From Polyangium jinanense (GTDB lineage: Bacteria; Myxococcota_A; Polyangia; Polyangiales; Polyangiaceae), in contig NZ_JAGTJK010000012.1 in NCBI RefSeq assembly GCF_028435265.1, positions 1 to 38,899 on the forward strand: a DNA stretch of 38,899 nucleotides, read 5' to 3'. The translations under genes were made by a program, and so were the position numbers. This document shows positions 1-38,899 of this stretch, in pieces. How positions within the stretch are numbered: position 1 is the first letter of the stretch; every line of letters begins with the position of its first letter. The notes beneath the pieces were generated by a model. That model ran no database searches. It was not told the origin of the DNA and was given only the letters and a program-made list of their open reading frames with translations.

Positions 1-791
1 TCGTCTTCCTCAACAAGTGTGACGCGGTGGACGACCCGGAGATGCTCGACCTCGTCGAGATGGAGGTCCGCGAGCTCCTCAACAAGTACAACTTCAACGG
101 CGACAACGCGCCGGTCGTCCGTGGTGCGTCGCTGCCTGCGCTTCAGGGTGACCCGAAGTGGGAGGCGAAGATCGGCGAGCTGCTCGACGCGCTCGACAGC
201 TACATCCCGGAGCCGGAGCGCGCGATCGACAAGCCGTTCCTCATGGCGATCGAGGACGTGTTCTCGATCAAGGGCCGCGGCACGGTGGCGACGGGTCGTA
301 TCGAGCGTGGCGTGGTCAAGGTCGGCGAAGAGGTCGAGATCATCGGCTTCAAGGACACGCGCAAGACCGTGGTCACGGGCGTCGAGATGTTCCGGAAGCT
401 GCTCGATCAGGGCATCGCCGGCGACAACGTCGGTTGCCTCCTGCGCGGCGTCGAGAAGGACGACATCGAGCGTGGCCAGGTCCTCGCGAAGCCGGGCTCG
501 ATCACCCCGCACACGGAGTTCTTGGGCGAGGTGTACGTCCTGAAGAAGGAGGAGGGCGGCCGTCACACGCCGTTCTTCACGAACTACCGCCCGCAGTTCT
601 ACATCCGGACGACGGACGTGACGGGCACCGTCAAGCTCCCCGAGGGGGTCAAGATGGTGATGCCGGGCGACAACATCACGATGAACATCGAGCTCATCGC
701 GCCGGTCGCGCTCGAGGAGCAGATGCGGTTCGCGATCCGCGAGGGTGGCAAGACCGTCGGCGCGGGCATCGTGACCAAGATCCTCAAGTAA
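1..791 (+). CDS. tuf: Elongation factor Tu, C-terminal part (5' end outside window)
   Basis: Translation ...[25 protein letters not shown]...[17 protein letters not shown] is the canonical EF-Tu domain 2/3 sequence. Reading frame is open from the window edge. TAA stop at 789-791. Confidence 0.95.
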
Positions 792-797
792 CGAGGC

Positions 798-998
798 GTG
801 ATGTCGGTGCAGGGCGGCGGTTCCCGTGGCTCCGGTGGGGCCACGGGAGAACGAGGGACACGCATCCCGGTCTCGCTGGCCTGCACCGAGTGTACGGCGA
901 GGAACTACAAGACGACCAAGTCTCCCGGGGATTACGTAGAACTGAAGAAGTTCTGCAAGCAGTGCAAGAAGCACACGCTGCACCGGGAGACGAAGTAG
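798..998 (+). CDS. rpmG: 50S ribosomal protein L33 (zinc-ribbon type) with Gly-rich N-terminal extension
   Basis: C-terminal 45 aa [45 protein letters not shown] match the L33 family (CxxC...CxxC, ...TLHRETK end). Starts 6 nt after the tuf stop with GAGG upstream. Exact start uncertain (ATG 798/801 or GTG 807). Confidence 0.85.
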
Positions 999-1059
999 TC
1001 GGATCCGAAGTAGACGAACCGCTCGGCTCGTGGCATCTGTCCCGGGTCGAGTAGGTTGA

Positions 1060-1135
1060 AGGGGTATAGCTCAGCTGGTAGAGCAGCGGATTCCAAATCC
1101 GCAGGTCGGGAGTTCGAGCCTCTCTGCCCCTGCCC
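1060..1135 (+). tRNA. trnW: tRNA-Trp (anticodon CCA)
   Basis: Cloverleaf folded by hand. Acceptor AGGGGTA/TGCCCCT, D-arm GCTC-AGCTGGTA-GAGC, anticodon arm GCGGA-TTCCAAA-TCCGC (CCA), variable loop AGGTC, T-arm GGGAG-TTCGAGC-CTCTC, discriminator G, followed by CC. Position between rpmG and secE is the conserved location. Confidence 0.9.
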
Positions 1136-1279
1136 TCAAGGGCCCCTCCTTTCGCTGTCCGTTCAGCACCAGGTGGGGCCGCACGAAACGCCTCGCTCGA
1201 TCTCGCGAAAGCGAGCGGGCGAGGCGTAGATGTCGGTGACGCTGCTCGAAGCGGGATCCGGCACGTTTGGGAAACGGCG

Positions 1280-1939
1280 ATGGCGACACGACGAGAGAAA
1301 GACGAGGCACGGAAGGCCCAGAAAAAGGGCTCTGCGCCGGACTCCGCCCCGGATTCGGGTGCGGATGCTTCGCTTGCGGTGCGCAAGGGAATCGATCTCG
1401 ACGTGGCGCCCGACGCGGACGAAGTCGGCGAAGAGCACGACGAAGCTGCTGCAGAGGGCCCGGAAGGGCAGGCTCCTGGCGAAGAGGCCGGGGAAGACGG
1501 CGAGGTCGCGGCGGCGCGGCAGCTCGGGACCGACCGCTACGTGATGGCGGGGTTCTTCGGGGCGGCGATCCTCGGCGCGTACGTGCTTGGCAAGGCCATC
1601 CACGGGATCTGGAGCAACCTCTCGAACCGGGATTGGTTCAGCCGGGCGGTGCCTGCGCTCGCGGCGGTTGTGGATGAGGACAAGGCGACGTATGCGACCG
1701 TGATTGCGGGCGTCGTCGCGGTCATCGTCACGCTGCGGACCTATCGGCGTCCCGACGTGCGGGAGTGGACGGACGAGGTCGCTTCGGAGCTGATCAAGGT
1801 CAAGTGGCCGACCAAGAAGGACGTCACGAACTCAACCGTGGTGGTCATTGCGGCGAGCGCCGTGGCCACCCTTTATCTCGCGCTGCTCGACAGGTTGTGG
1901 TCGTTCGTGACGGGCATCGTCTACGGCACTGGAAGCTAG
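1280..1939 (+). CDS. secE: Preprotein translocase subunit SecE with long acidic N-terminal extension
   Basis: C-terminal region ELIKVKWPTKKDVTNSTVVVIAASAVATLYLALLDRLWSFV matches the SecE signature (KVxWP...E.. TM). Two further hydrophobic segments lie upstream. An alternative start at ATG 1544 would give a 132-aa SecE of E. coli-like size. Synteny is rpmG-tRNA-secE-nusG. Confidence 0.75.
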   Translation: MATRREKDEARKAQKKGSAPDSAPDSGADASLAVRKGIDLDVAPDADEVGEEHDEAAAEGPEGQAPGEEAGEDGEVAAARQLGTDRYVMAGFFGAAILGAYVLGKAIHGIWSNLSNRDWFSRAVPALAAVVDEDKATYATVIAGVVAVIVTLRTYRRPDVREWTDEVASELIKVKWPTKKDVTNSTVVVIAASAVATLYLALLDRLWSFVTGIVYGTGS

Positions 1940-1961
1940 GGCCGTTCGGGAGCCACGCGCC

Positions 1962-2492
1962 ATGGCGAAGAAGTGGTACGTCATTCATACCTACTCGGGC
2001 TACGAGGCAAAGGTGCGCGATGCGCTCCAGCAGCGAGCGAAGCAGCACGGCCTCGAGGACAAGATTGGCGAGATCTTGATCCCGAGTGAAACGGTCACGG
2101 AGAACCGTCCGGGGGGCAAGCAGCGGGTTCGCCAGAAGCTCAGCTTGCCTGGCTACATCTTCGCCGAGATGGAGATGAGCGAGACGGTGTGGCACCTCGT
2201 GAAGGACACGCCGAAGGTGACGGGCTTCATCGGCAACCAGACGCCGCAAGAGGTCCCGGCCCCGCAGATCGAGAGTCTGCGTCGAGGCATCGTGGAGGGC
2301 GCGGTCAAGCCGAAGCCCAAGCTCACGTTCGAGGTCGGCGAGGAGGTTCGCGTGCTCGACGGCGCGTTCGCCAACTTCACCGGGACCGTGGACGACGTGA
2401 AGATGGACAAGCAGAAGCTGAAGGTCAAGGTGTCGATCTTCGGCCGTCCGACCAGCGTGGAGCTCGATTTTTCTGCGGTAGAGAAGCGCTGA
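1962..2492 (+). CDS. nusG: Transcription termination/antitermination factor NusG
   Basis: MAKKWYVIHTYSGYEAKV... NGN domain, and C-terminal KOW (GAFANFTGTVDDV). 176 aa, immediately after secE. Confidence 0.95.
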   Translation: MAKKWYVIHTYSGYEAKVRDALQQRAKQHGLEDKIGEILIPSETVTENRPGGKQRVRQKLSLPGYIFAEMEMSETVWHLVKDTPKVTGFIGNQTPQEVPAPQIESLRRGIVEGAVKPKPKLTFEVGEEVRVLDGAFANFTGTVDDVKMDKQKLKVKVSIFGRPTSVELDFSAVEKR

Positions 2493-2547
2493 GCGACGCT
2501 CCGGGTCGGTACGAACAAGGTAGACGCAGCACAGAACGGGTAAAGCA

Positions 2548-2991
2548 ATGGCGAAGAAGGTCACCGGGTACGTCAAGCTTCAGCTTCCTGCGGGGAAGGC
2601 CAACCCCTCGCCGCCGGTCGGTCCTGCGCTCGGCCAGCACGGCGTGAACATCATGGCGTTCTGCAAGGACTTCAACTCGCGGACCGCCTCGCAGGGCGAC
2701 ATGATCATCCCGGTGGTGATCACGGTCTATTCGGACCGGTCGTTCACGTTCATCTTGAAGACGCCGCCCGCGTCGGTCCTTCTCAAGAAGGCCGCGGGGC
2801 TCGAGACGAAGAAGAAGCCTGGCTCGGGTTCGAAGGAGCCGAACAAGGTGAAGGTCGGCCAGGTGACGCGCAAGCAGCTCCAGGAGCTTGCGCAAATGAA
2901 GATGCAGGACATGAACACGACGAACCTCGATTCGGCGATGCGCAGCATGGCGGGTACGGCCCGCTCGATGGGCATCACGATCGTCGACTGA
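2548..2991 (+). CDS. rplK: 50S ribosomal protein L11
   Basis: [43 protein letters not shown] is the canonical L11 N-terminus. 147 aa. Confidence 0.95.
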
Positions 2992-3161
2992 GTTCGTCCT
3001 TCGCGCGCTCTGTCGCATCTCCGTTTGTCGGAGAAGCCGGCGACGGGCACGCGACCGCGTGAAAGCGCGGTTTTATAAGAGCACCCCCCACGTTGGGAGG
3101 AGAGCACCACGGTTAAAACGGCGCACCGTGGGAGGCGTAAGCCGATACAACAGGAGGGCAG
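2992..3161 (+). promoter_or_regulatory. Candidate L1-binding autoregulatory leader (unusual 170-nt rplK-rplA spacer)
   Basis: Non-coding 170 nt between rplK and rplA containing structured GC-rich segments (GGGAGGAGAGCACCACGG...CCGTGGGAGGCG imperfect dyad) and a strong SD (AGGAGGG) before the rplA ATG. rplK and rplA are normally adjacent. Confidence 0.3.
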
Positions 3162-3872
3162 ATGCCGAAAGTCGCCAAGAAACGCGCTGCGGCCCAGGCC
3201 ATGGTGGACCGCACGCGCAAGTACACGCTCCAAGAAGCGTGTGCGCTCGTAAAGCAGGCCGCATCGGCGAAGTTCGACGAGACCGTCGATATCGCTGTGC
3301 GGTTGGGCGTGAACCCGCGTCACGCGGACCAGATGGTTCGCGGCGCCGTGGTCATGCCGGCCGGAACGGGCCAGTCGGTCCGCGTCCTCGTCTTCGCCAA
3401 GGGCGAAAAGGCGAAGGAAGCGGAAGCGGCGGGCGCCGATTTCGTCGGTGAGGCCGACCTGGTGAACAAGATCCAGGAAGGCTTCATGGACTTCGACCGC
3501 GTGATCGCTACGCCCGACATGATGGGTTTGGTCGGTAAGCTCGGTCGTATCCTCGGTCCGCGAGGCCTCATGCCGAACCCGAAGGTCGGCACCGTCACCG
3601 TCGATGTGAAGACGGCGGTGTCCGAAGCGAAGGCCGGCAAGGTGGAGTACCGCGTCGAGAAGGCGGGCATCGTGCACGCTCGGATCGGCAAGGCCTCCTT
3701 CAAGGAGGACGCGCTCGCCAAGAACGCGGAGGCCTTGATTCAGGCTCTCATTCGCGCGAAGCCGTCGACGGCGAAGGGGGTGTACCTCCGGAGCATCACG
3801 TTGTCTTCGACGATGGGGCCGGGCGTCCGGATTGACCCGGTGCACCTCAGCGACAAGGGTGAGGAGGGCTGA
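3162..3872 (+). CDS. rplA: 50S ribosomal protein L1
   Basis: [26 protein letters not shown]... 236 aa, L1 family. Confidence 0.95.
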
Positions 3873-3874
3873 TC

Positions 3875-4411
3875 ATGGAGCGCACGGAGAAAGAGGCTCT
3901 GGTCGGCGAGGTCAAGCAGCGATTCGATCGCATGACCTCGGCGGTCTTCCTCGACTTCACGGGGCTCAACGTCGCAGTGGTCACGAAGCTGCGCGACGAG
4001 TTCCGGAAGGCGGGCGTCGAGTATCGAGTCGTGAAAAACACGCTCGTTCGTCACGCGATCAAGCATCACGCGTGGTCGAAGAAGCTCGACGACACGCTGG
4101 TCGGGATGACCGGGATCGCCTGGAGTTACGAGGATCCCAGCGCCGCCGCGAAGGTCGTAAAGGCCTTCCGCAAGGACAAAGAGCACGAGAAGCTGAAGAT
4201 CAAGGCGGGCCTCATCGAGGGCCAGATTCTCGACGCCGAAGGCGTGGAGAATCAGCTCGCGTCGATGCCCGGCAAGGACGAGCTCAGGGCGACGCTGCTT
4301 GCCACGTTGCAGGCGCCTCTCCAGCAGTTCTTGCAGCAGCTCAACGCGCCTCTTCAGAACTTCGCGTACCTGTTGAAGGCCAAGGAGGACGCGGCGGGCG
4401 GGGCGGGCTGA
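3875..4411 (+). CDS. rplJ: 50S ribosomal protein L10
   Basis: MERTEKEALVGEVKQRFDRMTSAVFLDFTGLNV... 178 aa, L10 family. Start 3 nt after the rplA stop (coupled). Confidence 0.95.
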   Translation: MERTEKEALVGEVKQRFDRMTSAVFLDFTGLNVAVVTKLRDEFRKAGVEYRVVKNTLVRHAIKHHAWSKKLDDTLVGMTGIAWSYEDPSAAAKVVKAFRKDKEHEKLKIKAGLIEGQILDAEGVENQLASMPGKDELRATLLATLQAPLQQFLQQLNAPLQNFAYLLKAKEDAAGGAG

Positions 4412-4492
4412 GCCCACGTTCCGGGTCCGATCGTGGTCGGGGCGAAGGGGGACCGGAGGTGGTCCGGAGCTCCAAACGCTCGACCAGTGAGA

Positions 4493-4517
4493 AAGGGCAT
4501 TGCGCCCTTCGGGTTTT
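4493..4517 (+). terminator. Hairpin plus T4 (possible attenuator) in rplJ-rplL spacer
   Basis: AAGGGC-attgc-GCCCTT 6-bp stem followed by cggg then TTTT. Confidence 0.25.
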
Positions 4518-4584
4518 GATCTACAGACGCGCCCCGGGGTACTCATCCCACCGCGGCGCGCAGACGGTTTGAAGGAGTCTCGTC

Positions 4585-4977
4585 ATGGCTGAGATCACGC
4601 GGGAGCAGGTCGTCGATTACCTTTCCAACCTGCCGGTCATCCAGATCGCCGAGCTCATCAAGGAGCTCGAGAACAAGTGGGGCGTGAAGGCTGCTCCGGC
4701 GGCGGTGGCGGTTGCTGCTGCTCCTGGTGGCGGTGGTGGTGAGGCTGCGCCCAAGGCCGAGGAGAAGACCGAGTTCGACGTCGTGCTGGCGAACGCCGGC
4801 GCGAACAAGATCGCGGTCATCAAGGCGGTCCGCGAGATCACGGGCCTTGGCCTCAAGGAGGCGAAGGACCTGGTCGAGGGCGCGCCCAAGAACGTGAAGG
4901 AAGCGGTCTCCAAGGCCGACGCCGAGGAGATGAAGAAGAAGCTCACCGAGGCAGGTGCGACGGTCGAGCTCAAGTAA
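4585..4977 (+). CDS. rplL: 50S ribosomal protein L7/L12
   Basis: [34 protein letters not shown]...Ala/Gly hinge...[28 protein letters not shown]... 130 aa. Confidence 0.95.
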
Positions 4978-5024
4978 GGATCCGAGCTTCCCGTTCAGGG
5001 ACAGCGCGATCCGCCATGCGACGG

Positions 5025-5066
5025 CGGCAGGGGCGAACGTCCCTGCCGCGCGTCGAGTTTTGTCTT
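5025..5066 (+). terminator. Candidate rplL-rpoB attenuator (partial terminator)
   Basis: GGCAGGG-gcgaacgt-CCCTGCC 7-bp perfect stem, then gcgcgtcgag, then TTTTGTCTTT. Location corresponds to the known attenuator between rplL and rpoB in other bacteria. Confidence 0.4.
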
Positions 5067-5249
5067 TGGGGGGTTTGCTGCTGCGTCTGTCGCGTGATTC
5101 GAGCGCGTCTTCCAGGTCGCGGTAGCGCAGCCGAGTTTGTCCGTCGCCGGGACCTTTGATGGCTGTTTCGTAGCTTCGAGGCTGATGCTCGGTTCGTGGA
5201 GCGCGCGGGGAACGAGCCCTGCGCACCCGTAGGAGCCGGAGGAATATCG

Positions 5250-9377
<4,128 letters not shown>

Positions 9378-9383
9378 TGCCGA

Positions 9384-13715
<4,332 letters not shown>

Positions 13716-13766
13716 GCTGCAGGGTAGGGGGGTCGTCGTCGCCGACGGCCTCCTGACCCCAAAGCC

Positions 13767-13810
13767 GCACGCCCGCCCTGTCTTCAGGCGCGGGCGTGCG
13801 CTTTTTGTTC
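13767..13810 (+). terminator. Rho-independent terminator of the rpoBC operon
   Basis: GCACGCCCGCC-ctgtcttcag-GCGCGGGCGTGC perfect GC-rich stem immediately followed by GCTTTTTGTTC. Confidence 0.85.
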
Positions 13811-13913
13811 GGCCAGGCACGCGCCGTCCCCTGTCGATCCGCCGGAGGACTGCTGCTTCGGCGGGTCTTGGGATACCCCGTCGTTGCGGACATGTACTAT
13901 CTCTGCACTCGCG

Positions 13914-16091
13914 ATGTCCGTGCTCGGCACCAACCAGCGTGTCGCTGATCGCCTGCTCTCCGACGGCCGGATCGCGGCCGAGGAGCATCGGCGCGCCGTG
14001 GATCACGCGAGCCGTCAGCGCGGCCGGATCGAGGATTCGCTCATCGAGCTCGACATCCTGCCCGAGGGAGATCTCCTCAAGTACGTCGCGACGCTGCACA
14101 ACACGCGGTTCGTCTCGACCGAAAAGCTCGCGAAGGCCGCGATCGAGCCGCGCGTGCTCGGACGCGTCTTGCCGAAGACCGCGAAGATGCACGGCGTCTT
14201 TCCGGTGCTGCTCGACGAGGCGAAGTCGGTGCTCTCCGTCGTCACCGCGGATCCCGACAACGACGCTGCGATCCACGAGGTGAAGCTCGCGGCGGGCGTG
14301 CGCGAAGTGCGCGCGCTCGTGGCTCGGCCGGCCGCGGTGCGCGCTGCGATCGCGCGGCATTACTTCAAGGAGGTTTCCGCCTTCGAGGCGCTCCTCCGTC
14401 CGGTCGCGACGAACGCCCAGACCGGCGACTTCATCGACATCGAGCTCGGCCCCGCGCCGGCGCGCCCTGCGACGGGGCCCATTCCTTCGCCGGCTGCGTC
14501 GCCGCGCAACCCGGGCGTGCAGGCGCCGCCGCCGCCGCGCGCGCCGATGCCCACGTCTCCCTCCGCGACCGGACAAACCAGCCCCACCGGCGCGCGTGAG
14601 CAGACGCAGCCCTCGGTGCACACGGGCAGCACACAGCCTTCCCTGAACGGCGGCCACGCGCCGATCACGGCGACCGCGCAGACGTCGCCGAGTGGAGGGC
14701 AACCGCCGACCACGCAGGTGCGTGCGTTGACGGGGACCGCGCCTTCGCCCACGCCGCCGCCGCCTCCGGTCCCGATCCTCACGCCGATCGAGACGCACGA
14801 GTACATCGAGACGCTCAACGTCCTCGTGAGCTTGCTCGAAGCGAACCGCCAGGATCTGCGTGGTCACTCGGCTGTCGTCGCGCGCCTCTGCCGCCGCACG
14901 TGCGAGCGCATCGGCCTCGCGCCTGCGCACGTCGCCGCGTTTGTCGTGGCTGCGTACCTGCACGATCTCGGCAAGATGGGCGCGTATCACCTCACCGCGC
15001 TGAACGTCGCCGAGTACGAGGGACATCGCGTCGCGGGCCTCAAGGCCGTCGCGCTCCCGGCGCAGCTCATGGGGTCCGTGGGCCTGCCGGCGGAGACCGT
15101 GGCCGCGCTCCAGGCCATGTACGAGCGGTACGATGGCCGCGGCTTGCCGCATGGCCTCGCGGGCAAGGAGATCCCGCTCGGCGCGCGTATCCTCGCCGTC
15201 GCGGACACCTACGCCGACCTCACGCAGAACCCGCGCAACCCCTTCCGCAAGATCCTCCGCCCGGCCGAGGCGTGCGACGTGCTCGCCGGGTATCGCGGCA
15301 CCGTCTTCGATCCGAACATCGTCGACCTCTTCCGTCACGAGGTCACGGGCGACGACATGCGCGCGCGGCTTTTGTCGGAGCGGTACACGGTGCTCGTCAT
15401 CGATCCGGATCCCGAGGAGACCACGGTGCTCGAGCTTCGCCTCATCGAGCAGGGCTTCGAAGTGCGCGTCGCGCGGACCGTGGCGCAGGCGTGGCGCGAG
15501 CTCGAAGGCGGCGAGATCGCGGCCGTCGTCAGCGAGATCGACCTCGAGGAGCCGGAGATGGGCCTCGCGCTCCGTGCCGACGCGCAGAAGGAGTCGTGGG
15601 GACGCGGGATCACGTGGGTGATCCTCACGCGCAAGAACGACCGCCACAGCGCGCAGAAGGCCTTTGATCTCGGCGTCGACGACTTCGTCTCGAAGCCGAC
15701 GTCCGCGGACATCTTCGCGGCAAAACTCCGTCAGCTCGTGGAGCGCCGTGTCGCGCGCGGCGGTGGGCGCGGCGTGACCGGATCGCTCGCGGAGATGAGC
15801 ATCCCGGACATGGTCCAGGTTCTCTGGCATGGCCGCAAGACGTGCGCGCTCCGGATCCAGACGGGCAAGGGCACGGGCGAGATCCACTTCGCCGAGGGGC
15901 AGGTCGTGGACGCGCGCTGGGAGCAGGTCGTCGGCGAAGAGGCCTTCTACCGGATGCTCGCGCTGAACGAGGGCGAGTTCCGGCTCGAACCGGGCGTCGA
16001 GCCTTCGGGGCGCACGATCGCCGTATCGCCCGAGGCGCTCTTGCTCGAAGGCATGCGCCGCCTCGACGAGGGCATGCTGCACGCTCCGTAA
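13914..16091 (+). CDS. Multidomain c-di-GMP-related signalling protein: MshEN (T2SSE_N) - Pro-rich linker - degenerate HD-GYP - REC - DUF4388
   Basis: N-terminus RVADRLLSDGRIAAEEHRRAV...RIEDSLIELDILPEGDLLKYVATLH fits the two tandem MshEN/GspE-N c-di-GMP-binding motifs. HD domain GHSAVVARL...LHDLGK. HD-GYP motif IV/V region reads MYERYDGRGLP instead of HHExxDGxGYP. Receiver-like segment YTVLVIDPDPEE...VVSEIDLEE...VILTR...VSKP. C-terminal SLAEMSIPDMVQVLWHGRKTCALRIQTGKGTGEIHFAEGQVVDA...GEFRLEPG matches DUF4388. Start uncertain (TTG 13884 opens the ORF; first ATG 13914). Confidence 0.85.
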   Translation: MSVLGTNQRVADRLLSDGRIAAEEHRRAVDHASRQRGRIEDSLIELDILPEGDLLKYVATLHNTRFVSTEKLAKAAIEPRVLGRVLPKTAKMHGVFPVLLDEAKSVLSVVTADPDNDAAIHEVKLAAGVREVRALVARPAAVRAAIARHYFKEVSAFEALLRPVATNAQTGDFIDIELGPAPARPATGPIPSPAASPRNPGVQAPPPPRAPMPTSPSATGQTSPTGAREQTQPSVHTGSTQPSLNGGHAPITATAQTSPSGGQPPTTQVRALTGTAPSPTPPPPPVPILTPIETHEYIETLNVLVSLLEANRQDLRGHSAVVARLCRRTCERIGLAPAHVAAFVVAAYLHDLGKMGAYHLTALNVAEYEGHRVAGLKAVALPAQLMGSVGLPAETVAALQAMYERYDGRGLPHGLAGKEIPLGARILAVADTYADLTQNPRNPFRKILRPAEACDVLAGYRGTVFDPNIVDLFRHEVTGDDMRARLLSERYTVLVIDPDPEETTVLELRLIEQGFEVRVARTVAQAWRELEGGEIAAVVSEIDLEEPEMGLALRADAQKESWGRGITWVILTRKNDRHSAQKAFDLGVDDFVSKPTSADIFAAKLRQLVERRVARGGGRGVTGSLAEMSIPDMVQVLWHGRKTCALRIQTGKGTGEIHFAEGQVVDARWEQVVGEEAFYRMLALNEGEFRLEPGVEPSGRTIAVSPEALLLEGMRRLDEGMLHAP

Positions 16092-16252
16092 GGGGCGTTT
16101 CCCCTCCGCTTTCTTTTGCGAATCTCCAGCCGTTGTCGGTCCGTGGAGCGTCGAGACGCGTAGAGTGAAAAGGCTACGCGCCTTCATGGGGGGTCGCGTA
16201 GCGGAAGCGTCCCTCGCTCGGCCTTGCCGGGCCCTTGCCTTGGAGGATCGTG

Positions 16253-17626
16253 ATGAAGCTCCTTCGCGCCCTCGCCTTGTCCTTGCCCTTCCTCGTGGTG
16301 CCCGCCCTCTACGCGACCGATTCGAATGCGTGTGGCGGGTGCTTCATCACCCAGCAGGAGACCACGCAGGTCACGGGCCACCGCATGGTTCTTTCGATCT
16401 CGAACGATCGGACGACCCTTTGGGATCAAATCACCTACGCGGGGGATCCGTCCTCGTTCGCGTGGCTCCTGCCGATCAAGGGGCAGGTCGACATCGGGCT
16501 CTCGTCCGACGCGGTCTTTGGCGCGCTCGAACAGGCCACACAGGTCTCGGTCCTCTCGCCCTCGATCAACTGCCTTCCGCCCGACTGCGTGGGCGCGCCG
16601 AGCGCGGGCGGCGACAACGACTCGGGCTCGGGCGGCGCGGGCGGCGGCGTCGAGGTCATCGCCGAGGAGGTCGTCGGCCCGTACGCGACCGTGCAGCTCT
16701 CGTCGCAGGATCCGAACGCGCTCGCGAACTGGCTGCTCTCGAACGGCTACAACATCCCGCCCGACATCAAGCCGATCGTCGACGCGTACGTGAACGAGGG
16801 CTTCGACTTCCTCGCCCTCAAGCTCGTGCCTGGCCAGGGCATCAACTCGATGCGCCCCGTGCGCGTCACCTCGCTCGGCGCGGTCCCGGTCCTGCCGCTG
16901 CGCATGGTCGCCGCGGGCACGGGCGCGCTCACGCCGATCACGCTCTGGGTCCTCGGCGAGGGCCGCTACGAGCCGACGAACTTCCCGAGCTTCCAGATCA
17001 AGCCCGCGGATCTCGTGTGGAACTGGGACACGCAATCGAGCAACTACAAGGACCTCAAGCAGCAGAGCTTCGACACGTCGGGCGGCAAGGCGTGGCTCGT
17101 CGAGGCGGGCGAGCCGCTCTCGCGTTACTGGATCGAGGACAATCTCAAATACACGGCCGAGTTCGACCCCGAGAACAGCGGCTACGGCGGCGATCCGATG
17201 GGCCCGAGCGCGCTCGAGGAATGCGTGGAGGACATGGCCGCGCTCTTCGGCGCGATCCCCGAAAACAACCTCTGGGTGACTCGCATCCACGCGGAGCTCT
17301 CGCGCGAGGCGCTGAAGACCGACCTCACGCTGGGCGCGTCGAACGACCAGTCGTACGTCGAGCGATGGCTCCAGGTCACGACCGCCGTCGGCACGCCGCC
17401 CGCGTGTCCGCCGCCGCCGGAGTGGTGCTCCGACCCGGGCGGGCCGATCACCGACCCCGACGTGAACCCCTGGGACAATGGCTTCGGCGTGGGCGAGGAC
17501 GACCCGAACCCGGGCTCGAAGAGCGCGGGCTGCGCCGTCGGCGGCGAGGCGGGCATGCCCGCGGCGCTCGGGCTCCTGGGCGGCGCGATGTTGCTTTCGG
17601 TCGCGCGCCGCCGTCGCCGCCGGTGA
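16253..17626 (+). CDS. Secreted cell-surface protein with MYXO-CTERM sorting signal (DUF2330-like)
   Basis: Signal peptide MKLLRALALSLPFLVVPALYA (GGAGG 7 nt upstream of ATG 16253). C-terminus SAGCAVGGEAGMPAALGLLGGAMLLSVARRRRRR has the Cys motif, hydrophobic span and Arg tail of the MYXO-CTERM tripartite signal. Body resembles DUF2330 family from memory (not verifiable here). Confidence 0.8.
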   Translation: MKLLRALALSLPFLVVPALYATDSNACGGCFITQQETTQVTGHRMVLSISNDRTTLWDQITYAGDPSSFAWLLPIKGQVDIGLSSDAVFGALEQATQVSVLSPSINCLPPDCVGAPSAGGDNDSGSGGAGGGVEVIAEEVVGPYATVQLSSQDPNALANWLLSNGYNIPPDIKPIVDAYVNEGFDFLALKLVPGQGINSMRPVRVTSLGAVPVLPLRMVAAGTGALTPITLWVLGEGRYEPTNFPSFQIKPADLVWNWDTQSSNYKDLKQQSFDTSGGKAWLVEAGEPLSRYWIEDNLKYTAEFDPENSGYGGDPMGPSALEECVEDMAALFGAIPENNLWVTRIHAELSREALKTDLTLGASNDQSYVERWLQVTTAVGTPPACPPPPEWCSDPGGPITDPDVNPWDNGFGVGEDDPNPGSKSAGCAVGGEAGMPAALGLLGGAMLLSVARRRRRR

Positions 17627-17776
17627 CGTCCCATCGCGCGGGTTTTTCCGGGTCATCCCGGCGTGCAGCCCGCGCGATTTTTTCGCGGATCGCGCGTCTT
17701 GCCGTTTCGTTCGGGTCGCCCTAGCCTCGTTCGTAGGCGTGGACCGCGTCCATGCGGCCGCGACCCGGAGGAAATC

Positions 17777-18718
17777 ATGTACGGTCCCAAAGGTCAGAGC
17801 AGTGGCGGTGGACGTCCGTCTGCGGCTCCCAAGAAGATCACCGTGCCGGACATTCGCGCGCGGAAGGCAGGCGGGCCGCCGATCGCGATGGTGACGGCCT
17901 ACGACTTCACGATGGCGCGACTGCTCGACGAGGGCGGCGCGGACATGCTGCTCGTCGGCGATTCGCTCGGCATGGTCGTGCAAGGGCACCCGACGACGCT
18001 GCCTGTGACGGTCGAGGAGATTTGCTACCACGGCCGCGCCGTCGCGCGCGGGGCGCGGCGCGCGCATGTGGTCGGGGACCTACCGTTCATGAGCTTCCAG
18101 CTCTCGCCCATGCAGGCGCTCGAGAGCGCGGGCCGCTTGATGAAGGACGGCGCGTTCGAGAGCGTGAAGATCGAGGGCGGCGAGGAGGTGGCCGAGCACG
18201 TGCGCCGCATCGTCACGGCGGGCATTCCGGTGTGCGCGCACATCGGGCTCACGCCGCAGTCGGTGCACGCGATGGGCGGCTTCAAGGTGCAGGGCAAGGG
18301 CGACGACGCCGCGGCGCGGCTCGTGCGGGACGCGCAGGCGCTCGACGAGGCTGGCGCGTACGCGATCGTGCTCGAAGCGATCCCGCCGGATCTCGCGGAG
18401 GAGATCACGGCGGCCGTGTCTGTCCCGACGATCGGCATCGGCGCGGGCGCGGGGTGTGATGGGCAGGTGCTCGTCTGTTACGACATGCTCGGCATGTACC
18501 CGGATCTGCGCCCGCGCTTCGCGAAGCGTTTCGCCGAGGTGGGCGAGCAGATCATGGCGGCGACGCGGGCGTACGTGGAGGAGGTGCAAGCGCGCACGTT
18601 CCCCGGCGCCGAGCACAGCTTCAAGCCGAACGGCCCGCGCCGCATTCCGCCGCCGGCCGAGCCCGCGGCCGCGACCGCGGTGCTGGAGGAGATCCCTCCG
18701 CACTGGCAGACGCATTGA
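17777..18718 (+). CDS. panB: 3-methyl-2-oxobutanoate hydroxymethyltransferase (ketopantoate hydroxymethyltransferase)
   Basis: ITVPDIRARKAGGPPIAMVTAYDFTMARLLDEGGADMLLVGDSLGMVVQGH...KIEGG...PVCAHIGLTPQS is the PanB signature. RBS GGAGGAAATC before ATG 17777. Roughly 35-aa Pro-rich C-terminal tail. Confidence 0.9.
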   Translation: MYGPKGQSSGGGRPSAAPKKITVPDIRARKAGGPPIAMVTAYDFTMARLLDEGGADMLLVGDSLGMVVQGHPTTLPVTVEEICYHGRAVARGARRAHVVGDLPFMSFQLSPMQALESAGRLMKDGAFESVKIEGGEEVAEHVRRIVTAGIPVCAHIGLTPQSVHAMGGFKVQGKGDDAAARLVRDAQALDEAGAYAIVLEAIPPDLAEEITAAVSVPTIGIGAGAGCDGQVLVCYDMLGMYPDLRPRFAKRFAEVGEQIMAATRAYVEEVQARTFPGAEHSFKPNGPRRIPPPAEPAAATAVLEEIPPHWQTH

Positions 18719-18769
18719 GGTTTGGCGGGGGCGGGCCCGGGATCGGAGCCTGCCCCCGCGCTTTCGGCG

Positions 18770-19789
<1,020 letters not shown>

Positions 19790-19831
19790 GTCCTCACGCC
19801 TCCGAAGCGAGAACGGCGATGCTACCGCGGT

Positions 19832-21865
19832 TCAGACCGTCGTGGACGCCGAACCCTCGCGCTTTTGCCCCACCGCGCGCAGGAACAGCTCCAGCACGAC
19901 GAGCCCGAGCAGCCCGAGCGCGACGTAGGGCGACGCGTCGATCGAGGGCACGACGCCGCCGAGCGCCTCGGCACGCGCCGCGTCGATCACGCGCCGCGGG
20001 CGCAGATCGATCTCGCGCTCGGGGACGGTCGCGACGCGGATCGCGCGCTCGCCGTCGAGACGCACCTCGTACCGACCCCGCAGCGGCGCCACGGCGCGGC
20101 GGCGTCCGTCCTGCTCCACGACCGGGATCGGCCGCCGCGCTTCGCCTGTGCGGAGCGGCAATCGCTCGATCGACACGTCCTTGAACCCGTCGAACGTGAA
20201 CGCGTCGCCGACGTCGATCTGCCGCGCCCCGCCCCGCGCCCGCGCCGTGCCCACGAAGCGGTCGAGCAGGGCGAGGAATGCCGGCCGCAGGACGAAGTCG
20301 CTCTCGTCCACGGTGAGCGGCAGCGAGAGCGCGAAGACGGCGCCGCGGCCGAGCGAGCGGCGCAGGAGCAGGGGCGCGCCGTCGTCCCAGCGCGCGAGCA
20401 TGTCCGCGTTCGTCGCGGCGGCCGGATCGAAGGACGCGCGTCCGTCGGGCGAGAGCTTGCCGAGGCCCTCCGCGCTCGGCCCGAAAAACACCGCGCTCGC
20501 GGGATCGGCGCCCTGGGACGGACTCGGCCCCCAGCGCACCACGCCTGGCACGAGCGGATCGAACCCCGCCCCGAGTGGCGCTGTCGCCGCGCGCGGCCCG
20601 AACGTCAAGAGCAGCACGCCCCCGCGCTCGACCCACGCCGAAAGCGAGCGCCGACCCTCCGGCGTGAAGCCCGGCACGTCATCGACGATGAGCCCGGCAA
20701 ACGCGGCGAGCTCATCCGCGTGGTCCGGCACCGCGGGCAGCGGCCGCACCTCCGCGTCGAGGTGCATCGCCGTGAGGGCCTGCTCGATCGGCGGCGGCCC
20801 GCCCGTGGCCACGTGCGTCGAGGCCACGTCCACCACGACCGCGATTGGCAGCGCCCCGCCGGCCGGCACGACCGGGGCCTCGTCGTCCTCCAGGATCGCG
20901 TCGCCCGGCGTCAGCCCGACCGTCAGGTCCTCCGGCGCTCCTTCCGGCACGTCGAGCGCGACCTCCTCGGCGCGGACGGACGGCCCGAGCGGCGCCGACG
21001 CGAGCACCTTCCCCTCGGCCCGCAGCTCCACCGCGCGGCCCGCCGAGGCCGAGATCACCGCCGCGCCCTCGCCGGCCGGCCGCGCCTCGGGGCTGCACAC
21101 GACCCGCGCCCGCACCTTGCCCGAGCGCAGATCCGCGCGTGTCACGGCGCAATCGCGGTCTGTGGCTTCGAGCTCCGGCAGCGGCACCCACAACGTCGTG
21201 TCCGAGCCGCCGCCGAGGGGCGTGGCGTTCGGCGCTCCATCGGCGAGGTCGCTCAGGAGCACCACCCGCCGATCGGCGTGCGGAACGCTGCGCAGAAGCT
21301 CCCGCGCCAGGGCCAGCGCGCCATCCAGATCCGTCGCGCGATCCGACGGCTCGATCCCATCGAGCGCGCCCGTCACGGCCGCCATGTTCGTCGTGGACGC
21401 GAGTGCCACGCGCGCGGGCGCGCCCCCGAGGACCACGGCCACCGCATCGCCGCTGCGCAGGCCCGTGGCGAGCTCGCGCGCCGAGGCGAGGGCCCGATCG
21501 AACTTCGTCCGTTTCCCCGGCGCGGCCGTTCCGCCCTCCAGCGGCGCGCGCATGCTCAGCGAATCGTCGATCACGATCGCGAGCGCCACCGAGGCTCCGT
21601 CTTTTCGCTCCAGGCCGAGCCGCGCGCACCGCACGAACGGCGTCGCGCCGAGCACCGCGAGCAAGAGCACGCTGAGCGCTCGCACCGCGAAGAGCGAGCG
21701 ATCCTCCAGCATGCTCCGCCGCCGGGCCAATGGCTTCGTCGGCGGAACGAGCTTCGCGGGCGGGAAGGGTTGCTCCTCGGCTTGCCTTCGCCGGAGCAGG
21801 TGCGCTGCGACCGGCGCGGCGACGAGCAGCGCCACGAGCAGCGCGGCGATCGTGGCGAAGCTCAT
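19832..21865 (-). CDS. BatA-like vWA-domain membrane protein (aerotolerance-operon type)
   Basis: N-terminus MSFATIAALLVALLVAAPVAAHLLRRRQAEEQPFPP...RSLFAVRALSVLLLAVLGATPF matches the BatA N-terminal double-TM domain. vWA MIDAS motif VIDDSLSM. Start overlaps the upstream DUF58 stop (ATGA). Confidence 0.85.
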   Translation of the reverse strand: MSFATIAALLVALLVAAPVAAHLLRRRQAEEQPFPPAKLVPPTKPLARRRSMLEDRSLFAVRALSVLLLAVLGATPFVRCARLGLERKDGASVALAIVIDDSLSMRAPLEGGTAAPGKRTKFDRALASARELATGLRSGDAVAVVLGGAPARVALASTTNMAAVTGALDGIEPSDRATDLDGALALARELLRSVPHADRRVVLLSDLADGAPNATPLGGGSDTTLWVPLPELEATDRDCAVTRADLRSGKVRARVVCSPEARPAGEGAAVISASAGRAVELRAEGKVLASAPLGPSVRAEEVALDVPEGAPEDLTVGLTPGDAILEDDEAPVVPAGGALPIAVVVDVASTHVATGGPPPIEQALTAMHLDAEVRPLPAVPDHADELAAFAGLIVDDVPGFTPEGRRSLSAWVERGGVLLLTFGPRAATAPLGAGFDPLVPGVVRWGPSPSQGADPASAVFFGPSAEGLGKLSPDGRASFDPAAATNADMLARWDDGAPLLLRRSLGRGAVFALSLPLTVDESDFVLRPAFLALLDRFVGTARARGGARQIDVGDAFTFDGFKDVSIERLPLRTGEARRPIPVVEQDGRRRAVAPLRGRYEVRLDGERAIRVATVPEREIDLRPRRVIDAARAEALGGVVPSIDASPYVALGLLGLVVLELFLRAVGQKREGSASTTV

Positions 21866-22797
21866 GCGCGCGCCTCGGCCACGGCGCGCACCACTTCGCG
21901 CACCACGTCGGCGGGAGGCTTGTCCGTGACAGACTCCACCCAGCGCCCGCCCCTTCCGGAAAGCTCCGTCGACCAGCGCTCGGCGATCCCGGCGAGCCGC
22001 TCGCGGTAGACCGCGCGCACCTCCTCGGCGTCGGTCTCCACGACCACGTCGCCCTCGCTCGCGCGGAGCCGCACGTGCCCGGAGAAGCCGAGATCCGCCT
22101 CGTTCGGGTCGAGCACCCGCAGCGCCACGAGCGAGCGCCCGCCGGCTGCGAGCGCCGAAAATGCCGACAGCGCCCGCTCCGGCAGGTCCACGAAATCGCT
22201 CACGAGCACGATCACCGCGCCTCGCCGCGCCCGCCGTGCCACCGGGGCGAGGGCCCGCTCCATCGCCGCCTCGTCCGTGCTCGCGTCACCCGCGGCCGCG
22301 GCCCCTTCGAGCGCCCCGGCCACCCGATCGAACGCCTCGCGCCCGCTCGACGCTGGCAGCGGCAGCGTCCCGCGCCCGCCGATCCACGCGAGGCCCACGG
22401 GATCCCCCGTCGACAGCGCCACGCGTGCCAGCGCCGCGGCCACGAGCGCCCCGTAGGCGAGCTTCGCGCCTGGGGCCCGGCTGCTGCGGTAGGCCATCGA
22501 CGCCGTCGCGTCCACACAGAGCCAGAGCGCGCGATCCGTCTCCGTCTCGAACTCGCGCACCATCATCCGGTCGTGCCGGAGCAGCGCGCGCCGGTCGAAG
22601 AACCGGAGATCGTCGCCGGGCACGTAGGGCCTGTGCCCGCCGAACTCCACGCCGGGCCCTTTGCGCACGCTCCGGTGCCCGCCGGCGTAGACGCCCTCGG
22701 CCAGCGTCCGGGCCCTGAGGCGCAGCGGCGCGAGGCTACCCCAGTCGATGGGGATCCCATCTCTTCCGGAGCGCGACGAAGGGCGAAGCTCGGCCAT
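21862..22797 (-). CDS. DUF58-family protein (vWA-like; normally partner of a MoxR AAA+ ATPase)
   Basis: GIPIDWGSLAPLRLRARTLAEGVYAGGHRSVRKGPGVEFGGHRPYVPGDDLRFFDRRALLRHDRMMVREFE is the DUF58 signature block. Start set at ATG 22797 (conserved block begins 12 aa later) rather than the ORF-track start 23067. Confidence 0.85.
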   Translation of the reverse strand: MAELRPSSRSGRDGIPIDWGSLAPLRLRARTLAEGVYAGGHRSVRKGPGVEFGGHRPYVPGDDLRFFDRRALLRHDRMMVREFETETDRALWLCVDATASMAYRSSRAPGAKLAYGALVAAALARVALSTGDPVGLAWIGGRGTLPLPASSGREAFDRVAGALEGAAAAGDASTDEAAMERALAPVARRARRGAVIVLVSDFVDLPERALSAFSALAAGGRSLVALRVLDPNEADLGFSGHVRLRASEGDVVVETDAEEVRAVYRERLAGIAERWSTELSGRGGRWVESVTDKPPADVVREVVRAVAEARA

Positions 22798-22863
22798 GGG
22801 GACGGTTGAATTAGCCCAACACGACGGGCCCGCCACGACAAAACTTGTGGCAAGGAGAGGACC

Positions 22864-23265
22864 GTGCGCGTGTTCTTCTGCGGCCCTTTCCGCGTGTTCC
22901 TCCTCGCCGCGTTCCTCCCGGCGTGTCGCGGCGGCGACGCCCCCGAGGCCACGCCCGCGCCCGCTCCCCCCGATACCGCATTCTCCGCCGCGCCCTCGGC
23001 CGCGCCCCCGCGCCGCCCGACGATTCGCCATTACCTCGCCCGCACGGCCGAGCGATGCGAGGTTCATTCGGTCGACCGGGACGTCGTCTCCCCGGCCACG
23101 CAGACCCCTTGCCCGCAGGATTTACAGGTCGGCGAGCGCATTCGCGTGATGGGGAAATCGTGTTTGCGGGAGGGGAGCACCGAGCGGACGCAGCCGGTGG
23201 TTTGTCCGGGGGCGCTGCTTTCGGCGGCGCGGGAGCCTCCGGGTCCGGACGGCGGGGCGCCCTGA
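22864..23265 (+). CDS. Small putative lipoprotein (133 aa)
   Basis: GTG start 22864 preceded by AAGGAGAGG. N-terminus MRVFFCGPFRVFLLAAFLPAC (signal plus non-canonical lipobox LPAC). Non-repetitive body with 4 further Cys. Confidence 0.4.
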   Translation: MRVFFCGPFRVFLLAAFLPACRGGDAPEATPAPAPPDTAFSAAPSAAPPRRPTIRHYLARTAERCEVHSVDRDVVSPATQTPCPQDLQVGERIRVMGKSCLREGSTERTQPVVCPGALLSAAREPPGPDGGAP

Positions 23266-23266
23266 A

Positions 23267-24268
23267 TCAGCACCCCCCACGCAGCGCCAGGCGGAGCGGC
23301 TTCGCCACGGAGTCCGCGCCGAACCGGCGTGTTTCGATGATGGGCGAGTCGCACTCCACCAGCATGACCTGATGCACCAGCGCGCCCTCGCCGGTGCGCA
23401 CCACAGTGCTCTTCAGCCGCGTCGCGCGCCAGGGAACCCAGGCCTCGGCGCCGTCGTCGCAGCGCACGGGGGCATAACGCAGCATGAACGGACGGATCAA
23501 GTCCTTGTGCGACGCCGAGAACACGCGTCCACGGGGGAGCTTGCAGCGCGACTCTAGCGCCGCAATGGCACGCTCCCGCCGCTCTCTCTGTTCGGGCAGG
23601 CTGACCCATTTCTGCGCGAGTGCCTCGTCGAGAGCCTCTTCGGTCTTCTCGAGATCTTCTTTCGAGAACGCGGCCGTATCCTCGGCGAGCTCGACCGCGC
23701 TTGAGCGACTGTCCTTCGGCTGGATTTTTCGCGACGCTGCGTCCTCGGGCGAGGCGAGCTCGACGAGCTCGGTCGGACCGGACAAGCGCGCCTGATATTG
23801 CTCGGCCTGGTCCTTGCGCTCGAAGAGCCCAGCCACGACCGCGAGCCCTTTGCGCTTGGGATCGGCGAGCGGCAGATCGTCCAGCGTCGTGACGAACGGG
23901 TATCCCGTCGCGAGCTCCCCGGTCCCCCCGCTGCGGAGTGCCGCTTCGGCCGCATGGGCGTCGACGGCGACGCCGAGGAAGAGTGCATAACGCGGCGCGC
24001 TTTTCTTGCATTCCTCGTCGAGATAAACATCGAGGTGGCAGAAGCCAGCCGGCAAGACATCCTCGGCGGGGATGGGGCGCAGCGCCAGCGTGGGTGCTGG
24101 AGGCGGAGCGGTCGCGGCGGACGCCGGCGCGGCGCTGGTCGTGGAAGCGGTACTCGGCAGGGTTGCTGCCCTGGGGACGACCTGCTGTCCGGCATTGGAT
24201 GACGAGCACGCCGACAGGGACAGGGATACGCACAGCACGACGGTGAATGGCAGGGCAGGTCGATCCAT
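23267..24268 (-). CDS. Putative lipoprotein, unknown function (334 aa)
   Basis: MDRPALPFTVVLCVSLSLSAC lipobox signal then Ser/Thr/Ala/Pro-rich linker and a mixed-composition, Lys/Glu/Phe/Tyr-containing body. The overlapping 413-aa ORF in another frame is Arg-rich and rejected. Upstream in-frame ATG 24322 possible. Confidence 0.6.
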   Translation of the reverse strand: MDRPALPFTVVLCVSLSLSACSSSNAGQQVVPRAATLPSTASTTSAAPASAATAPPPAPTLALRPIPAEDVLPAGFCHLDVYLDEECKKSAPRYALFLGVAVDAHAAEAALRSGGTGELATGYPFVTTLDDLPLADPKRKGLAVVAGLFERKDQAEQYQARLSGPTELVELASPEDAASRKIQPKDSRSSAVELAEDTAAFSKEDLEKTEEALDEALAQKWVSLPEQRERRERAIAALESRCKLPRGRVFSASHKDLIRPFMLRYAPVRCDDGAEAWVPWRATRLKSTVVRTGEGALVHQVMLVECDSPIIETRRFGADSVAKPLRLALRGGC

Positions 24269-24325
24269 GAGGAAAGGCGCTACCACGAGAGATCGGGGAG
24301 CGCAATTCTCACGCCTTGCCACGGC

Positions 24326-24366
24326 TCACGAGAGCAGCTACCCACCTCGCATGCGCGTCGCTTCCG
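24326..24366 (+). repeat. Leader/start-codon repeat, copy A (5' end of BNR lipoprotein gene)
   Basis: ctcacgagagcagctacccacctcgcATGcgcgtcgcttcc. 36/41 identical to copy B at 25038-25078. Confidence 0.6.
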
Positions 24367-24968
24367 TTCTGCTGTTGCTCGCGGGCGTCTTTTCCTGCGC
24401 AATCACCCCCCCGGCCAGCGCTCCCCCGCGTTCCCGCGGGTCGGGGATCGAGCCCGCGACACGAGCATCGCCCGAGGTCCCGGCCGATGAGGTCCGCTTT
24501 CGTCTCCCGCTCCCGCCGCCGGAAACGGGCCGCCTCGTCTTCTTCGATGTCCGCCCCGACCCGCTGCACAGCTTTCCTGCCGTCGCGATCGAGAGCGCCG
24601 GACGTCCGGTGCAGACGGTCGTGCTCGACGGCCCTGACAACGAGCAAATGGGTTGGGAGGCCGTCGCGCGGGCCGGCGAGGCTTCCCGCGAGGTCATCGG
24701 CGTCCTGGACAATCGAATCGAGTCGCCGGGCTGGGACCTGGTCATCGTTGCTTCGACCGATTCCGGCCGCACCTGGGCGCGCCGTGCGACCCTCCGCAAG
24801 GTCTACTACATGGCAACGGTGGAGTCGCTGATTGCGCGATCGCGGGATCATTTCGATCTCGTCCTCCGGCTCGACGACGACTATGGCGCAGGCGTCGCGC
24901 CCGGCCGATATGTCGCTTCGACCGAGGACCGGGGATCTTCGTGGTCTCCGTTCGTCATTGCGCGTTGA
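24351..24968 (+). CDS. Small secreted/lipo-protein with two BNR (Asp-box) motifs
   Basis: MRVASVLLLLAGVFSCAI signal. STDSGRTW and STEDRGSSW match the SxDxGxTW BNR/Asp-box consensus. ORF-track start 24072 is upstream, within the opposite-strand lipoprotein gene (23267..24268), so ATG 24351 was chosen. Confidence 0.55.
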   Translation: MRVASVLLLLAGVFSCAITPPASAPPRSRGSGIEPATRASPEVPADEVRFRLPLPPPETGRLVFFDVRPDPLHSFPAVAIESAGRPVQTVVLDGPDNEQMGWEAVARAGEASREVIGVLDNRIESPGWDLVIVASTDSGRTWARRATLRKVYYMATVESLIARSRDHFDLVLRLDDDYGAGVAPGRYVASTEDRGSSWSPFVIAR

Positions 24969-25037
24969 CGCCAGACTTCCAGCCATGTCGCCCCTGAAGG
25001 CGAAGGCCAGGAAAGAACGCCCCGCTGTCCGGCATTC

Positions 25038-25101
25038 TCACGAGAGCAGCGACCCGCCTCGCATGCGCGTCCGCTCCCTGTTTTCACGCTGGACTGCGTA
25101 G
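25038..25101 (+). repeat. Leader/start-codon repeat, copy B, with 13-codon truncated ORF (MRVRSLFSRWTA*)
   Basis: ctcacgagagcagcgacccgcctcgcATGcgcgtccgctcc, then stop at 25099-25101. Preceded by attctcacg as in copy A. Confidence 0.6.
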
Positions 25102-25638
25102 GCCTCCCGCTCCCGCCCTACGCTGGTTCGTGGAACACACGCCCGGGCCACCCGGCCGCCCCCTGTTTCGCGGAAAAGCTCTGACCGTCGTCGCGTCCGC
25201 CGACGGTTCGGCTCCGTGACCGTCCCGGGCTCGACCTCCGCGCTGGAATTCCTTTGCGAAACAGCGCCGGGCCGTCTCGCCAGCCAGCCGTTGTTTTCCG
25301 CAACCACGCCGGGACGCGGACGCGGCCCATCGTTGTTTCTGCCGGAAGCGACGAGGGCCCGAGCGCCGATCCTGTCCTGCCGCGGAACGATTCCCGGCCC
25401 GCCGCGCTTCTCCCCGTTCGGCAGCCGAACAGGCCCCGTCCTCCGAGGCCCGAGCCAGTCTGGGCGGCTTCGAAAGGATGTGCTCGGCGCGCCGTTGCTG
25501 TCTCACGGGCTCGCTTCCCTCGACATCAACGGAACACGATAGCGTCCCATGCTCTGCACCCACCCACGCCGAGCTGGCGTGGCGTGGTCCGTCACATTTG
25601 TCTTGACCGTCCATGGCGGCCTGGGTAGCGTCCCCACG

Positions 25639-26514
25639 ATGGCAGCTCGCATTCTTTCCTATCGCATCGGTCTTTTCACGCTCCTCCGGGAGCTGCAATA
25701 CACCCTTTCCCACGCGCGCCAGGAGCCTCTCGCCGCGGTTTATGTGCCGGTCTTCCAGGAGCTCCGCGAGGAATGGAAGCTCGTCCTCCTCGAAGAAATC
25801 GAGATCCTCGATGGGATGTCGCAGGCGCAAGCCGCCGTCGACAAGGCCGACGGCGGGCTCGACGTCTTCGCCGGGCGTGCCTCGCGTGGCATTGACGACA
25901 CCACCGAAGGCCCTACGCGCAAGCAGCTCCGCACCGCGCTTTTCAAGAACAAGCCGCTCGGGAAGTTCCGCCGGCCCGTCCTCGCCGGACAGCTCGACAA
26001 CATGAGCGACTGGGCCGAGACGCTCGCGAAATGCGGCGTGCCCGCGCTCGTGGCCATGGCGCCCGAGGCGGAGACCCTCGTCTTCGCGGGCAAAGACGCC
26101 GAGCAATTGCGAAAGACCGCGCAGTCGAGCAATCGCGATTTCCGCGATGTCGGCAGGCGCAAGCAGTTCATCGACAAGGTCAACGCCGCCCGCAAAGAGG
26201 CGCACGGCGGGCTCGGAAAGCTGCCCTTCCAAAACCCCGCGCTCCCGCACGATTTCGCCGACGGTTTCTTCTACAGCGAGCCGCCTCGCGAGCAGGAGGA
26301 GACGATCGACGAGGTCAAGGCGGCGATCGCCGAGCTCACCGCCCAGCTCGAAGAGCGCAACGCCCTCCTGAAGAAGCTCGAAGAAGAAGCCGAGGCCGAG
26401 GCCCGCGCCGCCGAGGAGCGGCAGGCCCGGGCGCAGGCGGCCGAGGAGCTCGAAGCGCAGGCGAAAGCGCTGCTCGAACAGGCCGCCGCGCTCAGGGCGA
26501 AGGCCAGGAAATAA
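25639..26514 (+). CDS. Hypothetical protein with C-terminal coiled-coil (291 aa)
   Basis: MAARILSYRIGLFTLLRELQYTLSHARQEPL... mixed composition (K, F, Y, W, N present). C-terminal ELTAQLEERNALLKKLEEEAEAEARAAEERQARAQAAEELEAQAKALLEQAAALRAKARK coiled-coil. The antisense 388-aa ORF is Arg/Gly-rich and rejected. Confidence 0.6.
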   Translation: MAARILSYRIGLFTLLRELQYTLSHARQEPLAAVYVPVFQELREEWKLVLLEEIEILDGMSQAQAAVDKADGGLDVFAGRASRGIDDTTEGPTRKQLRTALFKNKPLGKFRRPVLAGQLDNMSDWAETLAKCGVPALVAMAPEAETLVFAGKDAEQLRKTAQSSNRDFRDVGRRKQFIDKVNAARKEAHGGLGKLPFQNPALPHDFADGFFYSEPPREQEETIDEVKAAIAELTAQLEERNALLKKLEEEAEAEARAAEERQARAQAAEELEAQAKALLEQAAALRAKARK

Positions 26515-26560
26515 CGCCTCGCGCCCGGCCCTCCTCCACAGCCCTTGCCCGCCACGCGCG

Positions 26561-27718
26561 ATGGCGCGTACCCTCCCAACCTTGGCGATCAGGGTTCAGG
26601 GGAAAATCGGCGACAAATACGAGCTCTCCGCCGTCCTCGGAGAGGGGGCGATAGGCACGGTCTACGCCGCGAAGAACCTGCGAACCGGCCGGCGCGTGGC
26701 GATCAAGTCGCTGCGGGGGAGCGTCCTCGACCCGCGGGATCCCGAGCTTTTGCGCTTCGACCAGGAGGCGCGCATCGCGGGTTCGCTCGAATCGGAGCAC
26801 ATCGCCCAGGTGCTCGACATCGAGCGGGATCCCGCCACGGACGCCCCGTTCCTCGTGATGGAACTGCTCCGCGGGGAGGACCTGCAATCCCTCCTCGACA
26901 GGGTCGGCCCCTTGCCGGTCGACGTGGCTTTGCGGATCGCGGCGCAGGTTTGCGCGGGGCTCGCGGCGGCGCATGCGGCGGGCGTGGTGCATCGGGACAT
27001 CAAGCCCGGCAATCTCTTTCTCGCGCGGCGGGAAGGCGGCGCAATCGTGGTCAAGATCCTCGATTTCGGCCTCGCCAAGATCCGGCGCCTCCCGCCGGAT
27101 CTTTCCACGAGCGCCGCGCCTTCGGCCCTCTCGGCGCCGCAGCAGTCCATGACCGAGACGGGGCAGCTCCTCGGCTCGCCGCTTTACATGTCGCCGGAGC
27201 AGCTCGACGGCGCGAAAGGCATCGACGCACGCAGCGACCTGTTTTCGCTGGCGGTGACGCTGTTCGCGATGCTCACCGGAAAGCCGCCGCATGCGGACGT
27301 CAAATCGTTCCCCTTGCTGCTCAACCATATCGCGACGAAGCCGATGCCCACGGTGCGCGAGGTCGTGCCGGGGGTCGGCCCCGACGTGGAGGCGCTCCTC
27401 GAACGGGCGTCACGGCTTTCGCGTGAAGAACGGTTCTCCAGCGCGGCGGCGATGCGCGAAGCGATGAAGCCCCTCTTGCCGGGAGGCATGGCGCTGCGGG
27501 AGGACATGCTCGTCGGCCGCAGGGACGCGTCCAGCGAGGTGGGCATGACCCACATGGAGAGCGATTCGTACGCCATGATCGAGCGCGCGGTGGCCGAGGA
27601 ACGGGCCCCGACGGAGGCGACGGTCTCGTCGCGCCCCCGGCGATGGCCTGTGTGGCTCGGGATCGCCGTCGTCCTGGTGGCGGCGGTCGTGATGGCCCTC
27701 GGGCTCCTTGGGCGCTAA
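26561..27718 (+). CDS. Ser/Thr protein kinase with C-terminal transmembrane anchor
   Basis: Hanks kinase motifs: GEGAIGTVYAA, AIK, HRDIKPGNLFL, DFGLAK, SPEQ. C-terminal WPVWLGIAVVLVAAVVMALGLLGR TM helix. Confidence 0.9.
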   Translation: MARTLPTLAIRVQGKIGDKYELSAVLGEGAIGTVYAAKNLRTGRRVAIKSLRGSVLDPRDPELLRFDQEARIAGSLESEHIAQVLDIERDPATDAPFLVMELLRGEDLQSLLDRVGPLPVDVALRIAAQVCAGLAAAHAAGVVHRDIKPGNLFLARREGGAIVVKILDFGLAKIRRLPPDLSTSAAPSALSAPQQSMTETGQLLGSPLYMSPEQLDGAKGIDARSDLFSLAVTLFAMLTGKPPHADVKSFPLLLNHIATKPMPTVREVVPGVGPDVEALLERASRLSREERFSSAAAMREAMKPLLPGGMALREDMLVGRRDASSEVGMTHMESDSYAMIERAVAEERAPTEATVSSRPRRWPVWLGIAVVLVAAVVMALGLLGR

Positions 27719-27726
27719 GGAGGGGC

Positions 27727-29445
27727 ATGAACCAGCGGGAAATCCTTGCTTTTATCGACCGGCTCCGGAAGGCGAGGACCTTCGAGGACGCCGCGCACAC
27801 CTTGCTGCGCGCGATGCTCGACGCGGCGCTCGCGGCGCTCGCGGAGAGCGGCTTCGCCGGCCGCGGCAAGATCCTCCGCGGCATGGCGCACTGGCGGCCC
27901 GGCGACGGCTACCGGCGACTGGTCCTTCTCGACGATACGCAGCGCGGCGGCGAGCCGACCATCAACTATTTGCCCTCCGTGAGCGCGTGGCGCTGGGTCG
28001 TCACGCGCGAATGCCCCATTGCGATCGACGTCCCGCTCGGTCGCGTATGGACGTGGCAAAACGAATCCGCGAACCTGTTCCAGGAGGGCGGATTTTCCGG
28101 TCAGGACAGCGTGCTTCGGCTGACGAGCCGCGACACGAGCCACCTCTACGCGATCCCGCTGCGCACCCTGCACGGCGCGATCGAGGGAATGGCCACGGTC
28201 GAGGCGGGGTGCCCGAGGGCCGTCGGCGACGATTTCATCTTCCCGGCCATTCACGAATCACTGGAGCTCCTCGCCGACCTCGCGGCGCCTTACCTCGCGA
28301 CCCTTCCGCCCCGGCCCGCGGCGACTGGCGCGACCGACGATCTCTTGCCCGTCATGGGCCAGAGCATGGCGGGCTTGATCGACATGCTCCGCGTCTTCGC
28401 GCAGCAGGAGGAGACCCTGCTCATCGGCGGTCCCACGGGTGCGGGCAAATCGCGCCTCGCGCGCTGGTGCCACGCGCGATCGGTCCGGCGTGAGGCGCCC
28501 TTCGAGGTCCTCGACCTCATCGCCGTGCCCGAAGAGCTGCAAATGGCGGAGCTCTTCGGCTGGAAAAAGGGCGCGTTCACGGGCGCGGTGCGCGACACGC
28601 CCGGGTGCATCACGCGGGCCTTCAAGGGGACGTTGTTCATCGACGAGATCGACAAACTCTCGCTGAAGGCGCAGGCGGGATTGCTCCAGCTCCTCGAATC
28701 GCGCACGTATCGCCCGATCGGGGACGGCGCGCGCGAGCAGCAGGCGAACGTGCGTTTCATCGTGGGGAGCAACGTCGACCTGTACGACCAGGTGAAGGCC
28801 GGACGGTTCCGGGAGGATCTTTATTATCGGATCAACGTGCTCCCGGTGCAGATCCCCCCGCTCGACGAGCGCCGGGACGAAATTGCGGAATGGGCGCGCT
28901 TCATGGCCTCGAGGCGCCATCGCGAATCGGTGCCGGGCGGGGAAGCGCGGATCGCGGCGGGCGTGGAGACGCTTCTCGGTGAGCATGCCTGGCCGGGCAA
29001 TTTGCGTCAGCTCGACAACGTCGTTCGCCGGGCCTATGCGCTCGCGCTCATGACGCACGGTGAGGCAGGGTCGGAGATCTTGCTGGAGGAAAAGCATTTC
29101 GCGCGCGCCCTGAGCTACGAGCGGGGGAGCGGGCGAAGGTCGACGCTCGACGACCTGCGCGTCGCGGCGGGCGCGATCGTGGAAGAGGCCGAGCGGCAGC
29201 AGGGAAAGGGCCTCGTGTTCGACCTGGATCTCTGCGATGCATTCCGCGGCCTCGTGCTCGGCACGGCGGTGGAGCGGCTCGGTAGCCGGGACGCGGCGTT
29301 CCGGCTTTTCGGGAAGGGCGCGCAGGTGCAGGCGCGCAATCACCACAAGATGCTGCGGCGCGAGCTGGAGAAGGTCGAGGCGCTTTGCAAGGCGCTCGGG
29401 GAGGAGAGCGGGCCCTTTCGGGAGCTGAGGGACGACGAGGCCTGA
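27727..29445 (+). CDS. Sigma-54-dependent transcriptional activator (bacterial enhancer-binding protein) with GAF-like N-terminal sensor domain
   Basis: Walker A GGPTGAGKS, GAFTGA sigma-54 contact loop (KGAFTGA), Walker B LFIDEID, arginine finger region REDLYYRINV. Perfect SD AAGGAGGGG immediately before ATG 27727. Starts 9 nt after the kinase stop. Confidence 0.9.
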   Translation: MNQREILAFIDRLRKARTFEDAAHTLLRAMLDAALAALAESGFAGRGKILRGMAHWRPGDGYRRLVLLDDTQRGGEPTINYLPSVSAWRWVVTRECPIAIDVPLGRVWTWQNESANLFQEGGFSGQDSVLRLTSRDTSHLYAIPLRTLHGAIEGMATVEAGCPRAVGDDFIFPAIHESLELLADLAAPYLATLPPRPAATGATDDLLPVMGQSMAGLIDMLRVFAQQEETLLIGGPTGAGKSRLARWCHARSVRREAPFEVLDLIAVPEELQMAELFGWKKGAFTGAVRDTPGCITRAFKGTLFIDEIDKLSLKAQAGLLQLLESRTYRPIGDGAREQQANVRFIVGSNVDLYDQVKAGRFREDLYYRINVLPVQIPPLDERRDEIAEWARFMASRRHRESVPGGEARIAAGVETLLGEHAWPGNLRQLDNVVRRAYALALMTHGEAGSEILLEEKHFARALSYERGSGRRSTLDDLRVAAGAIVEEAERQQGKGLVFDLDLCDAFRGLVLGTAVERLGSRDAAFRLFGKGAQVQARNHHKMLRRELEKVEALCKALGEESGPFRELRDDEA

Positions 29446-29450
29446 GCGCC

Positions 29451-29545
29451 CCGGGCTCCGCGTCCACGGATGACGCACGCGCGTACCTACGTTACGCGCG
29501 CCGAGCCTCGCTCGGGCCCCGCGTCCGAGCGAGGCTCGGGTGCAC
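29451..29545 (+). repeat. Double-dyad intergenic element, copy 1 (candidate enhancer/UAS)
   Basis: Dyad A CGCGCGTA-cctacgt-TACGCGCG (29478-29500). Dyad B CCGAGCCTCGCTCGG-gccccgcgt-CCGAGCGAGGCTCGG (29501-29539, perfect 15-bp arms). About 85% identical to 31447-31545. Confidence 0.6.
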
Positions 29546-29560
29546 GCAGCTCTCGCGTGT

Positions 29561-29577
29561 CGGCATGCGGGTTGCTT
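29561..29577 (+). promoter_or_regulatory. Candidate sigma-54 (-24/-12) promoter for astacin-propeller gene
   Basis: cGGCATGcgggTTGCTt versus consensus TGGCACG-N4-TTGCW. GG at 29562-63 and GC at 29574-75 (12-nt spacing). About 64 nt upstream of ATG 29641. Confidence 0.55.
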
Positions 29578-29640
29578 TGCGGCTATCCGCACCGCGAGCA
29601 ACGCGGCCCAACACAGTATCCCGCTGGAGCTTCGACACCC

Positions 29641-31431
29641 ATGAAACGTTATCATTCCATGGCGATTGCCATCGCGTCGGTCCTTGCCGTTTCCTACTCG
29701 TCGACCGGCTGCTCTGGCCCGGCCGAACCCTCCGCCGAGGAAAACGTTCAGACGGACGTGGCCCCGCTTTATGTAGCCTCGTCGAAGCTGTGGAGCGGAG
29801 AGTCCGTCCAGGTCTGCTGGGAAAACCCCAGCGCGGCGCCTCAAGCCGAGAGAGACTGGGTCAGACAAGCCGTCCTCGCGTCGTGGGACGCCCACACGCG
29901 GGTGGATTTCAATGGCTGGGGTACATGCACCAGCTCGTCGAATGGAATTCGCATCCGAATCTCCGATGAAGGCCCACACACAGATGGCCTCGGCACCGAT
30001 CTCGACGGCGAAACGGATGGTATGGTATTGAACTTTACCTTCCAAAACTGGTCCCCGGACTGTCAGAACTCGCGCCGGTTCTGCATCGAAGCAATCGCGG
30101 TGCACGAGTTCGGGCACGCGCTCGGATTCGCTCACGAGCAGAATCGGCCCGACACCCCGTCGTGGTGCGATGAGGAGCAGGGGAGCGACGGTGACCTCAC
30201 GCTAAACTTGTGGGATCTGGATTCGGTGATGAATTACTGCAATCCGGAATGGAACGGCAACGGCACGCTCAGCGAGAGCGACATCCAGGGCGCGATCCAG
30301 ATGTACGGCACTCCGCGATGGATAACGGAGTACGGCTATGTTCAGGGATGGCGTGTGGACAAGCACCCGCGTATGATGGCGGACGTCGACGAGGATGGAA
30401 AGCAGGATGTCGTCGCATTCGGCGATGCGGGGACGCTCGTGTCCAGGTCCACCGGGACCGGCTTCATGGCGCCGGAACTATGGGTGGACCAATATAATTA
30501 CAATCACGGCTGGCGCACCGAATATCACGAGCGGATGATGGCGGATGTCAACAACGATGGGAAGCCGGACGTGGTCGGCTTTGGGGACGCAGGCGTGCTG
30601 GTCTCGCTCTCGACGGGAAGCTCGTTTACGGCGCCGTCACTCTGGGTCGGCGATTATGGCTGGAATCAGGGCTACCGCGTGGACAAGCACCCGCGCATGA
30701 TGGCCGACGTCAACAACGATGGGAAGCCGGACGTCGTCGCTTTCGGGGACAATGGCGTGGTGGTCTCGCTCTCGACGGGAAGTTCGTTCACGGCGCCGTC
30801 GCTCTGGCTCGCCAATTACGGCTACAATCATGGCTATCGCATCGACCAGCACCCACGCATGATGGCCGACGTCAACAACGATGGGAAACAAGACGTCGTC
30901 GTCTTTGCCAACAACGGCGTGTACGTGGCGCTCTCGACGGGAAGCTCCTTCTCGACGCCATCGCTTTGGGTCGGGAATTATGGTTACAACCACGGCTACC
31001 GCGTGGACATGCATCCGCGGATGACGGCCGATGTCAACGGCGACGGGAAGCAGGACATCGTTGCCTTCGGTGACAACGGCGTGGTCGTGTCTACCTCGAC
31101 GGGAAGCTCCTTCACGACGCCCCAGCTCTGGGTCAACAGATTCGGGTATAATCAAGTCGGATGGCGCGTGGAACAGCACCCGCGCATGATGGCGGATGTA
31201 GACAATGACGGGAAAGATGACGTGGTCGGCTTTGGGGGCAACGGCGTTTATATCTCGCGCTCTACCGGGAGCTCGTTCGAGCTGCCGAGCCACCTGGTAG
31301 AAGGCTTCGGTTATGATTTCGGATGGCGCGTGGACATGCACCCGCGCATGATGGCGGATATCAATGGTGATGGAACGCAGGACGTGGTCGGCTTTGCAAA
31401 TGAAGGCGTCTTCGTCAGACAGACCTACTGA
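29641..31431 (+). CDS. Secreted lipoprotein: astacin-like zinc metalloprotease domain fused to 7 FG-GAP-like Ca-binding propeller repeats
   Basis: Lipobox signal MKRYHSMAIAIASVLAVSYSSTGC. HEFGHALGFAHEQNRPD matches the astacin signature HExxHxxGFxHEQxRxD. Met-turn SVMNY. Then 7 tandem 54-aa repeats, each with a DxNxDGxxD Ca-binding loop (ADVNNDGKPDVV), FGD.G and STGSSF. Confidence 0.85.
   Translation: MKRYHSMAIAIASVLAVSYSSTGCSGPAEPSAEENVQTDVAPLYVASSKLWSGESVQVCWENPSAAPQAERDWVRQAVLASWDAHTRVDFNGWGTCTSSSNGIRIRISDEGPHTDGLGTDLDGETDGMVLNFTFQNWSPDCQNSRRFCIEAIAVHEFGHALGFAHEQNRPDTPSWCDEEQGSDGDLTLNLWDLDSVMNYCNPEWNGNGTLSESDIQGAIQMYGTPRWITEYGYVQGWRVDKHPRMMADVDEDGKQDVVAFGDAGTLVSRSTGTGFMAPELWVDQYNYNHGWRTEYHERMMADVNNDGKPDVVGFGDAGVLVSLSTGSSFTAPSLWVGDYGWNQGYRVDKHPRMMADVNNDGKPDVVAFGDNGVVVSLSTGSSFTAPSLWLANYGYNHGYRIDQHPRMMADVNNDGKQDVVVFANNGVYVALSTGSSFSTPSLWVGNYGYNHGYRVDMHPRMTADVNGDGKQDIVAFGDNGVVVSTSTGSSFTTPQLWVNRFGYNQVGWRVEQHPRMMADVDNDGKDDVVGFGGNGVYISRSTGSSFELPSHLVEGFGYDFGWRVDMHPRMMADINGDGTQDVVGFANEGVFVRQTY
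30319..31428 (+). repeat. Tandem in-frame coding repeats, period 162 nt (54 aa), about 6.8 copies
   Basis: Repeat starts (Trp codons) at 30319, 30481, 30643, 30805, 30967, 31129, 31291. Units W..YGYNHGYRVD.HPRMMADVNNDGK.DVV.FGDNGV.VSLSTGSSFT.PSL with extended near-identical nucleotide stretches. Confidence 0.85.
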
Positions 31432-31446
31432 GGTCCGCTCCCATCG

Positions 31447-31545
31447 CCCGGAGCTCCGCGTCCACGGATGACGCACGCGCGTACCTACGTTACGCGCGCC
31501 GATCCCCGCTCGGGCCCCGCGTCCGGGCGAGGATCGTGTAGACGC
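31447..31545 (+). repeat. Double-dyad intergenic element, copy 2 (candidate enhancer/UAS)
   Basis: ccggagctccgcgtccacggatgacgcacgCGCGCGTAcctacgtTACGCGCGccgatccccgctcgggccccgcgtccgggcgaggatcg. Dyad A identical to copy 1. Dyad B retains 12/15 symmetry with one compensatory G:C to T:A change. Confidence 0.6.
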
Positions 31546-31591
31546 AGCTTTCACGTGTGCCTTTCGGGCCTGAAGCACCTCCGGACGACCT

Positions 31592-31608
31592 CTGGCACGA
31601 CGGGTGCA
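31592..31608 (+). promoter_or_regulatory. Candidate sigma-54 (-24/-12) promoter for downstream lipoprotein gene
   Basis: cTGGCACGacggGTGCAa. TGGCACG is a perfect -24 element. GC at 31606-07 is 12 nt after the GG. About 27 nt before SD AGGAGG and the TTG start at 31646. Confidence 0.6.
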
Positions 31609-31645
31609 ATGTCCGTGATCGTCACCTTCGACAGGAGGCTCTCTC

Positions 31646-32572
31646 TTGAACCCTGGAACCACGCTGCTTCGTTGTGCTTCGCCGTTCGTGTTCATCGCCA
31701 TGAGCCTCTATGGCCTGGGTTGCATGGCAGACCCCGAGGATCCGGGTTGGGATCCCGAGGGTGAGGTGCTCGGGGAGGCTCATCTCGGGTCAGGTGGCGA
31801 TCCGGGGACCACCAATCACTTGAGGTATCGGGTCACCCATAATCATGGCGTGCAGCGGACCGTTCGTGTGATCGGTAATGCCGCGCTGGCCCCTTCCGGC
31901 TTCCTGCCCAGCATGCCCGACATGCCATCGCCCAGCGCGGCGGGTGAGTGGGCAGGCGCCAGGGTCGAGTTTCTGGAGAAGCTCATCGGTTGCGCCTTGG
32001 CCGAGGGGACCACCGTGGGGGACACGGGACATATTGTCGGGTACATGACGAGTGGGGGGTTCTCCGTGCCCGTGTTCCAGCAGTACCATGGTGAGATCGG
32101 TCTTGCGCCGGACTGGAGCACGCGCGCGCTCACGACGGATGAAAAGAGGTGGGTCACGGCCTGCGTCGTGGCGCGCACCAACCGCTACGGCGCGACGATC
32201 AACATCCTGCTCGGAGGCGCTCACCCGGAGATCACCTATCGAGCCAGCGAGGCCTACCCCTACACGGTGCCGGAGTCGACGGTGTGGGGCAATATGTTCG
32301 ATTCTACAATGCCGCTGGGTAGCAACACCGATAGCACTCCAGCGTTCAATGCGTACATCTGTAGCGACGTGACGTTCTGCAGCTCTGCCGAGGGGGCGAC
32401 CCTCCGGGCATGTGACGCGACGTATACGCCCTGCGGCTTCAGCTACATGGGACTCTGCGACACCTTCGATGCCTTCTGCAGCGATCCGTTGCATTCGACG
32501 TTCGAGGGCTGCTCGAACCGCTCCTACGCGATTCACAGCTACTTGAAGGCGAGCGACGCGACTTGCCCTTGA
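31646..32572 (+). CDS. Secreted lipoprotein of unknown function with Cys-rich C-terminus (308 aa)
   Basis: TTG start 31646 with AGGAGG 6 nt upstream. Signal MNPGTTLLRCASPFVFIAMSLYGLGC (lipobox LGC). Mixed amino-acid composition, 12 Cys, 9 of them in the C-terminal third. Lower-GC codon usage. Confidence 0.6.
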   Translation: MNPGTTLLRCASPFVFIAMSLYGLGCMADPEDPGWDPEGEVLGEAHLGSGGDPGTTNHLRYRVTHNHGVQRTVRVIGNAALAPSGFLPSMPDMPSPSAAGEWAGARVEFLEKLIGCALAEGTTVGDTGHIVGYMTSGGFSVPVFQQYHGEIGLAPDWSTRALTTDEKRWVTACVVARTNRYGATINILLGGAHPEITYRASEAYPYTVPESTVWGNMFDSTMPLGSNTDSTPAFNAYICSDVTFCSSAEGATLRACDATYTPCGFSYMGLCDTFDAFCSDPLHSTFEGCSNRSYAIHSYLKASDATCP

Positions 32573-32614
32573 GCGCCCGCTCCGTCCGACGTTCCTGCGT
32601 TGCCGGACACTCGC

Positions 32615-35600
32615 TCACTCCATTCCCTTGGCCTCCTGAATGTTCGCCTGATGCGCCGCCGCGAGCCGCGGGTTTTCCCGGATCGCTGCCACGAACGCCT
32701 CGCCCGCCGCGCGCGCGGCTTTCTTTCGATCCTCTCCGCGTGAGACCCTCGCCCGTACCAGGAGGAGCTCCCCCTTCGCCACGAACGCTTGCGCGCTGTG
32801 CGGGTGAATGGCGAGCGCCTTCTCTGCGAATTCGAGCCCCACGTCGACATCAGCGTTCGCGCTTTTCTCGTGCCCATCCAACCACGGGGCCTTTTTCGCG
32901 TGAATCTCGGCGAGCATCTGATAGGGCCGAGGGTCGTTGCGCTCCTTCGCGACGAGAGGTCGCAGGACGGCCGCCGCGGCATCGAATCCTTGCTCGCGCG
33001 CCTCGCCGCTCACCGCGCGCGCGCGGGCGGCGAAGAGGTGGAGCCTGGCCAGGATATGGTGAGAATCGATGTCCCACGTGTCCTCCTCGGCGACCTTCTC
33101 CACGCGGTCCCGCACCGAAAGGAGCTCGGGGACGGGCAGGAGGCGGTTGGAGAGTGTGTGCTCGGCTTCGAGCAGCCGGAGCTCGGCGACCTCCATCAAC
33201 AAGAAGCCCGTCTCCGTGCCTGGCGTCGCGAATGCATGGATCTTCTCCAGGCCTGCGGCGATCGAGGCGCGAGGATCCTTGCCGACCGAGAGCTCGTACG
33301 CAGCCCGAACCCGCAACGATTTGGCCGCGTAGTAGGCGGGTAGAAAGCCTCCGAGGCTCCGCTGTTCGACCAGGGCTACGGCGTTCGAGAGTGCATCCAC
33401 GCTGCTCTGCGCTTCGAGCCCGTGCTCGGTCTCGTACACGAGCCTGTAGATGGCAGCGCGGATCTTGCCGAACATGGGCAAGGTGAAGCTCGGGTCCACT
33501 TCGATGGCTTGATCGAACCGCTGCGATGCGCTCCCGAGGAGCTGGCGAGGATCCTCGCCGTGGAGACGGTCGAACTCCGCTTTTATCAGATACGTTTGTC
33601 CGAGTTCGTTCAGCGCCCAGGTAAACCGAGGCTCGACGTCGAGGACGCGGTGGAACGCCGCTATCGCATCCTCGGCGGTCACGCGCTCGCCGCGCGCGGC
33701 CTGCCGCGCTGCCCGGACGTTCAATGTGGCAGCCAGCGCGTAAAGCGCCATCGCGTCCCGAGGGCGGACGCGTACGGCCTCTTCCACGGCCTGGAGGACG
33801 GCTTGCTGAGCCGCGTCCGCGTCATTCGCCTGGGCATTTTCCGTGAAAAATCGGTAATAAAGCGCGAGCGCACGTTCGACCCGCGCGGCGCCATCCAGGC
33901 TGCTTGATTGTACCGCCCGGGCGCAGGTGGCCTCCGCGTTACCGAACTCGATCTGCGCAGGTTTTCCCAGCGCTCCTGCCGCGAGCCCCATCTTCTCCCA
34001 AAGCTCACACTCCGCCCGATGCACCTCCGGATCACTCTCAGCCATCTCCGCCGCGACCTTGTACGCCTCGGCCGCCGGGCCAAACGACAGCATCATCTTG
34101 TCCCAATCGAACGCCGCGTCGTGCCGATACTTGCTCCCCTCCGCGAACAATGCATCCGCCTCGAGCTTCTTCGCCTCATACATCCATGGCGCCTGCTCGA
34201 AGGCCTCCCGCGCCTTCGCCCGCGCCTCCTCGTTTTTCCCCTCGTACAACGCGATGAGCCCCTCCACGTACGCCGGCGCCTCGATCTCCGCCCCCGACGC
34301 CGCCCTCAAATGACCGAGCGCCGGAGCTCGCAGCGCCGCCGCGAGCTCCGCCTCCCGCTTCTTGCGCTCCTCCGCGTTCGTGATCCGCTTCGTCTTCGCG
34401 AGCGCCCGCCGATAAAGCTCCCCGAGCGTCCGCCCCAGCGCGTATTCGAGCTCCGGCGATCGATACCCCGCGCCGACCGCCTTCTCCAGATGCTCCCGCG
34501 CCTTTTCCGGATCCCCCAGCGCGAGATATCCCCGCCCGAGCGCGTAATGCCCCGGGCCCTCGCCCACGCGCCCCGCCTCCTTCATCCGCTCCTCGATCGC
34601 CGAGAGCTTCCGCCGCACCACGTCCCGCTCGCGCTCCACGTCGTGCAGCGGCAGCTCGTAGGCCGCGCGCAAGAAGAGCTCCATCTCCTTCACCCGCTCG
34701 CCGAGCTCCTGCGCGATCCTCGCCTCGGCTGCCGCCTGCTGCCGTGCCTTCCACCACACGCCGGCGAGCGCCAGCGCCGCGACGAGGAGCACGCCGGAGA
34801 CCGCCGTCGCGAGCTTGTGTTTCCGCGCCTTCTTCCACAGCACGTACCCCACCGACGCCCGCCGCGCCAGAATCGGCTCTCCGTCCAAAAACCGCTGCAA
34901 ATCCTCGGCGAGCGCCCGCGCCGATTCGTATCGCCGCCCCGGATCTCGCTCCAGGCATTTCATCACGATCGTCTCGAGATCCGCCGGCACCCCTTTCTTC
35001 ACCTTCCCCAGCGCAGGCGCCTCCTCGAAGGCGACCATCATCAAAAGCTTCCACGTGTGTGGCGCGACGAACGGCGGCCGCTCCGCGACGACGTCGTAGA
35101 GCGTCGCGCCGAGCGAATATACGTCCGAGCGTCGATCCAGCGCTCGCACGTCGCCCTTTGCTTGTTCCGACGACATGAACGCCGGGGTCCCCAGCACCGC
35201 CCCCGTCACCGTCTCTCCTTTGTCCGCGACCTCCCGCGCCAGACCGAAATCCATCACGTAGGGCTTGATGTCCCCGTCCGCGCTCCTTTCGACCATGATG
35301 TTGCCGGGCTTGATGTCCCGGTGAATGAGCCCGAGCCGGTGCGCTTCGTGGACCGCGGCCGAGACCTCCCGCATCAGCTTCACGCGTTGTTCGAGCGATA
35401 GCTGTCCGGCCATTTTCGAGAGCGGTTCACCCTCGATGTATTGCATTGCGATGAAAGGCTCGCCGTCGGCCTCTCCGGCCTCGTAGATCCGGCAAACGTT
35501 CTCGTGCTGGACCTTCGCCTGCGACCGCGCCTCCTGGAGGAAACGCCGCCCGAGCTCCGGATCGCTGCCCTTGAGCAGCTTGAGCGCCACCGTGCGTCCG

Positions 35601-35818
35601 AGCCGCGGATCCCGGCCGCGATAGACGGTCCCCATCCCGCCTTCGCCGAGGAAATGAATGTCCTCGTACCGTTCCGCGAGGGACGGGGGCACGCTGCGAC
35701 GCTCCGACCGGAGCTCCAAAGGAGGGCCGAGTTCCGTCTGCGCGAGCGCGGGATCGACCAGCACCGTGCTGCTCTCCACGTCGACGTCCACCTCGGGCGA
35801 CGCACGAACGACCCTCAT
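32615..35818 (-). CDS. Ser/Thr protein kinase with single TM and large TPR-like extracytoplasmic/sensor region (1067 aa)
   Basis: Kinase motifs GEGGMGTVYRG, ALK, HRDIKPGNIMV, DFGLAR, SSEQ. TM LATAVSGVLLVAALALAGVWW. About 700 aa helical repeat region (..YALGRGYLALGDPEKAREHLEKAV..). Confidence 0.9.
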   Translation of the reverse strand: MRVVRASPEVDVDVESSTVLVDPALAQTELGPPLELRSERRSVPPSLAERYEDIHFLGEGGMGTVYRGRDPRLGRTVALKLLKGSDPELGRRFLQEARSQAKVQHENVCRIYEAGEADGEPFIAMQYIEGEPLSKMAGQLSLEQRVKLMREVSAAVHEAHRLGLIHRDIKPGNIMVERSADGDIKPYVMDFGLAREVADKGETVTGAVLGTPAFMSSEQAKGDVRALDRRSDVYSLGATLYDVVAERPPFVAPHTWKLLMMVAFEEAPALGKVKKGVPADLETIVMKCLERDPGRRYESARALAEDLQRFLDGEPILARRASVGYVLWKKARKHKLATAVSGVLLVAALALAGVWWKARQQAAAEARIAQELGERVKEMELFLRAAYELPLHDVERERDVVRRKLSAIEERMKEAGRVGEGPGHYALGRGYLALGDPEKAREHLEKAVGAGYRSPELEYALGRTLGELYRRALAKTKRITNAEERKKREAELAAALRAPALGHLRAASGAEIEAPAYVEGLIALYEGKNEEARAKAREAFEQAPWMYEAKKLEADALFAEGSKYRHDAAFDWDKMMLSFGPAAEAYKVAAEMAESDPEVHRAECELWEKMGLAAGALGKPAQIEFGNAEATCARAVQSSSLDGAARVERALALYYRFFTENAQANDADAAQQAVLQAVEEAVRVRPRDAMALYALAATLNVRAARQAARGERVTAEDAIAAFHRVLDVEPRFTWALNELGQTYLIKAEFDRLHGEDPRQLLGSASQRFDQAIEVDPSFTLPMFGKIRAAIYRLVYETEHGLEAQSSVDALSNAVALVEQRSLGGFLPAYYAAKSLRVRAAYELSVGKDPRASIAAGLEKIHAFATPGTETGFLLMEVAELRLLEAEHTLSNRLLPVPELLSVRDRVEKVAEEDTWDIDSHHILARLHLFAARARAVSGEAREQGFDAAAAVLRPLVAKERNDPRPYQMLAEIHAKKAPWLDGHEKSANADVDVGLEFAEKALAIHPHSAQAFVAKGELLLVRARVSRGEDRKKAARAAGEAFVAAIRENPRLAAAHQANIQEAKGME

Positions 35819-36002
35819 TCAACCACCCCTTGCAGGCAGGGCATTCCGAGCAAGAAGCTTACCAGCCGGGCGGGCGGCGCGAAAGCCGTCATCCGCTCGT
35901 CCGTTCCGTCCGCGCCTCGCCTGTTGCTCGACGAAATGTCATGCCCCCGCAACACCGCCTCCCCCCTCCGACATCCAACCCGAGATCGAGGAGGATCTTC
36001 CG

Positions 36003-37655
36003 ATGGAGCGCTGGGACACGATCGTCGTTGGGTCGGGCGCGGGGGGGCTCACGGCTGCGCTCGCGCTCGCGCGCGCGGGGCAGCGGGTGCTCGTCCTCGA
36101 ACAGCATTACTTGCCGGGCGGCTGGACGCACAGCTTCGCGCTCGAAGGGTATCGATTCAGCCCTGGCGTCCATTATATCGGCGAGCTCGGCCCCGGCCAG
36201 TCCGCCCGCGCGCTCTACGAAGGCCTCGGCCTCGGCTCGGACCTCACGTTTCACGAGCTCGCGCCGGACGGCTTCGACCATTTCCTCCTCGGCGGCGAGC
36301 GCTTCGATGTCCCGCGTGGCTTCGATCGCTATTTCGAGCGCCTCGTCTCCCGCTTCCCCCACGAGCGCAAGGGGCTCGCGCGATACTTCGACGTCATCGG
36401 CCGCATTGTCGAGGGCACCCTCCGCTGCGAGGAGCTCCTCGTCTCCCCGCGCGGCGCCCTCGAGCTCCCGTTCCGCTCGAAAGACCTCTTCGTGTGGGGC
36501 CTGCGCACCCAGCACGCCCTCCTCGACAGCACCATTCGCGACCCGCTCCTCCGCGGCATCCTCGCCGCGCAATCGGGCAACCATGGTTTGCCCCCATCGC
36601 GCGTCTCGCTCCCCCTCCATGCCCGCATGATCAACCATTACTACGACGGCGGGTATTATCCGCGCGGCGGCGCCAAACGCATTCCGATGGCCATGATCAA
36701 GGCCCTCCGCAGGCGCGGCGGCGAGATTCGTCTCCGCACCCGGGTCCGCCGCATCCTCGTCGAATCCGGCCGCGCGGCCGGCGTCGAACTCGAATCGGGC
36801 GAGCGTATCGCCTCCCGCGCCGTCGTCTCCAATGCCGACCCCGCGATCACCTTCGGCAAGCTCCTCGAACCGCCGCACGGCGAGCGCGAGCGCCGGAAGA
36901 CCGGCCGCATGGAATACTCCGTCGGCATCCTCAGCGTCTTTTGCGCTACCGACCTCGACCTACCCGCGATGGGCCTCGATTCGGGCAATTACTGGTGTTA
37001 TCGCACCCTCGACGTGAACGGCGTCTACGAGCGCGCCCTCCACGCGCTCCCCCACGGAATCATCGAGGGTCTCTTCCTCACCGTCACCACCCTGAAGGAC
37101 CCCGGCCACGCACCGAAGGGCCACCATACCCTGGAGCTCTTCACGTTCGTCCCGTACGAACCCTTCGAACGCTGGGCCGGCACCGCGGCGGCGCGCCCCG
37201 AGGGATACCGCGACCTCAAGGAGCGCCTCGGCGACGCCCTGATCGCCGCGGCCGAGCGTGTGATCCCCGGACTCGGCAAGAACCTCACCTTCCGCTCCGT
37301 GGGCACGCCCCTCACGAACGATTTTTATTGCGAGACCCACCGCGGCTCGAGTTATGGCACGGCGAAGAGCCCCCTCCAGCTCGGCCCCTTTTCCTTCCCC
37401 ATTCGTTCCAGTGTCCCCGGCCTTTACAGCGTCGGCGCGAGCACGCTCAGCCATGGCGTCGCGGGCGCGGCCACCTCCGGCCTCTTCGCGGCCCGTGACA
37501 TCCTCGGCGTCCGCCACATCGCAGACCTCCTCGCCCCGCCCGACGGCTCGCTCCAGATCGTCCCGGCCGCCGAGCTCGCGCCCGCCTCCAGGACCCGCGT
37601 ACACGCGCCCGCCGCGGCGCACGACGACGACACCGAGGACGCCCTCGCTTCCTGA
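36003..37655 (+). CDS. FAD/NAD(P)-binding oxidoreductase, phytoene desaturase (CrtI)-like family
   Basis: N-terminal dinucleotide fold DTIVVGSGAGGLTAALALARAGQRVLVLEQHYLPGGW. 550 aa. GAGGAGGA upstream of ATG 36003. Divergent from the kinase gene. Confidence 0.85.
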   Translation: MERWDTIVVGSGAGGLTAALALARAGQRVLVLEQHYLPGGWTHSFALEGYRFSPGVHYIGELGPGQSARALYEGLGLGSDLTFHELAPDGFDHFLLGGERFDVPRGFDRYFERLVSRFPHERKGLARYFDVIGRIVEGTLRCEELLVSPRGALELPFRSKDLFVWGLRTQHALLDSTIRDPLLRGILAAQSGNHGLPPSRVSLPLHARMINHYYDGGYYPRGGAKRIPMAMIKALRRRGGEIRLRTRVRRILVESGRAAGVELESGERIASRAVVSNADPAITFGKLLEPPHGERERRKTGRMEYSVGILSVFCATDLDLPAMGLDSGNYWCYRTLDVNGVYERALHALPHGIIEGLFLTVTTLKDPGHAPKGHHTLELFTFVPYEPFERWAGTAAARPEGYRDLKERLGDALIAAAERVIPGLGKNLTFRSVGTPLTNDFYCETHRGSSYGTAKSPLQLGPFSFPIRSSVPGLYSVGASTLSHGVAGAATSGLFAARDILGVRHIADLLAPPDGSLQIVPAAELAPASRTRVHAPAAAHDDDTEDALAS

Positions 37656-37700
37656 GCGACGACAAACCCCCTTTCCCGCGCCCACCCTTTCCGCTATCGA

Positions 37701-38315
37701 ATGGGCGCGCCGATGCCCGATCCCCGCCCTGCCTGGTCGCTTTTCCTCGACGTCCTCCGTGGCCCGCGCGCCGCCATGGCGGGCGTCGCGGCGCGCGCGG
37801 ACGCGCGGGAAGGGCGGGCGGCGATGCTCGTGCTCGGCGCCTTGCACACCGCGTTTTCCCTTCTCCTTTTCCTTTCGGGCCATGCGCCGAGGTTTGGCCT
37901 GCCGGGGCTCGGGCGGGAGCGGCATTACCTCGTCCAGGCCCTCCTCGCCGTGCCGCTTTACCTCGTCCTCTGGCGCGTCGGCGGCGGCATCACGCATGCC
38001 ATCGCGCGCCGCGCATCCCCGCCGGGCGGGGAGGGGAGCCGGCAGGATGCGTCGCTCGCGGTATTCGGCGTGGCGTATGCCGTGCCGATGACGCTCCTCT
38101 TCATCGTGCCCGATATCGCCGTCTATTTCGCCCTCGGCTTTTCGGCCATCGGAAAGGCCATGCGGTATTACGCGCCGCTCGCCGCGGCCTCTTGCCTCGC
38201 GCTCGGCACGATGGGTTTGTCACGGGCGCACCATCTCCGCACGCGGACGGCCCTCCTCGCCACGCTCGTCGGATTCGTGGCGCAGGCCCTTCTCGGCGCA
38301 TTTTTCCTGCGGTAG
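37701..38315 (+). CDS. Hypothetical integral membrane protein (about 200 aa, 4-5 predicted TM segments)
   Basis: Hydrophobic spans AAMLVLGALHTAFSLLLFLSG, YLVQALLAVPLYLVLW, LAVFGVAYAVPMTLLFIVPDIAVYFALGF, LAAASCLALGTMGL, ALLATLVGFVAQALLGAFFL. Start ambiguous (ATG 37701 or 37713). Confidence 0.5.
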   Translation: MGAPMPDPRPAWSLFLDVLRGPRAAMAGVAARADAREGRAAMLVLGALHTAFSLLLFLSGHAPRFGLPGLGRERHYLVQALLAVPLYLVLWRVGGGITHAIARRASPPGGEGSRQDASLAVFGVAYAVPMTLLFIVPDIAVYFALGFSAIGKAMRYYAPLAAASCLALGTMGLSRAHHLRTRTALLATLVGFVAQALLGAFFLR

Positions 38316-38322
38316 GAGCGAT

Positions 38323-38899
38323 CGTGGACGCCTCGGAAACACTCGTCATCCTCGGCTGTGGTTTTACGGGAACGTTCGCCGCCAAGCAGGCCCTCGCCGC
38401 GGGGATCCGCGTCGTGGGCACGACCCGCTCCCCCGAGCGCGCCGCCGCCTTGTCACGGCTCGGCGTCGACGTCCGCCTCGTGCCCCGCCTCGACGAAGCC
38501 CTCGTCGCGCCGCTCCTCCGCGAGGACACGCGCGTCCTCGTCACATACCCGCCCGACGACGCGACCGACGCCGCCCTCTTGCCCCTTCTCTCCCGCGCCG
38601 CGTCTGCGGTCTACATCTCCTCGACCGGCGTGTATGGCAGCGCCGCGGGCCGGATCGACGAGGAAACTCCGGTGGATCCCCGTGAACCTCGCGCCGCCGC
38701 CCGCCTCCGGGCCGAGGCCCTCGTGCGCGCGGCCGGCGGGATCGTCCTCCGCGCGGCGGCCATTTACGGCCCGGGTCGGGGCCTACACGTCCGGCTCGCG
38801 CGGGGCGAACACAAGATCGCCGAAGGCGGCCACGCCGTCATCAGCCGCATCCACGTGGAGGACCTCGCGCGCCTCGCCCTCGCCGCGCTCGCGCGTGCT
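38323..38899 (+). CDS. NAD(P)-binding Rossmann-fold protein (epimerase/dehydratase or NmrA-like), 3' end outside window
   Basis: GTG 38323 with AGGAG 5 nt upstream. LVILGCGFTGTFAAKQALAAGIRVVGTTR is a GxGxxG dinucleotide-binding motif. Open to the window end. Confidence 0.55.

Follow-up and report, generated by a model that had tools for sequence, protein, structure and literature searches.

A gene that shares its strand with rpoC and starts 198 bp beyond it in the analysed stretch of Polyangium jinanense DNA (38,899 nucleotides; hereafter the window) raises the question of whether it encodes a new kind of c-di-GMP receptor that also takes up two-component input. The open reading frame is real, and its 725-aa product is 100% identical to an annotated P. 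jinanense protein (P0001). The list of open reading frames allows a start at TTG 13884 or ATG 13914, both leading to the same end at 16091, and the N-termini of orthologues favour the ATG. The domain composition proposed in a preliminary description was confirmed by a Pfam scan in which only matches above the curated cut-offs were counted: MshEN (residues 73-150), HD-GYP (HD_5/HD, 303-469), REC (Response_reg, 493-601) and DUF4388, also known as PATAN (622-719), were all matched. The protein is built of four independently folded domains joined through a long disordered linker, whose length is ~50 aa in the majority of orthologues, with ~127 aa confined to Polyangium. The full-length AF2 model (pTM 0.36) gave no confident inter-domain arrangement. 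Coordinates are compiled in Table 1.

Table 1 Features of the locus in window coordinates; the end of the coding sequence includes the stop codon.
Feature	Coordinates	Strand	Basis
CDS, MshEN-like / HD-GYP-like / REC / PATAN protein, 725 aa	13914..16091	+	ORF list, Pfam, 100% identity to P0001
MshEN_N-like four-helix subdomain, residues 7-63, with two degenerate 24-residue motifs (R9..A32, R38..L61)	13932..14102	+	Alignments, AF2
MshEN_C (GSPII/N1E-like) alpha/beta subdomain, residues 64-163, with family signature TRFVSTEKLAKA	14103..14402	+	Pfam 73-150, pLDDT ~90, Foldseek to PilF GSPII-A 9g1w
Pro/Ala/Ser/Thr/Gly-rich disordered linker, residues 164-289	14403..14780	+	pLDDT ~30 over 164-289
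Degenerate HD-GYP-like domain, residues 290-480	14781..15353	+	Pfam HD_5 2.2e-21; PDB matches PA4781, V-cGAP3, DvhD, PmGH
Shortened 'lid' loop, K354 to H371, 17 residues, without KPG, with conserved H359-L-T361	14973..15026	+	Spacing in family representatives
Loop M402-Y403-E404 ... G410-L411-P412 in place of HHExxDGxGYP	15117..15149	+	In-register alignments
REC domain, residues 490-615; D543 (codon 15540-15542), T572, K594; acidic pocket D497-P498-D499	15381..15758	+	Pfam Response_reg 2.7e-10, alignment to solved receivers, conservation table
DUF4388 / PATAN domain, residues 622-720, without alpha-helical insertion	15777..16073	+	
Intrinsic-terminator-like hairpin (13767-13799) and T-run (TTTTT, 13802-13806) closing the rpoBC unit	13767..13809	+	Hairpin and T-run; intergenic fold z-score -4.64

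The architecture had been taken as undescribed. The identical domain order, 'MshEN–HD-GYP–REC–DUF4388', is however catalogued for Myxococcus xanthus MXAN_2807 (Wang et al. 2016, Supplementary Table 4), and the absence of several conserved residues from the HD-GYP domain of that protein was noted by Skotnicka et al. 2016. The window protein shares its four domains and their order with MXAN_2807 (ABF87190), Stigmatella STAU_5245 and Archangium WP_047858806. We used Archangium P0255 as a proxy for MXAN_2807 and compared MXAN_2807 itself through its published 74-aa N-terminus, to which the window protein is 39% identical. BLASTP against P0255 returned 31% identity over residues 292-693 (8e-54) and 36% over 8-160 (4e-27), with homology collinear across all four domains. 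MXAN_2807 and its Cystobacterineae orthologues further share the signature LL[KR][FY]LA..x.TRFVS.[ED]KLAKA with the window protein, and in both types HHE is replaced by [M/L]-Y-E and the GYP Tyr is lost; the MYE and GLP of the window protein match the MXAN_2807-type trait of an HD-GYP domain lacking several catalytic residues. All of the best 120 database matches carry the same five Pfam domains, and the Myxococcota family comprises at least 319 clusters at E<=1e-30. On these sequence grounds the gene is a Polyangiaceae-type member of the Myxococcota-specific MXAN_2807 family (MshEN / HD-GYP / REC / PATAN), even though identity to the Myxococcus-type proteins reaches only 31-39%. Deletion of MXAN_2807 caused no growth or motility defect (Skotnicka et al.), which leaves the family without a functional anchor, and MXAN_2807 is absent from the supplements of the CdbA c-di-GMP-receptor paper. 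The label 'RpfG family' given to homologues at JGI is loose because the HD-GYP domain precedes the REC domain; we rejected membership of the RpfG family, whose order is REC-HD-GYP, for the window protein.

The HD-GYP-like domain was aligned with four solved HD-GYP proteins using HMMER (PA4781, 4r8z; V-cGAP3, 5z7c; PmGH, 4mcw; DvhD, 9rbz). M402-Y403-E404 falls in register with HHE and G410-L411-P412 with GYP, in agreement with the preliminary description, and H318, H350-D351, K354, H371 and D431 are kept, among them the HD dyad named there. The first His and the HD dyad of PmGH (H189, H221, D222, D305) correspond to H318, H350, D351 and D431, which are invariant in orthologues and, together with H371, preserve the classical HD metal site. 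Both His positions of HHE are occupied by other residues here and in all 73 orthologues, in which MYE is invariant. Among 119 representatives of the family, the counterpart of HHE reads [M/L]-Y-E in 99, with Met (56) or Leu (43) at the first His position and Tyr (109) at the second. In PmGH, activity is abolished by H276A and by H277A, each alone (PMC4159591). Loss of canonical phosphodiesterase activity, as predicted at first reading, is well supported because both substitutions, HHE to MYE and GYP to GLP, hold in register; this domain very probably does not act as a canonical c-di-GMP phosphodiesterase.

The spacing from K354 to H371 is 17 in 98 of the 119 representatives, compared with 25 in PmGH, PA4781, V-cGAP3 and DvhD, and the KPG lid motif is known to bind Gua2 (bioRxiv 10.1101/2021.11.05.467447). 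R441-N-P-F444-R445 corresponds to the Gua1-binding RxxY[K/R]-type motif, with the spacing of RHAYR in PA4781. Across the ~119 divergent representatives, H318 (119/119), H350 (118/119), D351 (108/119), H359 (116/119), Y403 (109/119) and E404 (117/119) are near-invariant, which suggests that the pocket still binds a metal or ligand; the role of the domain would then exceed that of a scaffold. Non-catalytic HD-GYP domains have been described elsewhere: HnoD (Shewanella) and ECA3548 (Pectobacterium) have altered HHE/HD residues and act through interactions rather than hydrolysis, and ECA3548 (PilZN-PilZ plus a dead HD-GYP) likewise pairs such a domain with a dedicated c-di-GMP-binding domain. Their substitutions (SE/QLE in HnoD, HT/ANE in ECA3548) and partner domains differ from those of the window protein, and both lack the 8-residue lid deletion and a PATAN output.

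A precedent for ligand binding without turnover is DvhD of Desulfovibrio vulgaris (PDB 9RBZ/9RC0), an HD-GYP fold whose affinity for c-di-GMP is sub-micromolar, which leaves the ligand unhydrolysed and which dimerises upon binding. By analogy, the degenerate domain could itself be a sensor: binding of c-di-GMP or of a related nucleotide, such as pGpG or cGAMP, without hydrolysis would trigger dimerisation or a conformational shift that reaches REC and PATAN, which we regard only as a tentative possibility. The window domain matches DvhD in sequence (E=2.9e-8) and fold. The double His is MN in DvhD and MY here, with Met at the first position in both, and conserved Arg and aromatic residues lie past the last metal-ligand helix in both proteins; the DvhD contacts M646, R650, Y652 and R653 fall on conserved L436, R441, F444 and R445, K354 is kept, and the pocket is under strong purifying selection. 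The residues considered as c-di-GMP contacts of DvhD were Y621, L577, K582, M646, R650, Y652 and E668. Against such a sensor, the GYP Tyr, a phosphate contact in DvhD (Y621) and PmGH, is Leu in the window protein, with Phe at this place in the bulk of the family; the second-guanine-binding KPG lid is shortened by 8 residues family-wide, and DvhD E668 aligns with R461. DvhD lost the HD dyad (SQ) and kept the GYP Tyr and the full KPG lid, whereas the window protein shows the reverse, with its HD metal site in place. DvhD also sits in the membrane (dCache-PAS-HD-GYP) and governs a periplasmic protease, and its non-hydrolytic role is proven, whereas that of the window protein is predicted.

The same conservation could reflect a remodelled metal-dependent hydrolase in which H359 and Y403 replace the lost His residues and another substrate or mechanism is used. 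The classical mononuclear HD site retains all its elements (H, HD, D), and near-invariance of H318, H350, D351, H359, Y403 and E404 is more readily explained by a site kept for a metal or ligand than by neutral decay. We nevertheless consider a hydrolase unlikely: an active HD-GYP with [M/L]-Y-E is without precedent, either of the single His mutations inactivates PmGH, the D308 equivalent aligns with Ala in the window protein, and H371, the H250 equivalent, is kept in only 78 of the 119 representatives.

The N-terminal domain had been described as carrying a tandem pair of MshEN motifs of the kind known for c-di-GMP binding. Of this reading, the fold stands and the motifs do not. The four N-terminal helices are homologous to MshEN/GSPII helices (PilF, E=1.5e-10; M. 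xanthus PilB, E=1.8e-6): residues 7-62 align with residues 7-62 of V. cholerae MshE and with the N-termini of PilF and PilB, and AF2 predicts helices at 9-16, 22-35, 39-45 and 51-62. This homology, a pLDDT of ~90 and the Foldseek match to 9g1w show that the MshEN/GSPII fold, a four-helix bundle plus an alpha/beta subdomain, is present. Within it, five of 12 key motif residues are non-conservatively replaced (G11A, L25H, Q32A, G40E, Q61L), with I19R and G47D as further changes, leaving RVA...H25...A32 as motif I and RIE...D47...L61 as motif II. Neither half of the window protein fits the relaxed MshEN pattern of Wang et al. 2016, which V. cholerae MshE fits twice. Gly at positions 11 and 40 and Gln at 32 and 61 were found in 0 of 70 Polyangiaceae orthologues, in which E40 is invariant. 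The Pfam MshEN match spans only the C-terminal subdomain and is therefore silent on the binding helices.

Comparable changes have known consequences. Ala at the Gly position lowers affinity 10-30-fold, Wang et al. placed FrgA, whose RLA/QVD changes are similar, among the non-binders, and the lack of binding by XpsE and PilF GSPII-A is explained by comparable motif changes. PilF GSPII-A (Thermus thermophilus, 9G1W) and the XpsE/GspE N-domain (Xanthomonas) are non-binding MshEN folds with key-residue substitutions, and by alignment and Foldseek the former resembles the window domain most closely in both sequence and fold. The kinds of substitution are common to all three (Gly to a larger residue, loss of Gln; I19R as in XpsE), although the window domain deviates at more positions than GSPII-A, motif I included. 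PilF and XpsE carry the domain as the N-terminal module of secretion or pilus ATPases, whereas here it is fused to signalling domains without an ATPase.

That the N-terminal domain is nevertheless a high-affinity c-di-GMP receptor, and that the protein integrates c-di-GMP with two-component phosphorylation, appears decidedly unlikely. The domain is a true MshEN/GSPII homologue that keeps R9, R38, L54 and the hydrophobic positions 10, 29, 39 and 58, and the Myxococcus-type relatives MXAN_2807 and Archangium P0255 have near-canonical motifs (RLG...Q, KVG/RLG) and are predicted binders. Against this, both Gly and both Gln are gone, and the degeneration extends to all Polyangiaceae orthologues; the earlier view of a receptor acting through its MshEN motifs does not hold. 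Canonical c-di-GMP binding by this domain is unlikely, and its residues place it in the predicted non-binder type.

Placement after rpoBC had been called atypical, which is true of four Polyangium genomes (L001-L004); elsewhere, more than 40 other Polyangiaceae orthologue loci adjoin rplM-rpsI-argC-uvrB, and rpoC lies within 6 kb in 0 of ~65 other orthologue loci. The adjacency is confined to Polyangium and therefore incidental. The terminator assumed in the preliminary description has its counterpart in a strong GC-rich hairpin followed by a T-run, located after the rpoC stop (13715) and ahead of the start codon of the gene, and a sigma-70 promoter scan of the intergenic region, which is uninformative for myxobacteria, gave no match. 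Functional coupling to rpoBC, such as co-transcription or regulation of RNA polymerase, would find support in the shared strand and short distance but is highly improbable with a hairpin and T-run parting the genes and the synteny not conserved, and we rejected it.

The phospho-acceptor Asp of solved receivers is matched by D543, their Thr/Ser by T572 and their Lys by K594; these residues occur in 61, 69 and 72 of 73 orthologues, respectively, in line with the predicted phosphorylatable REC. At the place of the acidic Mg2+-binding pair after beta-1, the sequence is D497-P498-D499 rather than DD: Pro takes the second canonical place, for which D499, found in 73/73 orthologues, may substitute. 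In the wider family, the phospho-acceptor position is Asp in only 59 of 119 representatives and Glu in 23; phosphorylation is therefore no family-wide requirement. No histidine kinase adjoins the gene in the window or is found among the conserved neighbours of orthologues, which marks an orphan regulator with respect to these neighbourhoods, although a distant kinase may exist, and no conserved functional partner lies near the gene or its orthologues. The DUF4388/PATAN match (PF14332, 5.7e-26) covers profile positions 1-120 of 122, and the domain, at the C-terminus, is a plausible output, as had been proposed. In PatA-type proteins, PATAN acts as the output and contacts PilC as well as the N-terminal domain of PilB (bioRxiv 10.1101/2021.06.11.447907).

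With moderate confidence, we propose that the gene product is a cytoplasmic, non-catalytic signalling adaptor of the MXAN_2807 family in which REC controls a PATAN protein-interaction output. It would not hydrolyse c-di-GMP. Since the REC phospho-acceptor is the sole canonical input site left, the protein would act as an orphan response regulator: phosphorylation of D543 would alter the engagement of partner proteins by the adjacent PATAN. PATAN would serve as output by analogy with PatA-type regulators, whose PATAN contacts PilC and the MshEN-type N-terminal region of PilB; in the window protein, PATAN may conceivably dock on the MshEN-like domain of the same chain. Dimerisation or ligand sensing would probably fall to the remodelled HD-GYP-like domain, and the MshEN-like domain would probably be a protein-protein interaction surface.

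The analogy has limits. In the cyanobacterial regulators PatA, PixG, PixE and LsiR, REC likewise sits beside PATAN, but PatA-type proteins are PATAN then REC, whereas the window protein is REC then PATAN, lacks the alpha-helical insertion and has two more domains upstream; we rejected PatA-type membership for a four-domain protein with PATAN C-terminal to REC. Type IV pilus motility stayed normal when MXAN_2807 was deleted. Speaking against the adaptor model are this deletion without a growth or motility phenotype, the D-P-D pocket of REC, the phospho-acceptor Asp being kept in only 59 of 119 family representatives, the near-invariant residues of the HD-GYP-like pocket, the low confidence of the AF2 inter-domain arrangement and the domain order, which is the reverse of that in PatA.

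A further reading, which we regard as rather unlikely, is that the HD-GYP-like pocket is a functionally new variant that senses or hydrolyses a ligand distinct from c-di-GMP, rather than a relic, and that accessory input was swapped across Myxococcota. The [M/L]-Y-E loop, the 8-residue lid deletion with near-invariant H359-L-T361, the HD metal site and the RxxYR motif could be features of such a pocket. In the Archangium protein, REC is missing both Asp and Lys and scores under the Pfam threshold; the window protein retains these two residues, and its MshEN motifs are lost. Myxococcus-type proteins may combine a c-di-GMP-competent MshEN with a pseudo-receiver, and Polyangia-type proteins a phosphorylatable receiver with a c-di-GMP-blind MshEN. 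A cross-table of intact MshEN versus degenerate REC (4/16 vs 47/52) gave a Fisher p=0.027 with phylogeny ignored. We rejected a strict reciprocal rule, as 52 representatives have both sites degenerate, and regard this as a trend only.

As first read, the gene would point to c-di-GMP receptors of a new class; it belongs to a Myxococcota family that is already catalogued. For annotators, a Pfam 'MshEN' match that spans only the C-terminal subdomain does not imply c-di-GMP binding, and the labels 'RpfG family c-di-GMP phosphodiesterase' and 'HD domain-containing phosphohydrolase' on such proteins are probably wrong about activity. The [M/L]-Y-E loop and the shortened lid across the family, together with MshEN motifs lost in a lineage-specific way, predict which branch and which domain of MXAN_2807-type proteins would be of interest for c-di-GMP binding.

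The 725-aa protein encoded after rpoC (the window protein) lies on the plus strand, and its ATG start at 13914 is favoured over an upstream TTG, since the N-termini of orthologues lie a few residues at most from this codon. All four Pfam domains scored above their curated cut-offs, and an AlphaFold2 model built from 27 homologues contained four confident folded blocks joined in part by a disordered, Pro-rich linker. Open reading frame, domains and model therefore bear out the physical description given in the preliminary description. The linker (~127 residues, 71% P/A/S/T/G) occurs at this length only in the genus Polyangium; in most other orthologues from Polyangiaceae it is ~50 residues long.

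Features of the window protein and its surroundings
Feature	Window position (nt)	Residues	Remark
rpoC stop	13715
Hairpin after rpoC	13767-13799		GC-rich, followed by T-run
Leader hairpin	13836-13867		12 bp, GC-rich, ~46 nt before ATG
Alternative start	13884		TTG
Window protein gene (+)	13914-16091	1-725	ATG start
Folded blocks		7-163; 290-480; 490-615; 626-720	AlphaFold2
MshEN		73-150	Pfam
Linker	14403-14780	164-289	Predicted disordered
HD_5/HD		303-469	Pfam
Shortened lid loop	14973-15026	354-371	H359-L-T361 motif
Response_reg		493-601	Pfam
DUF4388		622-719	Pfam
DUF2330 gene	16235-17626		463 aa
Ser/Thr kinase gene	26561-27718
Sigma-54 activator gene	27643-29445		Slight overlap with kinase gene
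Antisense open frame (-)	8757-16187		2476 aa, rejected as a gene

The domain combination had been proposed as undescribed. However, "MshEN - HD-GYP - REC - DUF4388" is listed in Supplementary Table 4 of Wang et al. 2016 for MXAN_2807 of Myxococcus xanthus, with the distribution given as "Myxococcales" (the locus tag is printed as 2809, but accession ABF87190 is identical to MXAN_2807). Skotnicka et al. found several conserved residues missing from the HD-GYP domain of MXAN2807 and saw no effect of deleting MXAN2807 on growth or motility; nor does MXAN_2807 figure among the mutants with a reported importance for development. A Polyangium jinanense entry annotated "DUF4388 domain-containing protein" matches the window protein at 100% identity, and the N-terminus of the window protein shares 39% identity with that of published MXAN_2807. 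All of the best 120 matches have five Pfam domains in common, an exhaustive search returned 319 family clusters (50% identity, E ≤ 1e-30), and an Archangium representative (Cystobacterineae) is collinear across all four domains. Given both publications and these homologues, the architecture and its degenerate HD-GYP domain were therefore already known, and the claim of novelty overreached. One close homologue (P0110) carries the name "Candidatus Nanopelagicales bacterium", an actinobacterial metagenome-assembled genome, whereas all other named matches are Myxococcota; the label is probably a binning error.

The proposed lack of the HHE and GYP signatures in the HD-GYP-like domain was confirmed in register: HMMER alignments to four of four solved proteins (PA4781, V-cGAP3, PmGH, and DvhD) place M402-Y403-E404 at the HHE position and G410-L411-P412 at the GYP position, with the remaining ligand positions filled by H318, H350-D351, K354, H371, and D431. 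In PmGH, activity is all but lost with either H276A or H277A, while alanine substitutions in GYP cause no substantial drop (PMC4159591). The loop from HDxGK to the next histidine is also shortened, with 17 residues where each of the four solved proteins has 25, and the KPG motif that holds the second guanine of c-di-GMP (Galperin and Chou) is missing from it. Taken together, the replaced signatures, the short KPG-less loop and the PmGH mutants thus make the loss of canonical phosphodiesterase activity a well-supported prediction. Judged by sequence conservation, these changes are not random decay, because MYE is unchanged in 73/73 Polyangiaceae orthologues. In the wider family, sampled by 119 full-length representatives, the first histidine position is Met (56) or Leu (43) and the second Tyr (109), and H318, H350, H359, E404, G410, and P412 are near-invariant. 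The shortened loop carries an H359-L-T361 motif (116/119 and 109/119 representatives) that canonical HD-GYPs lack and that may serve as a substitute ligand.

The N-terminus is a true homologue of MshEN/GSPII domains (PilF, E = 1.5e-10; M. xanthus PilB, E = 1.8e-6), as had been proposed, but the c-di-GMP binding ascribed to it fits its residues poorly. The Pfam match spans only the C-terminal subdomain, with the c-di-GMP-binding helices outside it. Residues 7-62 pair with residues 7-62 of Vibrio cholerae MshE, so both numberings coincide, and five of the key motif residues set out in Wang et al. 2016 are changed (G11A, L25H, Q32A, G40E, and Q61L), in addition to I19R and G47D. Neither half fits the relaxed search pattern of the same study, whereas V. 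cholerae MshE fits twice. Among 70 Polyangiaceae orthologues, position 11 is Leu, Val, Ala or Ile, position 40 is always Glu, and neither motif Gln position holds a Gln. Comparable substitutions account for the non-binding of XpsE, a single Ala at a Gly position lowers the affinity of PilF GSPII-A 10-30-fold (PMC12002112), and FrgA (RLA/QVD) stands in the non-binding column of Wang et al. On these residues, the functional interpretation of the MshEN domain overreached.

The receiver residues named previously hold up: in alignments to solved receivers, D543 falls on the phospho-acceptor Asp, T572 on the Thr/Ser, and K594 on the Lys, and the three are conserved in 61, 69, and 72 of 73 orthologues, respectively. 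D-P-D replaces the acidic pair DD. In 23/119 representatives the phospho-acceptor is Glu, which may be phosphomimetic. DUF4388 is the PATAN domain. In PatA-type regulators of cyanobacteria, PATAN is the output and binds PilC and the N-terminal region of PilB.

Both motif glycines of MshEN are kept in 20/119 representatives, including the Myxococcus/Archangium type, and neither in 89/119, including the window protein. The Archangium receiver, in contrast to that of the window protein, lacks the Asp and Lys and falls below the Pfam threshold. Among representatives P0130-P0278 of the family alignment, intact glycines and an intact Asp/Thr/Lys triad showed a weak inverse association (4/16 vs 47/52; Fisher p = 0.027, ignoring phylogeny), which suggests a trend only; both sites are degenerate in many members.

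The atypical placement after rpoC (order tuf-secE-nusG-rplKAJL-rpoBC) is real but confined to four Polyangium genomes and incidental, as no other orthologue locus has rpoC within 6 kb. At more than 40 non-Polyangium loci it runs divergently to rplM-rpsI, argC, and uvrB, the usual arrangement in L006-L072 (e.g. L010:2451-5619); that it abuts a translation/transcription operon in both arrangements is probably coincidence. No histidine kinase adjoins the gene. A Ser/Thr kinase occurs in 18 non-Polyangium orthologue loci, and a downstream 273-aa protein with no Pfam match is conserved in 32. The 198-nt intergenic region folds far more strongly than shuffled sequence (z = -4.64); its leader hairpin, separate from the rpoC terminator, may be part of a 5'-UTR or, although it has no T-run, a second terminator. 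The gene is followed by one for a DUF2330 protein, by panB, and by further unrelated genes. The DUF2330 protein's tail (GCAVGG...RRRRRR) resembles a MYXO-CTERM sorting domain, just under the cut-off (19.6 vs 20 bits). Further along, a Ser/Thr kinase gene directly precedes that of a sigma-54 activator, a pairing typical of myxobacteria; the activator has a ~240-aa N-terminal region without domain assignment. The long frame on the strand opposite rpoC and the window protein gene is an artefact of ~68% G+C and codon bias.

We put at about even the chance that the window protein is a non-catalytic signalling adaptor, in which the intact receiver would be the input, the adjoining PATAN domain a protein-interaction output, the HD-GYP-like domain a conserved module for dimerisation or ligand sensing, and the MshEN-like domain an interaction surface that would have lost c-di-GMP sensing. 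Its strongest rival takes the degenerate HD-GYP-like domain as a putative c-di-GMP sensor, as proven for DvhD of Desulfovibrio vulgaris; the equivalents of DvhD contact residues are kept (R441, F444, R445, and L436), but the domain has neither the GYP Tyr nor the KPG lid. Less probably, the domain may hold a rebuilt metal site, still active, that uses H359 and Y403. The window protein is an added member of a known, uncharacterised family.

Follow-up and report, generated by a model that had tools for sequence, protein, structure and literature searches.

Overlapping DUF58 and BatA-like genes of Polyangium jinanense and related Polyangia in neighbourhoods free of MoxR ATPase genes

The segment of the Polyangium jinanense genome analysed here (38,899 nucleotides, hereafter the window) carries on its reverse strand two overlapping genes, one for a 311-aa DUF58 protein (Pfam PF01882; positions 21862-22797) and one for a 677-aa BatA-type VWA membrane protein (19832-21865). 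No MoxR gene heads the operon, as one does in Bat and MoxR-MRP systems, and the position directly after MoxR, a typical though not a defining context of DUF58 genes, is not the one found here. This MoxR-less neighbourhood is the conserved state of a whole DUF58 subfamily in Polyangia. We favor, with moderate confidence, the interpretation that the pair forms a conserved, translationally coupled module of the Bat/MoxR-associated type, lacking a dedicated MoxR ATPase encoded in cis.

The gene pair and its products

An earlier note, based on the letters of the sequence, had described a DUF58 gene followed by a BatA/VWA gene. Profile matches above the respective cutoffs (PF01882, PF07584, PF13519, TIGR02226) bear out these assignments and the positions of the reading frames. 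A Pfam scan of the ORF that contains the first gene (21862-23067) returned PF01882 with an E value of 2.3e-37 and 128.8 bits against a cutoff of 23.4. The domain is carried by at least 120 homologues, all of those among the matches listed, and the family comprises 14,310 cluster representatives at E≤1e-3. Translation of the ORF from position 23067 would yield a 401-aa protein. This start was discarded in favor of the 311-aa one because orthologues are 300-314 aa long and the longer ORF overlaps a divergent gene. Searches with the DUF58 protein gave zero tblastn matches to plasmids at 1e-8, and sequence searches with both proteins of the pair found no relatives in the PDB.

Hydropathy analysis detected no hydrophobic segment in the DUF58 protein, which is probably soluble and cytoplasmic. 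Its organization is that of the family: an N-terminal signature segment precedes a VWA-like alpha/beta core with a MIDAS-like D-x-S/T-x-S ... D motif. In the predicted model, the core adopts a VWA fold and the motif reads D96-x-T98-x-S100 ... D201. The signature, G-x-H-R-S...G-x-G-x-E-F...R-x-Y-x-P-G-D-D-L-R...R-E-F-E-T-E-T, was delimited from invariant alignment columns to residues 39-89 (22531-22683, reverse strand) and is the most conserved stretch of the protein; residues 39-86 are modelled at pLDDT below 50. DUF58 proteins linked to MoxR carry the same motif. The segment is a candidate partner-binding element. The model also contains a beta-hairpin at residues 241-256 and a possible disulfide between C239 and C257. 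A pore-inserting "finger" has been proposed for VWA domains that partner MoxR (PMC9976466), and the modelled hairpin could correspond to it. The shared signature and the hairpin both speak against independence from MoxR: if the hairpin is such a finger, an ATPase would still be used.

The 677-aa protein matches PF07584 (BatA) over residues 1-76 (E 3.4e-10, 40.6 bits against a cutoff of 25.9), PF13519 (VWA_2; E 1.4e-12) and TIGR02226 (two_anch; 42.3 bits against a cutoff of 23.05). It is 97% identical to a protein annotated as "VWA domain-containing protein [Polyangium sp. 15x6]". In the AlphaFold2 (AF2) model, a transmembrane (TM) hairpin leads into a VWA domain; two beta-sandwiches with a GATase1-like domain between them come next, and a TM helix closes the chain at the C-terminus. 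The BatA_N/two_anch hairpin spans residues 1-79 (21629-21865, reverse strand, as are all the following features of this gene), where the Pfam and TIGR matches coincide with two hydropathy peaks; this membrane part is modelled at low confidence (pLDDT 38-55 for residues 1-80). The basic loop joining TM1 to TM2 (residues 23-57; 21695-21799) contains 9 K/R and, with 57% invariant columns, surpasses every other segment of the protein in conservation. It is predicted to be cytoplasmic. The VWA domain (residues 93-230; 21176-21589) has a complete and invariant MIDAS, formed by D100-D-S102-L-S104, T178 and D206. Charge distribution and the precedent of Borrelia BB0173, a BatA-type protein with three TM helices and a VWA domain facing the periplasm (PMC5700661), lead to a predicted periplasmic location for this domain.

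Between the two beta-sandwiches lies the GATase1-like alpha/beta domain (residues 330-545; 20231-20878). Alignment of homologues revealed no invariant cysteine in it; therefore, the domain is probably not a catalytic amidotransferase. The C-terminal TM helix (residues 646-668; 19862-19930) corresponds to a hydropathy peak and a modelled helix at 646-672, and is followed by a short basic tail. The protein thus departs from the classical BatA architecture of about 330 aa (hairpin, VWA, C-terminal TM) in having two beta-sandwiches and a GATase1-like domain ahead of the last TM helix.

Conservation of the pair and absence of MoxR

At the junction of the two genes (...GCG CGC GCA TGA GCT TC...), the stop codon of DUF58 (TGA) and the start codon of the BatA-like gene (ATG) share the tetranucleotide ATGA (21862-21865, reverse strand). 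The overlap, already pointed out in the earlier note, was read directly from the sequence; of 88 related myxobacterial loci, 72 preserve it in the form NTGA (44 ATGA, 26 GTGA and 2 TTGA). Retention on this scale exceeds what chance would produce. The overlap implies that translation of the two genes is coupled. The 88 loci, from Polyangium, Sorangium, Minicystis, Chondromyces, Byssovorax and many MAGs, cover a range of 43-98% DUF58 identity. The genome scan took in the best 80 of 286 relatives, all of Polyangiales type, and a profile search gave the same subfamily. A BatA/VWA gene lies downstream of DUF58 on the same strand in 84 of the 88. The exceptions include Chondromyces apiculatus, where the two genes are on opposite strands, and Pendulispora rubella plus two other loci, where the DUF58 orthologue has no BatA neighbour; hence, the pairing is strong, not absolute.

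Neither Pfam analysis of the large ORFs nor six-frame tblastn identified a MoxR/AAA_3 gene within the 38.9-kb window. The sole AAA+ matches among these ORFs fall in a sigma-54 activator, and the best tblastn match to a MoxR probe has an E value of 0.78. The same probe gave E values of 1e-59 to 1e-154 on three control loci. It was validated against 454 plasmid records, the annotated matches among the 12 listed being designated "MoxR family ATPase". In the 88 related loci the probe found no match within flanks of up to ±10 kb, about 1.5 Mb in all, taken from host genomes of 10-16 Mb; and none of the eight loci with precomputed Pfam annotation contains AAA_3. The suspicion that the pair is an "orphan" is thus upheld insofar as MoxR is missing, and has to be revised in that the situation is not peculiar to one genome: comparison of synteny found it in all 88 loci. 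Literature on MoxR in myxobacteria was absent from the top matches listed.

The arrangement taken as usual in the earlier note, MoxR followed by DUF58 and VWA genes, is indeed the one described in the literature (PMC11834572, PMC12067865, PMC5700661) and was found in three of three sampled MoxR loci. It is conceivable that the pair depends on MoxR in the ordinary way and that the ATPase gene has simply been relocated, with an MRP-type MoxR encoded elsewhere remodelling DUF58, its membrane partner, or both, as in canonical moxR-DUF58-batA operons. We regard this scenario as possible, though on the unlikely side. Under it, the unlinked state would have to hold in 88 of 88 loci at 43-98% DUF58 identity while the coupling of DUF58 to BatA stays, whereas other MoxR and VWA partners are encoded side by side (PMC11834572, PMC12067865; the 3 sampled loci). 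Furthermore, the fetched loci contain no candidate for an ATPase acting in trans.

Neighbouring genes

The BatA-like gene is followed, 42 nt past its stop codon and on the same strand, by a gene for a Cys-rich, Ser-rich lipoprotein of 339 aa with the lipobox AAGC (18770-19789, reverse strand). No terminator-like site separates the two genes, and the lipoprotein gene may be co-transcribed with the pair. Its P. spumosum orthologue carries PF26780 (DUF8252). Among the relatives scanned, homologues were found at only six loci: in five, all from Polyangium, the gene lies directly downstream of the pair, and in the remaining one a weaker match occurs about 3 kb further. The Cys-rich lipoprotein is thus a genus-specific addition of Polyangium. 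The proposal that such a gene stands in place of BatB-D applies to this genus and does not extend to Sorangium and Minicystis, where an unrelated convergent gene comes after the pair, or to deeper-branching relatives, which have a TPR gene on the upstream side and, downstream, a gene for another small lipoprotein. The TPR gene immediately precedes DUF58 in 17 of these deeper-branching loci. Across the clade, no gene family other than the pair itself is conserved in adjacent position.

Upstream of DUF58, a divergent gene for a small lipoprotein-like product of 133 aa (22864-23265, forward strand) was also correctly anticipated. It starts with GTG behind AAGGAG, and its product has a signal-peptide-like N-terminus leading to ...FLPAC. 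The ORF containing it has a GC3 of 0.81. Homologues occur in 10 Polyangium-type loci and are likewise divergent wherever the contig holds both genes. The product has zero Pfam or NCBIfam matches; specific NCBIfam models are lacking for the Cys-rich lipoprotein and DUF58 products as well. The 66-nt region between DUF58 and the divergent gene (22798-22863) is expected to contain the promoter of the pair or to border on it. A pattern scan of positions 18600-23500 recorded no sigma-70 promoters and one terminator, at chance level and inside a gene.

The sigma-54-dependent AAA+ activator present here, encoded by a divergent Sigma54_activat gene on the opposite strand (27643-29445), could in principle be the ATPase partner or the regulator of the pair, as activator genes lie 1.9-4.8 kb upstream across loci, among them those of P. 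spumosum, Minicystis, Pendulispora and locus L091, and were seen in about 20 of the scanned loci. Such a relationship appears improbable: activators of this kind are very numerous in myxobacteria, FtsH occupies that place in Sorangium, the N-terminal domain of the activator varies (FHA in Minicystis, a receiver in Pendulispora and L091), and the sigma-54 promoter pattern has 8 matches against 9.5 expected, located in coding sequence and none of them upstream of DUF58.

Between Polyangium and Sorangium, identity is 67-70% for DUF58, 60-63% for the BatA-like protein and 73-80% for PanB. The closeness of the DUF58 and PanB values argues for a functional core module over a decayed operon; on this comparison, the pair would be under purifying selection. 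That it might be the functionless remnant of a decaying Bat/MoxR operon which lost its ATPase is very hard to credit, even though MoxR and BatB-E are missing from the window and neighbouring genes differ among genera, since both reading frames are uninterrupted at nearly all of the 88 loci, the MIDAS is invariant, the TM1-TM2 loop and the NTGA overlap are maintained, and GC3 has the typical coding value of 0.85.

Possible role of the pair and relation to known systems

A working model for a coupled module lacking its own cis-encoded MoxR can be outlined as follows. The DUF58 and BatA-like proteins would be synthesised in a constant ratio and assemble into a complex. The BatA-like protein would be held in the inner membrane by its N-terminal hairpin and its C-terminal helix, with the part in between, from the VWA domain to the second beta-sandwich, most likely directed toward the periplasm. 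DUF58 would dock onto the highly conserved TM1-TM2 loop, basic and acidic in character, on the cytoplasmic side, while the MIDAS-bearing ectodomain would recognise a ligand in the envelope, perhaps the lipoprotein whose gene is adjacent in many lineages. The pair would thereby serve as a scaffold or signalling unit spanning the membrane, with no need for an adjacent ATPase of its own. A bolder version of this model, which we put forward tentatively and judge unlikely as a whole, holds that the main role of DUF58 is that of an adaptor for the cytoplasmic loop of double-TM BatA_N proteins, not that of a MoxR client, so that the pair of Polyangia would constitute an autonomous, ATPase-free trans-envelope module. 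The MIDAS-like site of DUF58 would then engage E30/E31 or E54/D55, the invariant Glu/Asp candidates of the loop, and the MIDAS/GATase1-like ectodomain would bind a lineage-specific lipoprotein.

The closest known counterparts are the MoxR MRP operons, such as mycobacterial moxR1-Rv1480-Rv1481 and a Tsukamurella locus (L087). They too have a DUF58 gene directly followed by a gene whose membrane-protein product combines a BatA_N hairpin with a VWA domain that has a MIDAS, and share with Polyangium the DUF58 architecture and signature motif, at 28-29% DUF58 identity. Unlike in these operons, an AAA_3 ATPase gene precedes neither the Polyangium pair nor any related locus, and the VWA partner measures 677 aa as opposed to 327 aa, with beta-sandwich and GATase1-like domains added. 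Because a canonical actinobacterial MoxR operon also has DUF58 before BatA_N+VWA, the coupling of these two genes appears as the common core and MoxR as the absent part. The Bat operon of Bacteroides and spirochaetes comprises moxR, DUF58, batA, batB, batC, batD and batE; Pfam analysis detected no BatB/C/D/E in the window, and a single long BatA-like protein is found in Polyangium where the Bat operon has several short proteins. Bat proteins themselves have no settled function, and their role in aerotolerance or oxidative stress is disputed even in Leptospira (PMC3557215).

VWA/MIDAS proteins also serve as adaptors of other MoxR-class AAA+ proteins (NorQ/NorD, CbbQ/CbbO, RavA/ViaA), and the DUF58 model matches the VWA domain of NorD structurally. 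However, NorD, CbbO and ViaA are encoded beside their own ATPase, and each has a defined enzyme, soluble or membrane-bound, as its target, whereas the Polyangium pair has no ATPase gene nearby. Counterparts of the GATase1-like domain exist as stand-alone GATase1-like, ThuA-like or DUF4350 domains (PDB 2gk3, 3rht, 4jqs); in contrast to these, the domain is here embedded in a membrane-anchored VWA protein and has no invariant cysteine.

The operon is a variant within a known system that lacks functional characterisation, and its departure from the usual layout is modest and consistent. Practical impact is limited, as the proteins already carry annotations in public genomes. According to a 2025 review, nothing clarifies the relation of DUF58 to MoxR (PMC12067865). 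Where DUF58 is tightly coupled to a BatA-type VWA membrane protein throughout a clade and MoxR is never nearby, two associations that are otherwise confounded come apart. This directs attention to the contact between DUF58 and BatA_N as the conserved core and offers a natural experiment on whether the system requires MoxR. If true, the adaptor function without an ATPase would give a first functional handle on DUF58.

The DUF58-BatA gene pair and the search for MoxR

The window comes from a Polyangium-type myxobacterium and is of high GC content (0.60-0.76). Two adjoining ORFs on its reverse strand, both with a GC3 of 0.85 as expected of real genes in this genome, constitute the pair. The first, 21862-22797 (-), encodes a 311-aa protein that matches Pfam DUF58 (E 2.3e-37) and is 98% identical to its counterpart at locus L004 of Polyangium sp. 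15x6. The second, 19832-21865 (-), specifies a 677-aa BatA-like product with BatA_N (E 3.4e-10) and VWA_2 (E 1.4e-12) domains; it also matches TIGR02226 of NCBIfam ("N-terminal double-transmembrane domain") and shows 97% identity to a "VWA domain-containing protein [Polyangium sp. 15x6]". Tests of membership of DUF58 and of BatA_N plus VWA were positive for the respective proteins, and the assignments proposed in the earlier note are upheld by the Pfam and NCBIfam profile matches. The ATGA shared by the DUF58 stop and the BatA-like start, also claimed there, was read in the sequence at 21862-21865.

In operons of the DUF58/VWA/TPR kind, the AAA+ ATPase MoxR (AAA_3) has been described as standing "at the forefront" (PMC11834572; PMC12067865). 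The usual order was also found at all three MoxR loci sampled (Tsukamurella, Rhizobium, Ralstonia), where MoxR is followed by DUF58 and then by a VWA or other membrane protein; the Tsukamurella VWA protein contains BatA_N as well. A MoxR probe sequence was validated before use: it matched 454 plasmid records, the annotated matches among 12 listed rows being "MoxR family ATPase", and detected three control loci with E values between 1e-59 and 1e-154. Six-frame tblastn of the window with this probe gave a best E of only 0.78, and 88 related loci (86 distinct, about 1.5 Mb) yielded no match at E<=1e-3. Pfam scans of the large ORFs of the window revealed no AAA+ domain besides that of a sigma-54-dependent activator (27643-29445, +), and no AAA_3 gene was present within ±10 kb of the pair in Sorangium cellulosum, Minicystis rosea or Polyangium spumosum. 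Since the Pfam scans and the validated probe were both negative in the window, the earlier observation of a pair lacking MoxR is confirmed in every detail.

Conservation of the pair across Polyangia

The same DUF58 and BatA/VWA genes, with a 4-nt overlap, occur in S. cellulosum, M. rosea and P. spumosum in the same chromosomal neighbourhood, with panB about 5 kb or less from the pair; the loci of Sorangium and P. spumosum include rpoC as well. When one genome was scanned per species, the best 80 of 286 relatives were retained, all of them Polyangiaceae or Polyangiales (52-98% identity), with Polyangium, Sorangium, Minicystis, Chondromyces, Byssovorax, Labilithrix and many MAGs represented. Five further loci came from context look-ups after a profile search that drew on more remote members: Pendulispora rubella (59%), the MAGs L085 (59%), L086 (63%) and L091 (54%), and L090, at 43% the most distant member reachable. 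A BatA/VWA homologue lies downstream on the same strand in 84 of the 88 loci, is on the opposite strand in one (Chondromyces apiculatus) and is missing from the vicinity in three. The NTGA overlap is kept in 72/88 (44 ATGA, 26 GTGA, 2 TTGA). Clustering of all neighbouring ORFs throughout the clade found neither a conserved ATPase nor a third gene family conserved clade-wide. With no MoxR match at any of the 88 loci, the arrangement is not peculiar to one genome. What these data show is that, across Polyangia, the genes for a soluble VWA-like protein and a membrane VWA protein form a conserved, tightly coupled bicistron with no MoxR next to it.

Among the named genera, the pair is clearly broken up only in C. 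apiculatus (L020), where about 2 kb separates the two orthologues and they face opposite ways.

Downstream of the pair there is often a lipoprotein gene, whose product in Polyangium is a Cys-rich DUF8252 protein. At 25 deeper-branching loci (L041, L044, L048, L086, L090, L091 and 19 more) an unrelated gene for a 180-195-aa lipoprotein, which the window lacks, is directly downstream of the BatA/VWA gene. Directly upstream of DUF58, 17 loci (L039, L050, L051, L061, L084, L085, L091 and 10 more) carry a gene for a protein of about 570-775 aa with weak TPR matches. With such lipoprotein and TPR neighbours the wider assembly is Bat-like, its accessory parts being lineage-specific. The 180-195-aa lipoprotein, which has no Pfam match, displays a lipobox (...VGC or ...TGC) and a C-terminal ...YRHWPR.F.VT motif. 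The TPR gene is often only a few nt from DUF58, and is kept in P. rubella and L085 though the BatA/VWA gene is absent.

Flanking genes in the window

The divergent small lipoprotein gene reported upstream of DUF58 is present at 22864-23265 (+), encoding a lipoprotein-like product of 133 aa after a 66-nt gap. As also noted earlier, a Cys-rich lipoprotein gene (18770-19789, -) follows the BatA-like gene, here after 42 nt, in place of BatB-D; at the 25 loci above, the other lipoprotein gene follows instead. Co-transcription of the Cys-rich gene with the pair is predicted. Its product had no match in the local Pfam copy, though PF26780 DUF8252 is assigned to the orthologue from P. spumosum. In the Cys-rich protein a long low-complexity linker of poly-Ser/Ala precedes repeated Cys-rich units, seemingly patterned C-x-H-x-x-C...C-x-x-C...C-C...W-D...C-V...C, with a CGDGxC-type myxobacterial Cys repeat in the centre.

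A strain-variable stretch of lower GC (23267-25500, about 0.67) separates the small lipoprotein gene from coiled-coil/kinase genes. It includes two mutually overlapping antisense ORFs, 23267-24322 (-; putative 351-aa lipoprotein-like product) and 24072-24968 (+; putative 298-aa product). Polyangium sp. 15x6 (L004) alone has homologues of them, the other Polyangium loci none. Between rpoC and panB are genes for a multidomain response regulator (13884-16091, +; MshEN, HD/HD_5, receiver and DUF4388/PatA_N), syntenic in Sorangium, Minicystis and Polyangium, and a DUF2330 protein (16235-17626, +), whose synteny extends to Minicystis, Polyangium and part of the Sorangium strains. In the lowest-GC part of the window (30001-32000, 0.60-0.62), a gene at 29470-31431 (+) encodes a 653-aa protein that combines FG-GAP repeats with a metalloprotease-like (matrixin/astacin) motif; this gene may have been acquired horizontally.

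Possible mode of action of the pair

Besides its VWA domain, the BatA-like protein has a TM hairpin, a C-terminal TM helix and two beta-sandwiches, the first of which holds the invariant cysteines C239 and C257. Hydropathy analysis detected no hydrophobic segment in DUF58. The BatA-type protein BB0173 has a mapped topology with a periplasmic VWA and three TM helices (PMC5700661). By this analogy and the positive-inside rule (9 K/R in the TM1-TM2 loop), the ectodomain is expected in the periplasm and the loop in the cytoplasm. The loop (residues 23-57) is the most conserved BatA-like segment, with 57% invariant columns versus 10-37% in the globular domains, and MIDAS residues D100, S102, S104, T178 and D206 are invariant in 28 orthologues. 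Residues 39-89 of DUF58 (22531-22683, -) are its most conserved segment and the one of lowest AlphaFold confidence (pLDDT < 50 for residues 39-86); this coincidence suggests that the segment folds only on a partner. We postulate that the two proteins form a complex in which DUF58 would dock on the cytoplasmic loop. Acidic residues act as MIDAS ligands in other VWA interactions (PMC9976466), and the invariant loop residues E30/E31 and E54/D55 are plausible candidates for this role. The putatively periplasmic MIDAS/GATase1-like ectodomain would bind an envelope ligand.

We lean towards a pair that can dispense with a dedicated cis-encoded ATPase. The main rival, MoxR acting in trans, appears less likely; in its favour, DUF58 keeps every hallmark common to MoxR-linked homologues, and its beta-hairpin 241-256 might be a pore-inserting "finger" as proposed for MoxR/VWA couples (PMC9976466). 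A functional tie to the sigma-54 activator could be envisaged from its recurrence, divergent and 1.9-4.8 kb upstream of DUF58, in many but not all relatives (the window, L002, L003, L084, L091 and about 20 others). However, no sigma-54 promoter-like site was found upstream of DUF58, and Sorangium has FtsH at the activator's position and no activator; hence the association probably reflects synteny rather than function. The window's best match to a sigma-54 promoter (TGGCACGACGGGTGCA, 31593-31608, +; 1 mismatch) lies about 38 nt upstream of a 308-aa ORF (31646-32572) without a Pfam match. Finally, a decaying remnant is ruled out by the Polyangium-Sorangium identities of DUF58 (67-70%) and the BatA-like protein (60-63%), next to 73-80% for PanB and 88-91% for RpoC, and by the invariant MIDAS and conserved TM1-TM2 loop.

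The window differs from the Bat/MoxR-MRP system in lacking its operon features, MoxR and BatB-E, and the BatA-like protein is twice as long as classical BatA. Literature searches found no paper on a MoxR-less DUF58-VWA clade; in public genomes the genes already carry annotations with generic names. As judged from gene context, the MoxR-less pair recurs consistently throughout the clade and could be of use in dissecting DUF58.

Follow-up and report, generated by a model that had tools for sequence, protein, structure and literature searches.

Does the enhancer-binding protein (EBP) encoded beside a Ser/Thr protein kinase in Polyangium jinanense control the two lipoprotein genes that follow it, and through which DNA sites? 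The locus that raises this question covers positions 26561-32572 of the window, as we call the whole stretch of 38,899 nt that was analyzed, and carries four co-oriented genes for a Ser/Thr protein kinase (STPK), an EBP, a metalloprotease/propeller protein and a Cys-rich lipoprotein (Table 1). We consider it probable, from sequence comparison, that the EBP binds tandem dyads and activates two -24/-12 promoters for the two secreted lipoproteins, the protease having been added recently together with a second enhancer.

Gene organization of the locus

The preliminary description had counted five co-oriented genes, but the fifth is an open reading frame located outside this span. The stop codon of the kinase gene and the start codon of the EBP gene were separated by 8 nt containing GGAGGGG. 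The STPK, EBP and Cys-rich genes and a convergent gene for a large kinase with TPR repeats (STPK-TPR) were syntenic across the Polyangium clade, so that these four genes look vertically inherited. The earlier idea of a self-contained, possibly horizontally acquired cassette fits the metalloprotease gene alone, as a recent arrival, but not the rest of the locus.

Table 1. Features of the P. jinanense locus (positions in the window)
Feature	Position	Strand	Description
Co-oriented ORF	25549-26514		Domain-free; outside 26561-32572
STPK	26561-27718	+	Hanks-type Ser/Thr protein kinase, 385 aa, tail-anchored; Pkinase 4e-40; one C-terminal transmembrane segment
EBP gene	27727-29445	+	Sigma54_activat 4.6e-48 and AAA lid
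EBP residues 1-205	27727-28341	+	GAF-fold sensory domain; fold match, not detected by Pfam
EBP residues 212-440	28360-29046	+	AAA+ sigma-54 interaction domain and lid; Sigma54_activat 4.6e-48, AAA_lid_14 4.2e-09
EBP C-terminal ~130 residues	29047-29445	+	Presumed DNA-binding domain; conserved across EBP family
Repeat copy A	29447-29560	+	Enhancer region 5' of metalloprotease gene; 90% identity to copy B
Tandem dyads A1 and A2	29460-29497	.	A1 GCGTCCACGGATGACGC (29460-29476), A2 GCGTACCTACGTTACGC (29481-29497); proposed EBP binding sites
GC-rich palindrome	29502-29538	.	14-bp arms, 9-nt loop; between dyads and promoter A
Promoter A	29561-29576	+	Candidate sigma-54 -24/-12 promoter, CGGCATGCGGGTTGCT; 10/12 to consensus
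Metalloprotease gene	29641-31431	+	Lipoprotein, astacin-like zinc metalloprotease and FG-GAP beta-propeller; FG-GAP_3 1e-26, Astacin 3.6e-06, Matrixin 2.1e-06
Repeat copy B	31445-31558	+	Enhancer region 5' of Cys-rich gene; 114-nt direct repeat
Tandem dyads B1 and B2	31458-31495	.	B1 (31458-31474), B2 (31479-31495); GCGT-N9-ACGC, 21 bp apart
Promoter B	31593-31608	+	Candidate sigma-54 -24/-12 promoter, TGGCACGACGGGTGCA; 11/12 to consensus
Cys-rich gene	31646-32572	+	Lipoprotein, 308 aa; homologues beside EBP and STPK genes in L003-L010
STPK-TPR gene	32615-35818	-	Large Ser/Thr kinase with TPR repeats, 1067 aa, convergent; Pkinase 4.8e-39 and TPR matches

The enhancer-binding protein

The GAFTGA, Walker A (GPTGAGKS) and Walker B (FIDEID) motifs of the EBP were read straight from the sequence. 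The fold of the N-terminus confirmed the GAF-like domain that had been described before, and its invariant residues (His, Cys, Asp and Glu) would suit a pocket for a ligand or metal. The C-terminal domain, with an invariant R-N-x-x-K (inside RNHHK) across the family, gave no HTH signal by Pfam, PDB profile search or hhalign against Fis; DNA binding by the EBP is therefore assumed, and this domain presumably carries it. None of the equivalog models was reached, the best being RtcR with 217 bits against a cutoff of 650 bits, followed by NorR (203 vs 476) and NifA (192 vs 529). The Myxococcus xanthus orthologue, sharing 55% identity, has a heme oxygenase gene, not ahpC, as its neighbour.

Candidate sigma-54 promoters upstream of the lipoprotein genes

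All GG-N10-GC sites on both strands were scored by simply counting agreements with the consensus TGGCACG-N4-TTGCW rather than with a trained matrix. By this count promoter B outscored every other site in the 38.9-kb window, and promoter A was among three 10/12 sites. Both were intergenic and correctly oriented, with the start codons 80 nt (A) and 53 nt (B) downstream. Promoter A was identical in L004 and L005, and promoter B was kept in P. fumosum as TGGCATGGGGGGTGCA at an equal distance to the start codon, though the protein identity was 58%. A sigma-54 match of at least 10/12 was located just 5' of 10 of the 11 homologous Cys-rich genes examined, including the copies in L007, L008, L010, L027, L028 and L029. 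A search of 26300-32800 gave no promoter of the sigma-70 type. The two near-consensus promoters claimed earlier were thus upheld as the best and joint-second scores in the window with conservation of B, and the view that both -24/-12 elements would behave as real promoters is supported.

The 114-nt direct repeat and its tandem dyads

A 114-nt direct repeat with 90% identity, present in the window in two copies only, covers 29447-29560 and 31445-31558. The orthologues of copy A in L004 and L005 hold approximately 26 nt that are missing from the window copy. What is new here is that the conserved core of the repeat consists of two GCGT-N9-ACGC dyads exactly 21 bp apart. These tandem dyads were located 70-130 nt upstream of the promoters, and their GCGT/ACGC cores were invariant in six copies from three genomes (window, L004 and L005, which are close relatives and not independent observations), the substitutions being confined to the spacers.

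The GCGT-N9-ACGC matches in the window numbered four, all inside the two repeats, a count that does not by itself exceed chance (2.66 expected). The stricter pattern GCGTACCY-N5-ACGC gave eight non-redundant occurrences in approximately 454 kb of loci, each followed by a sigma-54 match 70-115 nt downstream. Tandem pairs, defined by at least 15/16 matches and a spacing of 20-23, numbered 12 in 489 kb, whereas ten Markov simulations gave 0-2 (mean 0.4). Of the 12, 10 were located 80-160 nt upstream of a sigma-54 site of at least 10/12.

The covariation of the GC-rich palindrome was not above that of shuffles (274/500), with 88% of cells paired, and P. fumosum, L007, L008 and M. xanthus lack the palindrome, which is lineage-specific. 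The double palindrome in the geometry of an upstream activating sequence (UAS), as initially proposed, stands as far as a conserved tandem dyad is placed like a UAS, but not for the GC-rich palindrome. Of the tandem pair, the second dyad had been seen and the first missed.

Dyads and EBP orthologues in other lineages

Comparison with other genomes, which had been suggested as a check, detected a tandem dyad and a sigma-54 promoter beside orthologous EBP genes in further Polyangium lineages. Dyads and EBP co-occurred in independent lineages, namely the window clade, P. fumosum, L007, L008, Sorangium L014, M. xanthus and Corallococcus. The dyads of P. fumosum lay midway between the divergent sigma-54 promoters of an M4 protease gene and the Cys-rich gene, and Sorangium L014 carried a single dyad with a promoter approximately 4 kb from the EBP gene. 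In M. xanthus and Corallococcus, two dyads 21 bp apart were located 5' of the EBP orthologue itself, approximately 70-95 nt upstream of TGGCACG-N4-SCGCA, with differing spacer sequences. No dyads were found upstream of the EBP in the other Cystobacterineae loci (L015-L020, L024), and none in the paralogue loci L022 and L023. L028 has dyads and a promoter, yet is an EBP-free 12.7-kb contig; L010 has six dyads without a sigma-54 site nearby. The Cys-rich paralogue in L027 and L029 had a sigma-54 promoter with other upstream repeats, GCCTGCAG, and more than one activator type would therefore control these genes.

Proposed target genes and their history

Both proteins have a signal peptide ending in Cys (..SSTGC and ..LYGLGC, the latter invariant in the Cys-rich family), in agreement with their earlier assignment as lipoproteins. 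The metalloprotease lipoprotein, 100% identical to a P. jinanense protein, contains the motifs HEFGHALGFAHE and SVMNY, with weak Astacin and Matrixin matches, and its propeller is encoded by about seven 162-nt repeats. Its gene, with a G+C content of 0.60 vs 0.67-0.69 in the neighbours, was found in the three closest genomes and was missing from P. fumosum, which instead has an unrelated M4 protease gene under the same enhancer. The metalloprotease gene appears to be a recent insertion that brought the duplicated enhancer. The Cys-rich protein showed no Pfam or NCBIfam match, and a profile search with it gave 1639 cluster representatives. Its gene, starting with TTG in the window and ATG in relatives, appears to be the ancestral target.

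The kinases and the EBP

The hydrophobic C-terminal tail of the STPK, WPVWLGIAVVLVAAVVMALGLLGR, was common to the orthologues in L003, L007 and L008, and the STPK gene adjoined the EBP gene in every close Polyangium locus. The neighbourhood of the STPK-TPR and Cys-rich genes was conserved, with synteny in L003-L008 and L027-L029. Three kinase architectures abut this EBP family in Sorangiineae, namely tail-anchored, FGE-sulfatase-fused and 844-923-aa forms. No adjacent kinase was found at the Myxococcus and Corallococcus EBP orthologues, and EBP-free triads of STPK, Cys-rich and convergent STPK-TPR genes exist (L027, L029). The kinase control of the EBP envisaged in the preliminary description is suggested by the recurrent gene adjacency, which is its basis; the orthologues without an adjacent kinase and the EBP-free triads speak against it.

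Proposed mechanism and alternatives

The EBP, composed of GAF, AAA+ and C-terminal domains, probably binds as dimers to the two dyads, which would lie on the same helix face as their starts are 21 bp apart. We infer that the dyads are bound by the adjacent EBP rather than by another one. The GAF domain would keep the ATPase inactive, a ligand or modification releasing this block, and such inhibition occurs also in other GAF-type EBPs. The activated EBP would then assemble into the usual AAA+ ring, reach the sigma-54 RNA polymerase via GAFTGA by DNA looping, and open both promoters by ATP hydrolysis, switching on the astacin-like protease fused to the FG-GAP propeller and the Cys-rich protein, both secreted lipoproteins. 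The adjacent kinase may feed into this switch, which is the weakest step of the explanation.

That the repeat is non-regulatory (REP/MITE-like, a terminator hairpin or duplication debris) and the -24/-12 matches arose by chance in a G+C-rich genome seems very improbable. The 90% identity of the copies, the strong GC hairpin just 3' of stop codons and the unremarkable dyad count would fit such an origin; however, only two copies exist in 39 kb, at orthologous positions in three genomes, the hairpin has neither covariation nor a T-run, and an Rfam search gave no match. Moreover, in distant and otherwise unalignable loci the dyads and promoters recur without the remainder of the repeat, and the promoter matches rank top in the window. 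Real promoters and dyads might instead be served by a paralogous EBP or another dyad-binding protein while the adjacent EBP has other targets. Myxobacterial genomes encode dozens of EBPs each, so a paralogue could bind the dyads, and EBP paralogues are indeed present in the same genomes (L022, L023). The C-terminal domain without a recognizable HTH, the EBP-free L028 contig and the different repeats of L027 and L029 agree with such a regulator, which we nevertheless judge unlikely, as at least six lineages of two suborders have the tandem dyad beside a member of this EBP family, the paralogue loci lack the dyad, and the Myxococcus and Corallococcus dyads lie directly 5' of the EBP gene with no other plausible target there.

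The EBP could also drive both genes with a GAF domain sensing only a small ligand or metal, the STPK, Cys-rich protein and TPR kinase being a separate signalling unit that shares the locus; we give this tentative weight, somewhat short of an even chance. The EBP-free triads, the Myxococcus and Corallococcus orthologues without a kinase neighbour and the invariant GAF residues are consistent with it, and PexR is an example of an EBP of this kind gated by the GAF domain alone (PMC12754779). The presence of three unrelated kinase architectures directly beside the EBP family in Sorangiineae argues against it, as inherited synteny alone explains this poorly.

Comparison with known systems

In an NtrC-type UAS (glnAp2), two same-face dyads approximately 100 bp upstream of a -24/-12 promoter promote oligomerization of dimers. 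The tandem dyads here resemble this arrangement, although the NtrC sites are TGCACC-N5-GGTGCA and not GCGT-N9-ACGC, and the activator has a receiver domain in place of the GAF sensor. Group III (GAF-type) EBPs include NifA, NorR, FhlA and Aquifex Nlh1/Nlh2; in contrast to these, the present EBP has a GAF domain too divergent for Pfam, a C-terminal domain not recognizable as a Fis-type HTH, and extracellular proteins as putative targets.

An M. xanthus EBP of GAF-AAA+-DBD architecture, PexR (MXAN_1565), is inhibited by its own GAF domain (PMC12754779). It recognizes CACCG-N6-CGGTG tandem interrupted palindromes, typically three repeats, 5' of sigma-54 promoters, targets peroxiredoxin and catalase, and has binding sites adjoining its own gene (PMC12754779). 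The EBP studied here belongs to the same phylum and shares the three-part architecture, the tandem palindromic sites 5' of sigma-54 promoters and the location of such sites near its own gene, but is of a different family, its M. xanthus orthologue being another gene. Its sites differ from the typically triple PexR sites in sequence and in having two repeats 21 bp apart, its predicted targets are secreted lipoproteins, nothing in it obviously corresponds to the pattern of the PexR metal ligands H102/H120/C122/D140, and it adjoins an STPK whereas PexR has no kinase partner.

Jelsbak, Givskov and Kaiser reportedly described in 2005 FHA-domain EBPs of M. xanthus with proposed Ser/Thr kinase control, a myxobacterial pairing of Hanks-type kinase signalling and sigma-54 activators like the one here. 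Those EBPs carry an FHA phosphothreonine-binding domain, while the present one has a GAF domain and neither FHA nor receiver. If the kinase acts on this GAF-type EBP, the mechanism would need to differ from that of the FHA EBPs. The locus would represent a well-supported, fairly ordinary local sigma-54 regulon in P. jinanense, a new regulon of known type.

Genes of the locus

Base composition across the window ranged from 0.60 to 0.76 G+C. Four co-oriented genes made up the locus; the preliminary description had counted five, and a fifth co-oriented ORF does exist, upstream of the proposed module. The stop codon of the first gene, for a Ser/Thr kinase, is separated by 8 nt from the start of the gene for the sigma-54 enhancer-binding protein (EBP). 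In the third product, a metalloprotease lipoprotein, the astacin (M12A) signature HExxHxxGxxHE was read as HEFGHALGFAHEQNRPD together with the Met-turn SVMNY, and the Pfam Astacin model gave a weak match (27.2 bits, cutoff 22.5). A protein search returned a P. jinanense protein 100% identical to it, which assigns the window to this species; exact-sequence look-ups of the protease and of the EBP, the latter with two start choices, gave no match. No model in Pfam or NCBIfam matched the fourth product, a Cys-rich lipoprotein, on whose gene a large kinase gene of the opposite strand (TPR kinase) converges.

The region upstream of the kinase gene differed among close relatives: it was missing in Polyangium sp. 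6x1 and shared only in part with y55x31 and P. fumosum, and none of its ORFs matched in Pfam. Two further features of the window were a repeat of acidic GAC/GAG codons and a segment whose G+C content (0.75) was unusually high.

Positions of the features in the window and in the comparison loci
Sequence	Feature	Position	Strand	Remarks
Window	Acidic GAC/GAG codon repeat	19502-19642
Window	High G+C stretch	20001-23000
Window	Variable region upstream of kinase	~23232-26542
Window	Ser/Thr kinase	26561-27718	+	385 aa; Hanks-type kinase domain and one C-terminal hydrophobic anchor
Window	EBP	27727-29445	+	572 aa; Sigma54_activat domain, Walker A and B, GAFTGA loop intact
Window	Repeat copy A	29447-29560
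Window	Dyads of copy A (starts)	29460/29481
Window	GC-rich palindrome	29502-29538
Window	Site of deletion in copy A	29545-29560		L004/L005: 11830-11858
Window	Promoter A	29561	+	10/12
Window	Metalloprotease lipoprotein		+	596 aa; astacin-type zinc motif HEFGHALGFAHE, then about seven FG-GAP blades
Window	Repeat copy B	31445-31558
Window	Dyads of copy B (starts)	31458/31479
Window	Promoter B	31593	+	11/12
Window	Cys-rich lipoprotein	31646-32572	+	308 aa
Window	TPR kinase	32615-35818	-
Window	Sigma-54-like element of TPR kinase	35849-35864	-	TGGTAAGCTTCTTGCT, 10/12
Window	ORF	36960-37997
Window	Sigma-54-like match	37986-38001	-	TGGCATGCGTGATGCC, 9/12
L001 (M. xanthus)	Dyads and TGGCACG-N4-SCGCA element before EBP orthologue gene	7713-7830
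L031 (Corallococcus)	Dyads and TGGCACG-N4-SCGCA element before EBP orthologue gene	2698-2810
L008 (Polyangium sp. 15x6)	Upstream region and Cys-rich paralogue	7753-7960
L010	Six dyads	12921-13192
L022	Paralogous EBP	11845-13890
L023	Paralogous EBP	11894 onward
L027	EBP-less triad	4736-10158
L028	EBP-less triad	2914-7039
L029	EBP-less triad	6727-10125
L030	Protease/propeller homologue	3133-6848

Domain structure and distribution of the EBP

Residues 212-374 of the EBP corresponded to PF00158 (4.6e-48), with the AAA lid also present, and both nucleotide-binding motifs were read in the sequence (Walker A, GPTGAGKS; Walker B, FIDEID). The GAFTGA loop for sigma-54 contact, present as ELFGWKKGAFTGA, was essentially invariant in 15 orthologues. 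The proposal of a GAF-like domain held at the level of the fold, an antiparallel sheet with flanking helices, while residues 1-205 matched no Pfam family at E<=10, the GAF, GAF_2 and GAF_3 models included. The C-terminal 130 residues were conserved across the family. A Fis/HTH_8-type HTH was sought there, with no Pfam match at E<=10 and no PDB-sequence profile match, and hhalign against E. coli Fis gave a probability of 0.1.

The family is conserved full-length across Myxococcota, with orthologues 89% identical in P. fumosum and 55% identical in M. xanthus, and the genome scan with GAF-domain alignment gave 23 loci. For the M. xanthus orthologue, a published gene name was found neither among the cluster members nor in the literature searched.

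Predicted sigma-54 promoters

All GG-N10-GC sites on both strands of the window were scored against TGGCACG-N4-TTGCW. Promoter B, before the Cys-rich gene, was the top site of the window, and promoter A, before the metalloprotease gene, was one of three sites with its score. Both are intergenic, are directed toward the downstream gene and have the 10-nt separation of GG and GC; a search of the locus region for sigma-70-type promoters was negative. Promoter B was kept in P. fumosum and in the two closest relatives, and equivalent sites occurred upstream of the Cys-rich homologues in L007, L008, L010 and L027-L029, while promoter A was confined to the three closest genomes. In score and in conservation upstream of orthologous genes, the two elements support the sigma-54 promoters predicted in the preliminary description. 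Among 11 Cys-rich homologues examined, the sole exception to the sigma-54 rule was a paralogue directly 3' of the EBP gene in Polyangium sp. 15x6, which has a TTGACA-type (sigma-70-like) upstream region.

A third sigma-54-like element precedes the TPR-kinase gene, 30 nt from its start codon (35818). The element was identical in L005 and read TGGTATGTTGCTTGCC in L004, TGGTATGCTCGTTGCC in L028 and CGGCACGTGCTTTGCC in L007; P. fumosum has lost the -12 part. No GCGT-N9-ACGC dyads were found upstream of this element. A further, lower-scoring match overlapped the listed start of ORF 36960-37997, a possibly spurious reading frame without a Pfam match.

The proposed enhancer repeat and its dyads

The two repeat copies, upstream of the metalloprotease gene (A) and the Cys-rich gene (B), shared 90% identity, and the window held no further copy. 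Their similarity ends just 5' of the -24 element, and the promoters and leaders of the two genes are unrelated. Each copy carries two dyads of the form GCGT-N9-ACGC, with exactly 21 bp from the start of one to the start of the other, and these four were the only matches to the pattern in the window. The GCGT and ACGC cores were the same in all six repeat copies, which came from three genomes, and the substitutions lay in the spacer of dyad 1.

The two nearest genomes, Polyangium sp. 6x1 and sp. y55x31, are 91-93% identical to the window at the nucleotide level over the locus. Both have a copy A about 26 nt longer, so copy A of the window has undergone a small deletion. The missing segment, CTTTCACGTGCCTTTCGGGCCTG, was present in copy A of both relatives and in every copy B, and its absence brings the dyads about 24 nt nearer to promoter A.

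The preliminary description had placed a double-palindrome upstream activator sequence (UAS) before each promoter. The tandem dyads have the geometry expected of a UAS: their centres are placed 72-127 nt upstream, spaced by 21 bp and in helical phase, and this geometry recurs in several lineages. The GC-rich palindrome that the preliminary description had noted is not the conserved part of the repeat, being absent at the more distant loci. It pairs in 88% of cells. It was also considered as an RNA element, a reading rejected because its covariation was not above shuffled controls and Rfam at E<=1 gave noise only, and as a terminator, rejected since the hairpin has no T-run and was not called as a terminator. 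A third half-site, a GCGT some 40 nt beyond dyad 2, occurs in the window clade and in M. xanthus; it was dropped as it is missing in P. fumosum and L007.

Dyads in other genomes

In 489 kb, 12 tandem dyad pairs were detected, where Markov simulations gave 0.4 on average, and a strong sigma-54 match lay 80-160 nt downstream of 10 of them. It is mainly on these counts that we read the dyads as enhancers and assign them to the EBP family. In P. fumosum, an M4 (thermolysin-type) protease lipoprotein gene is divergent from the Cys-rich gene, each is preceded by a sigma-54 match, and midway between them lies a dyad pair 21 bp apart, one exact and one with a single mismatch. Dyads were also located upstream of sigma-54 matches in L007 (an exact copy and a one-mismatch copy with 22-bp spacing), L008 (two at 32-bp spacing), L028 (22-bp spacing) and Sorangium L014 (a single dyad). 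In both M. xanthus and Corallococcus, the EBP orthologue gene itself has a dyad pair with 21-bp spacing in front of it; the pair lies approximately 70-95 nt upstream of TGGCACG-N4-SCGCA, and its spacers differ between the genera. The EBP orthologue appears to be autoregulated in Myxococcaceae. No dyads were found upstream of the EBP gene in other Cystobacterineae (L015-L020, L024).

A heme oxygenase gene is convergent on the 3' end of the M. xanthus orthologue. In L010, the kinase and Cys-rich genes are convergent, and the A+T-richer spacer of 300 bp that separates them contains six dyads, including two pairs with 22-bp spacing. The dyads have the extended consensus TGCGTC-N7-RACGCA, and no sigma-54 match was seen close by.

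Gene order and the kinase neighbours

In the Polyangium loci L003-L010, the EBP, kinase and Cys-rich genes, and usually that for the TPR kinase, occur together in varying order and orientation. The protease gene was restricted to the three closest genomes.

Evidence on a functional link between kinase and EBP was divided. Members of the EBP family in Sorangiineae are directly abutted by kinases of three different architectures, which counts for it, while the orthologues of Myxococcus and Corallococcus, having no adjacent kinase, count against it. Also against it are the paralogous EBP-less triads of L027, L028 and L029, in which a small kinase gene and the Cys-rich gene occur with a convergent TPR kinase. 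A sigma-54-type promoter is retained before the Cys-rich gene of these triads. The repeats upstream of this gene in L027 and L029 are of the GCCTGCAG type instead of GCGT-N9-ACGC, an indication that another activator controls these two genes.

A paralogous EBP was found in P. fumosum and Polyangium sp. 6x1 (L022 and L023). Its upstream kinase is fused to an FGE-sulfatase-like domain, and downstream a sigma-54-like promoter, TGGCCCGACCCTTGCA, precedes a GH5 cellulase-like lipoprotein gene, a further case of this EBP group adjoining a secreted hydrolase. The closest protease/propeller homologue beyond Polyangium (54% identity) lay on a Haliangium ochraceum-like contig (L030); the divergent gene next to it encodes an unrelated EBP whose loop reads GAFSGA. 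This locus was set aside as evidence, its intergenic sigma-54 match being weak (8/12, manual count).

The Cys-rich protein family

A word-based search returned 14 Cys-rich relatives, all from Polyangium or unassigned metagenome contigs, and a profile search returned 1639 cluster representatives at E<=1e-3, 817 of them at E<=1e-10; no Pfam model for the Cys-rich domain was found among the profile-search relatives, and the protein thus falls into a large, uncharacterised domain family. Long relatives (among proteins P0269-P0415) are fusions to RCC1-like propellers or HYR/Ig domains. The invariant motifs of the family include GLAPxW, TACxxxRxN and ESxxWGNxF. An AlphaFold model from 15 sequences was unusable (pLDDT 49). 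Since two unrelated metalloproteases lie beside the Cys-rich gene with the same enhancer, one may speculate that the protein is functionally tied to proteolysis.

Discussion

Sequence comparison upholds the regulatory module overall, and conservation largely supports its earlier interpretation after corrections to the part of the repeat that matters, to the ancestral gene and to the likely extent of foreign DNA. Of the two targets, the Cys-rich gene is the old one, and the protease gene fits a recent insertion because of its lower G+C (0.60), its narrow distribution and the enhancer copies that flank it as direct repeats; acquisition of the whole cassette by horizontal transfer had been suggested, and would apply to this gene at most and not to the rest of the locus. 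The insertion possibly arose by recombination between two enhancer copies, as a 114-140-nt enhancer flanking the protease gene is the expected outcome of a single crossover between them. The unrelated proteases, M12A in the window and M4 in P. fumosum, were recruited independently beside the same Cys-rich protein.

The EBP most likely follows the standard scheme of GAF-type activators, in which dimers would bind both dyads, a signal would lift the GAF inhibition, and the AAA+ ring would then assemble and open the sigma-54 promoter through looping. A precedent for GAF auto-inhibition is the recently described M. xanthus PexR, which resembles the EBP in architecture and in its tandem interrupted palindromes (PMC12754779). 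The EBP was nevertheless distinguished from PexR, which belongs to another family with another site and other targets: pexR flanks ahpC, ccp or rbr, its UAS is CACCG-N6-CGGTG, and its metal ligands are H102/H120/C122/D140 (PMC12754779). The two were set apart by comparison of neighbours, UAS and orthologue.

Kinase input is the weakest step of the scheme. We consider it unlikely that Hanks-type kinases directly gate the GAF-type EBP and, jointly, that the regulon gains genes by enhancer recombination. If this were true, GAF inhibition would be relieved in a phosphorylation-dependent manner involving neither an FHA nor a receiver domain, and Sorangiineae would possess a kinase-to-sigma-54 pathway in control of secreted metalloproteases paired with Cys-rich proteins. 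Among the EBP residues, S84 and S/T138 are conserved and would be candidate phosphosites. The kinase link, if real, would take kinase-to-sigma-54 signalling past FHA-domain activators.

A single myxobacterial genome encodes 50 or more sigma-54 activators, and for most of them, to our knowledge, neither a target nor a binding site is known. The present EBP system is a new and uncharacterised one of a well-known type, its architecture and logic being otherwise textbook. For one widespread, uncharacterised GAF-type family, the analysis provides a specific prediction of the site, two dyads 21 bp apart, of local targets, and of autoregulation in Myxococcus and Corallococcus. The presence of an orthologue in the genetically tractable M. 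xanthus makes this prediction quickly testable. The locus also offers a clean case of regulon growth, in which an enhancer was duplicated along with a newly inserted gene.

Follow-up and report, generated by a model that had tools for sequence, protein, structure and literature searches.

The window, meaning the whole stretch of Polyangium jinanense DNA analysed here, is 38.9 kb long and has a G+C content of 67.5%. It carries a gene for a sigma-54 enhancer-binding protein (EBP), preceded by a kinase gene and followed on the same strand by genes for a secreted protease and a lipoprotein, and a copy of one direct repeat lies in front of each of these last two genes. The features of the locus are as follows.

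26561 to 27718, plus strand: Ser/Thr protein kinase gene, just 5' of the EBP gene (Pfam Pkinase, E 4e-40)
27727 to 29445, plus strand: sigma-54 EBP of 572 aa, with a GAF-like N-terminal domain, an AAA+ domain and a helical, putatively Fis-like C-terminal domain (Sigma54_activat, E 5e-48)
29447 to 29560, plus strand: repeat copy 1, interpreted as a duplicated upstream region comprising upstream activator sequence (UAS) and spacer (repeat finding, blastn)
29460 to 29476, no strand: dyad site A of copy 1, GCGTCCACGGATGACGC, predicted promoter-distal EBP site (exact GCGT-N9-ACGC)
29481 to 29497, no strand: dyad site B of copy 1, GCGTACCTACGTTACGC, predicted EBP site (core of the CGCGCGTA-N7-TACGCGCG palindrome)
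29501 to 29539, no strand: long palindrome ("hairpin 3") of copy 1, 15-bp perfect arms and a 9-nt spacer
29561 to 29576, plus strand: predicted sigma-54 promoter of the protease gene, CGGCATGCGGGTTGCT (-24/-12 consensus match)
29641 to 31431, plus strand: secreted FG-GAP/VCBS-repeat zinc metalloprotease lipoprotein of 596 aa, predicted target 1 (Pfam FG-GAP_3, Matrixin, Astacin)
31445 to 31558, plus strand: repeat copy 2 (repeat finding, blastn)
31458 to 31474, no strand: dyad site A of copy 2, GCGTCCACGGATGACGC (exact GCGT-N9-ACGC)
31479 to 31495, no strand: dyad site B of copy 2, GCGTACCTACGTTACGC (exact GCGT-N9-ACGC)
31499 to 31537, no strand: long palindrome of copy 2, imperfect
31593 to 31608, plus strand: predicted sigma-54 promoter of the lipoprotein gene, TGGCACGACGGGTGCA (-24/-12 consensus match)
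31646 to 32572, plus strand: lipoprotein of unknown function, 308 aa, predicted target 2 (ORF)
32615 to 35818, minus strand: large kinase-TPR gene (gene context)

The longest open reading frame of the EBP starts at 27643. The kinase is likely a signalling partner of the EBP, and the pairing of the two genes is kept in Polyangium loci L001 and L005 to L009 (the last five are listed below). The FG-GAP protease gene occupies this position only in a four-species clade consisting of P. jinanense, P. sorediatum, Polyangium sp. y55x31, and Polyangium sp. 6x1. Searches of Pfam and NCBIfam with the 308-aa lipoprotein returned no match; its homologs adjoin the EBP in L005, L006, L007, L008, and L009 (blastp E 1e-14 to 1e-103), and we regard this ~300-aa lipoprotein gene as a conserved predicted target of the EBP in the Polyangiaceae.

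The direct repeat is 114 nt long, and blastn aligns its two copies at 90% identity (E 6e-41). The start of copy 1 is 2 nt past the EBP stop codon (TGA, 29443 to 29445), that of copy 2 is 14 nt past the stop codon of the protease (31429 to 31431), and each copy stands 5' of a -24/-12 promoter match. The repeated element that a first-pass annotation had placed after both stop codons is real and falls within this direct repeat. The same annotation had described two perfect palindromes in tandem. Both are present in copy 1, where the shorter, CGCGCGTA-N7-TACGCGCG, spans 29478 to 29500 and the longer, CCGAGCCTCGCTCGG-N9-CCGAGCGAGGCTCGG, spans 29501 to 29539; no other inverted repeat listed for the window has 15-nt arms with 100% complementarity. 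In copy 2, however, the long palindrome is imperfect, with 12 Watson-Crick pairs and one G-T pair out of 15. Within the repeat lie two dyads per copy, each 17 bp long and of the form GCGTNN-N5-NNACGC. Site A reads GCGTC-N7-GACGC and site B reads GCGTA-N7-TACGC, with their centres 21 bp apart. Site A is an addition to the first-pass annotation, which had seen the second dyad only. There are four exact matches to GCGT-N9-ACGC in the window, namely, sites A and B of each copy. A stretched third dyad (GCGTCC at 29521 and ACGC at 29544, N19) was set aside, as GCGT and ACGC are common tetramers in DNA of 68% GC.

The occurrence of the repeat elsewhere was assessed by scanning 185,579 species genomes, one per species, for an exact 19-nt core, CGCGTACCTACGTTACGCG. 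The only genomes that matched were those of Polyangium sp. y55x31 and sp. 6x1, each with two occurrences, all of them at this locus. These two genomes were recovered through a 19-mer that lies inside site B, so its conservation in them is by construction. The P. sorediatum contig was fetched through a protein ortholog, independently of the element; its gene order is identical and both copies are at orthologous positions, as they also are in sp. y55x31 and sp. 6x1. Homolog searches matched the protease to a P. jinanense protein at 100% identity and to one from P. sorediatum at 86%.

These results bear on the possibility that the element is a small dispersed repeat (REP-, MITE-, or BIME-like) that came by chance to lie in two neighbouring intergenic regions. 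It does resemble REP/BIME and MITE sequences in being a compact, hairpin-rich, palindromic intergenic repeat with unrelated genes on its flanks, and its spacer shows insertion and deletion plasticity between species. It differs from them in being confined to one locus with two copies, each linked to a promoter and found at an orthologous position in four species. A blastn search of the 38.9-kb window with a word size as short as 7 gave no third copy, and inspection of the repeat ends by eye revealed no obvious terminal inverted repeats or target-site duplications. At the sensitivity of an exact 19-mer the element is not REP- or MITE-like, and the dozens of scattered copies that the first-pass annotation had named as the mark of such an element were not found with the 19-nt core. 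That annotation had also offered a small repeated intergenic element as an alternative, which does not fit two copies per genome that both stand 5' of -24/-12 matches. With two copies of the exact 19-nt core per genome at a single locus, we reject the reading as a dispersed repeat, which we consider highly improbable.

The eight copies from the four species were aligned to determine which part of the repeat is conserved. The first ~45 nt, GCGTCCACGGATGACGC-acgc-GCGTACCTACGTTACGC-gcgccga, are nearly invariant. Site A is kept in all eight copies with zero or one change in its arms, and site B does not vary among the four copies that P. jinanense and P. sorediatum have between them. Between these two species, the latter of which was not found via the core, a single difference was counted over 90 nt of the 45-nt dyad region, whereas the hairpin 3 region has ~10 differences in 78 nt (~13%). 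Identity at 4-fold degenerate sites between the same species is 0.80 to 0.93, so that hairpin 3 diverges about as fast as synonymous sites do. Between the palindrome and the promoter the sequence is plastic: copy 1 has lost ~24 nt in P. jinanense, and in P. sorediatum ~46 nt of it have been replaced. In the sister species copy 1 has ~24 more nucleotides in common with copy 2, which indicates that the ancestral repeat was ~140 nt long and that P. jinanense copy 1 carries a deletion. The functional core is most likely the first ~40 bp of the repeat, containing dyads A and B. The palindrome with 15-bp arms appears to be the least constrained part, with no constraint detected, and looks like clade-specific spacer DNA inherited with the duplication. 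The first-pass annotation had taken these perfect arms as typical of regulator sites, and this is not supported: no copy other than P. jinanense copy 1 has them perfect, and the changes in the other seven mostly break pairs.

It is possible that the hairpins, with a GC stem of 15 to 17 bp, act at the RNA level as a terminator lacking a U-tract or as a 3'-end stabilizer for the EBP and protease mRNAs, an alternative already raised in the first-pass annotation. Such an element would insulate the downstream sigma-54 promoters from read-through, and for hairpin 3 alone this could operate alongside a role of the dyads as a UAS. The GC-rich stem-loops start 2 to 14 nt past the stop codons of co-directional genes, as intrinsic (Rho-independent) terminators do, and the predicted folds are strong (−77 kcal/mol, z −3.6, for a 131-nt RNA of copy 1; −39 kcal/mol, z −6.3, for hairpin 3 of the same copy). 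Each of the eight copies retains some form of the hairpin (84% of cells are paired), and it is confined to the clade in which the upstream genes are co-directional. Its stem, however, decays in the sister species. Hairpin 3 folds at −28.6 kcal/mol (z −3.3) in P. jinanense copy 2 and at −16 kcal/mol (z −0.4) in sp. 6x1 copy 2, and in three of the eight copies its stability is at background level (z −0.4 to −1.0). Five of its 17 pairs depart from pairing by unpaired cells only. Covariation, tested on three hairpins, equalled that of shuffled alignments, with one two-sided pair against 1.1 and a score of 0.040 against 0.041, although eight close sequences give these measures low power. As the first-pass annotation had noted, there is no T-tract 3' of either copy, yet the same genome has a canonical stem followed by TTTTT after rpoC (13761 to 13811). 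Rfam at the gathering threshold recovered only a tRNA elsewhere, and a search by E value gave only sub-threshold miRNA-hairpin noise. A scan of 27000 to 33000 for sigma-70 promoters and terminators detected nothing at the hairpins; a terminator-like match at 29552 to 29571 overlaps the -24/-12 match and is probably spurious. What is preserved in the dyads, moreover, is the sequence of the half-sites and not merely their pairing.

Of 12 myxobacterial genomes, 11 have paired dyads of the same form next to orthologs of the EBP, and these genomes range from Polyangium to Myxococcus, Corallococcus, and Archangium. Outside the four-species clade, the positions of the dyads are as follows.

P. fumosum (L005), 10928 and 10949: one pair, between divergent -24/-12 promoters of an M4 peptidase gene and the lipoprotein ortholog
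P. spumosum (L006): one pair, 128 bp 5' of the promoter match of the lipoprotein homolog
P. aurulentum (L007): two pairs, one 5' of an RCC1-protein gene and one 5' of the lipoprotein homolog
Polyangiaceae MAG (L008), 8837 and 8859: exact pair, intergenic between convergent genes, with both the nearest -24/-12 match and the lipoprotein promoter ~1 kb away
Polyangium sp. 15x6 (L009), 10033 and 10065: dyads 32 bp apart, 5' of TGGCACGCGTCCTGC and the lipoprotein homolog
M. xanthus (L010), 5713 and 5734: exact pair 5' of a -24/-12 match before the EBP gene itself
Archangium violaceum (L012): three exact pairs, one of them 61 bp from TGGCACCGCCCTTGCT and a phosphoesterase gene
Corallococcus (L093), 5700 and 5721: arrangement as in M. 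xanthus

The exception is Sorangium (L011), which has a homolog that is 56% identical and no dyads at the locus. The Archangium pair near the phosphoesterase gene begins 6 nt past the EBP stop codon, comparable to the placement in P. jinanense. Twenty-four distinct sites yield the symmetrised consensus GCGTCC-N5-GGACGC, and the centres are 21 to 22 bp apart in 11 of 12 pairs, the exception being the 32 bp of sp. 15x6. In most pairs the proximal site is 61 to 149 bp 5' of the -24 GG of a promoter match, although the gene downstream differs and may encode the lipoprotein, an M4 peptidase, an RCC1 protein, a phosphoesterase, or the EBP itself. Over 178.5 kb of EBP-family loci there were 12 exact tandem pairs, ~8 of them independent once the non-independent pairs added by the four-species clade are allowed for, versus 0.0 in 200 dinucleotide-preserving shuffles. 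As a control, 525 kb around 80 non-orthologous EBP genes contained one tandem pair; these control loci were metagenome matches to the EBP alignment with 34 to 45% identity over the central domain only, and no EBP orthologs were among the matches listed. The 114-nt element as a whole is missing from the EBP-ortholog loci outside the four-species clade, and the long palindrome is absent from the EBP-linked promoters there. An nhmmer profile of the whole element gave only weak matches in P. fumosum, P. spumosum, and P. aurulentum (E 0.08 to 8), which pointed to the dyad region.

This distribution also weighs against an RNA-level element. The conserved part is a sequence-specific dyad that recurs where no gene ends, as in the divergent region of P. 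fumosum and 5' of the EBP genes of Myxococcus, Corallococcus, and Archangium, while the co-directional loci of Archangium and sp. 15x6 have no such hairpin. We consider a terminator or mRNA stabilizer unlikely. A different possibility is that the dyads are operators of another transcription factor, such as a repressor or an additional activator whose gene lies elsewhere. Symmetry by itself does not name the protein, and the DNA-binding domain of the EBP had no Pfam HTH match. Some of the pairs are also oddly placed for a UAS, namely, the one in the convergent region of the MAG and one in Archangium that falls inside a kinase open reading frame. However, no gene other than that of the EBP is shared by all of the dyad-bearing loci; the kinase gene, which adjoins the EBP in most of them, does not do so in Myxococcus or Corallococcus. 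Most pairs occupy the usual UAS position relative to -24/-12 matches, and the loci of non-orthologous EBPs lack the dyads apart from the single control pair. We think it rather improbable that another factor is the one that binds.

We conclude that the repeat is most likely a duplicated enhancer and that its tandem 17-bp dyads are probably sites of the adjacent sigma-54 EBP, a reading based on comparative sequence analysis. The enhancer reading of the first-pass annotation is thus backed by the comparison of genomes, but the sub-element chosen there as its evidence, the 15-bp arms, proved to be the least conserved. Of the two predicted sigma-54 promoters downstream of the element, that of copy 2 is the stronger match. 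The match downstream of copy 2, TGGCACGACGGGTGC at 31593, has one mismatch to TGGCAC-N5-TTGC, is the best -24/-12 match in the window, and is kept in P. sorediatum, sp. 6x1, sp. y55x31, and P. fumosum. That downstream of copy 1, CGGCATGCGGGTTGC at 29561, is weaker, with two mismatches, and is invariant in all four species of the clade. Matches with two or fewer mismatches are not above the chance level across the window (24 observed versus 29.6 expected), and the promoter calls rest on position and cross-species conservation. The distance from the centre of site B to the -24 GG is 73 bp for copy 1 and 107 bp for copy 2; a sigma-54 UAS typically lies ~70 to 200 bp upstream of its -24/-12 (GG-N10-GC) promoter.

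The EBP is a full-length member (~575 aa) of a family spread across the Myxococcota. Its AF2 model (pLDDT 82.8) has an alpha/beta GAF-like N-terminal domain, an AAA+ core, and a helical C-terminal domain, and in Foldseek the full-length model matched nothing but AAA+ domains (FlrC, NtrC1, FleQ, and PspF). A 17-bp dyad with 6-bp half-sites and a 5-bp centre is the geometry of a Fis/NtrC-type HTH dimer, and 21 bp corresponds to two helical turns. We hypothesize that dimers of the EBP bind at both dyads on the same face of the DNA helix, using the helical, Fis-like domain at the C terminus. Release of the GAF-like N-terminal domain, possibly controlled by the adjacent Ser/Thr kinase, would allow the EBP to form a higher oligomer; the DNA would loop, and ATP hydrolysis would open the sigma-54 holoenzyme complex at the -24/-12 promoter 73 or 107 bp downstream. 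The GAF-like domain and the neighbouring kinase would be the obvious candidate inputs. The rest of the 114-nt repeat, including the palindrome with 15-bp arms, may be spacer that was copied together with the UAS.

The proposed arrangement resembles NtrC-type enhancers. In enteric bacteria these enhancers, of which the glnAp2 UAS is an example, consist of paired 17-bp dyads with 6-bp half-sites and a 5-bp centre. The P. jinanense dyads share this geometry, with centres an integral number of helical turns apart and a location roughly 70 to 150 bp 5' of a -24/-12 promoter, and the activator likewise has an AAA+ domain for interaction with sigma-54 and a helical C-terminal domain that is putatively Fis-like. 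They differ in the half-site, which is GCGTCC/GGACGC here and TGCACC/GGTGCA for NtrC, and binding here is predicted. The activator also lacks the receiver domain of NtrC and has instead a GAF-like N terminus, with a Ser/Thr kinase gene adjoining it in most loci. Among myxobacteria, PexR (MXAN_1565) of M. xanthus is a GAF-EBP that acts on tandem CACCG-n6-CGGTG sequences 5' of sigma-54 promoters (PMC12754779). It uses three to five repeats, its targets are ahpC and katB, and its signal is H2O2; PexR and its sites are conserved together across the Myxococcota (PMC12754779). Tandem interrupted palindromes 5' of sigma-54 promoters, and the joint conservation of regulator and sites, are features of the system described here as well. 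The EBP family and the motif are different, however, and the predicted targets are a secreted metalloprotease and a lipoprotein. By analogy, PexR appears to be the closest characterised myxobacterial counterpart. A literature search found no paper on the present EBP family or on GCGTCC-N5-GGACGC.

The duplication itself may be placed in the ancestor shared by the four species of the clade, in which the upstream region of the lipoprotein gene would have been duplicated in front of the protease gene, putting the latter under the same activator. Copy 2 is probably the ancestral enhancer region and copy 1 the duplicate that recruited the protease gene, because the lipoprotein adjoins the EBP throughout the Polyangiaceae whereas the protease does so only in the four-species clade. 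Paralogous copies differ at 8 to 17 positions per 101 alignment columns and orthologous copies at 6 to 16, which suggests either that the duplication took place shortly before the species split or that the copies have been constrained.

A broader reading joins two proposals, first that the unit of ~114 to 140 nt is a regulatory cassette with two jobs and second that GCGTCC-N5-GGACGC is a recognition code of GAF-type EBPs across the Myxococcota. In such a cassette the tandem dyads could recruit the activator, while the long GC palindrome could serve as a U-tract-independent block or a looping aid, in the former case shielding the sigma-54 promoter from co-directional upstream read-through. The EBP family that used the code would be mostly encoded beside a Ser/Thr kinase gene and would control secreted hydrolases. 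We regard this combination as speculative and doubt that it holds in full. If the cassette reading were true, copying of the whole cassette would add a gene to the regulon in one step.

As a duplicated enhancer, the element has an ordinary architecture; what is new is a candidate motif, tandem GCGTCC-N5-GGACGC with a spacing of 21 to 22 bp, for an uncharacterised EBP family that extends from Polyangium to Myxococcus. Myxobacteria encode dozens of EBPs, few of which have known sites. The motif would allow the regulon to be predicted genome-wide, and the predicted targets in Polyangium include secreted metalloproteases and the conserved lipoprotein. The loci may also illustrate two routes by which such a regulon could grow, one in which the enhancer is duplicated, as in P. 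jinanense, and another in which a single enhancer lies between two divergent sigma-54 promoters, as in P. fumosum.

The distance between the putative enhancer (the paired 17-bp GCGT-N9-ACGC dyads) and its promoter is clearly free to vary. In P. sorediatum copy 1 of the repeat, the interval from palindrome to promoter carries a species-specific insertion or replacement of ~46 nt (L001, 9863-9908), and P. jinanense copy 1 has lost ~24 nt (CTTTCACGTGCCTTTCGGGCCTG) from a stretch common to the other copies.

An ATG at window position 29470, within dyad site A, is in frame with the protease gene and opens a 653-aa reading frame (29470-31431) that spans the entire putative enhancer and the predicted promoter, by which gene callers could be misled. 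The true protease start is the ATG at 29641, on the basis of a lipoprotein signal peptide and of agreement with the P. sorediatum gene call. The interior of the gene (30301-31413) holds five tandem repeats of 162 nt (54 aa) with 61-79% identity, which correspond to the FG-GAP/VCBS repeats of the protease. Elsewhere in the window, repeated GAC/GAG (Asp/Glu) codons form a run (19502-19642) within a long open reading frame (18722-22009) that has no Pfam match.

T-tract terminators are in use by P. jinanense, as shown by the canonical intrinsic terminator found 3' of rpoC:

Window 5196-9377: rpoB
Window 9384-13715: rpoC
Window 13761-13811: canonical intrinsic terminator, AAAGCCGCACGCCCGC-N13-GCGGGCGTGCGC-TTTTTGTT

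Other dyad arrangements were present in the Polyangiaceae. In P. fumosum (L005, 10852-11043) a single dyad pair (10928 and 10949) is flanked by two predicted, divergent -24/-12 promoters:

Towards the M4 peptidase: TGGCACGCGTGCTGCA
Towards the lipoprotein ortholog: TGGCATGGGGGGTGCA

Here one shared putative enhancer serves in place of the duplicated P. jinanense enhancer. A Polyangiaceae metagenome-assembled genome (L008, 8837-8875) has exact tandem dyads in a convergent intergenic region, ~1 kb from the predicted -24/-12 promoter of the lipoprotein gene (TGGCACGATACCTGCG, ~9855), so that the putative enhancer would lie downstream of the gene it acts on, or else its target would be an unrecognised transcript. 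Polyangium sp. 15x6 encodes a second lipoprotein paralog immediately 3' of the gene for the enhancer-binding protein (EBP). This second paralog lacks dyads, and its promoter (L009, 7820-7880) is sigma-70-like (TTGACA-N17-TAGGAT); the paralog at L009 10200 has both dyads and a predicted sigma-54 promoter.

Among 80 control loci around non-orthologous EBP genes, the sole tandem GCGT-N9-ACGC pair was that of a microbial-mat metagenome (L052, 5973-6009; GCGTCGGACCGTGACGC and GCGTCACAAACTGACGC, 20 bp apart), near the 3' end of the EBP gene, and it might mark a remote member of the EBP family. In Archangium violaceum (L012, 3493-3629) a called 1131-aa kinase open reading frame contains an exact tandem dyad pair together with a -24/-12 match (TGGCACGGCTCTCGCA), and downstream of both is a YcaO/TfuA gene cluster. 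The promoter may be internal to the kinase gene, or separate genes may have been called as one. No Ser/Thr kinase gene adjoins the EBP gene in the Myxococcaceae loci of M. xanthus (L010) and Corallococcus (L093). Because tandem dyads and a -24/-12 match precede the EBP gene itself in both (5713-5830 and 5700-5806, respectively), the arrangement suggests that the Myxococcaceae EBP would regulate its own expression.
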